A DNA stretch of 64,000 nucleotides, from IMG/VR virus record IMGVR_UViG_3300046822_000286. The stretch is one strand, 5' to 3'. Below the pieces are notes generated by a model, which was not told where the DNA came from, did not search any database, and saw nothing but the letters and a program-made list of their open reading frames with translations. The DNA is from a virus. Positions 1 through 64,000 of the stretch are shown in pieces; the first letter of the stretch is position 1; the number at the start of each line of letters is the position of its first letter. The translations under genes were made by a program, and so were the position numbers.

Positions 1-375
1 GCGGATCGCCTGCTCAATCGGGACTACTTTGTATTCCTTGGAGCACTGGCGACGTGTGCGGCCCTTCTTGCCTTTCTTGGAAACAGTGAACGCCGGAATG
101 GACGCAAACCGCTGACCGGTCGAGTTCTCTCCTCTGGCAAGGTCAGTGCTTATGCAACCCTTGGTTGGGCGGAGAATTGGCAGCCTGTCACCGAAGTTGG
201 CCTCAAGCCAATTCAAGTGCTCATAGACCCAATGGGGTTCATCTTGGGTATCGGCGAAAATCGCGACCTGGGGACGGGGATACTTGTCGCCGTCGAAATG
301 GTTCAATGCGAATTTCAGATACAGTGTCGTGCTCTGCACTCCGGCCCCAAGGCTGAGAACTCTAAAGTCACGCAT
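1..375 (-). CDS. PAPS reductase-family protein, N-terminal part (gene continues past window start)
   Basis: Not in the ORF track because it is open at the window edge. Manual reverse translation from ATG 375 (GGGAGG 9 nt upstream) gives MRDFRVLSLGAGVQSTTLYLKF...IFADTQDEPHWVYEHL...RRQCSKEYKVVPIEQAIR. The SLGAGVQS PP-loop and C-x-x-EYK motif are typical of phage PAPS-reductase-like proteins. Confidence 0.6.
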   Translation of the reverse strand, partial: MRDFRVLSLGAGVQSTTLYLKFALNHFDGDKYPRPQVAIFADTQDEPHWVYEHLNWLEANFGDRLPILRPTKGCISTDLARGENSTGQRFASIPAFTVSKKGKKGRTRRQCSKEYKVVPIEQAIR

Positions 376-484
376 TCGCCCGTGCCTCCCTTCTCTGATC
401 ATCAATCAAGTCGCACGCCTTCCGCCTCAAATCCAGTCCGGTCAGTTCGGTCACCGTGCCTCCTTCTCGATAAGCGCGAGCATC

Positions 485-547
485 GGATTAAACTCATTGA
501 TTGCTTGTGTCAATATACTACTTAACGTAAGTAGTTAAACTAGACTT
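485..547 (-). promoter_or_regulatory. AT-rich intergenic control region (sigma70-like promoter, 8-bp inverted repeat, AACTAGACTT box)
   Basis: Minus strand reads TTGACA (513..508), 17 nt, TAATCC (490..485). A perfect inverted repeat ACTACTTA-ACG-TAAGTAGT lies at 517..535. The 10-mer AACTAGACTT at 538..547 recurs on the opposite strand at 7261..7270. Confidence 0.4.
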
Positions 548-619
548 TATGCTTGACAATAATATGGATTTCGGGACGTGTATCCACACTTAGTCCACCG
601 GTAGAAGGTACAAATAACG

Positions 620-1255
620 TCATGCGCTCCGTTTCTTGGCTTTCTTGGGTTTCGGTTGCGGTCCGGCCTGCAGTTTCTCGACGATCTCCCGTTGGAATGC
701 CGGTAGCCCATACGTCCCGTCGACCATCGCTTGGCCAATCTTCGCCAGTACGTAGGCGTCGGCCATGTTGTTGTCAGTGACGTCGAGACCGTAGCGCTTG
801 TAGACCTCCTTCAGGACAAGTTCCTTCTGACCGCCGGCGCCGCTGCCAGTCAGGAACTTCTTCAGGATCGTCGGTGCGACAATCGTCGGCCCGCCCAGGC
901 CTCCATTTTCTGACCAGAGCGCGTAGCGTATGATGCCGCCGATTTCCGCAAGGTCTTCGCGATGGAAACTTGCACCGTACGCGTAGCCCTCGATCACGAC
1001 AAAGTCAGCGAAGACGGTGAATAGCATGACGGAATCGCGGATGTACTGCCAGTTGCGGAACTTACTATAATTAGCCGAATCGCCCGGCTCAGGCTTTGGC
1101 GGGTGTAACCGAATGACCACGCCGTCAATTGTGCTGACGTAATCGAACTGATCGACGTACAGCATCGCCCGCTTGAGGCGGTCGGGCCCTTCGCGGCAGA
1201 CGAGCGCCAGCCCGGTTCCGGTCAGTGACAGATCGACTCCAAGAACACTAGACAT
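620..1255 (-). CDS. RuvC-like Holliday junction resolvase
   Basis: 211 aa. VLGVDLSLTGTGLA (N-terminal Asp motif), VVIEGYAYG (Glu) and DNNMADAYVLAKIG (C-terminal Asp pair) fit the RuvC/RNase H-fold signature. Overlaps the upstream gene by 8 nt. Confidence 0.8.
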   Translation of the reverse strand: MSSVLGVDLSLTGTGLALVCREGPDRLKRAMLYVDQFDYVSTIDGVVIRLHPPKPEPGDSANYSKFRNWQYIRDSVMLFTVFADFVVIEGYAYGASFHREDLAEIGGIIRYALWSENGGLGGPTIVAPTILKKFLTGSGAGGQKELVLKEVYKRYGLDVTDNNMADAYVLAKIGQAMVDGTYGLPAFQREIVEKLQAGPQPKPKKAKKRSA

Positions 1256-1715
1256 TAGATTTCCTTTCCCAGTTCCAGAGCATTCGATTTCCCTTCGCCG
1301 GGATCGGCTGCTCGAAACGCTCGACTAATTCAAGGAACCACGCATACCGTCCATCCTCGTAGTTACCGAAGATGTTTTCCCGGATGCACAAAGTCTCACG
1401 CACTTCCTGCGTCTCCTCGATGCCGACCAGGCGCACGATGCAAAGGATCGAACCGTACGGAAGTGACTGAATCGCGCCATCCACGTGCGGACCGGACCGA
1501 TCATCACGGTCTCGGCGTACGTCGAATACGTCCGCAAGTTCATCGCGGAAGGTTGGATCATGGCGGGAGGCCCCGAGCCATTTTGGCGGCAATTTAGCAG
1601 CAGCGTGGATGGCCAACTCGCCGCGGTACTTCGTGGTCCAGCATCTGGTCTCGACCTGCTTCATGCCAAGCGCGACCAGCGATGCCCACGGCTGCCAGAG
1701 CGTCAGCGCCTTCAT
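1248..1715 (-). CDS. ASCH (PUA-like) domain protein
   Basis: 155 aa. MKALTLWQPWASLVALGMKQVETRCW...ELAIHAAAK matches the ASCH-domain proteins common in phage early regions. Confidence 0.7.
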   Translation of the reverse strand: MKALTLWQPWASLVALGMKQVETRCWTTKYRGELAIHAAAKLPPKWLGASRHDPTFRDELADVFDVRRDRDDRSGPHVDGAIQSLPYGSILCIVRLVGIEETQEVRETLCIRENIFGNYEDGRYAWFLELVERFEQPIPAKGNRMLWNWERKSNV

Positions 1716-1921
1716 GTCTTCTTCCGTTTCTTCTGCGCCGGCCGTGGCCGACAGTCCGCACGCGATGTGACCAACCGGACGATCCTGAAGTAATCAGTGG
1801 CGACGATCTTCGTTTCCTCGATCGTGAGCCGCTCGTATCCCAACAGGCAGACGAATTCAGGGGGTTCCTGCGTCAGCCCAACCGGATAGGAATGCTCCGC
1901 GCAGACGCGAATGCTTTTCAT
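1712..1921 (-). CDS. hypothetical protein (69 aa)
   Basis: Overlaps both neighbours by 4 nt (translational coupling). No recognisable motif. Confidence 0.5.
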   Translation of the reverse strand: MKSIRVCAEHSYPVGLTQEPPEFVCLLGYERLTIEETKIVATDYFRIVRLVTSRADCRPRPAQKKRKKT

Positions 1922-3783
1922 ACTTTCTCCACGGTCGACACGCCATCGACCTTCTTCACGACGAACGGTTCAAGGATCGGCGACATGCCCTTCCGGTTGT
2001 CGAGGAACTGCTCCTCAGACATAAACGTCATGATCACGACCGCCTGATCCAGGCCGGCCCCGACGATCATCCGCATCACCTGACTCCGCGCTTCCGGCGT
2101 CAGCAGTTCCGCGTCATCGACGATGATAAAGTTCAGCCCGGTCAGTTTGGCCAGCGCAATCTGGAACGGGATAGCCATCCGGAAACGCTCCGACCGGGAA
2201 ATCCGGCTGATCGGCCGCCGCCCCCAGAGTATTCGCCACGGCTCGACCTGGATGGCCAGTTCGAAGCCGAGCGGCGCGAGGTTCTGATTGATCTGCGTCA
2301 CGAAGCCGCCGATCCGTTCGTCGATGAGCTTCACCTTGACGCCCTTCGGTCCAAAGAATTCGACCAGTTGCTCCAGTTGCGACACTTCCTTTTCGAGGCG
2401 TGCCCGCTTTTCGGCGACGGCCGTCACCTGCCGCGCGCGTTCCACCCAGGAGACGGAATCGGCAAGCCGTTTCTCTCCATTCAGGATCCGGTCCCGCAGG
2501 ACTTGAATCTCGCCGTCGATCGCCCGCGTGTCGGTGACGAACGCGTCTGGTAGTCCGTCGAGTTCATTGGTGACGGCGGTCAATTGCTGACGTGAATGCT
2601 CGTACAGGCGGATCGCCTCTTCCTGCTTGTTGACGGCGGCGTAGGCCTCATTGAATCCGGTCTTGTCGTCGCGCTTTCTGCCGAGATCAGCCAGTTCAGC
2701 CTCGAGTGCGGAGACGTCCGTCTTGAGTTTGGTGCGCACTCGCTGCTGGGCCTCGAGGGCCGCCTCCATATCTTTCGCTGGCGCAGGGCACACATGGTCG
2801 CCGGCAACGCATCGACCGTTGAACTTCGATAAGAGTTTGACGTTCTCGTCGCGGGAGAGAATCTGGGCACGGGCCGAGATCACCTTCTGCTCGACCGCCG
2901 TATACAGTTCGGCGTAGTGACTCGTCGCGTCGATCTCGGCCTGCAATCGCTCTTTTAATAATTCAGCCAGCCCCGGCCTCTCCATCGCGAGGAGCCTCTC
3001 GCGCTCACGCTTCAGCCGCTCACGTGTCTTCTCGGTACCCGACGACACATCTAGGCGCGCCCTCGCCGCGACCTTCGTCTCCAGTTCCTTGCGCAGCGTC
3101 TCGAGCAGCGCCCGGATCTTATCGACCGGCGGAGCCTCACCCTCCGGCGCACCCGGCGGTTTCAGATCTTTGAGTTCGCGCTTCACGACCGTCCGCCGCT
3201 CGAACGAGTACTGGTACGCGTTCTGGATAGCGGCCAACGAGTTGATCGGGCCGGTCAGCAGTTTGAACGCCTCGCTGGCATCGCCGTCGACGTTGAACAA
3301 TTCGACGACCTTCTCCGGAGTCACATCGGCCCCGATTAGCGAGATGATCATCTCCTTCTGGGTGGCCGGTTCCATGTCGAAGAACCGTCCGACGTTCAGG
3401 ATGGCCGACAGCATGTCTTTGGTGACGTTCAGTGCCCCGGAGACGGCCCGGTCCATCGCGTCGACGTTCTGCATCGCCTGATCGTCGAACGACCACGTCT
3501 GGCCCATGGCGGACTTCATCCGCGTGAACCTGCCACGGTCGGTCTCCATGGTTACCGTGAGCGCGGCGCCCTCTGGAAACAGATCGTGGATCAGTTCGTT
3601 CCTGTCGTCCGTGCGCTTGCGGTAATAGCCACAGTCGCCGGTCAGGACGAATTCGACGGCCTGGGCGATCGATGTCTTGCCGGTACCGAGGTAGCCGACG
3701 ACCATCGCGCAGGGCTGGGAGAATTCCAGTTCGGTTTGAACGTGAGAAGAGAAGTTTTGCAGTTTGAGTTTTCGAATCTTCAT
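1918..3783 (-). CDS. SMC/Rad50/SbcC-like recombination ATPase
   Basis: 621 aa. Walker A GYLGTGKTS near the N-terminus, a long coiled-coil middle, a signature-like SRSERFRMA and Walker B FIIVDDAE at the C-terminus. Confidence 0.8.
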   Translation of the reverse strand: MKIRKLKLQNFSSHVQTELEFSQPCAMVVGYLGTGKTSIAQAVEFVLTGDCGYYRKRTDDRNELIHDLFPEGAALTVTMETDRGRFTRMKSAMGQTWSFDDQAMQNVDAMDRAVSGALNVTKDMLSAILNVGRFFDMEPATQKEMIISLIGADVTPEKVVELFNVDGDASEAFKLLTGPINSLAAIQNAYQYSFERRTVVKRELKDLKPPGAPEGEAPPVDKIRALLETLRKELETKVAARARLDVSSGTEKTRERLKRERERLLAMERPGLAELLKERLQAEIDATSHYAELYTAVEQKVISARAQILSRDENVKLLSKFNGRCVAGDHVCPAPAKDMEAALEAQQRVRTKLKTDVSALEAELADLGRKRDDKTGFNEAYAAVNKQEEAIRLYEHSRQQLTAVTNELDGLPDAFVTDTRAIDGEIQVLRDRILNGEKRLADSVSWVERARQVTAVAEKRARLEKEVSQLEQLVEFFGPKGVKVKLIDERIGGFVTQINQNLAPLGFELAIQVEPWRILWGRRPISRISRSERFRMAIPFQIALAKLTGLNFIIVDDAELLTPEARSQVMRMIVGAGLDQAVVIMTFMSEEQFLDNRKGMSPILEPFVVKKVDGVSTVEKV

Positions 3784-3906
3784 TCAAATATCTACCTTAA
3801 AGTGAGACAGCGGTCGGGAGAACCACGCGCCGCTGTCGCTTAAGTTCTCCGTCTCCACGCTGAACAGCACCGCACCGGTCCATCTCGATTTGATTTCGAT
3901 CTTCAC
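3784..3906 (-). CDS. small ORF (40 aa), hypothetical
   Basis: Below the track cutoff. GTG at 3906 with GGAGGG 7 nt upstream; its TGA stop directly abuts the ATG of the ATPase gene. Translates VKIEIKSRWTGAVLFSVETENLSDSG... Confidence 0.3.
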   Translation of the reverse strand: MKIEIKSRWTGAVLFSVETENLSDSGAWFSRPLSHFKVDI

Positions 3907-3907
3907 G

Positions 3908-4162
3908 TTAGTTCCCTCCAAGTACGGCTACAAATTTCATACAACGCTCTTCGCCCTCGCCGATCAGAATCTGAAATAGGATGACCGCATCTACTGGCGG
4001 CAATGAGGTCGGCAGGTAGTATCGTCCGTTGGTCCGCTTGCACAGCGTGGCATCAACGTCACGAAACGTCTGAATGTCGTCTATCCACGGCCTCGGGTTG
4101 CCGACGATACTGAACTCGAGCTCGGTGATCAGCATTGCTCGAGGATTAATCGATTCCGTCAT
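3908..4162 (-). CDS. hypothetical protein (84 aa)
   Basis: ORF in the operon frame, overlaps the upstream nuclease gene by 17 nt. No motif recognised. Confidence 0.55.
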   Translation of the reverse strand: MTESINPRAMLITELEFSIVGNPRPWIDDIQTFRDVDATLCKRTNGRYYLPTSLPPVDAVILFQILIGEGEERCMKFVAVLGGN

Positions 4163-5276
4163 CGTCTTCCACCTCCAGAGGGTCGCCGCTTTCAGACCAG
4201 AACGTGAACTTCGTGCTACTCGTGTCGCGGGCAGTCTTCTTCGCCTCGGTCACGTAGTCCGGATAATCGCGGCCGATCCGGCGGATCTCGCTGGAGTCCA
4301 CCGCCAGCGCCCGGTTCGGATCAAACCCATGCTTATCGTTTAGTCCTTGGATCGTCCGCACCTTGTACGCCGTGCGGTTCTGCTTCTTGAATCCAAGCCT
4401 GAGATCGCTCCCGGCCTTCATCACCGGCCCCTCGGTGAGCGCGTAAGCTCGCAAACTCGCCATCATCCTCGCCGAGGCCTGGCGCATCGCGAAGACCTGC
4501 TGGGCCATCGCGGAGGCGTGCTCGGCAGATTTGATCTGGCCGATCGACTGCTCGGTCAATCCCCGTCCAACCAGCGGGCATTCGAGCCGGCAGTAGGCGC
4601 ACTTGCTGTTCACCTCCGCCGGCCATTCGTCGCGCTCGAACGCTGTCTCGAGCCGCTGCACCTGATTCCGGATGAAGGAATCCATCCGCGCAAACTGCTC
4701 ACGTTCGAACGTGCGAGACCGGAAGATTCCCCAGCGAACGAAGTCGAGCGTGAACGTGATCGATTTAAGATCCGGCATGATCTGCCAGAGCATCCAGGGA
4801 TAGACTACCGACTGGATCGTCGTCGGGTTGAATACGCCGAAGTGCGACTTGTAATCGAAGATCTCGGCGTGGCCGTCCTCGATCTCCAGCCGGTCCAGAT
4901 CGCAGGAATATCGGTGGTCCCCGTGAAAGCACGGCGTGCCGTCAGCGTTAAGCCGGATCTCGTACTCGGTCGCCACGATCTTCGACGGCTCGAACACGCG
5001 CTCACGACTCCACGGTAAGAACAGGTCGATCGCGTCCTGGTTCCACGTGACTACGCCAGAATTGGAAGCGATTCGGTCGGCAGCCTCCCAGTCCATCTCC
5101 TGCTGCGTCGCGACGAGATAGTCCACGTAGAGTTTGCCCATCTGATGAAAATCGGTACCACGCTGCGCGAACTCTGACTCGAATTCCTGAACGCCTTCAA
5201 CGTGGATCTTATGAAAGCGGTAAAGACATCGGGCGGTCTCGAGAGTGCTTTGTCGGATAACTGGCCTGATTGACAT
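4146..5276 (-). CDS. PD-(D/E)XK nuclease, Cas4/RecB-like with Cys cluster
   Basis: The track ORF starts at TTG 5312 inside a terminator hairpin, so the first ATG at 5276 (MSIRPVIRQ...) is preferred. CDLDRLEIEDGHAEIFDYKS gives the D...E-x-x-D-Y-K nuclease motif. An N-terminal Cys (ARCLYRF) plus KCAYCRLECP resembles a Cas4-type Fe-S cluster. Confidence 0.7.
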   Translation of the reverse strand: MSIRPVIRQSTLETARCLYRFHKIHVEGVQEFESEFAQRGTDFHQMGKLYVDYLVATQQEMDWEAADRIASNSGVVTWNQDAIDLFLPWSRERVFEPSKIVATEYEIRLNADGTPCFHGDHRYSCDLDRLEIEDGHAEIFDYKSHFGVFNPTTIQSVVYPWMLWQIMPDLKSITFTLDFVRWGIFRSRTFEREQFARMDSFIRNQVQRLETAFERDEWPAEVNSKCAYCRLECPLVGRGLTEQSIGQIKSAEHASAMAQQVFAMRQASARMMASLRAYALTEGPVMKAGSDLRLGFKKQNRTAYKVRTIQGLNDKHGFDPNRALAVDSSEIRRIGRDYPDYVTEAKKTARDTSSTKFTFWSESGDPLEVEDDDGID

Positions 5277-5283
5277 CGGCGGT

Positions 5284-5325
5284 AGACTAACAGGAAAAAA
5301 AATGGCGCGCAATTTAATTTTTTAA
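5284..5325 (-). promoter_or_regulatory. candidate promoter with upstream A/T box, possibly giving a leaderless nuclease mRNA
   Basis: Minus strand reads TTAAAAAATTAAATTG box (5325..5310), TTGCGC (5312..5307), 17 nt, TAGTCT (5289..5284). ATG 5276 follows the -10 element by 7 nt, with no SD. Confidence 0.35.
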
Positions 5326-5335
5326 ACTGCGCGCC
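5295..5335 (-). terminator. rho-independent terminator after the gp3-like gene
   Basis: Minus strand has GGCGCGCA (5335..5328), a 16-nt A/T loop, TGCGCGCC (5311..5304), then A followed by T8 (5302..5295). The 8-bp GC stem is perfect. Confidence 0.7.
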
Positions 5336-5343
5336 CGTGCGGT

Positions 5344-6744
5344 TTAGAACGTGAATGTTCCTAGATTCGGCTCGGCTGGCGGGGCCGGTTTCGGCTCTTC
5401 CCTTTTCTCTGGAGTGGGCTGCTGGGTCTGGACCGGAGCCGGAGTGCTCGTGGCTGGCGGCACTTCCGCTGCCTTCTTCGCTGTACCCTTACGTGACCGT
5501 GCCGGAGCCCGCTGTTCCGCCGCAGTCTCCACCTTCGCGGCAACCAATGCCTGCAGTCCGGCCTTCAGGTTGTGCGGTTGGACGACGATCTTCATATAAA
5601 ACTCCTGCGTCGCTGACGCCGAGAGCTTCAGCGACGCGACTCCGTTCCCGAAGTCGGTGATCCATTCGCGGATCGAGGCGATGTCGCCCTTGAGCGACTG
5701 ATAGAGCCGCTCCTTATGCGCCGGACTTAGCCCGAGCGAGTTGAAGGCGAGCGTAATCGCCTGATCGTCGGCATCTGGTTCCGGCTTGCTGGCTGAGGCC
5801 GTCCGGTTCTCCGGGAAGAACTCTGACGTCATCTCTGCGGCCCTCTCTGCCTCTGGGGTCTCTTCGATCCTGGCACCTTCGACATCGATAGCATCGTCCT
5901 CCGCATCCACCGCCTCGGTTAGCATCCGGCGCCCGGTCGTCAGCGACTTCTCGTACGACGCCGATCGTTCCAGAAGAGCCGGCACCAGTCGGCTGTAATC
6001 CTCTTCGCGGAACTCGATGTTCACAAAGAACGCCATGCTGCTTTTTGCCTTGCCGTCCTGAATGTACCGGGTCTTGCCTGGTCGCACCACGATCTTCAGC
6101 GGGATGCCACGTAGGCGTCCACCTGTGACGGACTGGATCTGCAGAAGCGATGAATGGATTCGCTTGATCGACTGGTAAGAGGTCGTCGAGAGCGCGGCGA
6201 TACTACCCATCACCGGTCGGTCCTTGAAGATGAAGCGCAGTTCTCCGGTCGGCTTGCACTTGCTGCTCTCGAGCTCCGGACATCCCTCGCCGCACGGCTT
6301 CCATGGAATCAGATCCACGCCGGGATACTTCAGGCGCTCTTTCTCCGGCAGGGCGGTCACGCGGCGGAACGCGTCGTCACAGCCATGGCCGGAGCATTTC
6401 TTCTCGCTCGTCGCCCACCACGCGTATTCGGTTGGGAAGATCTCTTCGATATCGTCGCTAAGGAAGATGATATCGAACTCCCGGAGCGCCACGCGTATCT
6501 GCGAGACGTTGCCCTTGCCGTCATCGACGTCGACGAGCGGCATATAGAGTTCCTGCAGTTGGGCCATGAACTTCTTGTCGTCGACCCACTCGCCCTTCGC
6601 GTTACGGCTGCGAATATGGAAGTGGTCTGACTTCTGCGGGAAGTTGCTGTCGGCGGTGGCCGGGATCCCGATCGAAACCTTATAGGCCCGGGTGATCTGG
6701 ATGATCGGCTGATTCTGTTCGTTGTGTGTGACGTTGCGTATCAT
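5344..6744 (-). CDS. phiC31 gp3-like (recombination-directionality-factor-like family) Cys-rich protein with low-complexity C-terminus
   Basis: Start moved to ATG 6744 (MIRNVTHNEQ; GGAG upstream; 4-nt overlap with the upstream ORF stop). FPQKSDHFHIRS, W-x-n-CSGHGCDD...WKPCGEGCP...CKPTGELRFIF...GSIAALSTTSYQSI...GGRLRGIPLKIVV resembles my recollection of the gp3/RDF-like family. The C-terminal ~90 aa is Pro/Ala/Lys-rich. Confidence 0.55.
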   Translation of the reverse strand: MIRNVTHNEQNQPIIQITRAYKVSIGIPATADSNFPQKSDHFHIRSRNAKGEWVDDKKFMAQLQELYMPLVDVDDGKGNVSQIRVALREFDIIFLSDDIEEIFPTEYAWWATSEKKCSGHGCDDAFRRVTALPEKERLKYPGVDLIPWKPCGEGCPELESSKCKPTGELRFIFKDRPVMGSIAALSTTSYQSIKRIHSSLLQIQSVTGGRLRGIPLKIVVRPGKTRYIQDGKAKSSMAFFVNIEFREEDYSRLVPALLERSASYEKSLTTGRRMLTEAVDAEDDAIDVEGARIEETPEAERAAEMTSEFFPENRTASASKPEPDADDQAITLAFNSLGLSPAHKERLYQSLKGDIASIREWITDFGNGVASLKLSASATQEFYMKIVVQPHNLKAGLQALVAAKVETAAEQRAPARSRKGTAKKAAEVPPATSTPAPVQTQQPTPEKREEPKPAPPAEPNLGTFTF

Positions 6745-6950
6745 TGATTCTCCCCGGTTGGCAGTTCCCGCGCAGCCTTGAATAGGCCCAGTTTCTTGGC
6801 CGTCCGTTCGAGCATAATCTGCCCGGTATTCATGACGGAGTAAACGGTGGTACCGACGGCGAGGCGCCGGGCCGGCTCCGGCTTCATCGAGCCATTGTGT
6901 TCCCGGATCCAGCGGCACGGAGTCACCGTGCGCTTGCGATTCTTTTTCAT
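6741..6950 (-). CDS. hypothetical protein (69 aa)
   Basis: Basic small ORF with ATGA overlaps at both ends. Confidence 0.5.
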   Translation of the reverse strand: MKKNRKRTVTPCRWIREHNGSMKPEPARRLAVGTTVYSVMNTGQIMLERTAKKLGLFKAARELPTGENQ

Positions 6951-7246
6951 GCGCTTTTCTTCTCGAATCTCCGAAGAGCCCGGCGGAGCGCCTTGATGCG
7001 CACTTCCGGCAGAGACTCTCCATCACGAGCACGGCGCAGAATGTAACTGTACATTTCTGGCTTTATATGGGCCGCCGCGCTCAGGTCTTGTTTTTTGATA
7101 CCCAGACGGACACGCAGCGTCTCGATCTCGATGACGACGTCCATGGGCGTTTTCTCGCGCTGCTCCTCGGTTTTGACGATGGTGCTCTCCTCAGACTGGC
7201 GCCGATTTGTGGCGGACAATTCACGCCGTTTCATATTGACTGGCAC
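6947..7246 (-). CDS. putative helix-turn-helix transcriptional regulator (first gene of early operon)
   Basis: 99 aa from GTG 7246, or 95 aa from ATG 7234. LGIKKQDLSAAAHIKPEMYSYILRR looks like an XRE-type HTH. A palindromic operator-like site lies just upstream. Confidence 0.5.
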   Translation of the reverse strand: MPVNMKRRELSATNRRQSEESTIVKTEEQREKTPMDVVIEIETLRVRLGIKKQDLSAAAHIKPEMYSYILRRARDGESLPEVRIKALRRALRRFEKKSA

Positions 7247-7256
7247 GGTACCACGG

Positions 7257-7285
7257 CTTGAAGTCTAGTTCAAGAAATTAAACTG
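7257..7285. promoter_or_regulatory. divergent-promoter/operator region: inverted repeat CTTGAA-N6-TTCAAG plus A/T box
   Basis: 7257..7274 is cttgaaGTCTAGttcaag, a pair of 6-bp perfect arms. On the minus strand TTGAAC (7274..7269), 17 nt, TACCGT sits upstream of ATG 7234. 7270..7285 (TCAAGAAATTAAACTG) is a variant of the 16-nt A/T box. Confidence 0.4.
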
Positions 7286-7296
7286 GAGAAGCGACG

Positions 7297-7458
7297 ATGA
7301 AAGCCACGATGAAAGCCTGCTGCGGAACCTGCGTTCATTTCAATCCGGAAGAGGGGCCGTGCGTGGTCGTGAGCGGACCGATCGTTCACGACGGACTGTG
7401 CGACGGCGTCCCGCCAGCTGGCTACGTGCCGAAAGATGCTCCGGCGGCATCGTGCTGA
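7297..7458 (+). CDS. 4-Cys mini-protein (53 aa), HiPIP-like Cys spacing; only plus-strand CDS in the window
   Basis: Below the track cutoff. ATG 7297 with GGAG 8 nt upstream. Translates MKATMKACCGTCVHFNPEEGPCVVVSGPIVHDGLCDGVPPAGYVPKDAPAASC. Gap-free alignment gives 12/29 identities to the Cys core of the 7620..7835 product. Confidence 0.45.
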   Translation: MKATMKACCGTCVHFNPEEGPCVVVSGPIVHDGLCDGVPPAGYVPKDAPAASC

Positions 7459-7579
7459 ATGCCCACTGGGACCAGGCAGAGGCCAGCATCAGCAGACCAT
7501 TGACGATCTGAGTCAGCCCGAAGCTCGTCCGTTCCTCGACGTGGCCGAGTCCGATCACGACGGCCAGCGAGCCGAGCAT
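7340..7579 (-). CDS. possible small membrane protein (79 aa from ATG 7579), doubtful
   Basis: Part of the 137-aa track ORF. Hydrophobic stretches (F)GFILLGMLGSLAVVIGLG and IVNGLLMLASAWSQWAF fill the gap between the two convergent Cys-protein genes. The Arg-rich tail overlaps the plus-strand CDS by 119 nt, and there is no SD. Confidence 0.25.
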   Translation of the reverse strand: MLGSLAVVIGLGHVEERTSFGLTQIVNGLLMLASAWSQWAFSTMPPEHLSARSQLAGRRRTVRRERSVRSRPRTAPLPD

Positions 7580-7619
7580 TCCCAGCAGGATGAAGCCGAA
7601 CCTCAGCCGCGGGTCGAGT

Positions 7620-7835
7620 TTAACGCGTACGTTTTTTGTAGTTTTCCGCGATGACGCCGGCCGTGGAGGTGTCTTTCTTTTCGTAGTAGTTACAGCAGCC
7701 TTCCGGGGCGATCGGGCCGGCGACTTCCGTACATAGGTTTTCTTTGGCATCAAAGTGAGTGCAGCCTTTGCAGTGGAATGGCCCCTGGTCTGGGGGTTGG
7801 TACCCAGCTGTCGCCTTAGTTGCTTTAGCGGCCAC
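7620..7835 (-). CDS. 4-Cys mini-protein (71 aa), HiPIP-like Cys spacing
   Basis: FHCKGCTHFDAKENLCTEVAGPIAPEGCCNYY has spacing C-x2-C-x9-C-x11-C followed by aromatic residues. Overlaps the upstream gene by 11 nt. Confidence 0.55.
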   Translation of the reverse strand: MAAKATKATAGYQPPDQGPFHCKGCTHFDAKENLCTEVAGPIAPEGCCNYYEKKDTSTAGVIAENYKKRTR

Positions 7836-8019
7836 GGGACCGACCGGCGGAACGCTTCGGCTTGCGCTTCGACATGCCGGCCTCGCTTAAACTGATCGCA
7901 ATTGCCTGTTTCCGGCTCGTAACCTTCGGCCCGGACTTCGATCCGGAATGAAGATCGCCGGCCTTAAACTTCTCCATCTCTTCCTTGACGCCTTCGCGGC
8001 CTTTCGGTACCGGCATCAC
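7825..8019 (-). CDS. DUF6496-like small basic protein
   Basis: 64 aa. EEMEKFKAGDLHSGSKSGPKVTSRKQAIAISLSEAG matches the KQAIAI(G/S)LSEA motif I associate with DUF6496. Confidence 0.55.
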   Translation of the reverse strand: MMPVPKGREGVKEEMEKFKAGDLHSGSKSGPKVTSRKQAIAISLSEAGMSKRKPKRSAGRSRGR

Positions 8020-8237
8020 TCACCTTCTTTCGGAATCGATGTCGGCGCCGCCGGGATGATCACCTTATTCAGGTACTGCCCGAACGACGGTGCCTCGAAC
8101 GCTGTCTTGGCCACCTCGGGTGTTACCCCGTGGTAATCCCGCTTGGCCCCGCCTCGGAACTCGACCCGCAGGACTTGCTCCAGCGGATCGTAGCCGGCCG
8201 CAACGTGGTTACCGGACGCGGACTTCAGTCGCTGCAT
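8016..8237 (-). CDS. KTSC domain protein
   Basis: Start moved to ATG 8237, or GTG 8249 with GGAGGG 5 nt upstream. HVAAGYDPLEQVLRVEFRGGAKRDYHGVTPEVAKTAFEAPSFGQYLNKVI fits the KTSC consensus. Confidence 0.65.
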   Translation of the reverse strand: MQRLKSASGNHVAAGYDPLEQVLRVEFRGGAKRDYHGVTPEVAKTAFEAPSFGQYLNKVIIPAAPTSIPKEGE

Positions 8238-8248
8238 CTGGATAGGCA

Positions 8249-8791
8249 CTATTTCCCTCCCGTGGCCATGTTGTTCATCATCCGCGTCTTCTCGGTGGAC
8301 CCGGCGGACGAACCGAAGTAATAACTGAGCACGAGCATCAGGGCCGAGTCGAGCGTGCCGAGGATCCGGCCCACGATGGCCGCCGATGTCGCATCGAGCA
8401 TGCCCATACCATGGTAGAGTATCCATCCCTCGGCGAGGATGGTCATCGCTACCACGACGCCAGCGAGAACCTTCGGCGTCTGATCATGCGTCGCGATTTC
8501 TCGAGCGCGCGCGTTGGCCCGGTCCGCCGCATCGATGCCCAACAGATCGTCGACCTGCTTGAATCCCATCTCCTGCATCTGCAGGGCGAAGTCGTTCTCC
8601 ACCTTCTTGAGGGCCGCAATCTGTTCCGGCGTGGCATTCGCGACCGCAGCATCGACCTTGTCCGGCGTGAGGTTGTCGACGCCCAGCGCGGATCCGATCG
8701 CCCGGCTGGCAATTTGTCCGAGCGGAGGCGGGAGCGGAAGAGCCGCCGACAGGAACGGCAGGGCGGTCTTGAAGATATCTTTGAATCCCAT
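8249..8791 (-). CDS. putative holin (GTA/3TM-holin-like)
   Basis: 180 aa. Soluble N-terminal part with DAADRANARAREI, then C-terminal hydrophobic helices VLAGVVVAMTILAEGWILY and ILGTLDSALMLVLSYYF. Lies two genes downstream of the endolysin. Confidence 0.55.
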   Translation of the reverse strand: MGFKDIFKTALPFLSAALPLPPPLGQIASRAIGSALGVDNLTPDKVDAAVANATPEQIAALKKVENDFALQMQEMGFKQVDDLLGIDAADRANARAREIATHDQTPKVLAGVVVAMTILAEGWILYHGMGMLDATSAAIVGRILGTLDSALMLVLSYYFGSSAGSTEKTRMMNNMATGGK

Positions 8792-9123
8792 TACTTCGTC
8801 GCTTTCAGTGCGGCCTGGATCAGTTCATCTTTGGTGTACTGGGCCGCGAGTTCGTCGACCGTTAGTGGCTGGACCGCCACCTGGACCGGCGGTCCACTGA
8901 TTAGGTCAGCGGCAATGCGCTCGGCTTCCCTTGCCGCAATCGTCTGCGCGTCTCCTGCGAGATCCGCTGCCGCCGTACGCGTGGCACCGACTGTGTGAAC
9001 GTACGTGCCGGCCGGCTGCATGTCGATCTGTCCCTGCTCGAGGATCTGCGGCCCGAACGGCGTGGGATAACTATCGCCAGCCTTCATCGGAACCGTCAAA
9101 AACACTTGAATTCCTATCGTCAT
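8791..9123 (-). CDS. hypothetical protein (110 aa) within lysis cassette
   Basis: ORF between endolysin and holin. No lipobox or clear TM segment seen. Confidence 0.55.
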   Translation of the reverse strand: MTIGIQVFLTVPMKAGDSYPTPFGPQILEQGQIDMQPAGTYVHTVGATRTAAADLAGDAQTIAAREAERIAADLISGPPVQVAVQPLTVDELAAQYTKDELIQAALKATK

Positions 9124-9129
9124 ATGTCC

Positions 9130-9705
9130 TCACTCCGCCGCAATTGATTTGAATTGATCGGCGGTCCAGACGTTGCGGCTCGGCTGGACGCCGTTTGAAT
9201 GTGGTGGATTCTCGAGGCGGATGCACTCGATGGCACAGGTCGCCCAGTCTCGAGTCTCGAAGGCTTTCGTGAATGACGGGAAGCCATGCACGACACCGGT
9301 GGCACCGACGTTGAACGCCATGTCCATGATTCCCATTTGTGCCGGCATCGGGAGTTCGCTGATCGGCCCGGTGTAGGCCTCTATCTCCAACTGAATCGCA
9401 TGCCAGCGCTCGTTAAATAACGCCACGATCTGATCGTCGCGCATCCGGCAGCGCGTGGCCTGCCGATACTCCTTCAGCGCCAGCCCCGGCTTCATATGGC
9501 GCACGGTCTCGTAGTCCGCGCCGATCTGCTCAAGCGATGCCAGGTCTCCGTCATCGAGGAACATCTGCAACCCAGCGCCGCGGTCCATGATGGATATCCG
9601 GCAGCCGACGCCGATGGTTACCAGTCCGGCGCCGTCCAGATAGAAATGGTCGGTGCATCCTTCCATCTCGACCGCGTGCTTCAGTCTTGGATCCTCGGTG
9701 TTCAT
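9130..9705 (-). CDS. endolysin, GH24 (T4/lambda-type) lysozyme
   Basis: 191 aa. VEMEGCTDHFYLDGAGLVTIGVG gives the catalytic E-x8-D-x5-T spacing of phage lysozymes. Confidence 0.8.
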   Translation of the reverse strand: MNTEDPRLKHAVEMEGCTDHFYLDGAGLVTIGVGCRISIMDRGAGLQMFLDDGDLASLEQIGADYETVRHMKPGLALKEYRQATRCRMRDDQIVALFNERWHAIQLEIEAYTGPISELPMPAQMGIMDMAFNVGATGVVHGFPSFTKAFETRDWATCAIECIRLENPPHSNGVQPSRNVWTADQFKSIAAE

Positions 9706-9896
9706 TCGTGCCGAGCGCGTTCGCGATCCTGCTTTAGTTGATCCATACCGGCCTCGTGCTCGCGCGCTGGATCCTGGTAGTGCATGCCCTGCGGGGGCGG
9801 GCCAAAATCAGGGCCGGGATGCGGATAGGTCTCATAGTGCTGCTTCTGCATCTCGTCGAAGCTCACTCCCTCGTCGGGAATATCAAACTTTGCCAT
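9702..9896 (-). CDS. hypothetical protein (64 aa)
   Basis: Acidic/Pro-rich small ORF overlapping the endolysin start by 4 nt. Confidence 0.5.
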   Translation of the reverse strand: MAKFDIPDEGVSFDEMQKQHYETYPHPGPDFGPPPQGMHYQDPAREHEAGMDQLKQDRERARHE

Positions 9897-9905
9897 GGGT
9901 ACTCC

Positions 9906-12152
9906 TTATCGTGTTCGCGTACGGACGCGAGCCGCGCCAGTGCCCGTGCTAGTGCCAACCGGCGGTGGCGGCGCACAGGCGCTGGTCGTATTCGAACCGG
10001 TGATCGTGTACGGCGCCGACAGTCCGGCCTGATCGTAGAGCGCGATGTTGAAAAAGTACGCCGTGTTACAGGTCAGACCTGAAATGTTTGTCGTGCCGAC
10101 CCCGGTGTCGGTGCTGGCAAGCGTGCCGTTCGCGATCATGTTCGCGACCGTGCTGATGTTACTCGACAAACTGTAGTAGCTCTTGTAGACCAGCGACCCC
10201 GGCGGCGTCACGTTGTCGGTCCCCTGATTCCAGGTCAACGTCACCCCGGTAGCGCTGATATTGCTGACCGTGATCGTCGATGGCGAGCCGACGACCGGCG
10301 GGACGACGTCCGCCGAGGCCTCGTAGGCTCCCATGTTCGGGTTGCTGTTACCGCTCGACAGTGGCCACGCCGAGTTCGCTCCATTGAAATTATTAAGCGC
10401 GAGACCGGCGTTCCATCCACCGCTCGTATTCGTGATCTGGAGCGCCTGAGTATTGCTACCGAGATTCGTCCAGATCGGATTGCCGTGCTTGGTATTCAGT
10501 TCCTGCCCGATTGCCTGGAAGGACGGAGCGGCCCCAGGATCACCGTTCGTTCCGTAGTTTGAAGTGACGCCGCTCACCGTCCATGACTTGGCCCACGTGT
10601 TATCGCCACCCTTGATCCACCCCATGTTGTACTGGTAGAGCATGTTGTTGAGGGTATTGATCGTGTTGGTCCCGTTGGTAATGATGTGGCCGCTCTTCGT
10701 TGTCGTGATGTTGTTGGCCGCCTGAGTGAGATTACCTGCGTTAACCCAAATGTCCCAGTTTGAAGAACTCTGAGATAGTTCAACCGAGTTATGAAAATAG
10801 AAAAGTGGGACGGGGTCTTGCCCGCCTGTCTTCCAGGCAGAATTTGCCGCTGCAGCATAGCCATTGCCGACACGGCAGGTATTCCGATAGATGTACATCG
10901 GGCCGTACGGCTTGCCTCCAGGCTCTCCCGTTGGAGCCATGCACGTCTCTCCAAAGCCGCCCGCGCCGACAGCAGAATTGAAGATATACATGATGTTGCC
11001 TTCCATTCTGTTGTTCGGACCGTATCCCTTGATCTCTATTCCGTCGTCCTTGTACCCCTCCACGTAGTTGTTGCGCATCTCCACGTTCTCTACGAAGATC
11101 GCGTCGTCTACGGTAATCGCGTCGCGAAAGCCACCGACGACATTGTTGCCATCAACAGAGATGTCGAAACTGTTGTCTATGATGGACACGCCAGCGGCCG
11201 GACTGTCGTAAATATTGCTTCCGCCGTTGCACATGTTTGTTCCGCTACACGTGCAGGCAGGCGTACTCAATGCAGCTGAAGCAGTAATGGTGTTATTGCG
11301 AAGGTAGATGTTGTTGTCGCTCGCTCCAAGACCAATGCCAGCGTCCCCATAATGCGTCGTTGGGAAGGTTCCGCCAGCGCACAGCGTTGACACTGAATCA
11401 AGCGTATTGTTCTCAATCAGCACATGGTTCGCGCTGGTACCAAGGCGAATCGCCGAGCCGTCCGAAGCCGTCAGATCAAAGCCGGTGATCCACCAGAAAT
11501 TCGCACTGACGTTGATATTCGTCGCGCCAACCCCGCTGACATGGCACGCCAGCGGGGTGCCGCAAACGAGCTTCACCCACGCGCCGGCGTTGCCGACGGA
11601 ACGGTTGATCGTAAAAGGCGAATAGTTTCCAGCAGAGACCGTAATTGTGTCGCCAGCAGTAAGCGTCGCCGCGCCGGAAGTCAGCGCCTGGAGTGAGGAA
11701 TCGTCCGTCGCTGTCCGGGCACTGCCGCCGAGAGGTGGAGTGAAGGTATTTGTGATGACGTTGGTCATGACGACCGGGTTTGTCCCGGCGACACCATCTC
11801 CGTCAATCCAGGTGATGCGCACGTCGTAGGCGGTGTTCGCCGTTAACCCGACAATGGATTCGCGCGCCTCGTGGTAGTGCTGATTCGGATTGTCGCTGGC
11901 AATGACCGCACGCTTGTCGATGAATGGAGCGTAGGCAGGAAACCATGCCCCTGCGTTGTGGAGAGTGTATTCCACGAGCGCTGCGTTGTCGTTGTTGGCG
12001 TCGCCGGAGTAAGCGCACTCCACCGAGATCGTTGTGAACGATACCCTCGGGTAACTGTTGTTGGTGCAACTTCCAGTCGTCGTACCGTTTTGGGCGAATA
12101 GAGGCGAAGCGATGAACCCGAGCGACAGGACGAGCCAGGCAATGCGCTTCAT
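9906..12152 (-). CDS. secreted right-handed beta-helix protein with FN3-like domains (putative polysaccharide depolymerase)
   Basis: 748 aa. N-terminal signal peptide MKRIAWLVLSLGFIASPLFAQ. Repeated NN(T/Y)(I/L/V) beta-helix rungs (ENNTLDS, RNNTITAS, RNNYVEGY). C-terminal FN3-like segment (ITVSNISATGVTLTWNQ...TAYFFNIALYD). Confidence 0.75.
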   Translation of the reverse strand: MKRIAWLVLSLGFIASPLFAQNGTTTGSCTNNSYPRVSFTTISVECAYSGDANNDNAALVEYTLHNAGAWFPAYAPFIDKRAVIASDNPNQHYHEARESIVGLTANTAYDVRITWIDGDGVAGTNPVVMTNVITNTFTPPLGGSARTATDDSSLQALTSGAATLTAGDTITVSAGNYSPFTINRSVGNAGAWVKLVCGTPLACHVSGVGATNINVSANFWWITGFDLTASDGSAIRLGTSANHVLIENNTLDSVSTLCAGGTFPTTHYGDAGIGLGASDNNIYLRNNTITASAALSTPACTCSGTNMCNGGSNIYDSPAAGVSIIDNSFDISVDGNNVVGGFRDAITVDDAIFVENVEMRNNYVEGYKDDGIEIKGYGPNNRMEGNIMYIFNSAVGAGGFGETCMAPTGEPGGKPYGPMYIYRNTCRVGNGYAAAANSAWKTGGQDPVPLFYFHNSVELSQSSSNWDIWVNAGNLTQAANNITTTKSGHIITNGTNTINTLNNMLYQYNMGWIKGGDNTWAKSWTVSGVTSNYGTNGDPGAAPSFQAIGQELNTKHGNPIWTNLGSNTQALQITNTSGGWNAGLALNNFNGANSAWPLSSGNSNPNMGAYEASADVVPPVVGSPSTITVSNISATGVTLTWNQGTDNVTPPGSLVYKSYYSLSSNISTVANMIANGTLASTDTGVGTTNISGLTCNTAYFFNIALYDQAGLSAPYTITGSNTTSACAPPPPVGTSTGTGAARVRTRTR

Positions 12153-12886
12153 TATTTACCAACTCCGAGCAGGCTTAGACTCCCCGGCGATGGCCCGCTG
12201 TTTGTAGACGTCGCTGGAATATGAAATCCTGTGCCAACGACGTTGCTGGCGGCAGCGGTCCAGGTGTGAGTATTGGATGTCCCACCGATAATGTAACTAC
12301 CTGCGGCATCGATCGTGCCATCGTTGTAGATCGCAATCTGCCCACCTCCACCAAGTGTCATCGCATGAGAATCGCAACCTTGTGCGACCGTGGCACCGTC
12401 TGTCGTCGATGTAATCGGTCCAACATTCAGAGTTGTCACTGTGCCGGTGATATCAGACATCGTGACCGGGTGGTCGATCTGAGCACAGGTACCGGTGCCC
12501 TTAAAGGTGACCGCTCCGATGTTAACGGTTCGTGAAGTACTCCAGGTTGCGGCCAGCGTCAACGCCGCACCTACCGACGGATTGTCAACGCAGAACCAGA
12601 TCGCCGTAAAGTTCCCCGCCGATACAATTCGGGTGCTAGGAATCTCCGTTAGCGAGACGCTGTTGTAGGTCATCGCGATCGGGTTGGTAATCGAATTGTC
12701 GGCTACGATAAAGGCGGTCATCATCGTAGCTCCGGCCGTCGTCGTGTAGGTCATCGACATGGAAACGCCCGTTGTCGGTGTACCCTTCGCACCTGCATCG
12801 TTAACCGCTACGGCTGCAAAGGACTGCTCCCACAGCCCGAGCGAAAGGATGATCAATAGTGCAGACGCTATGCGGCGCAGGCTCAT
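12152..12886 (-). CDS. secreted beta-rich protein (244 aa), unknown function
   Basis: Start moved to ATG 12886 (ATGA overlap with the upstream stop). MSLRRIASALLIILSLGLWEQSFAAVAV is a signal peptide. The Arg-rich N-terminal extension of the track ORF is rejected. Confidence 0.65.
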   Translation of the reverse strand: MSLRRIASALLIILSLGLWEQSFAAVAVNDAGAKGTPTTGVSMSMTYTTTAGATMMTAFIVADNSITNPIAMTYNSVSLTEIPSTRIVSAGNFTAIWFCVDNPSVGAALTLAATWSTSRTVNIGAVTFKGTGTCAQIDHPVTMSDITGTVTTLNVGPITSTTDGATVAQGCDSHAMTLGGGGQIAIYNDGTIDAAGSYIIGGTSNTHTWTAAASNVVGTGFHIPATSTNSGPSPGSLSLLGVGK

Positions 12887-13686
12887 TGCTGAATCCCCGC
12901 CAATACAACCTTTAGGGAAGCCGAGCCGTCGTTTTGGATGCACCAGTCTTGCGTGACGGCGGTGCCGGTGAGCGTGCGACTCCAAAAGAAGCCGCCAGCG
13001 TTGATGGCGATCGGGACACCGTTCCCGGCGGTAGTGCTGCCGACAACGGCCACGGCTCCGGTATCGCACGGGTTTGTCGTCTGCGTTCCTTCGATCAGAC
13101 TGAAATGCGCGATCGTCGTCGTGCTATCGTTGATGACCATCAATCCGCATCCGTAATTCTTTTTACCAGTGGACTTCGTGACGATCTTTACGAGAGTCGT
13201 ACTGGCCACGATAGCGTTGATCGGTGCCGCCGGAACCAGTCCGTCGCAGGGATCAGTTATTGCGGAGAGCGGAGTCCCGTTGACGTCTGTCGTCGGCTTC
13301 GGATTAACGCCATCGTACGTGATCCTGACGTTGCCGCTCCCGGTGATCGGCGTCGTGCAATTGATCCTGACGAAGTTCGCGTTCGCGTAGGTCCATGACG
13401 TCGGGCCTCCGCTTGCGGTAACGGTCTGCGCGGAGATCAGCGTCGTGATGCTGTTCACCTTGTCTGGTGATTGCTGGAGAGCGCAGGCACCCCCGGTCAC
13501 GGTCCCGCTCGTCGCCCACGTGAGTTTGTGTAGAACGACGCCGGTACTCGTCAGGTCGGTCCAGTCTGATATCGAGACGACGGCAGAGAACGGTAGCCGT
13601 GGCGTGACTTCGACGTCGGCAGCCTGGGCGATACCGCCGAGGCACAGAATCAAAAGCAGGGCGGCTATTGTATGACGTACGACCAT
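12883..13686 (-). CDS. secreted beta-rich protein (267 aa), unknown function
   Basis: Start moved to ATG 13686 (AGGAGA upstream). MVVRHTIAALLLILCLGGIAQAADV is a signal peptide. Several Cys pairs. Confidence 0.65.
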   Translation of the reverse strand: MVVRHTIAALLLILCLGGIAQAADVEVTPRLPFSAVVSISDWTDLTSTGVVLHKLTWATSGTVTGGACALQQSPDKVNSITTLISAQTVTASGGPTSWTYANANFVRINCTTPITGSGNVRITYDGVNPKPTTDVNGTPLSAITDPCDGLVPAAPINAIVASTTLVKIVTKSTGKKNYGCGLMVINDSTTTIAHFSLIEGTQTTNPCDTGAVAVVGSTTAGNGVPIAINAGGFFWSRTLTGTAVTQDWCIQNDGSASLKVVLAGIQQ

Positions 13687-13985
13687 AGAACAATCTCTCC
13701 TGGGGTTCCGTAAACGAAAATCTTGTTGGCGTCGATACCATTCATCGAGTTCGTCTCGTACGCATCGATCAGCGGGGCTGGCCCCGTTGGGCCTGGAGCG
13801 CCGGCCCACCCACTTATCCCGGTCGGCGGTGTCGCCGTCGGATCCAGCGTGGAGTCGCCAGAGAAGATCGTGTGCGTGTTCGTCGGAAATTGGTAGATGC
13901 GCAGGCCTTTGACCGCGCCCACCGTCGTCGTCAAAATAGATTTGCCCGTGGCGTCAAAGGTAATGGGCGTGCCAGGTGTCCACAT
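13665..13985 (-). CDS. hypothetical protein (106 aa)
   Basis: GGGAGG SD upstream of ATG 13985. No signal peptide. Confidence 0.6.
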   Translation of the reverse strand: MWTPGTPITFDATGKSILTTTVGAVKGLRIYQFPTNTHTIFSGDSTLDPTATPPTGISGWAGAPGPTGPAPLIDAYETNSMNGIDANKIFVYGTPGEIVLWSYVIQ

Positions 13986-14020
13986 TTACGGTCCTCCCTT
14001 GGGTCAGTCTATCGTCGGCG

Positions 14021-17000
14021 TCAATGGGTCACCGGCGCCGGCACCGGCGGTTGCCCGATAAATCCACGGATGCGGTCTGGGGTTGCTTTGAAACTATTGC
14101 GGTGGATCTGATATTCCAACGCGTCCAGTTCGTTGAGATACGCTTTCTTCTGTTCCGGATCGGTTGTCTTGTGCATCAGGCCTTCGACCACACGGATCTG
14201 GTATTGCGGCTTCTCCCGCATCCGCTGGATATCGCTCGGCTCGGATCCAGCCTGAGCCGAGAACGGGTGCGGGCCGGTCGGGTTCGGGCCCGGCTGCTCC
14301 AGCAGTGGTTCGATCATGGCGTCACGCTGGTCGAGCGAGATCTGGCCGGACTCCCACATCACGAAGGCGTCGGCAACCTTGTACATCTTCACGTCGTAGA
14401 GCGACTGATTCCAGTTCCGGTCGTTGTACCAGTCCTTCACGTCCGGACCGTTCGGATCGACCGATCGGATACCGAGTGCCCGCTTCCAGGCGAACGGCCC
14501 GTTCGAGGTCAGCCAGTTCCAGACCGGCGAGTCCGGGCTGTCCATCTGTTCGGCGCGCATCAACTGCATGTACGGTGAGATCAGTTTCTTTGCGACATAT
14601 TCTCGCTGTAGGCGCTTGCCGATATCCGTCTGGGGGTTGTCCTTGCTCGGATCGCCCCAGAGGTTCGGCTCGGATTTCGAGACGATATCCTGCCCGGTGA
14701 ACGAGTCCTTGTTCGCCTGCAGGTCGATGTACGTCTTCATCATCGGGTTGAGCAACTGGTAGAGCATGGCGGCCGGCGCCGTCGGTAGAGGACCGCCGTG
14801 CGGCTGATGCCCAAACATGTCTTCCAACTGCTGGCGCGCGGCATCCTCGAGCGTCGACTTCCCGTCGAGCACCCGGTCGAGGTTGGACTCGAGCGTGTGG
14901 AGACCGCCCCACTGCTTCACGATATCGGTCGGCGTCTCCATGGCGAGAATCACCGGTCTGCCGTTCTCGTCGTGGAATGGCGTGTTCAGGTGCATCATGT
15001 TCCGCTGCCAGTCGGCGAGCTTCTTCTCGATCTCCGGATACAGCAGGTGATTCCAGACGAAGGTGCTGATGAATAGACCGAGCACCATCTTCAGCAGAAA
15101 CTCGTCACCGGGGAAAAACTTCCCGGTGTGCGCCATACGCCGCATCCACGGCCCGATAATCTTCACGTGGAAGACCGAGAACGGGAACGTCACCGAGTAG
15201 AACAGGTCCATGCGGGGCGATACGGCACCGTAGTCGGGGTGGATGGACTCACGCGCCACCTTGCCCAACGCCAGCATCGACTTCGGATCCAGTCCGCCAA
15301 GGCTGATCCCTTTCACGACAACCGGTTGCCCGTTCGAGACGCGTTCCAAGTCGGCCATGAGTTTCGCAAACTTCGGGAACGACTGAACGATCTGGCCGGC
15401 GCGCTGCCATTCGCGGACGAGATCGCCGATCGGGTTGTCGCGCCAGTTCGGATTGCGGAATTCCCGGAAGGCCGGCGCGTTGACCGCTCGAGGCTGGCTT
15501 CCCGCGTAGAAGACGGAGTTCCATATCCTGAAGTCCTCGGCTAACTGCATCACCTGCTGGTACTGCGGCGGCGTCATCTTGCTTCTGAGCGCGTCGAGCG
15601 CCGCCGGCTGCTTCATCAGCGAGCCGAGATCCTCGGCGTAAGCGGCTATCTCGTTGCCGATCGTGATGTGCGTGTAGTACGTCAGCCCGGACGAGTTGAT
15701 CACCGTCCCCTTCCAGGCGCGGGTGGCCGCGCGGGCGAGTTCGGTGAACGGGTTCTCGAGATTGTTCTCCCGGAAGTGTTCCAGTTTGTCTGCGATCGGC
15801 GCCGGCAGCAGATAGATCTTGTTTTTGCCGCCGAGGGCGAGCGCTGGGCGCGTCAACTCTTCGCCGGTATCGGTCTCCAACTGTGGCGGCACCGGGGATG
15901 ATAGCGCCGCGTTCCGGAATGCGTTGACGTCGATGGACAGTTCGTCCATACCGGCCTTCACGGCATCCCAGATCACCTCGTCATTGATCGCACGCACCGG
16001 GTAGATCACGTTGCCTGGGTTGAACTGGAATCCCTTCAATACGATATTGTCCGGCAGTTCTCCGGTGTAGCCGGGGCCGCCGCGGCTGGCCGTCAGGATC
16101 TCGTCCTTCTGCTTCACTGTCAGCGTCGAGGTGTCGAGCACGTAAGACCGTCCGATCTTGGCCTGACCGGTCCTGTTGCCGACCAACTGTTGCCTCTGTG
16201 TATCGTCCAACCACTGGTTGAAATCGTGGCCATCGGCGGTACGGCTGATGAAATCGTCGATCATGTTATGCAGATAAACCCGCGTACCGTACTGCTCCAT
16301 CACTCGGATCCAGTCCGAATCGTGCGGCACGAGATGGCCCTTGCGGTTACGCAGGTAGAGCCGGCGCGGGTTCTGCATGCGCGTCGGCAGACCTGGTAGC
16401 CGGTCAATCGCATCACCGATGCCGCGGATGATCTGATTCGGGAAGTATTTGATCCGGCCTTCATCCGGGTCGACCTTGCCGCGTCTGGCGAGTTCGTTCC
16501 AGACGTCTTCCATCCAGCCGTGGAATCGATCGACGGCATCGCGCACGGCAGGAGTGGCAATCGAATTCAACCGGGCGATCTCTGCATCGATACGGTTCAG
16601 TTGGTCTTTGCCAGGCAGTGGGACACGGTCTTCGCCTTCACGGGCGGCCGTCTCGTACATGTCTTCCCAGAAGACGATCGAACGGAAGGCATCGTAGCCT
16701 GAGCGGTCCAGTCCCTTGACGACCTTCTCCATCTCCTTCTGCGTCTGGGCCGATGCGTCCCGCACAAGCTCCTGCGCGCGCCGCACCTCTTCGGAAAAGC
16801 CCGGCCAATCGCGGAGGTTCTCGTTGTAGCGGGCGACGGTCATGAAGCGGTAGACCTGCCCCGGGATGTCCTTGATCTCCTGCCAGACGTTACGCTGACC
16901 AGCTGGGACATCAATCAGTTTCCGCATCTCCGGATCTGGAGATGGGATCAGGTTCGGCTGAATCGATGGAGGAGGCCTCTTCTGCCAGAAGTTCACAGCG

Positions 17001-20000
17001 CCCTTCTGCCCGAGTTCCTTGCGCACGCCATCCACGATTGCCGGATCGGCCTGCAGTGCCTCCGCAGAGCGGTTCCAGTCGCCCAGTTTGGCTAGGCGTT
17101 TCGCTAGCAATACCCCGCTCCCGATCGATGGTGCCTTTGCGATTCGGTTTCCGGATACAGTGTGCAAGATCTCGAAGCCTTCGCCTTCCAGTTCAGGTGT
17201 AACGGCCAGTCCGGGCACGACCGGGTACACCTTCACCGTCTGGCCCTTTCCGTCTCTGGTAGGGATACTCAGCGTCGTTTCCCGTTGCTCTGGAGGTGCG
17301 GGCACCGGCGATGGTGAACCCATGGCGTTCGGTCCAGGCACTGGCGGCTGATCGGGCGATGGCGTTGGCTCGGTGGCCATCGCTTCATGTTCCGGCAGGA
17401 CGGGCATGCCCTTTTCCTTCATTACCGGAATCAGTTCTTTCAGTTTGGCCTTGTCCGCCTCGATCGCCTTGCGTGCTTCGTTTATAGCCTTCTCCGCCTT
17501 AGCGACCGTCTCGGCGCGGGTCTGCTCTTCCTGTCGTAGGTTCGCGATAGCGCTGCGGTGCTGTTCGATCAGGCGCGCTGTGTAGTCGGCGTTGCCGCGA
17601 CCGGCCTTAATGTCCGCCGTGTACTGTTCGATCTTCTGCTCGCGGCTGGCAATCTCATCCTGTACCTGCTTGAGCATCCGCCGGTCTTCGGCGACGACAT
17701 CGGTCTCAAGTTCGGCCAACTTCTCCGTGTTCGTCGTGATGCGCCGCGAGACCTGCCAATACTCGAGCGTCGAAGTATCGATCTGGGCCTCCGCTGAGAT
17801 GTCGGCGTAGTTGCGATGGTCCTGATCGAAGTCCATGACCTGATCGGCGTCACCGAACCAGAGGTTCTCGTTCCACTGGGCCTTGCGCGCCAGCATCGCG
17901 TACATCTTGGCGTCCGACGTTCCCTTGCCGACGTACCGATGGATACGTACCGATTCCTGCTTGTTGCCCTGGCGGACACCGCGGCCCTCGCGCTGCTCCA
18001 ATGCGGCCGGCGTCCACGGAACATCGTAGTGATGGATGTCGGTCGTGTTCGCCTGTAGGTTCATGCCCTCGCCCATCGATGACGTGGTCCCGATCAGGAA
18101 GCGCACCTTACCTTCGGCGTTCAATTGTTGCACTTTGAACTTCTTCGCCGCGCTGTTATTCGTTGCCTGATTGATGATCGCGATCTGGTCTTCCGGGATG
18201 CCGGCGGCCATGAGCGCTTCCTTGATCGACTTGTGGACATTGACCAATTCGTAGGTCTTGATCTTGCCAGGAGTCGCCTTGTCGCTGCTATCTTTCGTGT
18301 CGCTGGCTGCGGTCGACGACGCCTCGAGATCGTTAACGAGAGCCGCAGCATCGTCATCGACATCAACGCCGTGCAGTTCACCCTCGCCCTTCTTGGCGAG
18401 CCATGCCTGGATCAGTTTCTCTTCCTTGCTGCCTTCCTCCACGTGGGCGACGGCCCGGTAGATATCCATGAAGATCAATTGGGTGTTGTCACCCTGCTCG
18501 GAATCTTTGACCTGCCGGATGATCTCGTTCAGTTTCGAGCCTTCGCGCCCCAACGAGTTCGCATACTTCGTCGGGTTGTAGATGGCGAGATCGCCAGCCA
18601 GTTTACGCGCGAGTGTCAGGACCGACAGATGGTTCCATCCATGGGCCGCTGCGTCCGCGAAATGCTTCGTGACCCATTCATCCAACTCGGCTACCCGGGC
18701 GGCTTCATAGATCACCGCAGGCGACGGATTCAGCAGGTGCTCGGTGTACGCCGGCGTCGGACGATTCAGCGCAAAGGCACTGGTCGGACGCATATCGATG
18801 TAGCGGCGGAAGATCGACCGAAGATCGTTCAGGTTCTTGTAGCCAAGGAAGACCGTCCGGATCTTCGGCACTCCGGTCGTCGACGGTTCCTCGACCTGTC
18901 CGACGATGCCGAACTGCTCGACGAAGTCGCCCGCGTTGTGGATGCCGCGCTGCTTCCACTCGTCCGGCGCGATGTACTTCATCATCGAATAGATTTCGAT
19001 CGGGTTGTTCGGCGTCGGCGTCGCTGTCGCCATCCAGACGTTCTGTCCTGGACGGCCACCCTTGCGCTCGTGAATGTACCGAGTCTTGTAGCCCATGTCG
19101 GCCGCGCGATCGGAATACGATCCGGCGTGCAGCCAATCCGACATGTCCATGTACTGAACCGGAGCGTTCTTGTAGTTGTGGCCCTCGTCCACGATGATCG
19201 AATCGATTCCGGTATCTTCGAAGAAGATCGCATTCGTCTTCTTCATGTCCTGAATCTTGGCCAACTTTTCGGAGTATTTCCGGATCTGCTCCTGAATCAT
19301 GGACTCCGTCTTCTTGTCGTTCTTCTGGCTGACCGCATGGAGGCGCTCGCTCAGTTCCCGCAGGTCCTCCTGGATGTACTCCTCGGCGGAGCGTAGCGGG
19401 ATTTCCTTCATCCCTTCGTAGGTGCTCAGGACAAAGTCCGCATCGCTGGACGCTACTCGGTGCAGCGTCTTGTTGCGGTTCTTCGAGTTCATGCCACCGG
19501 TGTCGAGGATGAAGGCGTTCGGGAACATCTGCATGATCTCGTAGCCCCAGTTCTTGATCACCTTCGCCGGCACGACGTATATCGGCTTCCTGATCAGTCC
19601 ACGCTGCTTTGCCAGTTGGCCCAGCATGATCATCGCCATGGTCTTACCGCTACCGACACCCTGGCCGTTGATACCAGAGCGCATATGCAGCATTTGATTG
19701 GCGACTTCCCACTGGTGGTTACCGATCTTCAATGGCTTGCCCTTGAACGTGCCAGACATGCCGTTGACCTGAACTTCCTGAGAGGACGGAGACCGGTGCC
19801 GATAGGATCGGTACATCCGGTTGTACGTCGGTACGAGGTGCTCGGTGAGCTTAGGATTCTGCGAGAACCAGTCCTTGAAATGGTTCCCGACCTGATCGAT
19901 GATTCGCTGTTTGGCGAGATCGAAGATCTCTTTCCTCTTCGGATTGCCGCGGTAATCGGTTTCACCGGTATCAATCCACTTCGTGAGCCGCTTGTGGTTC

Positions 20001-23000
20001 AGGAACCCCTGAATATCCTCGGCCGTAAATTCGTGGTCGGCCATCTGGTTCGTTTTCGGATCGGTGATCACGTTCAGTTTGAGCCGGCCGGCTCCTCCGA
20101 TCTCCCACATGGTCCGGTTATTCTCTGGAACGTATTCCTGAATGCCGTTCATGCCGAACGATCGAAGCCACTGGATAACCGTTCCCTGGTCCATGTAGGA
20201 AGCGAACGGGTCGACCGGCAGGTTCTGGATCGTCGCCTGCTCTGGCAGCGCCGCGTGCAGCCCGCTGAGTTGATGCTTCAACTGCGATACGATCTGCGGG
20301 TCGGTGGCCTGCTGGAGCATCGCCTCGGTCTGATCGATCTTTGGCCAGATCGGGCCGTACATGTACTCATCGTCGATATTGATCGTCGGCTTGCCATCCG
20401 CGCTGAGGCTCTCGATGCTGAAGCCGGGCTTACCCACGAGGTCCTTGTCGATATCCGCCGGCTCCCCGTTGTACTTCGCTTCGATCTCCGGACGAGAGGC
20501 CGCGAATTCGCCGGTCTGCTCGTAAACAAACTTGGCGACATCAGCGAGATCTTTATCGTTGTACGCTCGGGCGACAACCGGTTGGCGGTAGATCGTGTTG
20601 CGATCAAAGATGTCGGCAAACTTTCCTTCGTCGTCCGTCAGACCGGCCAGCAGCCACCGCCGCGGATCTTCGAACGACAGCACCATCGACTCCGTTCCGC
20701 CGTTCAGGAATCTCCACAGGAACGGATCGTAGCCAGGAGGCTTACCTAACTTCTTGCCGGTCTTGTCGCCGTATTGTGAACGGTAGTTCGTGATCGCGGC
20801 CTTCAGTTGTGGCCGGATCTTATTCGCCGTCGCATCGTCGTTCTGCCGGAGCGCGCCGTACAGGCGGTCCGCCATGTCCATCATATTGACGGCTGCGAGC
20901 AATCGTCCCTGCGTTTTCTCTGGTAGCCCCTTCGGGAACGCGGGGTAAATATTCCCGTCCGAGTGGGCGAATGCCAGATCATTCGTCTTGGGCCTGACGA
21001 TCAGTGTGCCATGGCGTACACCTTCCGGCGCCTTGCCGACCGGCTTCTCGGTCTCTATCTCGGCGTTCGGCGCCGCGACCGTCTCTTCCGGCTTCCACTG
21101 GATATGATCTCCAAGGCTCGTTCCGATGAAGTCCTCGATCGGCTTTGTCGGACGGACGCCCATGCGCGTGACTTGTCGCACGCCATAGCCGGCCTCCGGC
21201 TGTCCCCACATCTGCCCCGGGTTCTCGATGTAGTATTTCGAGATGCGGGCTGGCGGCTGATCCGGCTTCGAGAACTTGTCGGTCGTTGTGGATTCGACCC
21301 AGTCCTTGTTGTAGCCGAACGGACGAGTGAACCCCATCTTAGCGAGGTCCTCGACGGTGGCAATCTTGCCTTCCTTTAGCGCCTTGAATGCTTCGATCTC
21401 TTCGGGCGTACGCTTCCGCAGCAGGATGGCGTCGACAGAACCGCCGTACTGGGTGTTCTTTTTAAACTCACCAGCTGGTGTGCGGTACGCGCCGAGGAAC
21501 TCCGCCTTCTCGTTGATCAGTTTCCTGATCTCGTCTCCGGCTTTGTCCATCGTGCCGGTCGACGTCAGGAAGAATACGAGGCCGTTCGGTTTCGCCACGT
21601 CCAATCCCTTCACAAAGAAGAAATCGTGCAGCGTGTCGATGTCCTTGTATTCCTGCGCATCCTTCGCGTAGCGGAGTTCGCCTCGGCTGGCCGAGAACGG
21701 TACGTTCGACATGACGATGTCGAACTTCTGCCGGCTATTGAAATTCTCGAACGGTTTGTTATGGACGGTCGCGTCCGGGTACAGCAACTGCGTGATCTTC
21801 GCCGCAATCGGATCGATCTCGACGGCGGTCATTCGCACGCCAGCAGGCGCGAAGCCGAGATAGTTACCGACGCCGGCCGCTGGTTCGAGCATGCTCGCGC
21901 CTTCGAGCGGATAGCCCATGGCAGCAAGTTTGTCCCACTGCCATTGAACGACTTTGTAGGAAGTGTAATGCTGGAAGAGGACGCCTTCATCGGCGGTTCC
22001 CAGCCCACCCTGGCCAGTGTACTGGCGAAGGATGTCTTGCTCTTCTGGCGTGAGCGGGTCGCCTTGGTTCTTCGCACCGGCGATCGCAATCGCCTTGGCG
22101 TTGATCTCGCGCCGCTGCTGTGGCGTCAGATCGATCGGCTCTTTCCCGACTAGGGTAAAACGTTCTCCGGTGGCTGGCCGAGGCTGCTGTTGTTGAGGTC
22201 TTCTCGGAGCTCCTGGCTTGGAAGGCCTCCCTGGAGATACTCCTTCGCCAGATCCGACACCAGGTTCTCCCGGCCCACCTTCTCCACGTGGTCCTTCGGC
22301 AGGCGGTCCACCTCCTGCTCCGCCAGTCGGTTCGCCCGCTGGACCCTCTCCATTTCCGACTCCGGTTGTTGGCTTAGCATTGACATCGGATTCTCCTCGC
22401 GGCGCTGGTACCGGCGGCGGTCCGCGATCGGGCGGTCCGGCGGTCGGCTCCTGTGCCGGTTTCTCTGGTGGCGGCGGAGCGGATACCGGCTTCTTCCCGG
22501 TCGCGGCCGCCACGTCGTCGATTAAAGCATATGCTGTCGGCAGGTAAGGTGCCACCCAGTCGCCAGCCGCACTCATGGCGTGCGACCACGCTGGCCAGTC
22601 GGGCGATGTCTGATAGAGGTAGGCGCCGAGCTTTAGGAGTTTGGCCCGGGTACCGGGGTCGAGTTGGGTGATGTCGGCATCACTTCGCTCAGGTCCGGCG
22701 CCGCCGGCCACTTCGGGTTGCGCACCTGGACCGCCGCTCGGTAGACCTTCGCCGCGTCCACGCCCTCCGACTGCGCCTTCTCCAGCAACATCCTCAGCAC
22801 CGGCTTGCTCATCTCCTCCGGTTGCAACGCTGGAGCTAATCTTGCCAAATATGTTTTCTCCTGCCCACTGAGGCCGGAGGTTGGTGAGGTCGTCATAGAG
22901 TCCACTATATGCCTCGCCGCCGTTGTGTTCCAGTACGGCCTGCAGTTCGGCCTGCACGTGCGCCGAGTCCAGTAGCGTGAGGTCGATGTTTCTGGAGAGC

Positions 23001-26000
23001 TCGCCTGCGAACTTTTCATCGTGATCACGCACGGCCTGATGGCTCAGTTCATGGACGAGCGTCGAGACAATGCGAGCCGCTACCATGGCCGGCCCTTCCG
23101 TGGGGGCGATGTGCCGGAACTGGATGGCGGAGAGGACCTCGTCCATGATCGTGTACGGGTTCACGAGGATCAGGTTGTGATCCCAATCCAGCATCTTGCC
23201 GTGGATATTGATACCGAGATATTTGGTGCCGAGGCCGATGCCGATAGCGGCTGGATCGAGTTCGCCGTCCATTCGCCCCCGGTTGATCGCGCCAAGCAGC
23301 GTGTCCATGGACGACATGATCTGGTCCGATAGCCGCTGGACGTACGGGCGCTTCGACAGCGCTTCGACCTGGTCCGGCGGAAGATTGCCAGAGGTGTCAA
23401 CGATCGGGAGCGAATTCGGTCCAGGGATGACAGGGGCATTCAGTATCCGGTCGACGTAGGCGGCTTTCTCGCCCTCGAGCGCGCGGAGGACGAAGTTATC
23501 ACTCAGCCATTCCCGTATCTTTTCCGTCAGGTCGTGATCGCGGATGCGTTCACGGTCCGGCGCGAATGGATATCCAGCCTCCTCGGGGCCGGCCTTCGGA
23601 TGGATGTTGACGACGAGCGGGCCTGGCAGCATGGTTCCGGAGAGATGCTTCGGCACGCTGATGCTGTTGTTGAACTGGTACAGACCGTTATTCAAGATGG
23701 AATAGGTAACCGCTCCGTAGTCGCCAACCTTCTCCTTCCCGTCGCCCAGATGAATATCGGCAGACGATCCAGGCGTCTCGACCTGTGCCAGTTTCTGCAG
23801 CCGCACGGAACTCGGTTCGATGAACAGTCCGTTAAGTTTGAAACTGACCCGGTACGGCAGTAGCGATGTCGACTTCATCATGTCGCCCGCGAACCGGCCC
23901 ATGTAGAACTGCCCCATGGTGACGTCCGGGCTGAGTTTGATCCGGATATTGGTCCCAGTGATTTCCTCGTCAGCAGGATGCGTCTCGACGTCCAGGCCTA
24001 GTTCTGGATCGACCCAATCTGCCCCCTTACCGTAGAGTGTCGTGACGAAGCGCTTGCCGGTCTTCGGATCTTCGGCGACCGTATGGATATCGATCTCGTC
24101 GGCGTTGGCAAAAATGGCCACCTTGGCGATCCCGAACCCGCCGGAGGAACCCTCGGCCTTCTTGCTGCCGCCGATGTCCATCAGTTCTTTCTGCGCGACT
24201 TCCGGCGTCATACCGGAGCCGTTGTCGGCCATGTAGATGGTCCGCCTGTTAGTATCGACCTCGATCGTTACGCCGCGCGATTCCGGATTGTCCAGTCCGC
24301 GCAGGGAGTCGAGGGCGTTCTGCAGCATCTCGCGCACGGCGACGACGCCGAGATCGCCGTTATAGAGATTGCCGCCGAGCGTCTTCACGATGCGCGGATC
24401 CAGACCGGCAGCGGCCTTGCCCTCTCCGGTCTTCATCTCGCTGATCATATTCTGCCGATCGGCGAGCCACTGCTTCACGCGGGCAACTTCATTAGGCTTC
24501 GGTGGTTTCAGACGTTCGCGGATGGAGTTTGCCCGATCGTACGCGTCCTTCGCGGCGGCGAGAAGTTCGTCGTCGGATCCGAGATTCAGTTCGCGCGGTC
24601 CAGTGTGGCCGGTTCCAAAGCGCGCCTTGTCGAGGATGTCCTTGATGCGCTCAACGACTTCGTCTTTTGGATAGAGGCCGCGCACCAGTTCGTCGTATTG
24701 CCGGGCGAGATCTTCTTCGGTCCCGGCCTCAGCATCTTCCGGGTATAAGACGTTCTCCACCTCGGACTGTGACATCTCGGAATCGATACGATCAATCAAG
24801 TCGTCAAGTTCGCCCTCGAGTTTATCGATGCCGCCAGTCTTGCCAGACTCATATCGTTGATCGATTTCGTCGGCAAGGTTCTCGGCCCGGTCGACCATCC
24901 GCTGGAGTTCGTCGGGCATGGCGTGACCCTTGAGCGCGAGGTTACTCGAACGCTTCATCTCGCTGACGAAGTCGCTAATCTTCTTCGGATTGATCGCGCT
25001 CTCCGGCCCCAGCGCGAGATCCTTCATCAAATCGTCGATCGCGCCGGTCTTCGGCGTCTCGCTGAGCGCCTCCTTCACGATCTCCGCGTCGCTCTTCGCC
25101 TTGCCTGTCGGCTTCGGTTTCGGCGCAGGCTTTGGTGCCGGGGCCGGCTTCGGACCTGGCACAGGAGCCGGACCGGCAGCAGGAGGTGCGGCTGGCGGTA
25201 GACCGCCCGCCATCGTCTCGTACTCCTTCTGCATCTGGTCGGCGACACCCTGCGCCGACGCCTGATCGGTAAACGGAGTACGGGGAAGCGGCGCGCCATT
25301 CGGGCGCACGACTTCAAACTTGCCGTCTGGTGTTTGGCGGACCGAATAGCTACCGCGCGGCGCCGCGACCGGCGGTCCAGCGACGGGCGGGAGGGGCTTC
25401 GGCGCTTCCGGCGCCGAGACCGGCTTCGTCTCCGGCATCTTTCCGCCCATCGACTGGAACTGATCGTCGGTCAACTCCGGATAACCGAACGCCTTCATCG
25501 TCTTGAGATAGTTCGGATGCCGCTCGTGGACGGTACCGTCCGCAGTGACAACCTTGCCCTGATAGGTTCCGGCCACGTCCTTGCCGGCAATCACGAACTG
25601 CTTCTTCGGCTTGAGCGCAGGCGGCTGTGGCGCTTCTGCCGGTGGAGGCGGAACAGCGCCGGCTGGCACGTTCGCCTGACGCTCATGGGCGTGCCGGATC
25701 AGTTGGATGCTGGCCTGACCGTTCGGTGGCTTCTTGTCGTCGAGCACCCAGCCGTCTTTGTCTTTGTACAAATACTCGCGGCCACCCGTATCGGCGTACG
25801 CGCGGAGGAGTTTCGACGGGTCGATCCGGTAGTCCTCCGGCATCCCACCCTCAAGCCACGCGTGGATCCACTGGAAGACGCGGGAGTGGCTCAGGATGCC
25901 GACGCTCTCCGTCGGATTCTTCTCGAACTCGTCCATGATCCGCTGGACCGTTGGGCCGAGTTGATCTTCCCACTGATGGAAGCTCTGTCCGTCCCTGGTG

Positions 26001-28492
26001 GAGATCGGACCGCGCCCGCTCGGTGCCGCATCCGGCATATCCTGCGCCAGCGCGTTGATCTTCGGCAGGACATCCTTCATCGGCTGTCCCTCGAGGCCTC
26101 CAAGCGCCCACGCCTGTAATCCGCGCTCTGGCACGACCTGGATGTCCGGGTGAGCGCCTTGGACCACCTGCGCAGTTTCTACCGCCCTTTGCGCGTCGCT
26201 CGTGTAGATCTTCTTCGGCAGGTCGGTCGCCGCGGCGAGTTTGGCCGCGTCCTTCTTGCCCTCTTCGCTCAGGCCGACGCTCGAGGAGCCGTGGTTGACG
26301 TCGCCATCCGGCGTCTCCATGCCCTTCGGCAGGTTCTTGTTCTCGGGGATCGCGTCCGGATGGATCTCCTGACGGTTCGGTCCCTGCACTGTCTCGACGT
26401 CGGCGGCGGGGATGACGGTGCTGGTCTTACCACCAGAGATTGTTGCGGCAGCTGGAGGCTCGCCCGGCTTCGGAGCTCCGGGCGGGAACGGTACTTCTTC
26501 GCCCGGACCCGGGAGTGGCGGCTGCGCACCCGCTTCCGCTGGCGCTCCTGGCTTTGCCGTGAATCCAGGGCCTTCGACGGTTCCCGGCTCCTCGAACGGC
26601 GCCGGCCCTCCGGTCTCACCTGCTGGACGGCCAGGTCCACCGGCTGGCGCTTCGACCTGCGCTTGCCCGGGGACGGCGAGCGGCTCCTTCGATGCACCCT
26701 TGACTCTCGCGGCCTTGTCCTTGATCGACTTCCGGGAGACGTTCTCGACGCCACCCTGCTCGGCGACCGCCTGATCGACGAGGTCGCCAGCCATCTTCTT
26801 CGCGCTCTCCGGATCGAACGTGTCCGGGCGCCGGCCGTACAGAACTTCGGATACCTCAGCCTTGAGATCGTTAATTGCCTTGATCTTTGCCGCCGTACCG
26901 ATGCCGCCTGCCGTCTCTGCGATCGTATGGAAGATTGCGGCCGCTCCCATGGTCGTGGCGATGTGCTCAAGACGCGTCTCGTGGAATCCGACCTGCGGAT
27001 TCTTCTCCCCTGTGTCTTCTTTCGGTTCGACCGCTCCGACGATAAACGCCGTACCGAGCGTGTTCTCGAGCCGCGACAGGATATTCGCCGCAATCCCGGT
27101 CTCAGCGGTTCCATACAGCGGAGCTAGCAGCCGGGAGATCCTTGCCCACGGTGCGCTCGCACCGATCAGGCTGGATACGACATTTGTCGCCGCCTGCCAC
27201 TTATCCGCCGGCGCCGCCATGCCCAACTGTTCCAGTTTCTCTTCGGTGCCCGGGATGACCTTGAAATTCTTGTCGAGGATTGGGATGTGGATCGTGCCGG
27301 TCGCGGCCTGCGCCACGCCAAGGGTGGCGCCGGATAGCATGCTCTCCCCGCCGCGCACCGTGCGCCGGTACAGATCCTGCGCGAGGGCCGTCCACGGCTT
27401 CGGCTCCTCCGGCTTCATTCCGCCGGTTGATGCAATCGCGCCGCGCTCAAGGCCGGCAACCCGCGCCTGCAGTGCCTCCGGCGTCTCGTTCTCCGACGTG
27501 TCGCGGAATGGCGACACCTGCCGGTTCCTGTCGTGATCCTCGTCGATCGGCAACCCGAGGCGCTGCGCCTGACTTTCGTGGAGGTTCTGCGCGAACGCTT
27601 CGGCGTCTGGGACGTTCGTGAATTTGCCGAGGTGCTCTCCGGTTTTGTGGTACCGGTCGATCGCTTCCTTATCGCTAAGCAGTTTGCCGTCAACGACCGT
27701 CGGAACGACGACCTCTTTGCCGCCCTCGTCGAACGACATCGAACGCGTGGTCGAGATCGAGCCGTCCGGATTCTTCAAGATCGGACGGTTGTACAGATTC
27801 TTGATCGTCCCCGGCTCAGCCTGACCGGTCGGCGTCAGCGATTCGCCGCGCTGGAGTTTCAGCAGATCGGTCTGCGTTAGTTCAGGATAGCCAGAATCGT
27901 GATAGATGCGCAGGTTGTTCGGATTCTGTGTCGTCTGGGAACCGTCGCTCATGACTAGCGCATTACCGTGAGTGCCGGCAATCGAAAGCGGCTTTGGCGG
28001 AGCGGCCGGGGCCGGGAGCCGAAGTTCCGGATTCGTTAGGTCGGTCGGGGTGGCCGGCGTGTTCGGTGTGACCGTCTGCCGGTTCGTGCCGGTGACCGGA
28101 GGAGCAGGAACGGGGACCAGCGGGGTCGCCTTCGCCAGGTTTGGTGCCTGCAGTTCCTTGCCGAGTTGCAGGGCAGCGGCCGGCGCGCCCTTGATGATGT
28201 CCCATGTGGAAGGCTCTTTCGGAGTCAGCGGCGTCGGTCGGACCTTCGGAGCCTCGGTGTCCCAGTAGGCATCCCACAACCGGCTCTTGGATTCAGACGG
28301 CAACTGCAGGCCGCGTACGTACTGCTCGAGTTCGGCGTGGCCTAGCGTCTGATCGAACTTCGACCGGATGTCGGCGGCCTGATCCGGCGGTAAGGCCTTG
28401 ATGATCGAATCGATTTGCTGTGACCGACCGAGCGGCGCGGCTGGCGTGGTTGGCGCCTGTACCGGCGGCGGAGTCGTCAGTGTTTCAGCCAT
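14021..28492 (-). CDS. giant multi-domain (polyvalent) virion/ejection protein, 4,823 aa, with DarB-like methyltransferase-helicase core
   Basis: 14,472-nt ORF without a stop. GGAG lies 6 nt upstream of ATG 28492. Motifs were verified against the DNA: MLQNALDS/DNGSGM/GGFGIAK (GHKL), HELSH, EPAAGVGN + NVPF (MTase), GSGKT + DEGH + QREGRGVRQGN (helicase). Pro/Ala/Gly-rich linkers separate the modules. Confidence 0.9.
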   Translation of the reverse strand: MAETLTTPPPVQAPTTPAAPLGRSQQIDSIIKALPPDQAADIRSKFDQTLGHAELEQYVRGLQLPSESKSRLWDAYWDTEAPKVRPTPLTPKEPSTWDIIKGAPAAALQLGKELQAPNLAKATPLVPVPAPPVTGTNRQTVTPNTPATPTDLTNPELRLPAPAAPPKPLSIAGTHGNALVMSDGSQTTQNPNNLRIYHDSGYPELTQTDLLKLQRGESLTPTGQAEPGTIKNLYNRPILKNPDGSISTTRSMSFDEGGKEVVVPTVVDGKLLSDKEAIDRYHKTGEHLGKFTNVPDAEAFAQNLHESQAQRLGLPIDEDHDRNRQVSPFRDTSENETPEALQARVAGLERGAIASTGGMKPEEPKPWTALAQDLYRRTVRGGESMLSGATLGVAQAATGTIHIPILDKNFKVIPGTEEKLEQLGMAAPADKWQAATNVVSSLIGASAPWARISRLLAPLYGTAETGIAANILSRLENTLGTAFIVGAVEPKEDTGEKNPQVGFHETRLEHIATTMGAAAIFHTIAETAGGIGTAAKIKAINDLKAEVSEVLYGRRPDTFDPESAKKMAGDLVDQAVAEQGGVENVSRKSIKDKAARVKGASKEPLAVPGQAQVEAPAGGPGRPAGETGGPAPFEEPGTVEGPGFTAKPGAPAEAGAQPPLPGPGEEVPFPPGAPKPGEPPAAATISGGKTSTVIPAADVETVQGPNRQEIHPDAIPENKNLPKGMETPDGDVNHGSSSVGLSEEGKKDAAKLAAATDLPKKIYTSDAQRAVETAQVVQGAHPDIQVVPERGLQAWALGGLEGQPMKDVLPKINALAQDMPDAAPSGRGPISTRDGQSFHQWEDQLGPTVQRIMDEFEKNPTESVGILSHSRVFQWIHAWLEGGMPEDYRIDPSKLLRAYADTGGREYLYKDKDGWVLDDKKPPNGQASIQLIRHAHERQANVPAGAVPPPPAEAPQPPALKPKKQFVIAGKDVAGTYQGKVVTADGTVHERHPNYLKTMKAFGYPELTDDQFQSMGGKMPETKPVSAPEAPKPLPPVAGPPVAAPRGSYSVRQTPDGKFEVVRPNGAPLPRTPFTDQASAQGVADQMQKEYETMAGGLPPAAPPAAGPAPVPGPKPAPAPKPAPKPKPTGKAKSDAEIVKEALSETPKTGAIDDLMKDLALGPESAINPKKISDFVSEMKRSSNLALKGHAMPDELQRMVDRAENLADEIDQRYESGKTGGIDKLEGELDDLIDRIDSEMSQSEVENVLYPEDAEAGTEEDLARQYDELVRGLYPKDEVVERIKDILDKARFGTGHTGPRELNLGSDDELLAAAKDAYDRANSIRERLKPPKPNEVARVKQWLADRQNMISEMKTGEGKAAAGLDPRIVKTLGGNLYNGDLGVVAVREMLQNALDSLRGLDNPESRGVTIEVDTNRRTIYMADNGSGMTPEVAQKELMDIGGSKKAEGSSGGFGIAKVAIFANADEIDIHTVAEDPKTGKRFVTTLYGKGADWVDPELGLDVETHPADEEITGTNIRIKLSPDVTMGQFYMGRFAGDMMKSTSLLPYRVSFKLNGLFIEPSSVRLQKLAQVETPGSSADIHLGDGKEKVGDYGAVTYSILNNGLYQFNNSISVPKHLSGTMLPGPLVVNIHPKAGPEEAGYPFAPDRERIRDHDLTEKIREWLSDNFVLRALEGEKAAYVDRILNAPVIPGPNSLPIVDTSGNLPPDQVEALSKRPYVQRLSDQIMSSMDTLLGAINRGRMDGELDPAAIGIGLGTKYLGINIHGKMLDWDHNLILVNPYTIMDEVLSAIQFRHIAPTEGPAMVAARIVSTLVHELSHQAVRDHDEKFAGELSRNIDLTLLDSAHVQAELQAVLEHNGGEAYSGLYDDLTNLRPQWAGENIFGKISSSVATGGDEQAGAEDVAGEGAVGGRGRGEGLPSGGPGAQPEVAGGAGPERSDADITQLDPGTRAKLLKLGAYLYQTSPDWPAWSHAMSAAGDWVAPYLPTAYALIDDVAAATGKKPVSAPPPPEKPAQEPTAGPPDRGPPPVPAPRGESDVNAKPTTGVGNGEGPAGEPTGGAGGGPPAEGPRGEGGPGEPGVGSGEGVSPGRPSKPGAPRRPQQQQPRPATGERFTLVGKEPIDLTPQQRREINAKAIAIAGAKNQGDPLTPEEQDILRQYTGQGGLGTADEGVLFQHYTSYKVVQWQWDKLAAMGYPLEGASMLEPAAGVGNYLGFAPAGVRMTAVEIDPIAAKITQLLYPDATVHNKPFENFNSRQKFDIVMSNVPFSASRGELRYAKDAQEYKDIDTLHDFFFVKGLDVAKPNGLVFFLTSTGTMDKAGDEIRKLINEKAEFLGAYRTPAGEFKKNTQYGGSVDAILLRKRTPEEIEAFKALKEGKIATVEDLAKMGFTRPFGYNKDWVESTTTDKFSKPDQPPARISKYYIENPGQMWGQPEAGYGVRQVTRMGVRPTKPIEDFIGTSLGDHIQWKPEETVAAPNAEIETEKPVGKAPEGVRHGTLIVRPKTNDLAFAHSDGNIYPAFPKGLPEKTQGRLLAAVNMMDMADRLYGALRQNDDATANKIRPQLKAAITNYRSQYGDKTGKKLGKPPGYDPFLWRFLNGGTESMVLSFEDPRRWLLAGLTDDEGKFADIFDRNTIYRQPVVARAYNDKDLADVAKFVYEQTGEFAASRPEIEAKYNGEPADIDKDLVGKPGFSIESLSADGKPTINIDDEYMYGPIWPKIDQTEAMLQQATDPQIVSQLKHQLSGLHAALPEQATIQNLPVDPFASYMDQGTVIQWLRSFGMNGIQEYVPENNRTMWEIGGAGRLKLNVITDPKTNQMADHEFTAEDIQGFLNHKRLTKWIDTGETDYRGNPKRKEIFDLAKQRIIDQVGNHFKDWFSQNPKLTEHLVPTYNRMYRSYRHRSPSSQEVQVNGMSGTFKGKPLKIGNHQWEVANQMLHMRSGINGQGVGSGKTMAMIMLGQLAKQRGLIRKPIYVVPAKVIKNWGYEIMQMFPNAFILDTGGMNSKNRNKTLHRVASSDADFVLSTYEGMKEIPLRSAEEYIQEDLRELSERLHAVSQKNDKKTESMIQEQIRKYSEKLAKIQDMKKTNAIFFEDTGIDSIIVDEGHNYKNAPVQYMDMSDWLHAGSYSDRAADMGYKTRYIHERKGGRPGQNVWMATATPTPNNPIEIYSMMKYIAPDEWKQRGIHNAGDFVEQFGIVGQVEEPSTTGVPKIRTVFLGYKNLNDLRSIFRRYIDMRPTSAFALNRPTPAYTEHLLNPSPAVIYEAARVAELDEWVTKHFADAAAHGWNHLSVLTLARKLAGDLAIYNPTKYANSLGREGSKLNEIIRQVKDSEQGDNTQLIFMDIYRAVAHVEEGSKEEKLIQAWLAKKGEGELHGVDVDDDAAALVNDLEASSTAASDTKDSSDKATPGKIKTYELVNVHKSIKEALMAAGIPEDQIAIINQATNNSAAKKFKVQQLNAEGKVRFLIGTTSSMGEGMNLQANTTDIHHYDVPWTPAALEQREGRGVRQGNKQESVRIHRYVGKGTSDAKMYAMLARKAQWNENLWFGDADQVMDFDQDHRNYADISAEAQIDTSTLEYWQVSRRITTNTEKLAELETDVVAEDRRMLKQVQDEIASREQKIEQYTADIKAGRGNADYTARLIEQHRSAIANLRQEEQTRAETVAKAEKAINEARKAIEADKAKLKELIPVMKEKGMPVLPEHEAMATEPTPSPDQPPVPGPNAMGSPSPVPAPPEQRETTLSIPTRDGKGQTVKVYPVVPGLAVTPELEGEGFEILHTVSGNRIAKAPSIGSGVLLAKRLAKLGDWNRSAEALQADPAIVDGVRKELGQKGAVNFWQKRPPPSIQPNLIPSPDPEMRKLIDVPAGQRNVWQEIKDIPGQVYRFMTVARYNENLRDWPGFSEEVRRAQELVRDASAQTQKEMEKVVKGLDRSGYDAFRSIVFWEDMYETAAREGEDRVPLPGKDQLNRIDAEIARLNSIATPAVRDAVDRFHGWMEDVWNELARRGKVDPDEGRIKYFPNQIIRGIGDAIDRLPGLPTRMQNPRRLYLRNRKGHLVPHDSDWIRVMEQYGTRVYLHNMIDDFISRTADGHDFNQWLDDTQRQQLVGNRTGQAKIGRSYVLDTSTLTVKQKDEILTASRGGPGYTGELPDNIVLKGFQFNPGNVIYPVRAINDEVIWDAVKAGMDELSIDVNAFRNAALSSPVPPQLETDTGEELTRPALALGGKNKIYLLPAPIADKLEHFRENNLENPFTELARAATRAWKGTVINSSGLTYYTHITIGNEIAAYAEDLGSLMKQPAALDALRSKMTPPQYQQVMQLAEDFRIWNSVFYAGSQPRAVNAPAFREFRNPNWRDNPIGDLVREWQRAGQIVQSFPKFAKLMADLERVSNGQPVVVKGISLGGLDPKSMLALGKVARESIHPDYGAVSPRMDLFYSVTFPFSVFHVKIIGPWMRRMAHTGKFFPGDEFLLKMVLGLFISTFVWNHLLYPEIEKKLADWQRNMMHLNTPFHDENGRPVILAMETPTDIVKQWGGLHTLESNLDRVLDGKSTLEDAARQQLEDMFGHQPHGGPLPTAPAAMLYQLLNPMMKTYIDLQANKDSFTGQDIVSKSEPNLWGDPSKDNPQTDIGKRLQREYVAKKLISPYMQLMRAEQMDSPDSPVWNWLTSNGPFAWKRALGIRSVDPNGPDVKDWYNDRNWNQSLYDVKMYKVADAFVMWESGQISLDQRDAMIEPLLEQPGPNPTGPHPFSAQAGSEPSDIQRMREKPQYQIRVVEGLMHKTTDPEQKKAYLNELDALEYQIHRNSFKATPDRIRGFIGQPPVPAPVTH
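15035..15202 (-). other. two hydrophobic helices in the C-terminal region of the giant ORF (aa 4431-4486)
   Basis: FYSVTFPFSVFHVKIIGPWM and LLKMVLGLFISTFVWNHLLYP. These are possible membrane-insertion segments, as in podovirus ejection proteins. Confidence 0.35.
17888..19720 (-). other. domain of giant ORF (aa ~2925-3535): SF2 helicase (SNF2/DEAD-like)
   Basis: Walker A GQGVGSGKT (19640..19654), DEGH box IIVDEGHNYKN, ATATP, C-terminal lobe GEGMNLQ and QREGRGVRQGN. Confidence 0.8.
21398..22045 (-). other. domain of giant ORF (aa ~2150-2365): N6-adenine DNA methyltransferase
   Basis: Motif I MLEPAAGVGNY, AVEIDP, and motif IV FDIVMSNVPF (NVPF at 21695..21706). Confidence 0.75.
22883..23275 (-). 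other. domain of giant ORF (aa ~1740-1870): zincin-like metallopeptidase (HExxH)
   Basis: TLVHELSHQAVRDHDEKFAGEL. HELSH is encoded at 23039..23053 (checked on the DNA). Confidence 0.5.
23918..24379 (-). other. domain of giant ORF (aa ~1372-1525): GHKL (MORC/Hsp90/MutL-type) ATPase
   Basis: N-box REMLQNALDS, G1 box MADNGSGM and G2 box SSGGFGIAKVA, in canonical order and spacing. Confidence 0.65.
25838..26311 (-). other. domain of giant ORF (aa ~728-885): histidine-phosphatase (phosphoglycerate-mutase-like) fold, divergent
   Basis: DVNHGSSSVGLSEEGKKDAAKLA...IYTSDAQRAVETAQVV...DGQSF...GILSHSRVFQ parallels RHG...SSP-x-RA-x-QTA...GES...VSHG, but RHG is NHG here. Confidence 0.45.
27563..27811 (-). 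other. domain of giant ORF (aa ~228-310): conserved NRP-x3-NPDGS-x-ST...VPTV...HLG module of unknown function
   Basis: TIKNLYNRPILKNPDGSISTTRSMSFDEGGKEVVVPTVVDGKLLSDKEAIDRYHKTGEHLGKF. I recall similar modules in large phage/plasmid polyvalent proteins but cannot name the family with confidence. Confidence 0.3.
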
Positions 28493-28501
28493 GGCGCTCC
28501 G

Positions 28502-30427
28502 TTATCTGGCCGGCGGTTTTGGTGGTGCGTTGAAGTCGGGGCGTGTCTGGTTCCCGACGTACTTTTTCAGTTCGGCCTTGTCCTCATCCGGCAAGTTCTT
28601 CTGATATTGCAGGATGTCTTCAAGTACGTTCATCGGCACCCGGTTCGGATTCTGGCGGTTCTCCTCGATCAGTTTGTAGACATCCGGAACCTGTACCGGT
28701 TCGCCGGGCTGCATGAAGGCCGGATTGTTGTACCGCGAATCAGTTTTCGCGATTCCAGGCGTGTTGACCATCGGGCGCACCGTCTTCTCCGGCGGGGTCC
28801 ACGCCGCTGGCTTGACCTTGGCACCGGTCGATTGCAACTTGCCGGTGGCCCGGTTGTAGGCCATGACCTCTTCTTCCTGAGTCGCCGGATTCATACCAGG
28901 GAACACGCTGATGCCGGCCTGCTGCGGATGGAATCCGGTATAGAGGCTCGCCATCGAGCGGGCCTTGTCCGCCTGCCACTTCAGTGCGGCTTTAGGATCA
29001 GTTGGCTTCGGGGTAGCCTTGTCGTAACTATCGGCCCAGTCCGCCAACTGCCGGTTCTCCGGAGTGAGCTTCGCCCGGTCCGCCGCCTGAATGTTAGCGG
29101 CGTGTGCCGACAGGACGTTCTGGGCGTCCGTGACGGCGTGGAACTGCTGCTGTACTTTCGGATCGGTTGAGGTCGCGTACTTCTCCGGATTGGAAACCAT
29201 GTCCGGGTTCGCGGCCACCGCGCGTGAGGCCTCGTTGACGTCGTGCGTCTCAGATTCTTCGGGAGACATCTTGCCCTCCCGGTCCATCTTGAGCGTGGCC
29301 TTGTAGCCGTTCAGCCAGTTACGTTCCGACGGCGTGATCACGGCGTCCGGCTTCGAATTGATCCGGATGGCCTTGTCGCGCTGGTGCTGCGCCTTGTCGT
29401 AGTTTGGTCTGGCATCTTCGAATGCCGTGCTGCGCCACTGATCCAGCGTTCCCTTTTCGCCCTGTTGGCCGCTGCCGGGAACGAGGCCTTCGCGCTCGTA
29501 CGACCGGATTCCTTCCGACACGTGCTTGTATTCGCCAGCCAGCGGCGAGGAGAGCATATCGGCCTCGGTCTCGATGGCGTTGCCGGGGTTCGCGTTGTTG
29601 TACGACTCGATGTGTTGATCCAGCGCGTTTAGCGCCGTGTGCGCATGCGAATAAGCATACCGATGAGCCATGGCTGCCTCGGCCGTCGGGGAGTGCGCGA
29701 ACTGCGGCTTGGTTGCCTGACCAGTCTTCGGATCCACAAATCCGTACTGCGGATCTTTGTACCAGTTCTCTTTGCCGAATACCTGCGCCTCGTACGGAGT
29801 CGGCAGGTTCGTGTCGACTCCGAAGCCGACAGCGGGCGCTGCCGCCGGGGCCGGCGTGCCGTTCGGACCGAGCACATGTCCGGGCGCTGGCACAGGACCT
29901 AGGCCAGGACCTTGCGGAAGACCGGGGCCACCCGCAAACGCTGGAGACTCTGCGGACGGCGCCGGAGCCGCCATGCCGGCAGACGGCGATGGCGTCATCG
30001 ATGCACCTGGGGCGCCGAATGTGAAACTGTCCGGACTGTTCGGGGACAACGACGGAGGGGCCGGCGGAGCCGTCGGACCGACCCCTGGAGTGCCGGGCGC
30101 GACCTGCTGGGATTGTGCCGTCTTCTTGCCGGCGAACATGCTCTTGAAGAAGTCCATGATGCCGCCAGAGCCGGCATCGGTAGGGGAGCCGGTAGCCGTC
30201 TTTGGAGGCTTCGGCAGTTTGCCGAGCGCGTCGTGGAGTTGGCTAAGGTACTGCTCCTGAAGGGCGGGATTGTCTTTGAACCGATCGGCACCCTCGGACA
30301 GCGCCTTGATATCCTCGAGGTTCTGCTGATGCGCCTGAATGGCTTTCTGTGCCGTGAGCAAGCGCCCCTGCAAGAATCCCTTGCTGAACTCCGATGCGAT
30401 ACTTCCGAGTGCGTCAATCGCTGGCAT
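28502..30427 (-). CDS. internal virion/ejection protein candidate (641 aa), Pro/Ala-rich
   Basis: Large ORF immediately upstream of the giant gene. Has a low-complexity PGxGP/APAP segment. The function is inferred from position only. Confidence 0.7.
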   Translation of the reverse strand: MPAIDALGSIASEFSKGFLQGRLLTAQKAIQAHQQNLEDIKALSEGADRFKDNPALQEQYLSQLHDALGKLPKPPKTATGSPTDAGSGGIMDFFKSMFAGKKTAQSQQVAPGTPGVGPTAPPAPPSLSPNSPDSFTFGAPGASMTPSPSAGMAAPAPSAESPAFAGGPGLPQGPGLGPVPAPGHVLGPNGTPAPAAAPAVGFGVDTNLPTPYEAQVFGKENWYKDPQYGFVDPKTGQATKPQFAHSPTAEAAMAHRYAYSHAHTALNALDQHIESYNNANPGNAIETEADMLSSPLAGEYKHVSEGIRSYEREGLVPGSGQQGEKGTLDQWRSTAFEDARPNYDKAQHQRDKAIRINSKPDAVITPSERNWLNGYKATLKMDREGKMSPEESETHDVNEASRAVAANPDMVSNPEKYATSTDPKVQQQFHAVTDAQNVLSAHAANIQAADRAKLTPENRQLADWADSYDKATPKPTDPKAALKWQADKARSMASLYTGFHPQQAGISVFPGMNPATQEEEVMAYNRATGKLQSTGAKVKPAAWTPPEKTVRPMVNTPGIAKTDSRYNNPAFMQPGEPVQVPDVYKLIEENRQNPNRVPMNVLEDILQYQKNLPDEDKAELKKYVGNQTRPDFNAPPKPPAR

Positions 30428-30433
30428 ATGTTC

Positions 30434-30997
30434 CTATCCCGTCGCCTGGTATGGCGGGGTCCACGCCGGAGGCTTCGCGCCGCCGCCCATGCCCCCCAAT
30501 CCGAAGAATGTCCCGAGGCCTCCGGCGATCCCGCCAAGACCAGAACCCCACGCCGCAGCCTGCGATGCCGCCAGTTGGGCCAGCGAATCTCCTGCGTGCG
30601 ATACGCCGCCTACCGCGCTTTCTCCCGCCGAGGTCTCACCCATCGCGATCCCGGTCAGCGATTGCAGCGCGTTATTGATCTGGCTCTTATACACGTCAGA
30701 AACCGACTGCGCTTTCTGCTCGGCCAGTTGACGGCTTCCCGCCATAAATGCGCCGCCGGCCGGGGCCGTTTCCGCGAGTTGTTTCTGGGCGTTGCCGAAC
30801 TGCGTCTTCGTGAACGCGATCTGGGGTGCCGCTGCGGCGTATGCCTGCGGCCCGCCCTTGATGATGTTCGAGTAGTAGTCGGAGACCTGGTTGCGCGCCG
30901 GCCCGGCCTCGCCGATCAGCGAGGTCGCGAGGTTAGAGTAGCGTGTTGCCGCCTCGGACTGTAGTTGTTGGGACTGGTGCGCCGCTGACTTACCCAC
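30434..30997 (-). CDS. internal virion protein candidate (187 aa) with Gly-rich hydrophobic C-terminus
   Basis: Ala/Gln-rich helical N-terminus, then WGSGLGGIAGGLGTFFGLGGMGGG. Functional call is positional (gp14-like slot). Confidence 0.65.
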   Translation of the reverse strand: MGKSAAHQSQQLQSEAATRYSNLATSLIGEAGPARNQVSDYYSNIIKGGPQAYAAAAPQIAFTKTQFGNAQKQLAETAPAGGAFMAGSRQLAEQKAQSVSDVYKSQINNALQSLTGIAMGETSAGESAVGGVSHAGDSLAQLAASQAAAWGSGLGGIAGGLGTFFGLGGMGGGAKPPAWTPPYQATG

Positions 30998-31006
30998 GGT
31001 CTCCTT

Positions 31007-31558
31007 TTAATCCGGGCTGGAGTTGAACTCTTCCCGGGTCATGTACGCAATCCGTCCGTCCGTGATCGCGCCGCGGCGGCTCGTGAAGCCGGGCAGTGTC
31101 GCGAGATATCGAAAGCCGACACCCTGTGAATAGCGAATCGCGGCCTTGTTCGAGGCTGGCGTCATCGCATACACGATGTTCATTCCAAGGATGTTGAACC
31201 AGTGGCCGAGCACGATCCGGCCAAACATGCGGGTCTTTACCGGATCTCGATAGTCCTTGAAGAAGGCGACGCCCGCGCATCCCTTCTGGATGAAGTCGCC
31301 GTGCTCGATCTGGGTGATCCAGGCGAGGCCAGCGAATTGACCAGTACCTGCATCGAGAAAGATGCTGAGCAATGCCGGGCCGTTAACGAACTCGACGAAG
31401 TCCTCCTCGGTCATCTTCGATTCCGGAACAAGGTCGACGAGGATCCCGTCCTGCTCAAGCCGGAGGTAAAGCCTGTGGAGGATATCGTCCGGAAGATTGC
31501 CGCGCTCGAGGGAGTACGGCAGGACTATCGGGTGGAAATCGGTTTCGATCGCGTTCAT
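31007..31558 (-). CDS. GNAT-fold acetyltransferase-like protein in ejection module
   Basis: 183 aa. VAFFKDYRDPVKTRMFGRIVL...TPASNKAAIRYSQGVGFRYLATLPGF resembles GNAT motifs A and B. Confidence 0.5.
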   Translation of the reverse strand: MNAIETDFHPIVLPYSLERGNLPDDILHRLYLRLEQDGILVDLVPESKMTEEDFVEFVNGPALLSIFLDAGTGQFAGLAWITQIEHGDFIQKGCAGVAFFKDYRDPVKTRMFGRIVLGHWFNILGMNIVYAMTPASNKAAIRYSQGVGFRYLATLPGFTSRRGAITDGRIAYMTREEFNSSPD

Positions 31559-31872
31559 GACTCTATTCTATTCACGAGGGGAAGAGGCTCCATGGGGGGA
31601 AGAGGCTCCCTGCTCTTGACATCCTCGCCCAACCGGACGATCTCCGACTGGATGAACCTGAGTCCGGCCTTGAGGTCACCCATGTTATCGTGGCAAGCCT
31701 TCATCGTTTCCTCGTCGCCCATGTAGTCGGCGAGCCGGAACTTAGCCATGACTCGGTTGATCTGGCGCGTGTACTCGGTCTGCGATTCAAGGCACCATTC
31801 CAACTGAATCTTGGAATCGCCGGGCTGCTCGAGGACCGCCGCCCGGATTGCTTTCTTCTGATCTTCGTTCAT
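31555..31872 (-). CDS. hypothetical protein (105 aa)
   Basis: ORF overlapping the downstream start by 4 nt. No motif recognised. Confidence 0.6.
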   Translation of the reverse strand: MNEDQKKAIRAAVLEQPGDSKIQLEWCLESQTEYTRQINRVMAKFRLADYMGDEETMKACHDNMGDLKAGLRFIQSEIVRLGEDVKSREPLPPMEPLPLVNRIES

Positions 31873-31879
31873 TGCACTC

Positions 31880-33571
31880 CTATGGTTCCGTCGCGATCAC
31901 CTGAGCGGCTCCTGTAGGCCAGCGTACCTTAAGTTCCATCTTGCCGCCGCCGTTCAGATGGAAATATAGCCGCCCATGCGATACCGGCGCATTCGCCGGG
32001 TCCGCAATACCAACGCCCTCAAGATACTGATAGATGGCTAACCATGACCCAAATACGCTTCCGTTCTGGCCAGCATCAAAGTTGACCGTGTTGAGACCGA
32101 ATCCCGCATTTCCTACCCCGACAATAGCAACGGTATCCGTGCTGGTGGAGTTCACAGCAGAATAGTTCTGGGCATACGGGATGGAAACGAGGTGAGTCGC
32201 TGGGACAAGGTGATTGATGCGTAGACCGCCACCGAGAGTCTCGCCAATGATGGTACCAATAGCGTCCGGGTCCACGGTAATAAAATCGCTCGCCGGAATC
32301 CCGATGAGTCTTCTGGATACACCCGTGCTGTTCAATTCACGAATGAAACCGAGATTCCCTAGATTCAGGATGCCGCTGGTACTAAAGGTATTCAGGCCCA
32401 GCGTTTGGGTTTCGCTTCGATAGACGAAGAACCCAGTAAATCCAGTCGTTGATAGAGTGCCTCCGTTCGCAGAGAAGTTCCAGTTGTTGAACATGAAGTC
32501 GGCGCAGGTCGCATCTGCGTTGAGGGCTGTGCCGTTCCCGATGTACCAGTAGTTGTCGATGCTGGCACCGTTGATGCCACGGAGGAATAGACCGCCGCCT
32601 TCGTTGAGAGTGGGGCCGTAGGCGTTGCGGATCGTCAACAACTGGATTGCGTCGCCACCGCTGAGGTTGCAGCGGAAGCAGTAGTGTGTCGCATCTTCGA
32701 CCTGCTCCCGTCCGACATTGTCGAAGCGAACCATCACTCGGGCACCGACTGCAGCACCGGTCCCATTCGATATGTAGTGGAAGCCATCGAAGCCTTTCAC
32801 CCATGCCTGATAGCCATCGAACAACATGTGCTGGATGAAGATATTGTCCTGGCAGGTAATGACGTGATTTTGGTTCGCGATAAGATTGCAGTTGCGGAAG
32901 TGAAAGTGGTCCGCGTCAATCGTGCTGTTCGGGTTCTTGCCAATGTAGATTGGATTGTCCGCTGCAATCGAGATGCGATTGAAGTCCGTGGCCTCGTGCC
33001 CATTAGTTTGAATGCCGATGCTGGAATTTGTGGCATCAGACCAGTATTGCGTTCCACCATGGACAACGCTTCCACCGACCACGATGTCCTCAACGTAGAA
33101 TTCGGCAGTCTGTACCGTGTTTAACGCCACCTTCACATAGGTAGAGTCATTGGAGAAAAAGCCAATACCGCTAATGCCGCCTGTGAATATTTCCTGACCG
33201 GAGTCAAACGCGAGGCATGTTCCATTGGCCGTCGGGGCGAATAGCAATTGTGTCGCTACGGGGCCAGCTCCTTTCAGGAAGACTCGATTGTTGGCAACGG
33301 TGACCTGACTTGTGGTCTTGTAGGTTCCAGGCGGGAACCAGATCAGGGAGTTGGCACCGGCGGCATTGATACACGCCTGGATGGCGGCAGTATCATCGTT
33401 GATGCCGTCTCCAATAGCGCCAAAGTCCTTGACGCTGTACATGCCGGCAAAGGTGTGCAGCCCGATCCGATGAAGAGTCTGCGTCGAACTATCCGGCAGC
33501 ACGACAGCGTCTGTGCCGAAACCGAGTTGCAGATCCTCTTCATGGATCTGGCCGAATATGATGTTTTCCAT
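31880..33571 (-). CDS. tailspike 1, pectate-lyase-3-type beta-helix depolymerase
   Basis: 563 aa. VKDFGAIGDGINDDTAAIQACINA hallmark. The N-terminal ~45 aa (MENIIFGQIHEEDL...STQTLHRIGLHTF) are shared with the two other tailspikes. Confidence 0.8.
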   Translation of the reverse strand: MENIIFGQIHEEDLQLGFGTDAVVLPDSSTQTLHRIGLHTFAGMYSVKDFGAIGDGINDDTAAIQACINAAGANSLIWFPPGTYKTTSQVTVANNRVFLKGAGPVATQLLFAPTANGTCLAFDSGQEIFTGGISGIGFFSNDSTYVKVALNTVQTAEFYVEDIVVGGSVVHGGTQYWSDATNSSIGIQTNGHEATDFNRISIAADNPIYIGKNPNSTIDADHFHFRNCNLIANQNHVITCQDNIFIQHMLFDGYQAWVKGFDGFHYISNGTGAAVGARVMVRFDNVGREQVEDATHYCFRCNLSGGDAIQLLTIRNAYGPTLNEGGGLFLRGINGASIDNYWYIGNGTALNADATCADFMFNNWNFSANGGTLSTTGFTGFFVYRSETQTLGLNTFSTSGILNLGNLGFIRELNSTGVSRRLIGIPASDFITVDPDAIGTIIGETLGGGLRINHLVPATHLVSIPYAQNYSAVNSTSTDTVAIVGVGNAGFGLNTVNFDAGQNGSVFGSWLAIYQYLEGVGIADPANAPVSHGRLYFHLNGGGKMELKVRWPTGAAQVIATEP

Positions 33572-33598
33572 AAGCCTTTAGTTCACCATACGAGTCAA

Positions 33599-34753
33599 TT
33601 ACGTCACCGAGGTGATCTGGCCGTCCGCGTTGACGACGACCGTGTGTGTTCCAAACGTATAGGTTCCCGGAGCGCCAACTCCAGCCGTCGGCACGACAAG
33701 GCTCGCTCGCGCTGTCGCTGCGGTCGTACCGCCCGTTCCACCATTCCCGAGCGGTAGCACGCCAGATACGTCGGCGGCGAGGGCGACTGCGGACCATGTC
33801 GGGGCTCCTGCGGCGTTACCATGCAGGACGGTCGTGGTGGTTCCCAGCGACGCCAGGACATCAAGTCTGCCAGTATTGGAACCGCCGCCAGAGGCGCCGA
33901 TCACCAGCGCGTTCGCTGTCAGCGCCGCCGACGTTTTGTAGGCCAGATCGCACGTTTCATCCGGGAAGTTATAGCCGCGGTTCCCGGTATTCCCGTGCTG
34001 GAGGGTGCCGCGGAACAGCGTTCCGGACTTGAAGCGGAGGAATTGATTCGCGATCACGTCGCGGATCGCCGTGGCATCGCCGCCGGTATTGATCCGGAAC
34101 GCCTCGGTGTTGTTCGTGTGGATGACGAGGTCGCGATACGTGCCGGCGCCGGTGATATCCGATTTGATCAGGTTGCCGCCGGTGCCCGGGAGAAGCCGGA
34201 TCGCTTCGGAATTGATTCCGACACGCACGACCAACAGGTCACCGGCGTTCGCGCTCGAGCCGACGATCAGCGCGTTCGACGTTACCGCAGCGTCCGTCGT
34301 CCCGGTCCCCACAATGATGTACGTGTTGTCGTCGCGGATCCTCGCCGATCCGAGCGTCGTCACCGTGTCCCAGCGAACCAATTGCAGACTGGACGATGCT
34401 GTGCCCACCGTCGGGCCGCTGCCCCCGCTGCCGCCAGACGTCCCCGGATTATCCGCCGGAGTCCCGGTCGGGCCGGGGTTCACCGAAGTCGTCTTGGCTA
34501 CGTAGGTCGCGTCGCCATATTCCTTGGTGATCAGATCCTTCGCTGCCGTAGGATCGGCCGCGTTGATGGCCTTGTGGCCACCGAGATCCAGATCGGAGGT
34601 AATGATCGGGACACCGAGGCTACCCTTCAGGTTGGCTAACTGCTCCCACGTGTAACGGAGCGCGCGGTTAACCTCGTTCCATTTCTCCGGATCGGAAGCT
34701 CGCTCGTTGATCTGGATGTATTTGGTGGTGCCCTGTACGTCCTGCTGGGCCAT
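33599..34753 (-). CDS. tail fibre protein
   Basis: Start moved to ATG 34753 (MAQQDVQGTTKY; TGATG overlap with the upstream stop). DLGGHKAINAADPTAAKDLITKEYGD and the C-terminal GVLPLGNGGTGGTTAATARASL are typical fibre motifs. Confidence 0.7.
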   Translation of the reverse strand: MAQQDVQGTTKYIQINERASDPEKWNEVNRALRYTWEQLANLKGSLGVPIITSDLDLGGHKAINAADPTAAKDLITKEYGDATYVAKTTSVNPGPTGTPADNPGTSGGSGGSGPTVGTASSSLQLVRWDTVTTLGSARIRDDNTYIIVGTGTTDAAVTSNALIVGSSANAGDLLVVRVGINSEAIRLLPGTGGNLIKSDITGAGTYRDLVIHTNNTEAFRINTGGDATAIRDVIANQFLRFKSGTLFRGTLQHGNTGNRGYNFPDETCDLAYKTSAALTANALVIGASGGGSNTGRLDVLASLGTTTTVLHGNAAGAPTWSAVALAADVSGVLPLGNGGTGGTTAATARASLVVPTAGVGAPGTYTFGTHTVVVNADGQITSVT

Positions 34754-37700
34754 CAGGCCGTCCTTTGAAGTTGCGCGCGATGATAGCCGCGCGGCTCCGC
34801 CAGCGGACGCCACTCGACATCCGACTGATCCAGGAAGATCTTGCAGCCGGTCGTCGTCGTGAACACGAATCGGAAGAGCATGCCCTTCAGCGCCGCTGGC
34901 ATTTTGAGTTGAATCTTGGCCCACCCGGAGCCGCTTGTGAGTTCAAACGTCCGGCTGTGCCGTAGAGCCTGGTCCACGTAGACATCCATGGTGACGATCG
35001 CTGGCGTGTTGCCGGCCACCCAGACGCGCCGGATGTACTTCCATCGGGTGTAGCCGAAATCCAACTCATACGTGTCGTAGCGGGTGGTCTGCAGCGGATC
35101 CCGCAGAAATTCGAATTGATGCTTGTAGTACCGGAAGCCGGCCGCGCTGGTGATGTTCAGCCGGACGAGCTTCGCCAGTAGATCGGCGGCGAGCGAGAAC
35201 GGGACAATCTGCCGCGTCGCCGCCTGTACCGTCAGTGTCTGGGCCGTTATGATCTGGTTGTTAGTCGGATCGTTCGTCTGGACGAGGATGGTGGCCGGCG
35301 TGTCGATCGTGTCGATCTCGAGTTGCATCTGCCGGAGCCGCTTATCCCCCGGATAACCGAGATCGTCCCAGTCCGTCACGAGTTTCGTCAGTGGCGAGAC
35401 GAGCGGAATATAGAAGAACGTGATCTTGTAAAACTTGACGAGAGCACCGGCGTTCTGACTGTTGAGCAATACCCTGACATTTCGAGCGAAGGTCTCATCG
35501 TCGAAGTTGAACGACATAATGTTCCGTCCAGCGCTACTCAACTGCCTGGTCTGGAAGAAGCCCTGCCCGTTGTCCCCCTGGACCTGGAACGTCATCGCCG
35601 CGCCCTGCGTGTCGCCGTCGATTTGGACTGCCACGAGTTGCTTGGTCTCCGTCGCGTTCCCGAAGTCGACGTACGAGGTACCCAACCGGAGCGCGATGTT
35701 GACGCCCTGGTCCTGATTGCTGGTGTAGCGCTGGTACACGAGGCCATCGCTCGCTCCGGAATAGAACTGGCTGACATCGTCCAACCGGAGGTAGGACGTC
35801 GAGGGACGGTCGGTCGGCTCCCATCGTTCGGTATCGAGATCGAGCGTGATTTCCAGACGGGTACCGTTGATATCGGTGTAGTTGAACCACACCTTGGCGT
35901 CGAAGAACTCCATCGTCTCGGTCGCCGCCTTCGTCTGATCGATCGGCGCCATAGAGCCATCCTCGCTGCCAAACCCGTGGAAGAGTCCATCGATCTGCAT
36001 CGAGACCTTTGTGGCGTATCCGCTGGCCGGCAGGGCATAGATGCCACCGTATGCCCGGTAGAAGATTCGGCCACGCCCGCGGCAGATGGCCTCGCCGAAC
36101 AGCCCTTCTTCGCTGCCTGTCGGAATTTGATCGAACGACTGCGCCGTTGAGCCGATGATCCGGTTCACGGTTTTGCGTGTGAACGCGAACAGTTGATCGT
36201 CGAGGCCGTACGGTTTGACCACCGGATCGCCGCCGGTCGACGCGACGATGAAGTTCGTATCCGCAAACGTCTCGATCGCAAACCGGTTCGAGTACCAGAT
36301 CCGATCGGTGTGCTGCGTATCGTCGGTCCAGACGCGGCCGGCATGGACTTCGCAGGTTGTCGGGTTGAACGCGTTGGCGCTAAGCCGCACCTCGGTGATA
36401 TGAACCGCTCCCGACAGTGCGGAGCCGAACGTCAGCCGAATGTAGAATGCCGACAGGCCGTTCGCCGTGTTCGTCGCCCAATTCTGCGGCAATTCGAACT
36501 GAATCGTTCCGGGCTGCGCTAGCGTCTTTCCGCTGACCGCCGTGCCATCGATCTGATTGATCACCGCGCGCCAGACCGCGCCGTCCCAATATTGCACGGT
36601 GAGCACGGAGGCGTTCGTGTTGACGTTCCCGTCCATCGCGATGAGGATCTGCCGGAACTGCTGATCGGCCCCGATGACGAGCCAGTTGTTGTTCAGCGTG
36701 CCGAGCGACGAAAGATCGGCGTAAGTTCCACCGTTATCATCGCTGACGTTCGCGGTGTAATCGGTGAACGCGCCGCCGTTGTTGACTGTCTTTCCGCATG
36801 ACGTGCAGGTCTGGCTTGGCGTCTGCAGCAAGTTCGCCAGTTCGATCTGCGTGAAGTCGGCCACGTCGCCAAGATCCTGATCCGGGACGCCGTCGGTGAT
36901 GGTCGTCGTACCGGTCCACGCGGTAACCGCCTGGCGTATCGACAACAGGTAGGCCGTGTTCGCGCCGCCGAACCGGTAGAGTTGAATGTGCGTTGCCTGC
37001 GTATCACGCGGATTGCGCACCGTCACGGTCGCCTTCGTCGCCTGGATCGTCGTGCCGGTCGTGTTCGCCGCCGGCACCATGTCTGGCGAGAACGGACTGG
37101 TCGTGCCCGTGTTCTCGTTCTCGTAACGGTAGATCCACAGGTAGTCCGTGCCGTCGAGCCGACCCGTCGTGGACCCCTGCATGATCAATCCGTCGACTCC
37201 GACGTTGACTCCGCTACCGGCGCCGGCCGTGACCTGTATCCGTACCGCAGCGACGTTGCCCCAGTTGTTGACGTGGGTGCCGACGCGAGTGAATTCGTTC
37301 TTCTTGACGAAGAGTTGCAGCCACTGATTCGCCCCGGTCGCAAGTTCGTCGGGTGGAATCTGCTGGAACCTTGGGTCCTGATTGTCGACGCCGGACAGTC
37401 GTACTGGCACGTTCGAGGCGAGGTCCTGCGTGGCCGTCGACGCCGTAGATGTGCTGGTGGCAGCCGGAGCGAGGATGTTCGCCGTGAAGGCCTTCCAGTA
37501 GAAATTCTGGGTGAAGTCGTTCGTGGCCGGGTCGACGTCGAACATCACCCGGACCTCGATGATGTACTGCGGCTTGTCGACGCGAACGTAGAGAACGATC
37601 CAATCGTTGTCATCCGAGTCGCCAGCGATCGCAAACTGGTTCAGGTTGATCGGCGCGAACGGCGTGACGCTGGCCGCGCTGGCCGTGATCGTTCCGGTCG

Positions 37701-38298
37701 CTCCGGCGGCAATCGCAATGTTGCCGGCGAACGATCCTTGTGCCGGGTTTGTCGATGATGTCGTGACCGTGGCCGTCGCGGCGGTCCACGCGTTCTGGAT
37801 CGCGAGGTTGGTGGCGTACTCAAACAGATCGATCGTCTTCGTTGTGGCGGCAGCCGCTACCGCCGAAGCCGCAGCCATCGGACCGGCAATGCCGAAGCCG
37901 GTCGTGAGCGCGCCGTTGTCCTTATACCTGGCGTTCGAATCGAACACGATCTCCTGCGGCAGGATCGATTCGTCGGGGCCGCCCTCGCGGAATGTCAACT
38001 GATTACCGGATAGTCCGGTCGCGATCTGCGTCCACTCCCGGTAGAGCGAGGTGCCGGCTCCCTGGTATCGATAAGCGGCCCCGGAGCCTGTGATGATGCG
38101 GCCCTGCGAGTGGACCGGTCCACCGAGGTTGATCACGTTCACCCTTGCGCTACCGCCGCGGGACTGGATCGATCCGGTCTTATTCGAGGTGAGGTTCAGG
38201 GACGATGTCAGGTAGCCTTCCGGCAACACGTCGCCGGGGCGGGAGATCATCAGCCCACGGTTCTCGAGATTAATCGTCAGTGATTGAACGTCAGCCAT
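34753..38298 (-). CDS. large tail structural protein (1,181 aa; nozzle/hub candidate)
   Basis: Long beta-rich ORF in the tail module. Function is inferred from size and position only. Confidence 0.8.
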   Translation of the reverse strand: MADVQSLTINLENRGLMISRPGDVLPEGYLTSSLNLTSNKTGSIQSRGGSARVNVINLGGPVHSQGRIITGSGAAYRYQGAGTSLYREWTQIATGLSGNQLTFREGGPDESILPQEIVFDSNARYKDNGALTTGFGIAGPMAAASAVAAAATTKTIDLFEYATNLAIQNAWTAATATVTTSSTNPAQGSFAGNIAIAAGATGTITASAASVTPFAPINLNQFAIAGDSDDNDWIVLYVRVDKPQYIIEVRVMFDVDPATNDFTQNFYWKAFTANILAPAATSTSTASTATQDLASNVPVRLSGVDNQDPRFQQIPPDELATGANQWLQLFVKKNEFTRVGTHVNNWGNVAAVRIQVTAGAGSGVNVGVDGLIMQGSTTGRLDGTDYLWIYRYENENTGTTSPFSPDMVPAANTTGTTIQATKATVTVRNPRDTQATHIQLYRFGGANTAYLLSIRQAVTAWTGTTTITDGVPDQDLGDVADFTQIELANLLQTPSQTCTSCGKTVNNGGAFTDYTANVSDDNGGTYADLSSLGTLNNNWLVIGADQQFRQILIAMDGNVNTNASVLTVQYWDGAVWRAVINQIDGTAVSGKTLAQPGTIQFELPQNWATNTANGLSAFYIRLTFGSALSGAVHITEVRLSANAFNPTTCEVHAGRVWTDDTQHTDRIWYSNRFAIETFADTNFIVASTGGDPVVKPYGLDDQLFAFTRKTVNRIIGSTAQSFDQIPTGSEEGLFGEAICRGRGRIFYRAYGGIYALPASGYATKVSMQIDGLFHGFGSEDGSMAPIDQTKAATETMEFFDAKVWFNYTDINGTRLEITLDLDTERWEPTDRPSTSYLRLDDVSQFYSGASDGLVYQRYTSNQDQGVNIALRLGTSYVDFGNATETKQLVAVQIDGDTQGAAMTFQVQGDNGQGFFQTRQLSSAGRNIMSFNFDDETFARNVRVLLNSQNAGALVKFYKITFFYIPLVSPLTKLVTDWDDLGYPGDKRLRQMQLEIDTIDTPATILVQTNDPTNNQIITAQTLTVQAATRQIVPFSLAADLLAKLVRLNITSAAGFRYYKHQFEFLRDPLQTTRYDTYELDFGYTRWKYIRRVWVAGNTPAIVTMDVYVDQALRHSRTFELTSGSGWAKIQLKMPAALKGMLFRFVFTTTTGCKIFLDQSDVEWRPLAEPRGYHRAQLQRTA

Positions 38299-38313
38299 TG
38301 TTTTTAGTGCTCA

Positions 38314-40008
38314 TTAATGCTGCCAGATGTCGAGGCGTAAATTACCAATAGCTAGATCAATGTCGCCTCCAGTGCCGTTTCTCAGCACGACCGTTACGAC
38401 ACCTGGAGAACTGACATATCCAGTGAGTTGCATCCCCTGTAAATCAAGGTCGAATGATGGAGTAACAGTATCTCCAAGCACGACATTGGGGACGTTAAAC
38501 GTGGCCGTGATTTGAGATCCATTCACAACATTAGCCGGATTCCATGAAGCTATGTATGCTATCGTATTCGACCATTCACCAGTGAGGCCGAGGCCGATAC
38601 CAAACTTAGCGCCATTGAACAGTGTGAGAGGAAAATTGCCCGCTGCTCCACCACCGAGGCTTGCATAGTGCGTGCCACCGAGATAGAAGTCAACTGCACC
38701 CATCAAACCGGGACTTCCTGGCTGCAGAATCGTTCTCGCTACGGCATCCTGCCCCGATTGAATAGCCCCGGAAGGAAAGATCTTAGCGAATTCAGTCGAT
38801 GCGATATCATCTGTAACCTTGAAAACAGCAGCGCCTGCCTGTGCGGCCGACGCTCGTACTCGAAGCAGCGTTGGAGCATTCAGCCGGTTGTTGACATCTA
38901 CAGAATCTCCGTAAAAACGATTCTCGTAACTAAAGGTATCAGGTCCAGGAGTAAAACGAATGAGAGGTGATCTAACCGTCAAATCCGGCTGGTTATCTGT
39001 AATCGTTCCAATGTAGATCAACTGCCCGGTAAGGTACGCATTCAAGCCAAGGACCCCGATGACGATATCCTTAAATTGCCCGCCAATCAGAGCAATGCCT
39101 CGACCCTGATTGAAATTGAACTTGTTGGTTGAATTGATCCCAATGAATTGAGAATAGCCAATACCGTTCAACAGCACGTCTTCAGTCGCGTTGGACTCAA
39201 AGTCCATGCTGATGACGCTCAGGTTAAATGTCTGCTGGTAGATTTCCAGTCCACGGTTGTTAGATTCAGAGAACCCGCGCAACGTCATGAAATCCGTGAA
39301 CCCCATTTTAATTCCAGAACCAGATACGCTTTCCACAATTAGATAGGCTTCAGATCCAGTAGCCGCGTGGTTAACATCCAATCCAGCAAAATCTATACCA
39401 ACCGCTGGCTGGACCGTGTAGTTATTACCTGGACAATCGTTGTTTGAGACCCGCACATCATATTGATTGCCGACAGCGAACTTGACGAGCATGCCGGTCG
39501 ATGCGACGTTCTGGATACGCAAGTTCAGAAACTTCGAGTGGTGCTGCGAGGTGATCTGCAGTCCGTTCTGGACGTTCGCGTTACCGCGAATGGTCAGGTT
39601 CGAGATCTCGTTGTTGAAGTAGAGAACGCTTGAAGTGCCGTCGTCCCCTACCACGTAAGTCGTGACGCCGCCGACGTACTGCAGGATAGCCGTTGGATCT
39701 GCGGCGAGAATTTTGACATTGCTGCGTGTCAATGTCCAAGGCTGCGAGATTCTGTATGTCGAGTTTCCAGGAAAGTACAGTGTCCCGCCTGGGCTAACGG
39801 CGTTGTAGGCGGCGATGATTGCCGCATAGTCGTCAGTGATGCCGTCCCCCATGGCACCAAACTCTTTGACGTTTAAGATGCCAGTGAACGTATGCATCCC
39901 GATCTTGTGGAGGGTCTGCGTCGAGCCGTCCGGCAACCCGACGGCAACCGCGCCGTCTCCTATCGCTAGGTCCTCTTCGAAGATGGGTCCGAATACGATG
40001 TTTTCCAT
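38314..40008 (-). CDS. tailspike 2, pectate-lyase-3-type beta-helix depolymerase
   Basis: 564 aa. VKEFGAMGDGITDDYAAIIAAYNA, with the shared N-terminal anchor MENIVFGPIFEEDL...STQTLHKIGMHTF. The body is visibly more A/T-rich than its surroundings. Confidence 0.8.
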   Translation of the reverse strand: MENIVFGPIFEEDLAIGDGAVAVGLPDGSTQTLHKIGMHTFTGILNVKEFGAMGDGITDDYAAIIAAYNAVSPGGTLYFPGNSTYRISQPWTLTRSNVKILAADPTAILQYVGGVTTYVVGDDGTSSVLYFNNEISNLTIRGNANVQNGLQITSQHHSKFLNLRIQNVASTGMLVKFAVGNQYDVRVSNNDCPGNNYTVQPAVGIDFAGLDVNHAATGSEAYLIVESVSGSGIKMGFTDFMTLRGFSESNNRGLEIYQQTFNLSVISMDFESNATEDVLLNGIGYSQFIGINSTNKFNFNQGRGIALIGGQFKDIVIGVLGLNAYLTGQLIYIGTITDNQPDLTVRSPLIRFTPGPDTFSYENRFYGDSVDVNNRLNAPTLLRVRASAAQAGAAVFKVTDDIASTEFAKIFPSGAIQSGQDAVARTILQPGSPGLMGAVDFYLGGTHYASLGGGAAGNFPLTLFNGAKFGIGLGLTGEWSNTIAYIASWNPANVVNGSQITATFNVPNVVLGDTVTPSFDLDLQGMQLTGYVSSPGVVTVVLRNGTGGDIDLAIGNLRLDIWQH

Positions 40009-40011
40009 GCT

Positions 40012-41727
40012 CTACGAAATCCTCAGTGCCAGTATTTCCGCCTCGCGGATCACAATCGATCCGGCGGACGGACCAACGTCGACCGATGCGAACAGGGTGA
40101 TCGCGTCGGTCGTGTTGAGCGTGCCGTAAGGGACTGTCGGTAGTTCGATGACCATCGCATCCGCTGTCTTCGTCGTCACGATATCGAGCGCCAGAAACGT
40201 CGTACCGTTGGTGAGGTCCGATGCAGTGTTGTTCGTCCGGCGCAGTTTTACCGTTACGGTTTGATGACCGGCGAACGTCGCTCCTACATACTCGACAACG
40301 ACACGACTGAAGAGTAGGTAGGTCCCGATTTTGCTCAGTACGATGCTCGGACTGGTCGTTCCGAATGCCACGGCCGCCGGAGTCGTCGTGATCGTGTAGG
40401 CCGTACCGGATCCATGCGCCGACGTAGTCGCGCCGATCTGGCCACCGTTGATCCGGTACTGGGCGATGTTGCCGGTACCATCGACGAGATCAAGGACGGG
40501 TTTGGAATAGCCAACGCCGGTCTCGTCGAATCCCATTGCGGTCCGCAGCGCGCCAACAACCGACAGGGAAGCGCCAGCATTAATGTTCCAGAAGTTCGCT
40601 TCCTCGTCTCCGCTGCAGGAAGAATCGAGATTGAGCGCGACGCCAAGCCCATCGTAAAAATTTATCTCCAGCAGGTAGTTTCGCGCCGTCCGCATGAAGA
40701 TGAAGTTGCGGGTGCTGTCGCTGGTGCAGTTACTGATCAGCACGGAGAACATCTGCTGCGTCGGGTTCAGATGGAACACGTAGTTGCCGCCGCCAGCGCC
40801 GGCTCCCTGTTCGGCCCGAACGTTATGGAAGGCGATGTTGTATGCCGGGGTCGAGCCGTTATAGCCGGTCCACTGGATCCCGTGAGACCCGCCAACCCAT
40901 GCCTGGTATCCGTCCCATGTGCAGTTCGTCAGCCAGACGCCACTATCCACCAACCAGCATGGTTGGGACGCGTCCGCAATGAAGTAGATATTCGAGAAAT
41001 GAAAGTGGTCGGCGGCCACGACGGAGGTATTCGGATCCGTCTTGATATGGCACGGGAGATCGCAGTTGAACGTCAGTCGATCACCGATAAACGCCTGCCG
41101 ACCGTTGATTTCAAGGCCGACCGACGATTTGGTTCCATCGCTCCAATTCGAGATCGCGATGTTGCTGACTTCCATCTCTTCTGAGTCGATGATCTGGAAG
41201 GCCGTCTTCACCTGGGAATTTCCTGTCGCATCCATGGTGAATCCGGACAGTTTGATCTGGGCGATCGCAACCGCAGTGAGCGCCTGGCATTTGATAGCCG
41301 ATGCGGTAGTGGACGGGCTGTACTGCAGGACCGTTGCGTTCTGCCCCTGTCCGAGTATCTGACATCCTCCGCTCGTGATTAGTATCCCAGGATTGGCGAG
41401 CAGTTGGATCGAACCCATCGGCAGTAGAAGTGCGATCTGCTTGCTGAGTGTGATCGTCGCAGCGGCCGATTGCGCGCCGGTCAGGCCGCGGCAGTCGATC
41501 ACGCCGCCCGCTGCTGGGAGGGCCGCTACGGCCGTGTTAATTTTCGCCCCGATATCGGAGCCTGTAAAATCAGACGCGTTGACGTACGCGGTTCCGAGGA
41601 AACTCTGGATGCCGATCTTTGTGAGCGTCTGCTGGGAATTGTCCGGCAGCGTGATGTCGGCCACCGTGCCGTTACCGACCTGTAGATCTTCCAGAAAGAT
41701 CGGACCGAAGACGATCGTGTCAGCCAT
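40012..41727 (-). CDS. tailspike 3 (beta-helix-like), same N-terminal anchor
   Basis: 571 aa. MADTIVFGPIFLEDLQVGNG...SQQTLTKIGIQSF aligns with the anchors of tailspikes 1 and 2, but the body is different. Confidence 0.7.
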   Translation of the reverse strand: MADTIVFGPIFLEDLQVGNGTVADITLPDNSQQTLTKIGIQSFLGTAYVNASDFTGSDIGAKINTAVAALPAAGGVIDCRGLTGAQSAAATITLSKQIALLLPMGSIQLLANPGILITSGGCQILGQGQNATVLQYSPSTTASAIKCQALTAVAIAQIKLSGFTMDATGNSQVKTAFQIIDSEEMEVSNIAISNWSDGTKSSVGLEINGRQAFIGDRLTFNCDLPCHIKTDPNTSVVAADHFHFSNIYFIADASQPCWLVDSGVWLTNCTWDGYQAWVGGSHGIQWTGYNGSTPAYNIAFHNVRAEQGAGAGGGNYVFHLNPTQQMFSVLISNCTSDSTRNFIFMRTARNYLLEINFYDGLGVALNLDSSCSGDEEANFWNINAGASLSVVGALRTAMGFDETGVGYSKPVLDLVDGTGNIAQYRINGGQIGATTSAHGSGTAYTITTTPAAVAFGTTSPSIVLSKIGTYLLFSRVVVEYVGATFAGHQTVTVKLRRTNNTASDLTNGTTFLALDIVTTKTADAMVIELPTVPYGTLNTTDAITLFASVDVGPSAGSIVIREAEILALRIS

Positions 41728-42799
41728 TCGTCGCTCCCTGCGGCTGGGCCACTGGAAGATTCGCGGCAGTCATCAGCCGCAGGAACAGTTTCACGCCCTG
41801 CTCGTAACGCATCTCGCAATACTTGGCGCGGTCCAGATCCTGCCCCTCGCCTTCCTTGCGGAGCATCTTGGCGAGCACGCCGATCTTGATGTACAGCACG
41901 CAGAAGTCGGGCACGCGGAGCAGGTCAGTTGTCCCGCTGACGTTGTCCATCAGTCGTGTCGCGAGCACCTCGAAGTTCGTATTCCCGCTGAGCAACTGGC
42001 GGATCGTGCCGGCATACGGATCACCGTGCGGCAGAATCCCGTTCCGCGCGCGCTGTCCGAAGAAGTACCGCGGCACGCCAAGCAGCCCGGTCGGGGTGTA
42101 CGGGGTTCCACCGATCGAGCACGCTGTGTTCGTCACCGTGAAACTCGCGTTCAGATTCAGCAGGACCTGCGTCCCCGATAGGAACGTCGCGATCGTCGTC
42201 ATCAGCGGCCCTTTGGCCGGACCGGCGCCAGCAATCGCCACGAGGGTCCCAACATCGCCAACCGTGAATGCCGCCGTCGCCGAGGTCAGCGTTGCCTGCG
42301 TCGCCACGATCCCGGCATCGGAGACCTGACGTCCGCCCGAAGACATGAACCGGACCGTTCCCAGCAGCCCGACGGGAAAGTATCCGCTGCCGACCATGCC
42401 GGACGTCGGTGCCCGGTCCATCTCGAACTGCTTCGTCGGCAGCATGTCCTGGTGATACTTCCGGGGGACTCCGGATAGCGTGCGCCAGTTCGGATTCTCG
42501 CGGTCCAGATTGACCTTTGTCGTGCGGTAGGTCGGATTGTTGTTGAACGCAATCCGATCGATCTGCATCGTGTACGGCATTTCGCTGTACTGACGGGTGC
42601 CCGCGACCGCCTGCACGGCTCCGATCAGTTTCATGATCTGAGACCTGAGCACGAAATCCTTGGAGATGACGTTGATATACTCGATGATTTCAGTGATGGA
42701 CCAGAACCCGGTCGACCAGTCGTAGCCGCCAGACACACTCCCGTTCTCCTGAACGAGGACTGACAACTGCGAGATCAGTGTCGCTACCGTCGTGCTCAT
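41720..42799 (-). CDS. virion structural protein (359 aa)
   Basis: ORF directly abutting the upstream stop. Position is between the head and tailspike genes. No motif recognised. Confidence 0.7.
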   Translation of the reverse strand: MSTTVATLISQLSVLVQENGSVSGGYDWSTGFWSITEIIEYINVISKDFVLRSQIMKLIGAVQAVAGTRQYSEMPYTMQIDRIAFNNNPTYRTTKVNLDRENPNWRTLSGVPRKYHQDMLPTKQFEMDRAPTSGMVGSGYFPVGLLGTVRFMSSGGRQVSDAGIVATQATLTSATAAFTVGDVGTLVAIAGAGPAKGPLMTTIATFLSGTQVLLNLNASFTVTNTACSIGGTPYTPTGLLGVPRYFFGQRARNGILPHGDPYAGTIRQLLSGNTNFEVLATRLMDNVSGTTDLLRVPDFCVLYIKIGVLAKMLRKEGEGQDLDRAKYCEMRYEQGVKLFLRLMTAANLPVAQPQGATNG

Positions 42800-43459
42800 C
42801 TAACTCCGATCGATGGTGGAATAGCCTTCGCCGGTATCCGCGTTCGGATCCCGCGAGAAACTGGTGAACTGCTGCGAGAACGTGCGCTGTGCCTGGTGAC
42901 CAGACTTTTCGAGGAACAGGTCGTAATTCGGCATCGCTTGTACGAACTCAGCGCCGCCTTCCTTGAACCGGCCAAAGTGGAACGTGTACTCGGTCAGCCC
43001 GTCGATGTACTCCTGCGCCAGATCGATCACGCTCGCTTCGGTCAACTGCGGCGGATCGTCAAGTGTTACTAAAGTAACGTTCGTGCCTGCCGCAGTCGGA
43101 TGTCGATCGATGGCCCAGCGATCTAATCCTGCCGGCCCCCACTTCGTCAGTAGCCCCGCCAGCCCGTCCCACTTCGGATTCTCCCGATCGAAGTTTTCAA
43201 TCGAGGATTTCCGGATCCGCTTGTTAGCGTACGAGACGTGGATGATCGCGATGGCGCCCTGCGGGACCGACTGGAGTTTCGCGCCGATCAGAGCGTACGT
43301 CCGCTCGCTGGTCATCTGTCCGGCAATCAGCGTGTACTCGAGGAACGCATCGTTGAGATGGACCAGCAACTCGGCCCGGCTGACCCATATGGGATTCGTG
43401 CGCGACTCCTCGAGGCGGTCCAGCACCTGATCCAGAATCTGTCCGGCCGTCGTGCTCAT
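42800..43459 (-). CDS. virion structural protein (219 aa; adaptor candidate)
   Basis: Start moved to ATG 43459 (MSTTAGQILDQVLDRLEE; ATGA overlap with the upstream stop). Confidence 0.65.
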   Translation of the reverse strand: MSTTAGQILDQVLDRLEESRTNPIWVSRAELLVHLNDAFLEYTLIAGQMTSERTYALIGAKLQSVPQGAIAIIHVSYANKRIRKSSIENFDRENPKWDGLAGLLTKWGPAGLDRWAIDRHPTAAGTNVTLVTLDDPPQLTEASVIDLAQEYIDGLTEYTFHFGRFKEGGAEFVQAMPNYDLFLEKSGHQAQRTFSQQFTSFSRDPNADTGEGYSTIDRS

Positions 43460-44616
43460 ACGAAGTTGCTCTCGTAATCGTTCTGGAAGTAATCCGGGCC
43501 GGGGCCACCATACCTCCACTTCCGGTACTGATAAACCAGTTGCATGATGGCCGTCGAATCGTCCTCGTTCTTCATGTAGCCGATGTCCCGTTCGGCCTCG
43601 GCCACCAGCGAATCGGCAAGCCGCGGGTCGTAATAGATCCCGCCGTCAATCACCTTGTGTCCGGGCCAACGCGCGGCCTCGGCCTTGGCGAGCTTCACGA
43701 CCACGTCGGACCGGATCCCGTTCGGCAGGATGTCGTTCTCCGAGATCAGCGGCGTGGTGGCCTTGATGTAGAAAAACGGGTATGCCGCCACCGAGGTCGG
43801 GCGCGGCCACATTTCCCAGAGTGGAGCTCCAGCTGGATCGGTCGTATGGAATGCCAGTTTGTACGGCATCTGGCTGATGGCGCGGCGGGGGTCGTCGGCG
43901 TCCAACTGCACCTTGGCGGCATTGACGATGAACTGGTACTGCCGGTCCGGGTTCACCATCGTCAGGACCTCTTTGACATCCTGTCCGAGACTGGCGTAGA
44001 CCATCGTGATCTCGTAACTTTGGGTCGCCAGGCTCAGGTACGGCCAGCCTTGGTTGATCAGCATGCGGGTCGCGCTCGTGAATCCGACCGCTGTGACGAA
44101 TGGCGAATTGGAGTTGATCCGGAACTGCCGGCCCGCCATGGATCCGCTGGTGATCGTGACGCCAGAAGTATGGGTCTTGGTGCAAGCCGCCTGGAACGTG
44201 GCGGCCGCAGCGTTGACGGACATGACGAAGACGGCTTCCTCGCCAGCGTTTCCGCCATCGATCGTGACCCAGATCCCTGGCACGATTCCGGTCAGCGCCG
44301 TCGGCTGGAAGTCGATAATGCCGGCCTCGATCGTTGCCGTGAGCAGCGTCGTATTGACCACGTCGTTGAATGGCCAGACGGTTCCCACTCCGGTCACGAC
44401 GTTCGAATTCTGGGTGACCGTGACGGTCCCTGTCGCGTATTGGGCGGGGACGCTGAGGATCCCATAAACGACCAATCCGCTCCAGTTACGGCGCCCCATC
44501 AGCATGCGGATGCTGTCGTTTATGTCCTGCTCGCAGAGCGTCTTATCGTAGCTCGGAAACTTCTTCAGGACGGCATCGACCATACCCCTGAAGTTCTGTT
44601 GTTGTGGAGTCGGCAT
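43456..44616 (-). CDS. virion structural protein (386 aa; adaptor/neck candidate)
   Basis: QYATGTVTVTQNSNVVTGVGTVWP is a motif I associate with phage neck/adaptor-like proteins, but this is an uncertain recollection. Confidence 0.65.
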   Translation of the reverse strand: MPTPQQQNFRGMVDAVLKKFPSYDKTLCEQDINDSIRMLMGRRNWSGLVVYGILSVPAQYATGTVTVTQNSNVVTGVGTVWPFNDVVNTTLLTATIEAGIIDFQPTALTGIVPGIWVTIDGGNAGEEAVFVMSVNAAAATFQAACTKTHTSGVTITSGSMAGRQFRINSNSPFVTAVGFTSATRMLINQGWPYLSLATQSYEITMVYASLGQDVKEVLTMVNPDRQYQFIVNAAKVQLDADDPRRAISQMPYKLAFHTTDPAGAPLWEMWPRPTSVAAYPFFYIKATTPLISENDILPNGIRSDVVVKLAKAEAARWPGHKVIDGGIYYDPRLADSLVAEAERDIGYMKNEDDSTAIMQLVYQYRKWRYGGPGPDYFQNDYESNFV

Positions 44617-44651
44617 CTCACGATGATTCTAAGATGCCTGTAAAGAGCGGC

Positions 44652-45302
44652 TTAAAGGAATGCGATGACGGTAGTGGGTTTCGGAGGGCCTGCTTGCGGC
44701 TCGTGTTCGAACTTCCTCGTCCCGTATCCTTGCGCGCGCATCGCCGCAAGGATGGCTTTGACTGAGATCTTTTTGTTGAAAGGCACTTCGACTTCGAACG
44801 GGATAGACTTGGCGGCAAAGCCACCGAAGGCCTCCCGGACGGCAACATACGCAGTCTGCCCATCGAAGCGTAGACCGCCGAACCGATAAAGATATTCGTC
44901 GCCCCCGCCGAACGCCCGAAGTACCTTGATGTAGAATTTGTACTGCTCGCCTTCCAGCAGTTGTGTCTCCGTCAGACCTCGGATGGGAGAGAATCGCTCG
45001 TTTCCGTAGTTGCAGAGTTGCCCGGTTCCGATTTCGCGGACAACGTGATACCCGTACTCTTCTTTTGGAGGCTCGACATACCATGCGATTAGCCAATCGC
45101 AGACTCTGCCGCTCTCCCCCATAACGAGGTCGCCAGGCTTCGGCTTGTCCCATGGCGCGAAATGGACATAGAACCCACCGTTGCGGTCTCGGAAGGCCTC
45201 AGACCCGCTCCTGTAGCCATCGGAGTTCGTCGCCCGGCATAGGACGGATGCCGATGATAATCCACGGACGACGTGCATCAGGATGCGCTCTTTGTCAGTC
45301 AT
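44652..45302 (-). CDS. hypothetical protein (216 aa), last gene of accessory operon
   Basis: Start moved to ATG 45302 (MTDKERILMH), overlapping the upstream stop by 8 nt. Confidence 0.55.
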   Translation of the reverse strand: MTDKERILMHVVRGLSSASVLCRATNSDGYRSGSEAFRDRNGGFYVHFAPWDKPKPGDLVMGESGRVCDWLIAWYVEPPKEEYGYHVVREIGTGQLCNYGNERFSPIRGLTETQLLEGEQYKFYIKVLRAFGGGDEYLYRFGGLRFDGQTAYVAVREAFGGFAAKSIPFEVEVPFNKKISVKAILAAMRAQGYGTRKFEHEPQAGPPKPTTVIAFL

Positions 45303-45996
45303 AGTGTTTAATTTGGATACACGGGCGGCCCGGCCAGCACCAAACGGTAAATCCAGCAGCACGCGCGGATCGGCAGAAATTGACGTCCATCGAGCGACTG
45401 GTTTCATCGTAGTTGAAGAGCCAGCGGAGAGGCTCAGCCTTCTTCAACTCCTTAAAAACGTCGACCTGGATCAGCATGCAGCCGGCCGCAATCGCTGCGC
45501 ATTCAAACGCTTCGGTCTTCGGATGATCCTTCCACGATACCTCCTCGACATCATAGCCGGCGTAGATACTGAGGGCCGCAGAGTCGTCGCCTTCGGTTAT
45601 CGCCCGCCAGACCAGCGGATCTCCGTTATCACGGTGGGTGAGACCTCCGACGATCGGTTTGTCGACCTCGAGGAGCCGCTGAAGAATATCCGGCGGCACG
45701 AGCATGTCGTCGTCCATGAACAGGACGTGAGTTGCGCCTTCCCCCATGGCCTCGCAAATTGCCCGATCGCGCCCCATGCGAATGTTCTCCCGCGGTCCGA
45801 TCGTGTACGGGCGGGCCTTGTACAATGGCGCCTGGATACGAGCCATTGCCATGATGTCCAGCGGCGGGCCGTTCTCTTTCGGCGGAAGGAGTGTCAGGCC
45901 GACCGTCGTCGCCTCCATCCAGAATCGGATTCGGTTGTGGTAGACGATTGGCGGTAGCCCGTGGTAGACCGGCTCGGCAACAAGGACTCTATACAT
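45295..45996 (-). CDS. GT-A fold (GT2-like) glycosyltransferase
   Basis: Start at ATG 45996 (GGAGGA 7 nt upstream). THVLFMDDDMLVP is a DxD motif, and AAGCMLIQVDVFKEL is typical of GT2. Confidence 0.6.
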   Translation of the reverse strand: MYRVLVAEPVYHGLPPIVYHNRIRFWMEATTVGLTLLPPKENGPPLDIMAMARIQAPLYKARPYTIGPRENIRMGRDRAICEAMGEGATHVLFMDDDMLVPPDILQRLLEVDKPIVGGLTHRDNGDPLVWRAITEGDDSAALSIYAGYDVEEVSWKDHPKTEAFECAAIAAGCMLIQVDVFKELKKAEPLRWLFNYDETSRSMDVNFCRSARAAGFTVWCWPGRPCIQIKHYD

Positions 45997-46315
45997 CAGC
46001 GGATCCTCCATGTTTTTCACAGGTCTTGCCGAGGAGGCATTCGCAGGTCCTGAATGTTTCAAGAGTCTCTAGGCTGTTCTTGAACTGAGTACCTATTTTC
46101 TTGAGAAGATCACGGTCTACGTCTGGCTCAAAGATGACATTGATTGAGAAATACGTGCCGTCAGAACGCAGCGCGCATATCTGAAAAGAGCGCTTGAACG
46201 TCGGAGGATAGTAAGTTCCGTCCTCCATGGTATGGCCATATTCGTCGACGCCAGGTCCTAACAGTTTCAGCCAATGCCAACCCGGCTGTTTGATTAAGTC
46301 ATCAATCTTATCCAC
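45989..46315 (-). CDS. hypothetical protein (108 aa)
   Basis: ORF coupled to both neighbours (8-nt overlaps). Confidence 0.55.
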   Translation of the reverse strand: MDKIDDLIKQPGWHWLKLLGPGVDEYGHTMEDGTYYPPTFKRSFQICALRSDGTYFSINVIFEPDVDRDLLKKIGTQFKNSLETLETFRTCECLLGKTCEKHGGSADV

Positions 46316-47357
46316 GGATCACCTCCGCAACTCGCTCGACTTCCGCGTCCGTCATCGCGCTCGAGAGCGGCAGGCAGAGGCCCATGCCGCTCAAGAATCT
46401 GGCGCTCCCGCAGTGCTCGCCCTCCGGCGGGATCGGGAAAAACGGACGCCACTCGATATTCTCCTGCTCGCAGTCCTGAATGATCCGCTGCCGTGCTGGA
46501 ACGCCACCCTTAACGACACCCGCAAATACCCAAGGCGCTGGCATCTCGTCACTGGCGATGCCAGGCAGGTTCCACTCCTCCACACGGCTTGCAGCCTCGT
46601 AATACTGCATGATCTCGTACCGGCGGGCCAGCATCTCGCTAAACCGGGAGAGTTGCGCGCAGAGCACCGCCGCCTGCAGGTCGGTCATCCGCCCGTTGAT
46701 CCCAGTCCGGAGCGGCACGTAACTCTTGTCGGCGATCCCATGGTTGATGATCAGCCGGCATTCCTTGTACAACTCCTCGTCGTCGGTCAGGATCGCGCCG
46801 CCCTCGCCTGCCGTCACGATCTTGTTTGCGTAGAAGGATAAGGTCGAGATCCGCGCCCGTTTGTCGCCGCCTGCCCAGACGTCGCCAACATGGCCACCGA
46901 ACGACTCACTGGCGTCCTCGATGAACGTCCTCGTCGCGTGCGGTAGCGACTCCGGCAGGTGAACGGATCCGTAGCATGGCGCAGATATAACGGTGTCCCA
47001 TGTCACGCCACGATAATCGTGGTTGAGCGGCTGCCACGTCAGCATGTCAGCATCGAGGCATTGCAGTCTCGCACCCGCCAGCCGGACAGCATTATGGACG
47101 GCTGCGAACGTTAGCGCAGGAGTCGCAATGGTGCGGACCGGGCCACCGCCGCTTGTCGCCATCAGCGCGACAACGAGGGCCGTCGTGCCGGACGAACAGC
47201 AGAGCGCGTACCGGCGACCGGTTATTTTACAGAGCAACACCTGCGCCCGCTCCACGAACTGTCCCTGCGAGATCCAACTGTCCGCCATTGCAATCCGCAG
47301 ATTATCCATTTCCTCGAGCCGGAGGTCCGGGCTGGCGATCGGTATTCGCGTCTTCAT
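46308..47357 (-). CDS. DegT/DnrJ/EryC1/StrS-family PLP-dependent sugar aminotransferase
   Basis: Start moved to ATG 47357 (MKTRIPIASPDL; ATGA overlap). CCSSGTTALVVAL and the SFYANKIVTAGEGGAI Lys motif are present. Confidence 0.85.
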   Translation of the reverse strand: MKTRIPIASPDLRLEEMDNLRIAMADSWISQGQFVERAQVLLCKITGRRYALCCSSGTTALVVALMATSGGGPVRTIATPALTFAAVHNAVRLAGARLQCLDADMLTWQPLNHDYRGVTWDTVISAPCYGSVHLPESLPHATRTFIEDASESFGGHVGDVWAGGDKRARISTLSFYANKIVTAGEGGAILTDDEELYKECRLIINHGIADKSYVPLRTGINGRMTDLQAAVLCAQLSRFSEMLARRYEIMQYYEAASRVEEWNLPGIASDEMPAPWVFAGVVKGGVPARQRIIQDCEQENIEWRPFFPIPPEGEHCGSARFLSGMGLCLPLSSAMTDAEVERVAEVIRG

Positions 47358-48382
47358 CGCTTCTCCAATCTGTACATCCACCGGTCCCGGAGGGCGGACC
47401 AGGAATGCCGGACTTCCGCAATCTGGCGATTTTCCGTCGAGTAGCGCTCCATATCGGTCCCTCCGGCCCAGCGGATCTGCTCGGCCAGATGGTATGTATC
47501 GACGTGGCTGGCCAGACAGTGAGGGTTGATCATGCCGGCCGGCTCCTGCTTTCTGACCCCGGTCAGCATTTTGTGTCCCGCCGGCCAGTATTCGTTCATC
47601 GGCTCGGCGTCGGTCGTCAGGACGGGCATCCCGGAAGCCATCGCCTCGAGCGTCACGAGCGCGTGGCCGTCGTACTTCGACGGGTAGATCAGCACGTCGC
47701 CTTGAGTATAGAGATCCTCGCGGTTCATGAACCCGCCGATGTTGAACGTAACGTACGGCGAACGGATCTCGCCAAACCACGGCTGATCGACCTGCGAATT
47801 AATCCGCAATGTCGCGTCCCATGTTCCAGGATCGGCCTTCAGAAAGGCCTCGACAGTCTCACGCGTGCCCTTACGTCCGTTCATGCCTCCAGACCCGGCG
47901 TTGTGAATGAATTGGCGCGCCGGCCCGGACCGTTGCCGAAACTTGAACAGATTGGTGTCGACCGGATACGGCAGGAAGACCTTGTTGTCGAACGGAACCT
48001 CCTGATACGCCTTGAAGCTCGGGCAGATGTAGAGGTCGACGCTCTGATAGGCCGGCAGGTGCGGGTTGAACGACTCCCACATCACGATCAGGATCGTGCG
48101 CATCCCGAGTTCTTTCGCGTAGCGGAACGTGTGATCCCCGAAGCCGGTCTCGATCGAGATCACGGTATCGATGCCGTCGGTCGATTGCCAGGCGGAGAGA
48201 TCATCTTTCTGAACCTCCCACTGGTGCAGGTAGAACTCCTCGCCGTTGGCCCACTCGAGGTGCATCGGCCACCCGATGTCGGGGATGACCAACTGCCGAG
48301 TGATTCCGAGATGTTCCCGCAGGTCGTGGCACATCGTGCCGAGGCCGCGCTGCGATAGATACGAAATGATTCCAGTGGTCAT
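47354..48382 (-). CDS. GT-B glycosyltransferase (GT4/GT1-like)
   Basis: 342 aa. IYPSKYDGHALVTLEAMASGMPVLTTD is the E-x7-E region of retaining GT4 enzymes. Confidence 0.8.
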   Translation of the reverse strand: MTTGIISYLSQRGLGTMCHDLREHLGITRQLVIPDIGWPMHLEWANGEEFYLHQWEVQKDDLSAWQSTDGIDTVISIETGFGDHTFRYAKELGMRTILIVMWESFNPHLPAYQSVDLYICPSFKAYQEVPFDNKVFLPYPVDTNLFKFRQRSGPARQFIHNAGSGGMNGRKGTRETVEAFLKADPGTWDATLRINSQVDQPWFGEIRSPYVTFNIGGFMNREDLYTQGDVLIYPSKYDGHALVTLEAMASGMPVLTTDAEPMNEYWPAGHKMLTGVRKQEPAGMINPHCLASHVDTYHLAEQIRWAGGTDMERYSTENRQIAEVRHSWSALRDRWMYRLEKR

Positions 48383-48720
48383 TAACCCTCCAGGTCTAAT
48401 AGTTCACCGTCTGTCATCCGAGTCCAGTGCTTCGGCTTGTGAGGATCGCGGCGATGGTCAAGATGGATCGTGGTGTGCCCGTAAGGCTCAGAACAGAAAT
48501 ACTTCTCTTCCTGGCTAGGACTCTGAGCGTAGAAAGGACACATGGTCTCGGTGCGCTTAACGAGAGCGATACCGTGCATGTCGATCTCACCGATCTCACC
48601 GATCTCACCGATCTTACCGATCTCATGGATCGCGTGCTGGTATCCCGCATCGAGCAGTTTCCCCTTAATCTCATCGTATGCCCACGGCGAGACCTCCAGC
48701 AGCGCGTACGTGTGGGTCAT
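48382..48720 (-). CDS. hypothetical protein (112 aa) carrying an in-frame (GEI)n repeat
   Basis: IHEIGKIGEIGEIGEIDMHG is encoded by the 9-bp tandem repeat at 48583..48625. Confidence 0.6.
   Translation of the reverse strand: MTHTYALLEVSPWAYDEIKGKLLDAGYQHAIHEIGKIGEIGEIGEIDMHGIALVKRTETMCPFYAQSPSQEEKYFCSEPYGHTTIHLDHRRDPHKPKHWTRMTDGELLDLEG
48583..48625. repeat. 9-bp tandem repeat GATCTCACC x ~4.7 (in frame; each unit contains GATC)
   Basis: The sequence reads gatctcacc gatctcacc gatctcacc gatcttacc gatctca directly. Confidence 0.95.
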
Positions 48721-48944
48721 ACGCGCTCAGGCCACGACCACTGTGACGGGCCCGTGCCGTATTCTGCCCAGTCTTGATGTTGGCCAAGAGGACCGAAAAC
48801 AAAAATCTGGCACCGATTTTCCGCGCTCGGATCCACTGCTCGAATAATCGCGGGTGAGATCTGCGGCGGATACTTGCCATCCGCGCTGCCGGGATGATGG
48901 TAGATCACGATTCTTCCGACGCTTGGTTTCTGCTCCATATCCAC
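48717..48944 (-). CDS. hypothetical small phage protein (75 aa)
   Basis: AAGGAG SD upstream of ATG 48944. VGRIVIYHHPG...PAIIRAV...IFVFG resembles a common SH3-like small phage protein. Confidence 0.6.
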   Translation of the reverse strand: MDMEQKPSVGRIVIYHHPGSADGKYPPQISPAIIRAVDPSAENRCQIFVFGPLGQHQDWAEYGTGPSQWSWPERV

Positions 48945-48946
48945 TC

Positions 48947-48984
48947 CTTAAAAAGGCGGCTCGAACTGACTAAGAACGAGCCGC
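48947..48984 (-). terminator. intrinsic terminator/attenuator inside the accessory operon
   Basis: Minus strand has GCGGCTCG, a 13-nt loop, CGAGCCGC, then C TTTTT, followed immediately by AAGGAG and ATG 48944. Confidence 0.5.
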
Positions 48985-49020
48985 TGAACGAGTTGTGCTA
49001 CACATGCGCAGAGCACCGTT

Positions 49021-50073
49021 CTACGCTACGGATTCGCCCGAAGGCGGATGTCGTGGGAATTCCCTAACTCTGAGATCCTCTGGCCATTCGGACATGTCGC
49101 CGCCCTTCGGATCTCGGATATCTTCAAACCCTTCGTCGATGCAGGTGACATGATCACGGAATCTTCCTTTTGTCGATTCGCGGCAGGCGTATGGCTTCGC
49201 GCCAACCTGCTTCACAAAACATGCGACTCCGGCGGTCTTGCACTGCCTGACGACGAAGCGCGCCCAGTTGATATTGAACGGTCTGGCGTGAGGGCCGGAT
49301 TCTCCTCCAACCACGATCCAGTCCAGCCGGTTATCCGTCTTATCTGAAACTGCGCAGCCGGTGTTACTCGAATACCACTCGCCTTCCAGCGCATCGAGCG
49401 AGTGCCCTATCACTGACAGATTCGTCAGATCGACCAGTTCGAGTGCTGGCTCGTAACTGACCCACCGAACTGCGGCTGGAGTGTCCAGCAGGGCCTGTAC
49501 CCGCCTATTCGCCTGCACCTGATCTTCAACAGAGACCCCTAGCCATACATTCGGTAGTGGCCACGGAAACGGTCCGACATTAGCCGGATCGATGCCGGAC
49601 AGCACGACATGCTCCGCCGGGTGCCCCTTGTATTGAGCGCGTAGCATGCGCATGGACCGTTCCACCGGACTCAGCGCTTCGACCGAATTCGAATAAATCC
49701 GCATCGTCTCCGAACGCTTCGTCAGAATCTGGTACGTGTGGTGAGGTGTCTGCGCCATGATCGCGAACGCCTGATCGATCTGGTCGAATTCAACATCTTT
49801 ATGAAAGAGATCCGACATCGAGTTGACGAACCAACGTTTCGGTGCTTTAACCGTGAGCGGTTCCCTTAGTTTATCCTTGATGAATCGAACAGTTCCGTTC
49901 CATCGCGGACCCTCCGGCCCCATCTCGGTCAGGCCTTCATAGGCGCCGCCAGCGTAATTGAACCGGTGCGCCTGCTGCATCGCATAGCAATGCTGACACC
50001 CGGGCGAAATCATCGTACAGCCGCGGAGGAAGTTCCAGACACGATCGGCCCATTCGATATCGGTTTCGGCCAT
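49021..50073 (-). CDS. phage Gp37/Gp68 family protein (DUF5131)
   Basis: 350 aa. TDIEWADRVWNFLRGCTMISPGCQHCYA is the characteristic N-terminus of this family. Confidence 0.8.
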   Translation of the reverse strand: MAETDIEWADRVWNFLRGCTMISPGCQHCYAMQQAHRFNYAGGAYEGLTEMGPEGPRWNGTVRFIKDKLREPLTVKAPKRWFVNSMSDLFHKDVEFDQIDQAFAIMAQTPHHTYQILTKRSETMRIYSNSVEALSPVERSMRMLRAQYKGHPAEHVVLSGIDPANVGPFPWPLPNVWLGVSVEDQVQANRRVQALLDTPAAVRWVSYEPALELVDLTNLSVIGHSLDALEGEWYSSNTGCAVSDKTDNRLDWIVVGGESGPHARPFNINWARFVVRQCKTAGVACFVKQVGAKPYACRESTKGRFRDHVTCIDEGFEDIRDPKGGDMSEWPEDLRVREFPRHPPSGESVA

Positions 50074-50615
50074 TAGAGTTCCAACTCCGGCGTTTGCGGC
50101 TCCGGGAGATACGCTTCTGGATCACTGCCAAATTCACTGCGGCAGTCGCTACTGCAAAAAAAGAATACCGTCCCTGCGTGTTCAGCCTTGTACGCCGACT
50201 CCGCTCCGACTTCGCTGCCGCATACCGGATCGATCGGCAGTGCCTCCGCCTTCTGCGCAATTGCCGGGCGGTCAGGCATCTTGAGCACGATTACCGGACG
50301 CTTATAGATCTCGTCGATGGCACGGCGCGCCGCCGCCTCGTCGCACGGCGTCATCCGGAAGATCGCACCCGGACCGAGCAGTGTGGACCGTGCTGGCGAT
50401 TCATCGCGCTTCACCGTCGCGCCGGCCTGAGTCCAGCCATGGTCTGTATATTCCGGCTCGGCCAGCACCCATTCACGCTCCGGCAGTGATGGCGTATCGA
50501 CACGGAACATGCAGGCATTGCCGAAATATTCGGTTGTGACGTAGCCGGCGGCTCGAGAATGTCCGTAGACTTCAACGAGCGCCCAGCCTTTAAAGGTCGC
50601 CTGTGACTCTTCCAT
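50073..50615 (-). CDS. phage small-protein domain fused to a C-terminal YHS/TRASH-type metal-binding domain
   Basis: 180 aa. The C-terminus IDPVCGSEVGAESAYKAEHAGTVFFFCSSDCRSEFGSDPEAY fits the YHS pattern. Confidence 0.6.
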   Translation of the reverse strand: MEESQATFKGWALVEVYGHSRAAGYVTTEYFGNACMFRVDTPSLPEREWVLAEPEYTDHGWTQAGATVKRDESPARSTLLGPGAIFRMTPCDEAAARRAIDEIYKRPVIVLKMPDRPAIAQKAEALPIDPVCGSEVGAESAYKAEHAGTVFFFCSSDCRSEFGSDPEAYLPEPQTPELEL

Positions 50616-51072
50616 GCTCTTCCCTCCATTTGAGAACTTTACGGAACGCGCGCCGGCTAGGATCAGGATCGAATTCCTCGTCCATGAGCGTTCTGACGAT
50701 CGGTGAACTAGGTTCGACTTTGCAGACGATGCTGCGCTTGCGGAATCGGATCGCCTGGTCCGTGGCGAAGCGCGTCATGAATTTACCAACCCCGCGTCCG
50801 CGAAAATCGGGATGGACGATCACGAGGAGGGAAACCTCCGGAGAATCCGCGTCGGCCGCCACTAGGCTGGCGTATGCGATCGGCTGTTTCTCAGCCCCGA
50901 CGAGCGCCCACCATTCCGTCACAATCACTGATCCGATAAACGCACTGAAATCGGCCCCGGCGACCGTCGCTAAGAAATCCGCCCGGTTATCGACCGTCTT
51001 GGTCGCCTCGGTTTCGATCACCTGGATCACGCGATCTTCGATCATCATCGAGCCGAGTTCGCGCCCGATCAT
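50590..51072 (-). CDS. GNAT family N-acetyltransferase
   Basis: 160 aa. LLVIVHPDFRGRGVGKFMTRFATDQA is the canonical motif A (R-G-x-G-x-G). Confidence 0.75.
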   Translation of the reverse strand: MIGRELGSMMIEDRVIQVIETEATKTVDNRADFLATVAGADFSAFIGSVIVTEWWALVGAEKQPIAYASLVAADADSPEVSLLVIVHPDFRGRGVGKFMTRFATDQAIRFRKRSIVCKVEPSSPIVRTLMDEEFDPDPSRRAFRKVLKWREEHGRVTGDL

Positions 51073-51641
51073 GGCCGCTCCGCAATCACGACAATATTGA
51101 CGTGCAGGTAGAACGTTTCGACGACCTGCATGCCCATCGCTGCCAGCGCGAGTCCGAGCTTATCTTTCGAAAAGAGTTGATAGTGCCGGTCGAGCGCTGT
51201 CGTGCATTCTCCGTAAATCACGCGATTCGCCGTATCTTCATCGATGTCGCCATCGGACAGCGCCCGATAGATCGCATCGAGCGACGGAACCTGAATCCGG
51301 ATCCGGCCACCGGGCCGCAGGCATTTGGCCCACTGTCCCAGCACGATCTTCCACTCTGTCGGATTGTTCTGGGTGCAGGGAATGTGCTCAAGGATGTCCT
51401 CGGCGAGGATCTCGTCAACCAGCGTGTCGAGCGACCACGGGCCGAGCGCCACCACGTCCACGTGGGTATCCGCAGCGTGATGCGGATCCATATCGACGTT
51501 GATCCAGCGCATTTCTGGCGTGCTCTTGAGGTACTTAGTCCCGCAACCAATGTTCAGTCCAGTCTTCACGGTTGCACCATCCTCGATGTTGTGTTCGCCT
51601 GATCGTTCATAAGTTCTCCAGTTTCCATCCGACACGCACAA
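51069..51641 (-). CDS. class I SAM-dependent methyltransferase
   Basis: GLNIGCGTKYL (motif I), ILEHIP and LRPGGRIRIQVP are present. The start is uncertain: ATG 51641 overlaps the upstream gene by 35 nt, and GTG 51569 is an alternative. Confidence 0.7.
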   Translation of the reverse strand: MCVSDGNWRTYERSGEHNIEDGATVKTGLNIGCGTKYLKSTPEMRWINVDMDPHHAADTHVDVVALGPWSLDTLVDEILAEDILEHIPCTQNNPTEWKIVLGQWAKCLRPGGRIRIQVPSLDAIYRALSDGDIDEDTANRVIYGECTTALDRHYQLFSKDKLGLALAAMGMQVVETFYLHVNIVVIAERP

Positions 51642-53004
51642 AGTCTTCCTCGAGGTAGATGATGTAGCTACCGGGCCGCACTACCCGCCCGAGTTCCTTC
51701 TGGACCTGATTGAAAATGGCCGCGAAACTCGACAGGCACGTCACGGCAATCACAAGATCGAACGACGCGTCCTCGAACGGAAGCGCCGTCGCACTGGCTA
51801 CCCTGAAGTCGAGATCTGGCAGCGATTCGCGGGCCTTATCGATTAGCGCCGGCATGAAGTCGACGCCGATATAACTTTTCGCCAACTGCGCGACGGACTG
51901 ACTCATCCGCCCCCAACCGCAGCCGACATCGAGCACGTCCTTGCCGACCGCATACCGCTTCAGCACCTGCATATGCTGGGCCGTGAATTCGTTGATCCGG
52001 GCTTGCGGGGTCTGCAGGAACGTCGAGCGCGTCGTGCCGTAGGCGGCGATCCGCTCAGTCCAGAATTCCGATGTCGATCTATACTCGAGATCGTCGGCGC
52101 CGGTCAGCAGTACTGTCGGTTCGTTGTCCCGCTTGTATCCGACCGGGTCGCGGATCGGCTTGTAGCCCGGCAACGGCTCTAGACCGCCGTGCTCCTGAAC
52201 ATATTTCCGCACGCCTTCGATGCCGCCGACCGACTCCCACCACGCGTTGCCCTGGTTGCGCACCTCGGCGATCTCGGCGTCGTATTCCGGGTAGTCGTTC
52301 GAGAGAACCTGGTCCTCCTTCAGGTTCAGCAGTTGGACCGGTACCTTGGAGTACATCGCGAACCGCCAGTTTGAGTACGCACTGGCTTCCTGAATGTACG
52401 CGCCCCATCCGGAGATCAGACACGGGTCGTCCGGCCCGGCGCCGGGAGCGCGCGGGAACTTCTCGAATAACAGTCCGCGCTCGCGGATCATGTCCATATT
52501 GATCAGAACGCCGGTGCCGAGGCAGGCAGGATTTATATAAAGACGCCCGTCCTGGAACGGAAAGTTTGGCATGTTGCCGTACCAGTCCGCAGCGGTTAGC
52601 CCCGGAGGCCGCAGGCACGTGCCGCTAACGGCACCTAGCCTTGGCCGCTTGAATTTAGCATTCTCCGTGAGCACGCCGTGCAAGTCAGCAAGCCAGTTGT
52701 CCGGCAGTACGGTGTCGTTGTCGACCTTCGCGACAAACGGCCAAGCAGAATTCATTCGGAAAAACCAGTTCATCGCTGGAGCAAGACCGACATTACGTTC
52801 CGAAAAAAAGACGTTGAAGTTCGCCGTGTTCCGATGCTGGCGCTGTCGTTGGCCGGATAGCCACTCCGCTGTCCCATCGGTAGAACCGTTATCCCAGACG
52901 TAGAGTTCGATCGGTAACCCCGGGCTCAGGCAGATCGACTCCAAAGCCTGCTTGGTGTATCCCAGACGGTTGTACGTGACGAGGAGAACCGGGATCGGCC
53001 TCAT
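51607..53004 (-). CDS. bifunctional GT2 glycosyltransferase / SAM methyltransferase fusion
   Basis: Start moved to ATG 53004 (ATGA overlap). N-terminus PVLLVTYNRLGYTKQALESI...LYVWDNGSTDGTAEWL is GT2-like. C-terminus DVLDVGCGWGRMS...IGVDF...VIAVTCL is a methyltransferase. Confidence 0.75.
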   Translation of the reverse strand: MRPIPVLLVTYNRLGYTKQALESICLSPGLPIELYVWDNGSTDGTAEWLSGQRQRQHRNTANFNVFFSERNVGLAPAMNWFFRMNSAWPFVAKVDNDTVLPDNWLADLHGVLTENAKFKRPRLGAVSGTCLRPPGLTAADWYGNMPNFPFQDGRLYINPACLGTGVLINMDMIRERGLLFEKFPRAPGAGPDDPCLISGWGAYIQEASAYSNWRFAMYSKVPVQLLNLKEDQVLSNDYPEYDAEIAEVRNQGNAWWESVGGIEGVRKYVQEHGGLEPLPGYKPIRDPVGYKRDNEPTVLLTGADDLEYRSTSEFWTERIAAYGTTRSTFLQTPQARINEFTAQHMQVLKRYAVGKDVLDVGCGWGRMSQSVAQLAKSYIGVDFMPALIDKARESLPDLDFRVASATALPFEDASFDLVIAVTCLSSFAAIFNQVQKELGRVVRPGSYIIYLEEDFVRVGWKLENL

Positions 53005-53234
53005 TTCTCCACCTTCTTTGCCGGGATCGCGCTCAGGTCCTTCGGCGATTCCTGCTCTACCTTCTCCGGCACTACACGCTCCAGTTCGAAGATGACGCCA
53101 CCCTTGGAACTCTGCCGCATCGTGACCTTGCCCTTGGTCTTCATGATCTCGATAATGTGGCGGTCGTCCTCGTTCTCCTTCTCCGGTTCCAACTCGTAGG
53201 TAACCGTCCCGTTGATGACCATCGTGTGCTTCAT
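53001..53234 (-). CDS. hypothetical protein (77 aa)
   Basis: Charged small ORF with 4-nt overlaps at both ends. Confidence 0.5.
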   Translation of the reverse strand: MKHTMVINGTVTYELEPEKENEDDRHIIEIMKTKGKVTMRQSSKGGVIFELERVVPEKVEQESPKDLSAIPAKKVEK

Positions 53235-53713
53235 GCTTCACTCCGCTCGGCCAGCGCCAGCCGCCCGAGACCTCCAGTTACCGCTCGCTGGTAGAGCGTT
53301 GTCGGTTTACCTTGGGCGTCCGCGACCTGCATATACGGCATGAAGACTTCATCCGCCTTCGCCATACCGGTCTCCACGAGCGCCAACTGCGCTTGAATCC
53401 ATCGGTAGATCTGCCGCCACGCCGTCCGTTTCGCCTGCTCCAGATCGCGCTGCGGTGTACGTCCGCGTCCATCGCCGCGGATAATCCGATAGATCGGATC
53501 GACGCGCGCCGGCAGTTCGAACGGAATTTCTTCGTTGTTGACCTTCAACACGAAATGCAGGGCGACCGCTTCCCCGTGTTCGTACGTATTCATAATTCGC
53601 GTGGCGCCCATCCGGACGAGGTAGGCCTGGATCTCGGAAATCGTCCGGACAGGATCGATATTAGTCGTGCCCATGTACAGGTCTCGTCGCTTCATATCTT
53701 GACCCCGATCCAC
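53231..53713 (-). CDS. hypothetical conserved phage protein (160 aa)
   Basis: ORF in the operon frame. No enzymatic motif recognised. Confidence 0.55.
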   Translation of the reverse strand: MDRGQDMKRRDLYMGTTNIDPVRTISEIQAYLVRMGATRIMNTYEHGEAVALHFVLKVNNEEIPFELPARVDPIYRIIRGDGRGRTPQRDLEQAKRTAWRQIYRWIQAQLALVETGMAKADEVFMPYMQVADAQGKPTTLYQRAVTGGLGRLALAERSEA

Positions 53714-54285
53714 ATCCCGTTCCGGTTCTCCATCGTGAAATGGACGTACGGTGACAGCAGTTCCTGCGACGTCTCGATGGCGGCCTTGACCCCGACCTCG
53801 CAGAGGCTATCGTGGATCATGACGCACCCGCCGGACTTCACGTGTGGGACATACCGTTCCAAATCTTCCTTTGCGCCTTGATAAGAATGGTCACCGTCGA
53901 TGAACAGCAGTTCGATTTCGTCAGGCAGTATCGGCGAGACGTCCGGGTCGTCCGAACGCATCTCGAGCAATTCGACCCTATTGTCCAATCCGAGTTCTTC
54001 AAGGTTGTGCGCGAAATGCGCAAGGAATCCTGGAGCACCGCCATGGGCCGCAATGAACGGATCGATGCAGTAGAGCTTCCCGAAGCCGATCTCTTCCATC
54101 GCCTTCGCAATCCACATGGCTGATCCGCCGCGGCGCGATCCGATTTCTATCGCATTCTCCGGCCGCACAAGGTGCGTCATCGCGTAAAGGATCAGATAGT
54201 GCGACTTGTCGGTCCAGACGCCATCGTTCGCATCCTCGGTATACCGCAGCATCTGCACTGGAAATTCGAATCGTTTCATAGCCAC
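53692..54285 (-). CDS. class I SAM-dependent methyltransferase (Methyltransf_24/CmcI-like)
   Basis: AIEIGSRRGGSAMWIAKAM...LYCIDPF...LLFIDGDHSYQGAKEDL...GGCVMIHD. Confidence 0.7.
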   Translation of the reverse strand: MAMKRFEFPVQMLRYTEDANDGVWTDKSHYLILYAMTHLVRPENAIEIGSRRGGSAMWIAKAMEEIGFGKLYCIDPFIAAHGGAPGFLAHFAHNLEELGLDNRVELLEMRSDDPDVSPILPDEIELLFIDGDHSYQGAKEDLERYVPHVKSGGCVMIHDSLCEVGVKAAIETSQELLSPYVHFTMENRNGMWIGVKI

Positions 54286-55274
54286 CCCATCTTTCGCTTG
54301 ATCTCTGCGGCCTGATAGTCAGCCGCCGCTAGCCCATACTCCTGCCTGACTTTATGTATCGCGTACTCTCGGATCGTCGCGTAATCCCTGGGCGCGTTCA
54401 GTATCCAATGGACGGCATCCTCGATCTGTTTCGGATTGTAGATGTCGCTAATCTGTAGGTTGCCGAAGAGTTCTCGCTGTATCTCGAGTTCCCCATTCCC
54501 GATACATGGGATTCCTAGCGCCGCGAATGCGATCTGGTCGCGGCCGGCAGCCGCCGCTGGCATCGGGTGGACCGCAAGATACGCCCCGGAGACTTCCCGC
54601 AGCCAATCCGACCAACTATCGTGCGGAATCTCCTTGTCGATCTTGACACCGAGTACCTCCGGTAGTTCCTTATTGCGATCCATGTAGCCCGTCGATCGGT
54701 TCTGATGCCAGAGCGGATGGCCGAGATCTTTCACCGCAAGCAGACCGGCAAGCCCATTTGCCCGGTCGTCGTAGCTCGATCCGAAGAGGATCGGCCGATC
54801 TGCCTTCCGGTCCGGATCCATGGTATATCTCCAGATCGGCGATAGATCGAGGCATGTCCTCCAGCGATAAGACTTGCTGGCCAGTCGCCCCCAGTAGTGG
54901 GTATCGCGGGTATTGTGCGTCAGGAAGAGATCGACCTTGCCGAGCAGTTCGATAAAGCTCTTCATTTCCTCCCACGAGCGCGTCAGCGGCCATCCCGTCT
55001 CGGCCTCCTGAAAGAGCACCACTTTCTTGCCGAGACCCGCCAGCGTATGCAGCGCGTCCATCCAGCGCGGCTCAAAGTCGGCGCGCACCTTCCACATCGT
55101 GGCGAACACGGCATCGCACTCGTCAGCGTACTTCGCGATCTCCAGCGGGGAATAGTGACAGATCGCGCCGAACGCCCGGGCGGCGATCTGATCGTTGCAG
55201 TTTGGCGCACACATCTGATCGATACTGGCGTTCGTCAACCGGACACTTGTCGCTACCCACCTCATAACATCCAC
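54276..55274 (-). CDS. putative glycosyltransferase-like protein (GT-B-like C-terminus), uncertain
   Basis: 332 aa; an alternative start at ATG 55265 gives an ATGA overlap. DQIAFAALGIPCIGNGELEIQRELFG resembles the GT-B donor-binding region. Confidence 0.4.
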   Translation of the reverse strand: MDVMRWVATSVRLTNASIDQMCAPNCNDQIAARAFGAICHYSPLEIAKYADECDAVFATMWKVRADFEPRWMDALHTLAGLGKKVVLFQEAETGWPLTRSWEEMKSFIELLGKVDLFLTHNTRDTHYWGRLASKSYRWRTCLDLSPIWRYTMDPDRKADRPILFGSSYDDRANGLAGLLAVKDLGHPLWHQNRSTGYMDRNKELPEVLGVKIDKEIPHDSWSDWLREVSGAYLAVHPMPAAAAGRDQIAFAALGIPCIGNGELEIQRELFGNLQISDIYNPKQIEDAVHWILNAPRDYATIREYAIHKVRQEYGLAAADYQAAEIKRKMGWL

Positions 55275-55693
55275 TCCGCATCGTCATCTTCGGCCACAGC
55301 CAGCAGTAATCCGCGCATCTGCTCGATCGACAGATTCTCCACGCCATCCCTCGCGATGTCCGTGATGAACGTTTTATGCTCGGGCGTCAGGGCAATCAGA
55401 AAGATCCGGAAGACGCCGAGCGGTTCGAACATTTGCTGCAGCATGAGCGCCACGGCCTGCCGGTGCGTCTCGTTGAGGAAGTCGTACGGTTTAGGTTCGC
55501 CGTGAAGGCGGTCCAGCGCCGGGCGGATACCCTCCTCGCCATTCTTGAGTCCAAGTTCGGTCAGCAGCAGGGCGGCCATCATTGTGCCGGAGATGATCTG
55601 TTCAGGCGCGGCTCCGAACTTCTGCGCGTGGCCGTGAAACACGTCCATCGCCCGCTCCATCGCCCGACCGATCTGCTGCTCGGTGAAGATCAT
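55262..55693 (-). CDS. hypothetical protein (143 aa)
   Basis: Helical ORF coupled to its neighbours. Confidence 0.55.
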   Translation of the reverse strand: MIFTEQQIGRAMERAMDVFHGHAQKFGAAPEQIISGTMMAALLLTELGLKNGEEGIRPALDRLHGEPKPYDFLNETHRQAVALMLQQMFEPLGVFRIFLIALTPEHKTFITDIARDGVENLSIEQMRGLLLAVAEDDDAEWML

Positions 55694-55989
55694 GCCCTTT
55701 TCTTAGGAGGGCGACCTTGCCCGGTACGCGTGGCCGCGCTGTAGATCGCTAGCATCTCCTCGAGCGTGACTTCGTCGGCGATGGTGGGGTGATCTGGGTT
55801 GGCGGCGGCGCGCTGTTCGACATCGCGAATGATCTGCGCAATCCTCTCGAACCGGCGCTCTCGAGACTCAGACTTACCTGTCAGAGATTCAACCTCGCGC
55901 CGAAGTTTCTTAATCGTGTCGACGTGCGTCTCCCGCGTCCCCGGATGCCGGACATTGCAGTACTGGCCCTGTAGAAATCCTGTTCTCAT
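55690..55989 (-). CDS. hypothetical protein (99 aa)
   Basis: Charged coiled-coil-like ORF with 4-nt overlaps. Confidence 0.5.
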   Translation of the reverse strand: MRTGFLQGQYCNVRHPGTRETHVDTIKKLRREVESLTGKSESRERRFERIAQIIRDVEQRAAANPDHPTIADEVTLEEMLAIYSAATRTGQGRPPKKRA

Positions 55990-56216
55990 TCCAATACCCT
56001 CACTCCGCTGAGATCTATTTTTGGCGTCATCTTCGGACGGATGATCGTCGGCCCGATATGCATAAATCGTGGATTACGCGCCAGACCGGAGAACTTGTTC
56101 AAGAGCCGCGTGTAGTCGTCTCCTGATACCAATATCTCTTCCGGCCACCCCTGCTTGGATAGCCATTCATGGAGGGCGACCAATGTCGGCAGCGGCTCAC
56201 TCGGTTTGATTACCAT
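55986..56216 (-). CDS. hypothetical protein (76 aa)
   Basis: ORF in the operon frame, overlapping the upstream stop by 7 nt. Confidence 0.5.
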   Translation of the reverse strand: MVIKPSEPLPTLVALHEWLSKQGWPEEILVSGDDYTRLLNKFSGLARNPRFMHIGPTIIRPKMTPKIDLSGVRVLE

Positions 56217-57133
56217 TGCAGCCTCCTTTCGATTTCGTGTGATATCGCCTGGATCCGGCGATCGTACGTGTGTTGCGCATGGACCAACCGGTACCCGTTC
56301 AGCGCGATCGACCGGCGCACGGCCTCCATCGGCAGGAAGCGTCTGATCAACTCGTGCATCTCGTCAAAATCGTGGTACCAGACGAGGTTCCATTCGTTCC
56401 GGAAGACCTTCTCGATTCCCGGCACGTAGGCCGTCAGGAAGAATGCCCCGCAGGCGAGCGCGAGGTATACCCGGTCGGACCAGTAGCCCGGCACGTCGTT
56501 GACGAAGTTGTCGCCGATCACGATCTTTGAGAAATAGCAGGCCTGGGCGAACTGATTTCCCCAGACCTGCTTTGCCGGCTCTCCCCACTTTTGAAAGTCG
56601 TACTGGCTCAACTCAGCCATCAACCGATGCCGGCGGTCCGTATAGTTCGATCCGATAAAGACGACCTCTAGCCCATTTGCCGATCCGAGATAGATATTGG
56701 ATTCTCGCGGTACGTCATGGAGTTGCGGCACACAGCCCTGATGCAATTCGATGCGCGCGATGTTGTGGCTGGCGTAGAAGCCCTCCTCGTCCGTGCCGTC
56801 AGTCTGGAAGCACAGATCCGATACTTGAGCCAGCGGCTTGTACCATGCCCAGTTCTCAGGATGGCGCATCCAGTCGAACGTCCACCAGATGATCCGCACG
56901 TTCGTCCGGCGCCTGACGAGTTCCAGATCGGACGGCGCGATCTCCGGGGCTTTCGAGATCAGTAGGATTTGAACGCGGTTAGTTTCGATGATCTGGATTA
57001 GCCGCTCGGGATCGAACCATTTTGCCCTGGAAATCCGGAGGCAGTTGTGCCCGTTCCGGTCGAGCGCTGCGGCAATCCAGTTCTCGCAATAGCCGTAGTG
57101 CGCGAATTCGCCGTAGTAGAGGAAAATCGCCAT
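56210..57133 (-). CDS. CgeB-like glycosyltransferase (Glyco_trans_1_2 type), first gene of accessory operon
   Basis: The track start at 57196 is TTG, which lies inside the promoter -35. First ATG is 57133 (MAIFLYYGEF; GGAG upstream). LACGAFFLTAYVPGIEKVFRNEWNLVWYHDFDEMHELIRRFL...HTYDRRIQ. Confidence 0.7.
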   Translation of the reverse strand: MAIFLYYGEFAHYGYCENWIAAALDRNGHNCLRISRAKWFDPERLIQIIETNRVQILLISKAPEIAPSDLELVRRRTNVRIIWWTFDWMRHPENWAWYKPLAQVSDLCFQTDGTDEEGFYASHNIARIELHQGCVPQLHDVPRESNIYLGSANGLEVVFIGSNYTDRRHRLMAELSQYDFQKWGEPAKQVWGNQFAQACYFSKIVIGDNFVNDVPGYWSDRVYLALACGAFFLTAYVPGIEKVFRNEWNLVWYHDFDEMHELIRRFLPMEAVRRSIALNGYRLVHAQHTYDRRIQAISHEIERRLQW

Positions 57134-57167
57134 TAGAGTGACTGCCAACTCCGCGTCATGCCGTCCC

Positions 57168-57209
57168 GTTTTACGTGAACCGGACGAGCATGTCAATTTA
57201 ATTTTTTAA
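57168..57209 (-). promoter_or_regulatory. sigma70-like promoter with UP-like A/T box driving the accessory operon
   Basis: Minus strand reads TTAAAAAATTAAATTG box (57209..57194), TTGACA (57196..57191), 17 nt, TAAAAC (57173..57168). Confidence 0.55.
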
Positions 57210-57225
57210 GGTGAGTATTGACGGA

Positions 57226-57267
57226 CGAAGAAAACCTCACGGCGGCGTATACCGTCACCGTGAGGTT
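57226..57267 (-). terminator. rho-independent terminator closing the head-gene transcription unit
   Basis: Minus strand has AACCTCACGG (57267..57258), a 15-nt loop, CCGTGAGGTT (57242..57233), running into TTTTCTTC. Confidence 0.6.
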
Positions 57268-57290
57268 CGATGGTTATCGAACGATCCGTC

Positions 57291-57536
57291 TTACGAGTTG
57301 TCCGCGGCGATCTGGATGATCCCCGTCAGCGATCCTCCGCTGACGAGTGTTACCGTCTTGCCCGAAACCGTTAATCCGAAGCTCGCATTCGTTGTCGGAG
57401 TGAAATCCGCGGCAATGATCGCCGCGAACTGGCTCACGAACGTATCGTTGTTGTTCCACGTGATGTTGCAGATCTCCGTGGCGGTCCGGCCCCAATAGTC
57501 CGTATACCGTGTTGCATTCTCTACTGCTGCTGGCAT
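57291..57536 (-). CDS. small head-associated protein (81 aa; decoration/cement candidate)
   Basis: Second ORF after the capsid gene. The function is inferred from position only. Confidence 0.55.
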   Translation of the reverse strand: MPAAVENATRYTDYWGRTATEICNITWNNNDTFVSQFAAIIAADFTPTTNASFGLTVSGKTVTLVSGGSLTGIIQIAADNS

Positions 57537-57596
57537 GAATTGTTCTCCTTTCCTTTGAGAGTTAGAGGCGACCGGCCCGAAGGCCGGCCGTGGACT

Positions 57597-58154
57597 CTAC
57601 CAATCCATGTTCATCAACAGCGCCGGCGCGAGACCGGCGACCGACGCGCCCATGACACGGGCCGCCGGGATGTTCGTGAGGTTCGAACCATCCGCGATGA
57701 CGGCGAACTGGTTGTCCGTCGTCGACCCGATCAGGACGTTGCTGGTTGCCGTGATGCCGGTTGACACCACCTGCGCCACGCCACCGATCTGGATCCACCC
57801 GAAGTACGCCGCGGTCGGCAGCGTCAACGTGAACGGACCGAGAACGCCCATGACCTGCAGTCCCAGCGTGGCGCCGGAACCGTCGTAGTCCGCACCGACC
57901 GTCAAGGCCGGGACGGCCGTCGACGTACCGCCAGGCGTGAAGGCCAAGGCGTACAGCGGCGCTCCGATCACGGGAACGACGGTGACGTCGATCTTCACAT
58001 AACGAAGAACAACGTTGCCCCATCGCGTCTTTCCGCCGATCGGGTTCTGCGCCACCGTGTCGAACTGGTTGAACCACCCGTTCGGCGAGATCTGCGGCTG
58101 CGCGATCTGGATGAACCCGTAGCCTGTGCCAGGATTCAAAACTTGTGCTACCAT
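57597..58154 (-). CDS. head-associated protein (185 aa; decoration/cement candidate)
   Basis: Beta-rich ORF 11 nt downstream of the capsid gene. Confidence 0.65.
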   Translation of the reverse strand: MVAQVLNPGTGYGFIQIAQPQISPNGWFNQFDTVAQNPIGGKTRWGNVVLRYVKIDVTVVPVIGAPLYALAFTPGGTSTAVPALTVGADYDGSGATLGLQVMGVLGPFTLTLPTAAYFGWIQIGGVAQVVSTGITATSNVLIGSTTDNQFAVIADGSNLTNIPAARVMGASVAGLAPALLMNMDW

Positions 58155-58165
58155 GTCTCTCCTCC

Positions 58166-59152
58166 TTAGCTCAGCGTTGGGATGTTGGTCAGCCGGAAGT
58201 TGTATCGAGGATTCGACACAATCATATTGCCAGCCCAGAGATACTGACCACTTCGGTCATCCGAATTGTAGATTTCCTTGAACCCCGTGAAGCCGAACTG
58301 GTACCGCTTCAGCGTGCTCGAGTAGAACGCCAGGTTCTCCGACTTCGAGTTGATTCCGTACATGGAACCGGTCGGTGCGTACTGATCCACGACCACCTGC
58401 GCGCCGACGAACTGGAACGAGCGGAACCCGGACTTGGCAACGTCCGAACTCTCCTCGTTGAAGCGCTGCATTGGCTGCAGTTTGTTGAAGAACCAGTTCC
58501 AGGAGTTCTGATCGGAAACGAGCAGGTCCACGTGCTCGCGACCGAACCAGGCTGACCCCATCGCGATTTCCACGGCCTTGAGCGTGAAGCCCGAGGACAA
58601 GGATGCGACGTAGCCGTTGACTCCCTGCGAGTTCGTGCCGTTCGACACGCCAACGTCCGTGCGCGTGATGCCGCCGACCGACGTAAACGTGTTCCCGTTA
58701 TCGAACCACTGATTGAATCCATCGATCGACAGCGTCGAACTGCCGGTGCCGAGTCCGTCGAGGTACAGGTCGGTCGCGATCAACTTGGCCATCTTGCCGG
58801 CCGCGTTCGCGATCTTCGAGCCAACGAACGGAACTGCCTGTTGTGCGCCACGGGCGAGAACATCATCCGTGCCATACAGCGAAATGTTCACGTAGTAGAA
58901 CTTCGGATTGACCTCGAAGGCCGTATCCGTCGGAACATATGCTGTATCGAAGCTCTGCCCGCGTCCAAACGGTCCGCCGTTCAGTTCGGCATAGCCGATG
59001 TTCTGGCGAATTTTCACGCCACCATCGAACTGCTGCGCGTTCTGCGTCCGGATCCGGATGAAGACAGGAGAGCTCTTGTAGATAACGTCTGCGACCGTGG
59101 GAATGATCTTATCGTGAACTTTGCCGTTCAGGTCTCCCCACGTCAATGCCAT
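58166..59152 (-). CDS. major capsid protein (HK97-fold type)
   Basis: 328 aa, directly after the scaffold gene. The pattern ...FEVNPKFYYVNISLYGTDDVLARG...AGKMAKLIATDLYLDGLGTG resembles podovirus (epsilon15/BPP-1-like) capsid proteins as I recall them. Confidence 0.7.
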   Translation of the reverse strand: MALTWGDLNGKVHDKIIPTVADVIYKSSPVFIRIRTQNAQQFDGGVKIRQNIGYAELNGGPFGRGQSFDTAYVPTDTAFEVNPKFYYVNISLYGTDDVLARGAQQAVPFVGSKIANAAGKMAKLIATDLYLDGLGTGSSTLSIDGFNQWFDNGNTFTSVGGITRTDVGVSNGTNSQGVNGYVASLSSGFTLKAVEIAMGSAWFGREHVDLLVSDQNSWNWFFNKLQPMQRFNEESSDVAKSGFRSFQFVGAQVVVDQYAPTGSMYGINSKSENLAFYSSTLKRYQFGFTGFKEIYNSDDRSGQYLWAGNMIVSNPRYNFRLTNIPTLS

Positions 59153-59338
59153 TGAATTTCTCCTTAACTAGAAAATGGTTTTCGGTCTGACGCGCTCAGC
59201 GCGTCGCTACTGCAACAAACCATCTCCGGACAGGTCATTCGACGGCTCGTACCTTCCGCGGCTGGCCGGCTGCGGCTACGGCTGAAGCTAAGTCGGATTC
59301 TGTGGGATCTGGGCGGGCCGTCGTGGCCCTCGTAAAAT
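59153..59338 (-). promoter_or_regulatory. structured 186-nt scaffold-capsid intergenic region (GC hairpins)
   Basis: GACGCGC-TCA-GCGCGTC at 59189..59205 and GGGCC-GTCGT-GGCCC at 59315..59329. Neither hairpin is followed by a U-tract. Confidence 0.35.
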
Positions 59339-60226
59339 CTAGCCCTTGCCTTCCTTGACAAGTTCGTCGGCGGCCATGCGGATCGCTTCTTCCAGGTTGC
59401 GTGGCACGCCTTCGGTTCCTTTACCGTCGCGCAGCAGTTGCTCTTGTTGCATGCGAATCTGCAGCGGTCCCCGTTCTGGGGCGCCGGCGCCTGGACCGAC
59501 AGGTCCTCCGCCGGGGACTTCGGACTGTGTCTTGTACTTCTCGACCGCCGCACGGGCGACTTCCTCGTCGTGCTTCGTGGCGATCTCGGTACCGTATTTC
59601 ATGTTGTAGGCCTCTTCGAGGCCGATCGAGCGCTTCAACTTCGCACTCTGTTCGTTGGCGTACGTGATGAGTGCTTCGTTATCCGCCTTACCAAGGCGGG
59701 TGCCGAACGTCTGCTGGTGCTTCCAGGACAGTTCGTTCAGTTCAAGGACCTGCGCGCCGATGTAGCCAGCCCACTGGGCACCGGTCTTCTCGAGGTCCTG
59801 CGCCGTGACGACGCCCTTGATCTTCTCGTCGATACCGGTCTGTAGTGCGGTGATCGTGGCGTTGAGGCGGTTGATCTCTTTTGTGATCGCGTCGTTGCCT
59901 TCAAGACCGGTGCCGCCACGGGCAGCGGTCAATTCGGCGATCCGCGCCTCTCTCTCGGCAACCATGTCGTTCGCCCGCTTGATCTCATCTTTCCACAGCC
60001 CGATATTCGTCTCCGACTGCCGGTAGAAGTCGCGGTTCTTCGTCTCCATGGCCTCGCGATCGAGTTTCAGTTGATTCGCCTGCCGCGTGTAGTCCTCGCG
60101 CGCCATCCAGTTGTTCTGGAAATCCGCCGGCGCATTGTCCATCGTCTCGATGAGGCGCTGCTTGTAGTCGTTCGTCATCGTGGCGTCAGCCTCGATGATT
60201 GCTTTCAATTTCGGATTGATCGGCAT
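59339..60226 (-). CDS. scaffolding protein
   Basis: 295 aa, highly charged coiled-coil (…REARIAELTAARGG…). AAGGAG SD. Sits between the portal-side genes and the capsid gene. Confidence 0.65.
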   Translation of the reverse strand: MPINPKLKAIIEADATMTNDYKQRLIETMDNAPADFQNNWMAREDYTRQANQLKLDREAMETKNRDFYRQSETNIGLWKDEIKRANDMVAEREARIAELTAARGGTGLEGNDAITKEINRLNATITALQTGIDEKIKGVVTAQDLEKTGAQWAGYIGAQVLELNELSWKHQQTFGTRLGKADNEALITYANEQSAKLKRSIGLEEAYNMKYGTEIATKHDEEVARAAVEKYKTQSEVPGGGPVGPGAGAPERGPLQIRMQQEQLLRDGKGTEGVPRNLEEAIRMAADELVKEGKG

Positions 60227-60300
60227 CTTGTTCTCCTTGCTTCCGGGCCCTTCGCGGCCCCAGTGGGGCTAAGCGCTACGGGCTAGCGGCTACGCTTGGT

Positions 60301-60343
60301 TTAAGAAATTAAATTGACCGATCGGGATAAAATGAGATAGGCT
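60301..60343 (+). promoter_or_regulatory. plus-strand promoter candidate with A/T box
   Basis: TTAAGAAATTAAATTG (60301..60316), TTGACC (60314..60319), 18 nt, TAGGCT (60338..60343). Confidence 0.35.
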
Positions 60344-60347
60344 GAAA

Positions 60348-60426
60348 GTGTCTAGTCCTTCAACCGCTCTCCCCGAGCGGTACTCCAACTAAAACGGCTG
60401 GCCCGGCAAGGCTGGCCGTTTTTTTT
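60348..60426 (+). ncRNA. candidate ~80-nt plus-strand sRNA (two hairpins plus U8), antisense orientation to the structural operon
   Basis: Hairpin ACCGCTC-TCCCC-GAGCGGT (60363..60381), then ACGGCUGGCC-CGGCAA-GGCUGGCCGU (60394..60419), then T8. The promoter candidate lies just upstream. Confidence 0.3.
60394..60426 (+). terminator. intrinsic terminator, stronger on the plus strand (A4-hairpin-T8; possibly bidirectional)
   Basis: A 10-bp stem that includes two G-U pairs on the plus-strand RNA; these become A-C mismatches on the minus-strand RNA. T8 follows on the plus strand but only T4 on the minus strand. Confidence 0.55.
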
Positions 60427-61061
60427 CAGAAGGAGACAGGAATCTTCGAGAGCATCGCGTCCGTTGGCGCCGGTTGTGGCGGCGGACTGATTGCCTCGGT
60501 ATCTCCCTGTACAACCTTCGGAACCTCATCGCGCATCCTCGCGATAAAACCCTGGATGTACGGCATCAACGTCGGATCGTCTTTACCGATCGACGGGAGC
60601 TTCACTTCGAGTTGCATAGCGGTGTCCATGGCCCCCATCTGACTGGTAAGGGCAGGAGGGGCAGGCTGGGCGGCCGGAGTGGAAGCCGCCCCCTGCGGGG
60701 CCGCGGCTTGGGCTGGAGGACCCGGGGCGCCGCTGGCACCTGGCGCTGGACCACCGGAGCCGGCTCCCATTTGCGCAATCGCGTTCGGGAGACCGGCCAT
60801 ATGTGCTTTCAACTCGACGTTCAACCGATCGACGTCCGGTCCCAGACTCGGCACCTGTCGGGCGATCTGGGATAAGAGGGGCTGGACGTCCAGAACCTTC
60901 GGCGTGATATCGGGACCGGTCGGCATTTGACCGCCGGCCAACTGGGCCATCAGGGCACCCAGATCCGGACCTCCGTTGCTGGAAACCGATGACGTCGGCC
61001 GCATTTGAGCGGAGACGTCAGGGGGCGGCGGAGGACCGACGCCGATATCTGGCATCGCCAT
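60426..61061 (-). CDS. hypothetical Pro/Ala/Gly-rich protein (211 aa)
   Basis: ORF between the portal and scaffold genes with a low-complexity middle. Confidence 0.65.
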   Translation of the reverse strand: MAMPDIGVGPPPPPDVSAQMRPTSSVSSNGGPDLGALMAQLAGGQMPTGPDITPKVLDVQPLLSQIARQVPSLGPDVDRLNVELKAHMAGLPNAIAQMGAGSGGPAPGASGAPGPPAQAAAPQGAASTPAAQPAPPALTSQMGAMDTAMQLEVKLPSIGKDDPTLMPYIQGFIARMRDEVPKVVQGDTEAISPPPQPAPTDAMLSKIPVSF

Positions 61062-61064
61062 CGA

Positions 61065-61253
61065 TTAGTCCTGGCCTTCGGCCTTACCGGTCGAACCCAG
61101 ACTGTTCTTGTTCGTCGTGCCGCCGGCCACGCCCTGATCCATCGGGGCGTATGTTCCGCCGGAACTGATGAAAACGTCCTTCACCGGCGATCCGTTGGAT
61201 CCTTCATCGTGACCGGGAAATCCGCCTGTGTCTTTTGCCAGTGCCATGATCAT
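61065..61253 (-). CDS. hypothetical Gly-rich protein (62 aa)
   Basis: Small ORF in the operon frame. Confidence 0.5.
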   Translation of the reverse strand: MIMALAKDTGGFPGHDEGSNGSPVKDVFISSGGTYAPMDQGVAGGTTNKNSLGSTGKAEGQD

Positions 61254-61289
61254 TCTCCTTAAAATGAAATCTGCTTCAGTGAACCAGAA

Positions 61290-61421
61290 CTACCGGCCGC
61301 CGGAGCGGTCCGATTTCTTTTCCGCCTTGCGGGCGTTCTTGTCGCTTTTCTTCCCGTCAAATTTCACCTTGATCTTGACGGATTTCGCGTCCTTCATCGG
61401 CGGCATATCAATTTTGGCCAT
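61290..61421 (-). CDS. small basic ORF (43 aa)
   Basis: Below the track cutoff. ATG 61421 with GGAG 6 nt upstream. Translates MAKIDMPPMKDAKSVKIKVKFDGKKSDKNARKAEKKSDRSGGR. Confidence 0.4.
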   Translation of the reverse strand: MAKIDMPPMKDAKSVKIKVKFDGKKSDKNARKAEKKSDRSGGR

Positions 61422-61429
61422 CGTGACTC

Positions 61430-61651
61430 CTATCGCCCGGACCGACCGCTGGAGCGACCGCTGGAGCGACCGGGCTTCTTGCCGGTCATTCGCTGCAGGG
61501 TTCCGGACAGTCGACTGAGCGCTCGCTTGTGGCGTTTGGGATCCGCATGGACTTCATCGGCGCGCATTAACGTGTTGACGTCATCACGCGTCTGATACTC
61601 GTCGTGGTCTGGGTCCATCATCGGACTGGCTACCTCTTTCGACTTTGCCAT
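61430..61651 (-). CDS. hypothetical protein (73 aa) with SSGR repeat tail
   Basis: The C-terminus GRSSGRSSGRSGR is encoded by the 12-bp tandem repeat CGACCGCTGGAG, ~2.6 copies, at 61444..61474. Confidence 0.55.
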   Translation of the reverse strand: MAKSKEVASPMMDPDHDEYQTRDDVNTLMRADEVHADPKRHKRALSRLSGTLQRMTGKKPGRSSGRSSGRSGR

Positions 61652-61670
61652 GCGTATCTCCTATCAGCCA

Positions 61671-61895
61671 CTAGACTATCCTGTGCGTCAAGCGTTTGAA
61701 GATCGGACCTTCGTAATCGATCGCCTTTTGGAGTTGCTCAGCCGGCTCGAGGCCGAGTTCCTGGCAACGCTCGATGATCATCCGCAGTGAGGCGGGGTGA
61801 CCACCGGTGGCGCGGACGGCCTGCTGGATCGATTCCTCGTCGTGGAGCACGTGATTGAGCGTCACGAGGTTGAGGTCTTTCAAGTTGAGGGCCAT
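61671..61895 (-). CDS. hypothetical protein (74 aa)
   Basis: ORF directly abutting the upstream stop. Confidence 0.55.
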   Translation of the reverse strand: MALNLKDLNLVTLNHVLHDEESIQQAVRATGGHPASLRMIIERCQELGLEPAEQLQKAIDYEGPIFKRLTHRIV

Positions 61896-62246
61896 CTATG
61901 CCGCCTTATCGTATTTACCGATTTGATCGATCAGGACGTGCATGCGGGTCAGACCTTTCAGGCACTCCTGGATCTTGATGTTGAGGTGAGTACTGTCCGT
62001 AATCTCGACCTGTCCGGGTTGGGGATCGACGTCGAACGATGCCCCACGCTGGAATTCTCCCTCTTTACCAGGGACCGATACGTACAGATTGTGCTGCGCT
62101 TTCCCGGCAGCATCCACCATGATGCCGATCCATTGCCCGATGAGGCTGTCGCCGATACGCGGGAAATTCTCCCGCGTAATGTCGACGTGCTCTTTAAACC
62201 CAGTCCAGTAGATCTTGTAACCACGGTAGGTCTCGTGTATCTCCAT
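61896..62246 (-). CDS. hypothetical protein (116 aa)
   Basis: ORF 1 nt downstream of the portal stop. Confidence 0.6.
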   Translation of the reverse strand: MEIHETYRGYKIYWTGFKEHVDITRENFPRIGDSLIGQWIGIMVDAAGKAQHNLYVSVPGKEGEFQRGASFDVDPQPGQVEITDSTHLNIKIQECLKGLTRMHVLIDQIGKYDKAA

Positions 62247-62247
62247 A

Positions 62248-64000
62248 TTATGACGGTCCTATGAGATTCTGTAACGGGTTGTCACCGCCCACGCCCCTAT
62301 GCGCCGGCATCGCTCCTGGAGGTGCCGCTCCGGCCTGCGCGGCAGCAGCATCCTTGGCCATCTGCGCGTGCTCTTTCTCGAGATTCCGCTCGACCTGTTC
62401 GTAAATCTGAGAGAGATCCAGTTTCTGGAATAACGTCTCCCGGTCCATGTCTCCCTGCCGGCGGAGCGCCATGGCGAGCATCTGATCGTCGTTCTTGTTC
62501 AAGTTTAACAGCGAACTGTCCATGATCTCGAATGGGAAGCTCGCCGCGTGGTCGGACGGATTCCGTCCAACCGGGATCATCGTCGCCTTCGACGAATCCC
62601 AGACGTCCTGATAGGTGACACCGTGACGGCCGAACAGCCACATGCGGCGCCCGAGCGGATAGAACTGGATAATGTTCGGCGTCATCTGTTCGCCGAGATC
62701 GCGGATAGCCAACGTGATGTAGCGACCGCGCAGCCGCATGATCGTCTGCTGGCTTTCCTTCAGTCCCTGCAGGGTATCGCCAGCCGGCGTCACTTTCTTG
62801 CGCGCAAGGCCACCAAGGTCCAGCAGGCCGGAATCGTCGTCTTGCTCGTTCTGCGTGTACATCAGGGTATTCTGCACGTAGCTTGGCACGATCGGCGGGT
62901 TGCCGTATTCCGGCGGGCTTGCCGCCATCGGGTTGTAACCGATCTTCGCGTTCGGCATGCTCGGATCCAACTGGTTCTTAACCGCGTCCGAGAATGCGTT
63001 GTCCGGGAAGAGCAAGGGCGGATTCACCGCCTTTTTGATCATGTCGAGAACGCCAGCCAGAATCGTGTTCACGATGTCCTGGAGTGGGATCTTGGTCCGA
63101 AGCTCGGATAGCCCGTAGAACTGCCACGGGACTGGCTTCAGGCGGATCGGGATAAACGGGAAGCGGCCGTGCCAGAAGTAATTCGGGCCGTCGTACATGA
63201 CCGTCAGGTCCGCGCCGCCGGTAATGATCAGGCGCCCGCGCGGATAGAGCGGCCCGTTCGGCTTGACCTCGTAGTACCAGTTCGAACCGGGCGTGCCCAT
63301 CTTAACGATGTTGCCAGACGTGTTAATCGAGTAATCGCGAACCCAGAATTCCCGGTACCAGGACTGCGCCAGAGCGCTCTCTCCGAATTCCCGCGGCTGA
63401 CCGATCCAGCGCTGAGCCTGCGGGCTGAGCATCTCGAACTGCGACATTCCCATGTTGGCGCGCGGACGCTGCAGGGGCTTCGCGTAACGGGTCAGATTGA
63501 GATCTGGCGTAACGAGGCTGCCGGGCCCAGGGAAGTTCCGGCGAAACCAGGCGACCGGGCGTATGGCTTCGTAGATACAGCCCTCCCAGTCCTGGAAATT
63601 GTGCGCCGGCCCGATCGGTTTCAGGTCGTACGGGCTGAGCGGAAAGACCTGGAAATCGCCTTTGCCGTTCGCGGCCAGACGGTTCCAGACGATCCGCAGG
63701 AACCCGGTCGTCAGGTAGGCGTAGATCACGGCCATGGCCAGCTGGAAGTCGACGTCGTTTTTTTTCCACCAGTATTTGATCGTCTTCGTGAGGAGTTTGG
63801 CCTGATCGTCGAACGTATCGTCGTTGGCCTTGACCTCGTAATCCGGGCTGATGTCAGTCAGAATCGCGACCGTCGCCTCCATCGATCGGAGCAACCGGTT
63901 GTTGACCGGAGACGCCTTGTAGCTCGGACGGCGCGTCGGCCACTGGTCTCCCATGAGGTAGAGGATGTCCCGCGGCAGATCCTGCAGTTCCCGGCTGTCC
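62248..64000 (-). CDS. portal protein (probably 5'-truncated by the window edge)
   Basis: More than 580 aa. The frame stays open upstream of the track's ATG 63954 to the window end (…DSRELQDLPRDILYL-MGDQW…). Its size and position upstream of scaffold and capsid suggest a portal, but no specific motif was verified. Confidence 0.6.
   Translation of the reverse strand, partial: DSRELQDLPRDILYLMGDQWPTRRPSYKASPVNNRLLRSMEATVAILTDISPDYEVKANDDTFDDQAKLLTKTIKYWWKKNDVDFQLAMAVIYAYLTTGFLRIVWNRLAANGKGDFQVFPLSPYDLKPIGPAHNFQDWEGCIYEAIRPVAWFRRNFPGPGSLVTPDLNLTRYAKPLQRPRANMGMSQFEMLSPQAQRWIGQPREFGESALAQSWYREFWVRDYSINTSGNIVKMGTPGSNWYYEVKPNGPLYPRGRLIITGGADLTVMYDGPNYFWHGRFPFIPIRLKPVPWQFYGLSELRTKIPLQDIVNTILAGVLDMIKKAVNPPLLFPDNAFSDAVKNQLDPSMPNAKIGYNPMAASPPEYGNPPIVPSYVQNTLMYTQNEQDDDSGLLDLGGLARKKVTPAGDTLQGLKESQQTIMRLRGRYITLAIRDLGEQMTPNIIQFYPLGRRMWLFGRHGVTYQDVWDSSKATMIPVGRNPSDHAASFPFEIMDSSLLNLNKNDDQMLAMALRRQGDMDRETLFQKLDLSQIYEQVERNLEKEHAQMAKDAAAAQAGAAPPGAMPAHRGVGGDNPLQNLIGPS

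Follow-up and report, generated by a model that had tools for sequence, protein, structure and literature searches.

The window analysed here, a stretch of 64,000 nucleotides of viral DNA, carries a gene whose 4,823-aa product is a phage-type polyvalent protein (hereafter the giant; 14021..28492, minus strand), recognised from the ORF call, its copies on other contigs and its GC3 profile. We consider that this gene probably closes the internal-virion/ejection-protein cassette in a novel podovirus-like phage, and that its product would be a DarB-like polyvalent protein ejected as a multi-enzyme cargo.

Integrity and genomic context of the giant gene

The reading frame starts with an ATG and runs for 4,823 codons with zero internal stops, for which the chance expectation at this base composition is about 1e-73. 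A Shine-Dalgarno sequence (GGAG, 28497..28500, minus strand), read from the sequence, precedes the ATG by 4 nt, in a 9-nt gap that separates the giant gene from the 641-aa gene before it; the single unbroken ORF with a Shine-Dalgarno sequence described in the initial annotation was upheld. Its continuity also held across independent assemblies: the full 4,823-aa protein was found, identical, on 4 Logan contigs, and a JGI contig from a separate assembly, which terminates within the gene, encodes an identical 1,890-aa C-terminal part. GC3 was even across all the folded modules (0.72-0.82) and the same as in other genes of the window, dropping only within Pro/Ala/Gly linkers; such linkers had been predicted to separate the modules, and four of them were mapped, at aa 592-701, 1078-1144, 1887-1944 and 1992-2105. 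A megablast search of the giant gene against phage records and a scan of IMG/VR returned no match. The extreme length of the ORF, together with the indel errors that could hide in the low-complexity linkers, might suggest an assembly or annotation artefact, either several genes fused by sequencing error or a chimeric contig. However, the identical full-length and partial copies in separate assemblies, the uniform coding signal in one frame, and the existence of sister phages with co-linear giants of 4,179-4,262 aa (40-60% identity), in which the linkers are spanned, make such an artefact extremely improbable. By direct observation, the ORF is one genuine gene of preserved integrity.

The giant is encoded on the same strand and in the same operon as the portal, the major capsid protein (58166-59152), the tailspikes and the lysis-like genes, the nearest portal being that of Tunturiibacter phages (23% identity). 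In view of this Tunturi-like portal, the host may be an acidobacterium; samples with this phage or a sister phage are SRR26074820 and JGI 3300046663/3300047444. A gene at 49021-50073 was considered as a capsid gene and rejected, as it encodes a DUF5131 protein; it belongs to a region of the window (46-57 kb) that also holds methyltransferases, glycosyltransferases and an aminotransferase. Like the cultured giants of more than 3,700 aa, the giant is the last member of the virion module; it closes a series of 183, 187, 641 and 4,823 aa, the largest last, beside the tail genes. The 183-aa gene (31007..31558, minus strand), first of the cassette, is weakly GNAT-like; the 187-aa gene (30434..30997, minus strand), in a gp14-sized position, ends in a C-terminal glycine zipper and shows weak homology to the 213-aa gene of another locus (L017); and the 641-aa gene (28502..30427, minus strand), in a gp15-sized position, has a homologue in a sister phage (L005). 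None of the three obtained a family assignment, apart from the weak PHROG match of the 183-aa gene to GNAT (E 9e-4). The order and sizes of the GNAT/187/641/giant series proposed in the initial annotation were therefore retained, its GNAT label only as a weak match. Judging from order, size and glycine zipper, the 187-, 641- and 183-aa products could be the equivalents of T7 gp14, gp15 and gp13, respectively. The proposed location between tail and lysis genes was borne out on the tail side, where tail and tailspike genes are neighbours; on the other side, the putative lysis genes, whose endolysin match is weak, come after four further genes (106, 267, 244 and 748 aa).

Domain architecture and enzymatic modules

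Pfam calls were judged against the curated thresholds, and PHROGs and NCBIfam were used as additional profiles. The domains recognised by profile or motif comprise more than two disparate activities (phosphatase-fold, GHKL ATPase, HExxH peptidase-like, N6A methyltransferase and SNF2 helicase). The five catalytic modules of the initial annotation were recovered in part at full strength: four scored above the Pfam curated thresholds, and the HExxH zincin remained below, with a motif that is conserved in homologues.

The N-terminal region (aa 1-215; 27848..28492, minus strand) is common to four sister giants (P0002, P0005, P0006 and P0008) and includes, at aa ~160-215, the first copy of a ~70-aa 'GYPELT' module that is repeated at aa 945-1015 (25448..25660, minus strand). 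It is followed by a 95-aa module (aa 216-310; 27563..27847, minus strand) common to internal-virion and DNA-transfer proteins of epsilon15-like and Zobellviridae podophages, being ~50% identical to the module in gp17 of the epsilon15-like phage SPN1S, whose gene comes after two 'internal virion protein' genes, and in Zobellviridae 'IVP-C-like' (that of Klyazma among them) and 'DNA transfer' proteins. The same module was also found in proteins of 578-1,134 aa that end the structural modules of metagenomic phages. The conserved region at aa 311-600 (26693..27562, minus strand) is common to P0002 and P0005 and had no family match. Stretches that likewise lack an assignment are aa 1-215, 311-700, 940-1370, 2400-2900 and 3700-3840.

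A histidine-phosphatase (branch 1) module occupies aa 718-940 (25673..26341, minus strand), supported both by Pfam (His_Phos_1, aa 735-888, 54.9 bits against a cut-off of 21.7) and by a fold match to PhoE (1h2e, E 2e-5). R769 and H869 are retained in this module, the acid Glu is changed to Ala, and the RHG motif has moved to the C-terminal end, where it reads RHA. The module seems to be a circular permutant whose catalytic set is incomplete, and because the acid Glu is absent and RHA/NHG replaces RHG, it may be inactive.

The next two modules form a conserved unit. The first one (aa 1370-1690; 23423..24385, minus strand) is an Hsp90/TRAP1-like GHKL ATPase, identified by Pfam (HATPase_c_3, aa 1384-1494, 29.6 bits against a cut-off of 25), by an NCBIfam HSP90 family match (E 2e-9), by Foldseek (TRAP1/HtpG, E 1e-11, with a model pLDDT of 70-87 there) and by the intact N-box (REMLQNALD), G1 (DNGSGM) and G2 (GGFGIA) motifs, which together with its Bergerat fold are those of the Hsp90 branch of GHKL ATPases. 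The second (aa 1691-1890; 22823..23422, minus strand) is a zincin-like metallopeptidase with a HELSH-x5-HDE motif at aa 1814-1826, which four homologues retain in the form HExxHx5H[DN]E. Its model shows a helix / 3-strand / helix topology, and its Pfam match is a sub-threshold one to WLM (E 0.036). Hsp90 matches dominated the fold search with the model of the whole unit, and the zincin half had no resolved match in it. Elsewhere, the GHKL-zincin unit is fused to the Acb1 anti-CBASS domain, a fusion that hints at a direct anti-defence role for the unit.

An N6-adenine methyltransferase (aa 2105-2400; 21293..22180, minus strand), preceded by an LPD36-like GQGG, is fused upstream of a DarB-type linker region and an SNF2/SF2 helicase (aa 2401-3560; 17813..21292, minus strand), which is the DarB-like layout. 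Methylase matches span aa 2244-2344 (Eco57I/N6_Mtase), with Eco57I at aa 2244-2328 scoring 27.8 bits against a cut-off of 25.3, and the two helicase halves were likewise above their cut-offs (SNF2-rel_dom, aa 2928-3117, 46.7 against 24.9 bits; Helicase_C, aa 3441-3509, 30.5 against 23.5 bits). Intact motifs were found in both enzymes: I (EPAAGVGNY) and IV (NVPF) in the methyltransferase, and Walker A (GSGKT), DEGH and motif VI (QREGRGVR) in the helicase. The giant matched PHROG 10089 ('DarB-like antirestriction', E 2e-146) and PHROG 11801 (E 3e-191), and these DarB-like matches also cover a charged region at aa 3561-3700 (17393..17812, minus strand) that is probably a coiled-coil.

P1 DarB, a protein of 2,255 aa, carries the same methyltransferase and SF2 helicase dyad; it is much smaller than the giant, lacks the other cargo and the C-terminal module, and belongs to a myovirus. 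DarB is a head component of the P1 virion that protects incoming DNA in cis from type I restriction (PMC5512222), and its packaging depends on DarA, Hdf and DdrA/B (PMC9144972). Like the polyvalent proteins of Iyer et al. 2017 (PMC5512222), the giant is encoded among late genes, joins many disparate enzymes in a single chain and has the methyltransferase-helicase module; a zincin hub (here motif and topology, with the sub-threshold WLM match) and LPD36 (the GxGU motif, seen here as GQGG only) are putative further points in common. Relatives of its C-terminal module, furthermore, carry DdrB-ParB and a weak LPD38 match. None of the Pfam LPD models matched the giant at E<=0.1. The main text of PMC5512222 holds 0 occurrences of a GHKL/Hsp90-type ATPase or of a phosphatase or phosphoglycerate-mutase-fold domain, and the GHKL-zincin unit and the apparently permuted histidine phosphatase are two previously undescribed cargo modules.

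The C-terminal module and the giant proteins of other phages

The C-terminal 'anchor' module (C-module; aa 3840-4823; 14024..16975, minus strand) is mostly alpha-helical and constitutes a family of its own (~980 aa, 251 clusters), nearly always placed at the C-terminus of its carriers. The ~1,000-aa C-terminal region with two hydrophobic helices of the initial annotation was recovered, the hydrophobic segments being at aa 4428-4448 and 4466-4484, within a helical hairpin (aa 4428-4484; 15041..15211, minus strand) that contains an invariant FPF motif. A transmembrane anchor was rejected for this module, as just one 19-mer reached a KD of 1.5 and the segment is conserved within a soluble-looking helical bundle. 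Invariant polar residues (N, E and H) and near-invariant ones (K, R and D) were also found in the family; such residues could equally belong to an enzyme or to a scaffold.

Searches with the C-terminal region were largely negative. No match was obtained among phages for the last 1,123 aa with tblastn, nor by the C-module profile against PDB sequences, by a PDB fold search at E<=0.001, or by hmmsearch of the profile against Tunturi gp12/17/32, SPN1S gp17-19 and the BcepIL02, LASTA and POI1126 proteins; a word-indexed search returned the self-match only, and hhalign probabilities against PLxRFG tails, T7 gp16 and the Klyazma IVP-D-like protein were <=0.4%. Species-representative genomes gave no match when scanned with a single protein, and one Firmicutes MAG locus only when scanned with the core alignment. 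At the fold level, the module matched C-terminal pieces of 'Large polyvalent protein associated domain' proteins and, weakly, a 'structural protein' of a Flavobacterium podophage in BFVD. Some members of the family carry DdrB-ParB, a phage-specific polyvalent-protein domain (PMC5512222).

The minimal members of the family are proteins of ~1,200 aa that come last in a GNAT/~200/~530/X cassette, as in L017 (GNAT/213/526/1192 aa, the GNAT gene having 122 aa); the cassette of L016 reads 183/539/64/1339 aa and is accompanied by a holin and an amidase. PHROGs and Pfam on seven minimal members yielded only a sub-threshold LPD38 match, and one of them (P0012) had no match among phages and plasmids. 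Neighbouring genes are homologous between these loci (the 1181/1272-aa and the 187/213-aa pairs). Since the minimal members occupy the same cassette, the giant can be regarded, as far as the sequences tell, as their expanded version. Direct comparison of the sister phages revealed synteny and a modular exchange of cargo on a constant scaffold: P0002 is devoid of the GHKL-zincin unit, P0003 of the methyltransferase-helicase, and P0006 bears a Strawberry-notch helicase instead.

The initial annotation did not recognise the fusion to a gp16-like position, which overstates its novelty in the light of the literature. Giant putative ejection proteins have already been discussed (PMC8402733), and those with the DarB dyad include Bcep22 gp75, JC1 gp69, Parlo and Pavtok gp27; DarB-like giants of 4,400-5,007 aa occur in Bcep22-like, Lastavirus, Namazuvirus and Erwinia podophages. 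Among cultured phages, BcepIL02 gp70 has 4,667 aa, LASTA gp01 (Klebsiella) 4,433 aa and Parlo (Serratia) 3,764 aa, and two giants exceed the present one, POI1126 gp30 (Ochrobactrum, 4,841 aa) and Pavtok gp27 (Erwinia, 5,007 aa). Two cultured-podophage giants have been confirmed in virions by mass spectrometry; JC1 gp69 (4,515 aa) was detected with 51 peptides in CsCl-purified virions (PMC9144972). The likeness extends to the phages themselves, short-tailed and of ~60 kb, in which the giant, the final large gene among those of the virion, takes up ~22% of the genome, with GNAT and virion structural genes before and lysis genes after (BcepIL02 gp65-gp70, LASTA gp05-gp01, POI1126 gp24-gp30), and to the N6A methyltransferase-SNF2 helicase dyad. 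However, this methyltransferase-helicase core is the only alignable part (~25% identity), and the backbones of the phages are unrelated (see the portal above). Moreover, Parlo and the Bcep22-like giants are reported to bear lytic transglycosylase and acyltransferase domains at the N-terminus, for which our giant had no match with Pfam, PHROG or NCBIfam, and the histidine phosphatase and the GHKL-zincin unit are present instead. At the C-terminus, the cultured giants have the PLxRFG 'tail-700' domain (NF032893; LASTA E 1e-203, POI1126 E 1e-279) or, for BcepIL02, which is without this domain, a specific tail, whereas that of the giant belongs to an unrelated family: NF032893 had no match at E<=1 to its C-terminus or to the minimal members, and hhalign of the C-module against the PLxRFG tail gave a probability of 0.1%.

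In T7, the order and sizes of gp13-gp16 (138/196/747/1318 aa) resemble those of the minimal cassette (122-183/187-213/526-641/1192 aa), and gp16 is likewise the last and largest protein, with an N-terminal enzymatic add-on. The 'gp16-like' designation of the initial annotation holds for position only; in sequence and fold no similarity was found, as hhalign of gp16 against the C-module gave a probability of 0.3% (with a single-sequence target, and gp16 being only partly solved), there was no PDB fold match at E<=0.001, and Pfam found no SLT domain in the giant. In sequence, the C-module stands as a separate family, with no similarity found to T7 gp16 or to the PLxRFG tails of cultured phages. 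A further parallel is provided by the giant N4 virion RNA polymerase (gp50, ~3,500 aa, Schitoviridae), which serves itself as third ejection protein, two smaller partners being ejected with it (PMC13434306), ejection operons being analogous 'despite lacking detectable sequence similarity' (PMC13434306). The giant would likewise be a third ejection protein, the cargo being an RNA polymerase in N4 and a methyltransferase-helicase and others here; the fold search gave no significant match, the only vRNAP hit in BFVD having an E value of 2.5.

Proposed packaging, ejection and function

That the giant is packaged and injected as a counter-defence payload, as put forward in the initial annotation, is plausible. 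Four independent comparisons lend it support, which comes from the JC1 giant, which has the same arrangement and was found in virions; from the module at aa 216-310, common to internal-virion and DNA-transfer proteins; from the minimal C-module members, which end a cassette of T7 gp13-16 size; and from the sister phages, which swap cargo on a constant scaffold.

The protein might instead be virion-associated and stay out of the cytoplasm, as a part of the tail, plug or inner core that remains with the particle or in the envelope; its enzymes would then work prior to ejection or while it takes place, methylating or remodelling the DNA inside the capsid, for instance, or acting on the envelope. 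A large helical C-module with a hydrophobic hairpin and no match to a known cytoplasmic enzyme would suit such a role, as would the adjoining tail and tailspike genes and the weak match to a podophage 'structural protein', but cargo swapping among sister phages is typical of effectors and not of load-bearing structural parts. Furthermore, the N6A methyltransferase, the SNF2 translocase and the Hsp90-like ATPase require SAM and ATP, neither of which, by established biochemistry, is present in capsids or the periplasm. Since P1 DarB, the archetype of the dyad, also works on incoming DNA in the cell (PMC5512222), we regard a role confined to the virion as unlikely. Neither does it seem probable that the giant is never packaged and acts as a late cytoplasmic multi-enzyme, modifying progeny DNA or suppressing defences while replication proceeds, its location at the end of the late operon being incidental. 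The many modification genes at 46-57 kb of the window would be in keeping with that role; against it stand the sharing of a module with annotated internal-virion/DNA-transfer proteins, the mass spectrometry of virions from cultured phages with a giant in the same slot, and the combination of a constant C-module, variable cargo and minimal members devoid of a recognisable enzyme domain in the same cassette, which points to a delivery or structural scaffold.

Returning to injection as the preferred reading, we infer packaging, ejection, processing and targets as follows. The ancestral form would have been a protein of ~1,200 aa consisting mostly of the C-terminal ~980-aa module, and ~3,800 aa of cargo would have been inserted between the conserved N-terminal region and the C-terminal anchor. 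A few copies would be packed in the capsid along with the 187-aa and 641-aa partners. Upon infection, the largely unfolded protein would thread the tail channel either together with the DNA or before it, and its N- and C-terminal parts may help to build or gate an envelope-spanning conduit. Once in the cytoplasm, the methyltransferase-SNF2 dyad would track along the incoming DNA and shield it from restriction, like P1 DarB, and the zincin, coupled to the Hsp90-like ATPase, could cut and/or refold the polypeptide into working units; the processing role of the zincin and the mechanism of the dyad are ideas drawn from PMC5512222. The divergent histidine-phosphatase-like module might bind or hydrolyse a phosphorylated host target or signal.

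It is possible, although we hold it only tentatively, that the C-module represents a widespread and unrecognised podophage ejection/inner-membrane class that serves as a general protein-delivery vehicle, with the GHKL-zincin unit as an ejected chaperone-protease. As such, it would be the functional, sequence-unrelated equivalent of T7 gp16 and of the N4 gp50 termini, with a cargo load ranging from no recognisable enzyme (1.2 kaa) to 3.8 kaa of effectors, and once the cargo has passed unfolded through the tail, the GHKL-zincin unit would refold and cut it.

Giant injected multi-enzyme proteins are not a new concept, and none of the elements found here is categorically new; what is new is the uncharacterised anchor family and the two cargo modules. 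Through such injected proteins, some short-tailed phages would have a ready counter-defence kit in the cell before any gene expression, and the present locus adds a second anchor family, unrelated in sequence to that of cultured phages. New anti-defence or processing activities may reside in the Hsp90-like ATPase-zincin unit and in the apparently permuted histidine phosphatase. Within one and the same cassette, the locus also offers proteins that naturally range in size from 1,192 to 4,823 aa, with cargo gained, lost or swapped between sister phages; comparisons along this range could help to work out which part mediates packaging and translocation, how a polypeptide of >500 kDa passes through a tail channel and whether the scaffold could carry foreign cargo.

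Integrity and domain content of the giant gene

The giant gene (14021..28492, minus strand) runs from an ATG start through 4,823 codons with zero internal stops, a stop-free run with p ~1e-73 at the base composition of the window. A GGAG lies 4 nt 5' of the ATG, in agreement with the Shine-Dalgarno reported in the initial annotation, and the stop of the upstream 641-aa gene is 9 nt away. GC3 was 0.72-0.82 across all the folded modules, equal to that of the portal, capsid and tail genes, and fell in the low-complexity linkers only. The exact 4,823-aa product was encoded on 4 Logan assembly contigs, one of which (64,673 bp) is approximately this window, and in a separate JGI assembly a contig stopping inside the gene encoded an identical 1,890-aa C-terminal part, bearing out the initial reading of a single uninterrupted ORF. 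A search for homologues returned co-linear giants of 4,179, 4,252 and 4,262 aa from sister phages, at 40-60% identity. Because the identical product recurs across independent assemblies and has such co-linear relatives, an artefact of assembly or annotation is extremely improbable and was set aside; the gene is real.

Five enzyme modules separated by Pro/Ala/Gly linkers had been claimed. A Pfam scan with curated cut-offs placed five families above threshold, His_Phos_1 (aa 735-888), HATPase_c_3 (aa 1384-1494), Eco57I methylase (aa 2244-2328), SNF2-rel_dom (aa 2928-3117) and Helicase_C (aa 3441-3509), which upheld the phosphatase, GHKL, methyltransferase and helicase modules, while the zincin reached only a WLM match at E 0.036. 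PHROGs profiles covered aa ~2620-3678 (phrog_11801 'DNA methyltransferase', E 3e-191; phrog_10089 'DarB-like antirestriction', E 2e-146). The GHKL N-box, G1 and G2, methyltransferase motifs I and IV (NVPF), and the Walker A, DEGH and motif VI were all intact. The linkers were present as described, as were the two hydrophobic C-terminal segments (aa 4428-4448 and 4466-4484).

The AlphaFold model of aa 1340-1940 was of modest overall confidence, with pLDDT 70-87 within both folded halves. Since this model matched TRAP1/Hsp90/HtpG (E ~1e-11) and an HSP90-family NCBIfam model also scored on the giant, the GHKL module is Hsp90-like. The zincin is the weakest of the five module claims; its HELSH-x5-H-D-E was kept as HExxHx5H[DN]E in four homologues (P0003, P0151, P0153 and P0006; 20-43% identity), and its predicted topology, helix / three strands / HExxH helix / second helix, fits the zincin core described previously (PMC5512222). 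GHKL and zincin co-occur as one unit in the giant, P0003, P0151 and P0153.

For the histidine-phosphatase module (25673-26341, minus strand; aa 718-940), Pfam and the PhoE alignment supported the fold, with a non-canonical active site: compared with PhoE (1h2e), R769 and H869 are kept and Ala replaces the acid Glu. A beta1-RHG motif is the normal opening of this fold. The His_Phos_1 alignment begins at profile position 19, and an 'NHG' lies on the N-terminal side of the module. In P0002, the 4,179-aa sister-phage protein, Asn replaces the second His, and the domain carries at its C-terminal end a canonical 'IYFVRHGETAWN' that aligns with 'IQLIRHAHE' of the giant. The C-terminal placement of the RHG-type motif in both proteins suggests a circularly permuted module, possibly non-catalytic or of altered function.

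Scaffold and cargo among the relatives

Exhaustive HMMER searching from aa 3701-4823 returned 251 cluster representatives, of which 59 scored below 1e-30, and the match was nearly always C-terminal, in proteins of 1,200-4,262 aa. This C-module (aa 3840-4823) had no match in the searched collections of phages, plasmids and IMG/VR sequences, and among 185,579 species-representative genomes it was found at one Firmicutes MAG locus only. PHROGs gave no match, and Pfam only a sub-threshold LPD38 in one member. The AlphaFold model, built on a 45-sequence alignment, was mostly helical (pLDDT 73.7, pTM 0.70) and had no PDB analogue in the fold search. Matches at E 1e-25 to 1e-7 came from uncultured phages, where the model aligned with the C-terminal parts of several 'Large polyvalent protein associated domain-containing' proteins, and from marine and other podophages, where it aligned with large proteins. 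Similarity to T7 gp16 and to a Zobellviridae 'IVP-D-like' protein was not detected. At aa ~4380-4600 (window ~14690-15350), invariant or near-invariant polar residues were seen in 45 members at 21-45% identity, namely N, E and H in 'WNNTGER..E...LP.W.R..PH' and further K, R, R and D, a pattern that would suit an active or binding site equally with a scaffold.

At the other end of the giant, aa 216-310 form a module found at ~50% identity in SPN1S gp17, in the Klyazma 'IVP-C-like' protein, where it is C-terminal, and in proteins annotated as 'DNA transfer protein'. SPN1S gp17 is epsilon15-like, and two 'internal virion protein' genes lie immediately before its own. The same module occurs in 578-1,134-aa proteins closing the structural modules of metagenomic phages, for example in a cassette of 134/231/478/1006 aa followed by a lysozyme. 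A further module of ~70 aa, with 'GYPELT' at its end, is present twice in the giant (27848-28012, aa ~160-215; 25448-25660, aa 945-1015; both minus strand) and once or twice in the sister-phage proteins P0002-P0006.

Minimal C-module members occupy the same slot as the giant. The ~45-kb contigs L017/L018 carry adaptor-like / 1,272 aa / ... / GNAT 122 / 213 / 526 / 1,192-aa C-module protein, followed by opposite-strand replication genes; the 1,192-aa protein was seen on 11 contigs. On another contig (L016) the cassette is 183 / 539 / 64 / 1,339 aa, then holin and amidase. The sizes in the minimal cassette run parallel to T7 gp13/14/15/16 (138/196/747/1318 aa), and ejection operons have been accepted as analogous without detectable sequence similarity (PMC13434306). 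The 1,181-aa protein of the window and the 1,272-aa protein of L017 are homologous (E 2e-27), and the 187-aa and 213-aa proteins weakly so (E 1e-3; 3e-4 via a sister phage). The 187-aa gene (30434-30997, minus strand) encodes an Ala/Gly/Gln-rich protein with a C-terminal glycine zipper, GSGLGGIAGGLGTFFGLGGMGGG, as we would expect for a small membrane-inserting ejection protein.

Within the lineage of the giant, defined by common downstream genes (KTSC, DUF6496, Gp3-like, PDDEXK), the cargo varies. The giant carries phosphatase, GHKL-zincin and methyltransferase-helicase; P0002 is without GHKL-zincin; P0003 (2,574 aa, complete gene) has GHKL-zincin and no methyltransferase-helicase; and P0006 (4,262 aa) has a zincin and a Strawberry-notch-type helicase. 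Cargo in 19 larger C-module members comprised DdrB-ParB (4), ResIII helicases (4), Sno helicase (2), SNF2/Eco57I and LPD38. Among the best 150 of the 251 representatives, methyltransferase-helicase occurred in ~10, phosphatase in 1 and GHKL in 1. The N- and C-terminal scaffold is constant and the cargo exchangeable.

Genomic setting of the phage

Every gene of the window lies on the minus strand. The portal (62248-63954) is first in transcription order, followed by the major capsid protein (58166-59152), a ~11-kb block (46308-57196) and the structural and tail genes. With two glycosyltransferases, one aminotransferase, two or more methyltransferases and a DUF5131 protein, the block has the appearance of a cluster for modifying DNA or virions, in an unusual position. 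Among the structural and tail genes, three pectate-lyase/beta-helix tailspike-like paralogues (31880-33571, 38314-40008 and 40012-41727; pairwise E 1e-12 to 1e-31) suggest several receptor-binding or depolymerase specificities. Then come the 183 / 187 / 641 / 4,823-aa series, genes of 106, 267, 244 and 748 aa (the last, 9906-12152, has a fibronectin type III domain at the C-terminus), a weakly endolysin-like gene and recombination genes. In the P0002 sister phage those four genes are absent and a GH108 endolysin directly follows the giant. The P0002 giant lies on ~109-kb contigs (L005, JGI 3300047444, 109,586 bp), against ~64.7 kb here, which may mean that the genome is larger, that the contigs are concatemers or that a prophage sits within host DNA.

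No DNA-level relatives were found among deposited phages, and no tRNA genes in the window. The closest cultured relatives of the portal, at 23% identity, were the Tunturiibacter (Acidobacteriota) phages Tunturi_1/2, which share a 1,181/1,307-aa virion protein with this phage (34753-38298 here) and have no giant gene. Their being nearest for both proteins hints at a soil acidobacterial host.

Proposed role and relation to known giants

The initial annotation had not recognised this fusion to a gp16-like position; the arrangement is already documented in cultured podophages. In the Serratia phage Parlo the homologue is 3,764 aa long and combines a helicase and a methyltransferase with transglycosylase and acyltransferase domains (PMC6606913). 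For the Casjens laboratory, proteins of this type are putative ejection proteins of very large size that must cross the conduit at least partly unfolded; one of them, Pavtok gp27 (5,007 aa), is termed the longest phage protein known (PMC8402733). Synteny was checked in three cultured phage records: BcepIL02 runs from GNAT gp65 through virion structural proteins to gp70 (4,667 aa) and lysis, LASTA from GNAT gp05 through gp01 (4,433 aa), and POI1126 from GNAT gp24 through gp30 (4,841 aa) to an endolysin; the slot is conserved. However, by BLASTP these giants have only the methyltransferase-helicase core in common with ours, at ~25% identity. The NCBIfam 'tail-700 / PLxRFG' C-terminal domain (LASTA E 1e-203, POI1126 E 1e-279) is absent from our giant, and a profile-profile comparison of the C-module with it gave a probability of 0.1%.

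We propose that the giant would be packaged with two smaller partners and ejected via the tail, its scaffold aiding the conduit or packaging. Polyvalent proteins have been proposed to be injected along with DNA (PMC5512222), and JC1 gp69, a giant of 4,515 aa (22% of the genome), gave 51 unique peptides in CsCl-purified virions (PMC9144972). That the giant stays virion-bound without delivery to the cytoplasm we consider unlikely, and to the same degree that it is not packaged at all. Once delivered as proposed, the DarB dyad (methyltransferase plus SNF2 helicase), whose LPD36-methyltransferase-SF2 helicase module has been described with DarB as type (PMC5512222), may shield the incoming DNA. 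The zincin may process or refold cargo, possibly with the Hsp90-like ATPase driving or assisting it; zincins have been viewed as a hub and probable processing protease of polyvalent proteins (PMC5512222). The phosphatase-fold module may bind or hydrolyse a phosphorylated target.

The GHKL-zincin unit has its nearest stand-alone relative in P0151 (825 aa, 39% identity; L013 10001-12478, L014 5226-7703), which fuses an Acb1/2H phosphoesterase (anti-CBASS family) to an Hsp90-like GHKL and HExxHx5HNE. Its gene is part of a bacterial mobile element (integrase, transposase) and neighbours that of a 1,830-aa RadC-domain protein, and this fusion and setting point to a tie between the unit and anti-defence. 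A phage GHKL protein with a part in conflict systems has a precedent in T4 rIIA (PMC7824862).

The giant is thus of a known kind, a DarB-like polyvalent protein in the podophage ejection-protein slot, and larger ones exist. Three elements are new: a separate and as yet uncharacterised family of C-terminal anchors, whose members form a clear series from minimal to giant; a cargo of GHKL/Hsp90-like ATPase and phosphatase fold, neither of which the survey of polyvalent proteins mentions in its main text (Iyer et al. 2017); and a deeply novel phage backbone.

Follow-up and report, generated by a model that had tools for sequence, protein, structure and literature searches.

Several described proteins join an ATPase to a metal-dependent hydrolase in a single chain. 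MutL combines a GHKL domain with a metal-dependent endonuclease and FtsH an AAA+ module with an M41 zincin, and in both the nucleotide state controls cleavage. Wss1 and SPRTN, by contrast, are small zincin proteases that cut flexible segments and depend for substrate unfolding upon separate AAA+ partners, Cdc48/p97. This dependence offers a rationale for fusing an ATPase directly to a protease of that kind. On mobile elements, zincin-type metallopeptidase (MPTase) domains occur in giant multi-effector phage proteins, the polyvalent proteins, together with an SNF2 helicase and an N6-adenine methylase, and either self-processing or an effector function has been considered for them (Iyer, Burroughs, Anand, de Souza and Aravind, 2017; PMC5512222). 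LPD38 and LPD39 are domains defined on the same class of proteins, and the terms GHKL, Hsp90, HATPase, and histidine kinase are absent from the text of that study (PMC5512222). ArdC, an anti-restriction protein of plasmid R388, has received the closest study among mobile-element metalloprotease domains of this broad type. It fuses a Spartan-related metalloprotease domain to a targeting domain; its protease activity was dispensable for the phenotype in the assay used, and no substrate was found (PMC7213743).

We analyzed a 64,000-nucleotide stretch of viral DNA (the window; IMG/VR record IMGVR_UViG_3300046822_000286), in which one uninterrupted minus-strand frame contains both a GHKL ATPase and an HExxH motif. 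The initial annotation stated that no characterized phage-injected GHKL-zincin pair was known, and we likewise found no description of such an ATPase-zincin unit in the literature searched. The carrier protein matches the PHROG DarB-like antirestriction family (E 2.3e-146) and contains the Pfam domains His_Phos_1, HATPase_c_3, Eco57I/N6_Mtase, SNF2-rel_dom, and Helicase_C, with five P/G/A-rich linkers between its domains; two such linkers (residues 1071-1141 and 1891-1951) flank the module. The HExxH sequence at residues 1814-1818 is unique within the 4823 residues, and the carrier has no other peptidase-like domain. Tail-spike, head, and portal genes surround the carrier gene and form a virion structural block, and LPD38 and LPD39 occur in related carriers. 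From gene position and DarB homology, we judge it most likely that the virion contains the carrier protein and ejects it along with the DNA.

Table 1. Location of the carrier frame, the module, and its domains and motifs in the window
Feature	Position	Strand	Basis or remarks
Giant polyvalent DarB-like ORF	14021..28492	-	single ORF, 4823 aa; module carrier
Hsp90-like ATPase + zincin module, aa ~1360-1890	22823..24415	-	conserved mobile cassette, ~530 residues
Hsp90-type GHKL (Bergerat) N-domain, aa 1360-1545	23858..24415	-	Pfam, NCBIfam, PDB profile, hhalign, Foldseek
GHKL motif I EMLQNALD (E1388, N1392, D1395)	24308..24331	-	E, Q, N, D invariant in 125 modules
GHKL motif II DNGSG (D1423, G1425, G1427)	24212..24226	-	99-100% conserved
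Short ATP lid DIGGSKK...GGFGIAK including motif III (K1445, G1451, G1452, G1454, K1457)	24122..24178	-	97-100% conserved
GHKL motif IV TGT, aa 1512-1514	23951..23959	-	G1513 invariant; flanking T 88-90%
Middle (transducer-like) domain, aa 1546-1685	23438..23857	-	beta-rich, then long helix (AlphaFold2)
Loop YPFAPDRE (Y1641, P1642, F1643, R1647, E1648)	23549..23572	-	Y/P/R 100%, F 94%, E 87%
Putative zincin-type metallopeptidase domain, aa 1686-1875	22868..23437	-	model layout, weak profile matches
Putative metal-binding/catalytic motif HELSHQAVRDHDEKF = HExxHx5HxExF	23009..23053	-	conservation across aligned modules
Tail motif WAGENIFGKISSSV, C-terminal edge of module	22826..22867	-	conserved; then G/S/P-rich linker

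The interval originally singled out, 22883-24379, corresponds to residues 1372-1870. All of the peptides quoted for it lie in the expected order in the one polypeptide: REMLQNALDS starts at residue 1387 (24305-24334), DNGSGM at residue 1423 (24209-24226), and GGFGIAK at residue 1451 (24122-24142), and VHELSHQAVRDHDEKF spans residues 1813-1828 (23009-23056). The spacing differs from the ~290 residues first given, as the HExxH motif lies ~356 residues past GGFGIAK and 390 residues past DNGSGM.

The ATPase had been described as a GHKL domain of the MORC/Hsp90/MutL type. Profiles, hhalign, and Foldseek identify it as a genuine GHKL ATPase domain that is Hsp90-like, not MORC- or MutL-like. Pfam HATPase_c_3 matched at 29.6 bits (gathering cut-off 25), the NCBIfam HSP90 family matched at E 1.4e-10 (40 bits, cut-off 455), and hhalign aligned the N-domain with an HtpG-like protein at 98% probability. 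In a search of the PDB with the module profile, the N-domains of HtpG, TRAP1, and Grp94 were found at E 1e-12 to 1e-11, whereas MutL and topoisomerase VI-B scored E 1e-4 to 1e-5. The module has in common with the Hsp90 family (HtpG, TRAP1, Grp94, and cytosolic Hsp90) a Bergerat N-domain that includes the pre-motif helix NLYxG...KExLQNAxD and motifs I-IV, but its ATP lid is much shorter than that of HtpG in the PDB profile alignment, and a zincin stands in place of the C-terminal dimerization domain. Hsp90, moreover, is a free cellular chaperone, whereas the module forms part of phage polyvalent proteins. The N-domain of T4 rIIA is also of the GHKL type with the same pre-motif helix (hhalign 90.5% probability, E 1.4e-6), and rIIA genes were the only matches to the ATPase when GenBank phages were searched by tblastn. 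This likeness is weaker than that to Hsp90, however, and the C-terminal region of rIIA is unrelated and lacks an HExxH zincin.

An AlphaFold2 model of the module (pLDDT 86.9, pTM 0.75) shows a single chain with three domains packed against each other and low pLDDT in the ATP lid at segment residues 107-113. All 50 best PDB matches in Foldseek belonged to the Hsp90 family. Fragments of TRAP1 comprising the N and middle domains aligned over 353-373 columns (4z1i_A, TMt 0.53, rmsd 6.4), exceeding the N-domain alone, and many rIIA models were among the BFVD matches (~340-370 columns). By sequence, the middle domain, including the YPFAPDRE loop, gave no hhalign alignment with HtpG; N1601, G1603, and Q1606 are conserved within it. 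At a guess, R1647 might sense the ATP gamma-phosphate, like Arg380 of Hsp90.

The third domain is probably a zincin-type metallopeptidase with Wss1/WLM as its nearest sequence neighbor at the level of the motif, an assignment suggested by the motif, weak profile matches, and the predicted order of secondary structure. In the model, a first helix precedes three strands and a second helix; next come the active-site helix, with HExxH at its end, a turn bearing the third histidine, and a long helix. The domain profile matched Wss1p best in the PDB (5xbn, E 0.0056), followed by the S. pombe WLM protease (5jig, E 0.022). Among 24 members, Pfam matches were to WLM (9), YgjP-like (9), and SprT-like (3) families; all zincin Pfam matches fell under their gathering scores (19.3 bits versus 26 for WLM), and hhalign against E. 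coli SprT aligned 15 residues at 2% probability. Conservation and these weak matches bear out the earlier view of the HExxH as part of a zincin, and the zincin-type domain and its motif are kept in homologs: H1814, E1815, and H1818 are present in 125/125 aligned modules, H1824 and F1828 reach 90% conservation, and E1826 reaches 65%. Wss1 has the same HExxHx5H spacing of three histidines followed by an aromatic residue (HELSHQAVRDHDEKF here, HELTHNLFGPHDKKF in Wss1), and the domain is small, as in Wss1/WLM and SPRTN/SprT. The likeness to Wss1/WLM spans only ~30 residues, however; SUMO, ubiquitin, and DNA-binding modules are missing, and the ATPase is fused to the protease and of the GHKL rather than the AAA+ type.

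Hundreds of other giant phage proteins contain the unit. An exhaustive HMM search with the module profile matched 3499 cluster representatives, of which 419 reached E<=1e-30, mostly over the full length. Most matching proteins contain 1000-5900 residues and share only the module with the protein in the window, and the partner domains around it change between carriers. Compared with 151 carriers, similarity is confined to residues ~1340-1900 with sharp edges, only ~4 of the 151 also share the MTase/SNF2 region, and near-standalone copies of 589-943 residues exist on phage contigs, all of which agrees with the initial proposal that the ATPase-zincin pair is separate from the DarB-like core. The cassette is thus autonomous and horizontally mobile. 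Its two halves are obligately paired: the match runs from ATPase to zincin in one piece in 124 of 151 proteins (150 matches listed plus P0004), and most split matches have the same domain order with insertions. Across 125 aligned modules of 25-44% identity, motifs I-IV and HExxH are invariant, which argues that both active sites are under purifying selection. The tail motif WAGENIFGKISSSV is conserved at [DN] (86%), [FL] (88%), and [GS] (75%; n=130 carriers), with pLDDT of about 75 and one beta-bridge residue in the model. The module is present on 42 IMG/VR viral contigs; tblastn against 50,697 GenBank phages yielded no full copy. Pfam models cover the ATPase part only.

Compared with the MPTases of other polyvalent proteins, the zincin here belongs to a constant three-domain arrangement that includes an ATPase (PMC5512222). 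ArdC differs in that its partner is an ssDNA-binding domain and its third metal ligand is Glu (a gluzincin), whereas here the partner is an ATPase and the third ligand His. The design logic of MutL and FtsH resembles that of the cassette, but MutL is a DNA-cutting enzyme whose GHKL domain matches the module far less well (E about 1e-4), and FtsH is driven by a hexameric AAA+ unfoldase that has no relationship to GHKL.

We tentatively favor the reading that residues ~1360-1890 form an ATP-coupled metalloprotease cassette of an ejected polyvalent phage protein, with a host substrate preferred, although the probability we attach to it falls short of even. We infer ATPase and protease activities, their coupling, host delivery, and the substrate as follows. 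The Hsp90-like part would bind and hydrolyze ATP; closure of the GHKL domain would hold or remodel a polypeptide and gate entry to the shallow zincin site; and the zincin would then cut the held polypeptide. Delivery with the DNA, suggested by the structural-block gene position, the DarB-like core, and LPD38/LPD39 in carriers, would allow action in the first minutes of infection. The preferred substrate would be at least one host protein, defense-related or DNA-associated, and the carrier itself may be trimmed too. A trans-acting role is favored because the near-standalone copies have little or no carrier to process.

Self-processing, although somewhat unlikely, is the main alternative. The cassette would be a maturation enzyme that cuts linkers after ejection or inside the head, with the ATPase as a switch or positioning device, and would free the phosphatase, the methylase/helicase, and the C-terminal parts as separate units. 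The sole peptidase-like domain and sole HExxH of the carrier, its five linkers, and the central position of most copies in 1000-5900-residue proteins fit this idea; WAGENIFGKISSSV and the adjoining low-complexity linker might serve for cleavage or docking, and metallopeptidases have been argued to be the hub domain of polyvalent proteins since they process them (Iyer et al., 2017; PMC5512222). About 95% of copies lie mid-protein in large multidomain carriers with flexible linkers, an arrangement that suits self-processing no less than an effector function. However, the text of PMC5512222 as searched states no ATPase partner for any of the polyvalent-protein metallopeptidase clades it describes, so linker cutting alone would leave the invariant, always-attached Hsp90-like engine unexplained. 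In addition, copies of 589-730 residues have nothing to release, and ATP cannot be a simple arrival signal, since the carrier is synthesized before packaging in a cell rich in it.

We consider a DNA-clamp mechanism improbable. In it, the GHKL part would embrace DNA in the manner of MutL, MORC, or topoisomerase VI-B and guide a Wss1/SprT-like protease that strips proteins such as restriction complexes or nucleoid proteins from incoming phage DNA; this would be a particular form of the host-directed reading. The only sequence neighbors of the zincin are the DNA-dependent proteases Wss1/WLM, the cassette adjoins an anti-restriction core composed of a DNA methylase and an SNF2 helicase, and ArdC joins a DNA-binding domain to a related protease (PMC7213743). 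Against this idea, the ATPase is nearest Hsp90 (HtpG at 1e-12) and scores just 1e-4 to 1e-5 against the DNA-acting MutL and topoisomerase VI-B, Pfam and NCBIfam detected no DNA-binding domain in the module, and most carriers lack the methylase/helicase. We consider it quite improbable that the Hsp90-like part is a built-in chaperone that refolds the giant protein after tail threading, with HExxH as a structural, regulatory, or non-protease metal site. Hsp90 chaperones account for every top match in structure and sequence, and ejected proteins cross a narrow channel (compare the N4 ejection proteins, PMC13434306), but the invariance of the HExxH glutamate in 125 copies and the 90% conserved third ligand favor catalysis over scaffolding, the Hsp90-like part would itself have to refold first, and standalone copies exist. 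The chance that the motifs are accidental or the domain decayed and functionless is negligible. A lone HExxH is expected ~0.1 times in 4823 residues (an estimate), but the conservation data refute this explanation: all catalytic residues are invariant over 125 divergent copies, the ATPase scores above its Pfam threshold, 419 cluster representatives match at E<=1e-30, and the structural model is confident.

Some observations, among them the weak profile and hhalign matches of the zincin domain, weigh against the coupled-protease reading as well. The module lacks the C-terminal dimerization domain of Hsp90, which makes closure of a GHKL clamp harder to account for, and a catalytic role for R1647 is a guess because the middle domain cannot be aligned with Hsp90 by sequence. 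By analogy, the ArdC precedent may also count against a protease effector. If the coupled-protease reading is correct, then phages would carry an ATP-controlled protease into cells.

An Hsp90-like ATPase and a zincin-type metallopeptidase are predicted within a single uninterrupted minus-strand ORF (window 14021-28492), which encodes a giant protein of 4823 residues. The ordered GHKL motifs and the downstream HExxH peptide reported in the initial annotation were all present in this ORF and in the order described, with the correction that the HExxH lies about 356 residues after GGFGIAK rather than ~290. No other HExxH occurs in the protein. The giant protein is polyvalent in the sense that several unrelated enzymatic domains (His phosphatase, GHKL ATPase, zincin, N6-methylase, and SNF2 helicase) are united in one very large phage polypeptide, and it contains the set of SNF2 and N6A-methylase pair plus metallopeptidase described for polyvalent proteins (PMC5512222). 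Its methylase/helicase part corresponds to the anti-restriction core of P1 DarB and matched the "DarB-like antirestriction" PHROG (aa 2864-3678, E 2.3e-146), and the giant protein also matched a DNA methyltransferase PHROG (2.6e-191). The C-terminal ~1100 residues (aa ~3700-4823, window 14021-17390, minus strand) matched no Pfam or PHROG family and are shared with only one of 151 proteins that carry the ATPase-zincin module (P0008).

Features of the giant protein and its surroundings, with residue conservation counted over 125 aligned modules
Feature	Residues (aa)	Window	Strand	Evidence or conservation
His_Phos_1	735-888	25829-26290	-	Pfam, E 1.2e-14; upstream of module
HATPase_c_3	1384-1494		-	Pfam, 29.6 bits; gathering score 25
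REMLQNALDS	1387		-	Initial annotation; found in order
DNGSGM	1423		-	Initial annotation; found in order
GGFGIAK	1451		-	Initial annotation; found in order
VHELSHQAVRDHDEKF (bears HExxH)	1813-1828		-	Initial annotation; found in order
WLM	1807-1829		-	Pfam, E 0.036; weak, exactly over HExxH
Pre-motif	Y1377			100%
Motif I (EMLQNALD, 1388-1395)	E1388, Q1391, N1392, D1395			100%
Motif II (DNGSG)	D1423, G1425, G1427			99-100%
Lid lysine	K1445			99%
Motif III (GGFGIAK)	G1451, G1452, G1454, K1457			97-100%
Motif IV (TGT)	T1512, G1513, T1514			88-100%
Middle domain	N1601, G1603, Q1606			97-100%
Middle-domain loop	Y1641, P1642, R1647; F1643; E1648			100%; 94%; 87%
Zincin HExxH (HELSH, 1814-1818)	H1814, E1815, H1818			100%
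Zincin third His and aromatic	H1824, F1828			90%
Tail motif [YW]xx[ED][DN][ILV][FL]xxx[GS] (WAGENIFGKISSSV)	1876-1889	22826-22867	-	Moderately conserved; end of module
Eco57I/N6_Mtase	2244-2344		-	Pfam
SNF2-rel_dom and Helicase_C	2928-3509		-	Pfam
P/G/A-rich stretches between globular parts	591-701, 921-981, 1071-1141, 1891-1951, 1981-2111			
Tail-spike-like genes		31880-33571, 38314-40008	-	
Major head protein		58166-59152		
Portal		62248-63954		
Aminotransferase-, methyltransferase-, and glycosyltransferase-like genes		46308-47780, 51607-53241, 56210-57196	-	
SbcC-like ATPase		1918-3783	-	PHROG match
ORFs resembling RuvC-like resolvase and PD-(D/E)XK/Cas4-like nuclease		620-1255, 4146-5312	-	

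The Hsp90-type ATP site and the zincin site are nearly always found together and in a fixed order, forming a compact unit that is mobile among the giant proteins of phages. A fast word-index search returned four homologues from the single sequence and three from a 24-sequence profile; two of the four, P0001 (825 aa) and P0003 (943 aa, 21% identical), have both the GHKL motifs and HExxHx5HxExF. An HMM search with a profile built from these word-index relatives against 1.84 billion cluster representatives (50% identity) gave 419 matches at E<=1e-30 and 3499 at E<=1e-3, the weakest of which will include ordinary Hsp90 relatives. The exhaustive search found 3499 matches and the fast one three or four; an empty result from the latter would have been misread as a sign of an orphan. 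Among 151 carriers (150 listed HMM matches plus P0004 from the word-index search), 124 had an uninterrupted profile match running from the ATPase to the zincin, and most of the rest had modules split by insertions. The median carrier was 2027 aa long and the longest 5889 aa; about eight (589-943 aa) were near-standalone modules. Some carriers contained LPD38 or LPD39, which are domains first described from polyvalent proteins. When the giant protein was compared with all 151 by BLAST, the common similarity was limited to aa ~1340-1900, and only about four carriers also shared the methylase/helicase region. These results argue for a cassette that moves independently of the DarB-like core, in keeping with the earlier suggestion of a separate unit.

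Several carriers have unusual arrangements. In P0001, the module is joined directly to an Acb1-like 2H phosphoesterase (PF23474, anti-CBASS family), and the neighbours of the P0001 gene (positions 10001-12478 of its locus) encode a RadC-containing protein of 1830 aa, an integrase, and a transposase. Two complete modules are arranged in tandem in P0023 (aa 2348-2837 and 3037-3535), and P0016 and P0136 each bear, at a distance from the complete module, one additional copy of the zincin alone. When the genes flanking P0067, a standalone homologue of 589 aa, were scanned against PHROGs, none received a functional name. Using a single peptide pattern, which sets a lower bound, we found the module on at least 42 viral contigs (14-178 kb) in IMG/VR. 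The module lies outside the core shared with P1 DarB, and a tblastn search with it of 50,697 GenBank phage records gave no match; with a second carrier as query, the matches in GenBank phages were confined to the GHKL portion of rIIA genes, most of these in 70-78 kb genomes. In a pattern scan of 185,579 species genomes, most matches were to the N-domains alone of Hsp90-like cellular proteins (residues 29-130 or 29-212), and none was clearly a full module. Pfam covered only the ATPase third in each of 18 carriers scanned, with HATPase_c_3 above threshold in most, and source annotations of carriers read "hypothetical", "HtpG", or "2'-5' RNA ligase". PADLOC gave only weak, motif-level matches (TmtA 2.8e-4), and we reject a resemblance to a known defence protein.

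Both active sites are conserved across aligned modules that, in the 24-sequence set, have ~25-44% identity to the query. The initial annotation had named loss of the HExxH in homologues as a result that would count against it; instead, both histidines and the glutamate of this motif are invariant. This pattern points to strong purifying selection on the ATPase and zincin active sites in every copy, which speaks against decay of the domain or a purely structural role. As judged from the alignments, the predicted ATP site is intact and of the Hsp90 type, making ATP binding or hydrolysis a candidate activity, and the predicted zincin site is likewise intact, making peptidase activity a candidate. 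In most carriers, the tail motif is followed by a low-complexity G/S/P-rich linker. In the AlphaFold model, the motif has a single beta-bridge residue and a pLDDT near 75, and it might act as a strand resembling a substrate or as a site of cleavage.

Multiple comparisons support an Hsp90-like assignment for the ATPase half. First, the motifs that define the GHKL superfamily (ExxxNxxD, DxGxG, GxxGxG, and GT) are all present in order. Second, the 24-sequence profile searched against the PDB matched the N-domains of HtpG (1.1e-12), TRAP1 (about 1e-11), and Grp94 (about 1e-8), with topoisomerase VI-B (5e-5) and MutL (8e-5) well behind HtpG. The initial annotation had proposed a site of the MORC/Hsp90/MutL type; the GHKL and Hsp90 parts of that proposal stand, and the scores of MutL and topoisomerase VI-B (about 1e-4 to 1e-5 versus 1e-12 for HtpG) lead us to reject a MORC/MutL-type identity. 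Third, the best NCBIfam match was "HSP90 family protein" (1.4e-10), at 40.2 bits against a full-length cut-off of 455, and the NCBIfam HtpG model scored 15.3 bits against a cut-off of 371. Finally, hhalign gave a probability of 98% with an HtpG-like protein, over the N-domain only, and 90.5% with T4 rIIA.

An AlphaFold2 model from the 24-sequence alignment (pLDDT 86.9, pTM 0.75) had N-domain blocks with pLDDT values of 88-97, except for the lid. An earlier model from four sequences had a pLDDT of 55.7 and an unusable C-terminal half, and Foldseek showed only Hsp90-like similarity of its N-terminal and middle parts. With the better model, all 50 best PDB matches were Hsp90-family proteins (E 1e-15 to 1e-13), and the N-domain is thus predicted to have a Bergerat fold, the structural outcome on which the earlier proposal depended. 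TRAP1 fragments containing N-terminal and middle domains matched over 353-373 columns (4z1i_A: TMt 0.53, rmsd 6.4 Å), ~140 columns beyond the N-domain, a stretch over which the likeness is that of a predicted model and has no sequence alignment. In a library of viral structures, a single unnamed protein (A0A516L4L2) matched the whole model (E 1.7e-26, TMq 0.68). The remaining matches were rIIA, viral Hsp90-like proteins, and topoisomerases, most aligning well only over about 330-390 columns, which is consistent with the ATPase half. From its position, we guess that R1647 is the equivalent of the catalytic-loop arginine of Hsp90. From sequence and model, we conclude that this half is probably an Hsp90-like N-terminal plus middle ATPase in which the lid is shortened and the C-terminal domain of Hsp90 is absent. 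Where Hsp90 has a C-terminal dimerisation domain, the module has the zincin as its C-terminal third, and it is therefore Hsp90-like and not an Hsp90.

The HExxH half appears to be a zincin with a three-histidine site of the Wss1/SprT type, a conclusion drawn from the motif and the order of predicted structural elements that agrees with the original zincin call. When a profile of this domain alone was searched against the PDB, the best matches were Wss1p (5xbn, E 0.0056, covering just 30 residues) and the WLM protease of S. pombe (5jig, E 0.022), both aligned on IvaTliHElaHqearGHneeF, which corresponds to IMGTMLHELTHNLFGPHDKKF in Wss1. Pfam scans of 24 members gave only sub-threshold matches, to WLM in nine, YgjP-like in nine, SprT-like in three, and Zincin_1 in two, all of which are zincin-type peptidase families; WLM scored 19.3 bits against a gathering score of 26. 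In segment numbering, the predicted elements are helix 377-400, strands 409-415, 421-424, and 434-438, helix 440-452, an active-site helix (458-478) that ends in the HELSH, a turn bearing the third histidine six residues past the second, and a long helix (487-536). This order fits the zincin core described in the founding survey of polyvalent proteins (PMC5512222), with the proviso that whole-model Foldseek matches were dominated by Hsp90. The module has the motif type of the WLM (Wss1) family, but the sub-threshold scores and the motif-length Wss1p match do not establish membership; SprT membership was rejected because hhalign with E. coli SprT aligned only the motif, at a probability of 2%. 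We conclude that this half is not demonstrably in any curated family.

The window is phage DNA with a GC content of 59%, and its capsid protein shares just 25-27% identity with the capsid proteins of Myxococcus phages Mx8 and Mx9. Because the giant gene is at the end of the structural gene block and encodes a DarB-like core, the giant protein is likely to be packaged and ejected; from gene position and DarB homology only, we infer that it enters the recipient cell with the DNA. A PHROG scan of the genes adjoining the giant gene gave no functional names. Elsewhere, both tail-spike-like genes encode similar N-terminal anchor regions and match the same PHROG tail families, which suggests two receptor-binding proteins. 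Aminotransferase-, methyltransferase-, and glycosyltransferase-like genes between the head and tail genes hint at sugar modification of the virion or host surface. At the left end, an SbcC-like gene and two ORFs that, from their sequence, look like a resolvase and a nuclease would form a recombination and repair block, if these identities are right.

GHKL ATPases turn nucleotide binding into domain closure. Proteases of the Wss1/SPRTN type have open sites, cut only flexible segments, and depend on partner ATPases (Cdc48/p97) to make such segments accessible, so a fused clamp could supply Cdc48/p97-like help. Our tentative preference, held with less than even confidence, is that the module is a host-directed ATP-coupled protease, in which the Hsp90-like clamp could expose flexible segments for the Wss1-type zincin. 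Host proteins are one plausible substrate, and an effector role is plausible. The carrier itself could instead be the substrate, a possibility that we regard as rather doubtful: the module is central in multidomain proteins, is the only peptidase in the 4823-residue protein, and has a conserved tail motif adjoining a linker, but linkers that are already disordered should not need an ATPase to be cut, and the standalone copies favor host substrates.

Self-processing and effector roles have both been proposed for polyvalent metallopeptidases (PMC5512222). The protease domain of ArdC, which is real and yet for which no substrate or requirement has been found (PMC7213743), counsels caution in reading the protease role of the module. 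A DNA-guided variant of the protease reading seems improbable; slightly less probable still is a chaperone function in which the HExxH does not serve proteolysis. The idea that ATP serves as an arrival signal was set aside because the protein is made in an ATP-rich cell before packaging. The boldest form of the host-directed protease, which we consider unlikely, is a widespread virion-delivered weapon in which, within minutes of the start of infection, an Hsp90-like clamp would capture specific host proteins, such as defence or DNA-bound factors, and a Wss1-like zincin would cut them; it would be the first ATP-dependent protease on a GHKL/Hsp90-type engine.

The module is common (419 clusters at the stringent HMM threshold and many IMG/VR phage contigs) yet was missed by annotation. 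Being compact (about 530 aa) and having standalone versions, it is directly expressible for tests of ATPase activity, protease activity, and targets. In the founding survey, metallopeptidase is the commonest hub domain, and the terms GHKL, Hsp90, HATPase, and histidine kinase are absent from the text (PMC5512222), to which the module adds a domain type. Full-text literature searches found no description of an Hsp90, GHKL, or HATPase ATPase paired with a zincin, metallopeptidase, SprT, polyvalent protein, or DarB, in agreement with the initial annotation, which knew of no characterised phage-injected pair. Relative to the literature searched, the module represents a polyvalent-protein metallopeptidase whose obligate Hsp90-like partner had not been described before. 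To our knowledge, all well-studied energy-dependent proteases (Lon, Clp, FtsH, HslUV, and the proteasome) use AAA+ motors. If the ATP-coupled mechanism is real, the module would represent a new class of energy-dependent protease, and a GHKL-coupled enzyme would be a solution other than AAA+ motors and a new job for the Hsp90 fold.
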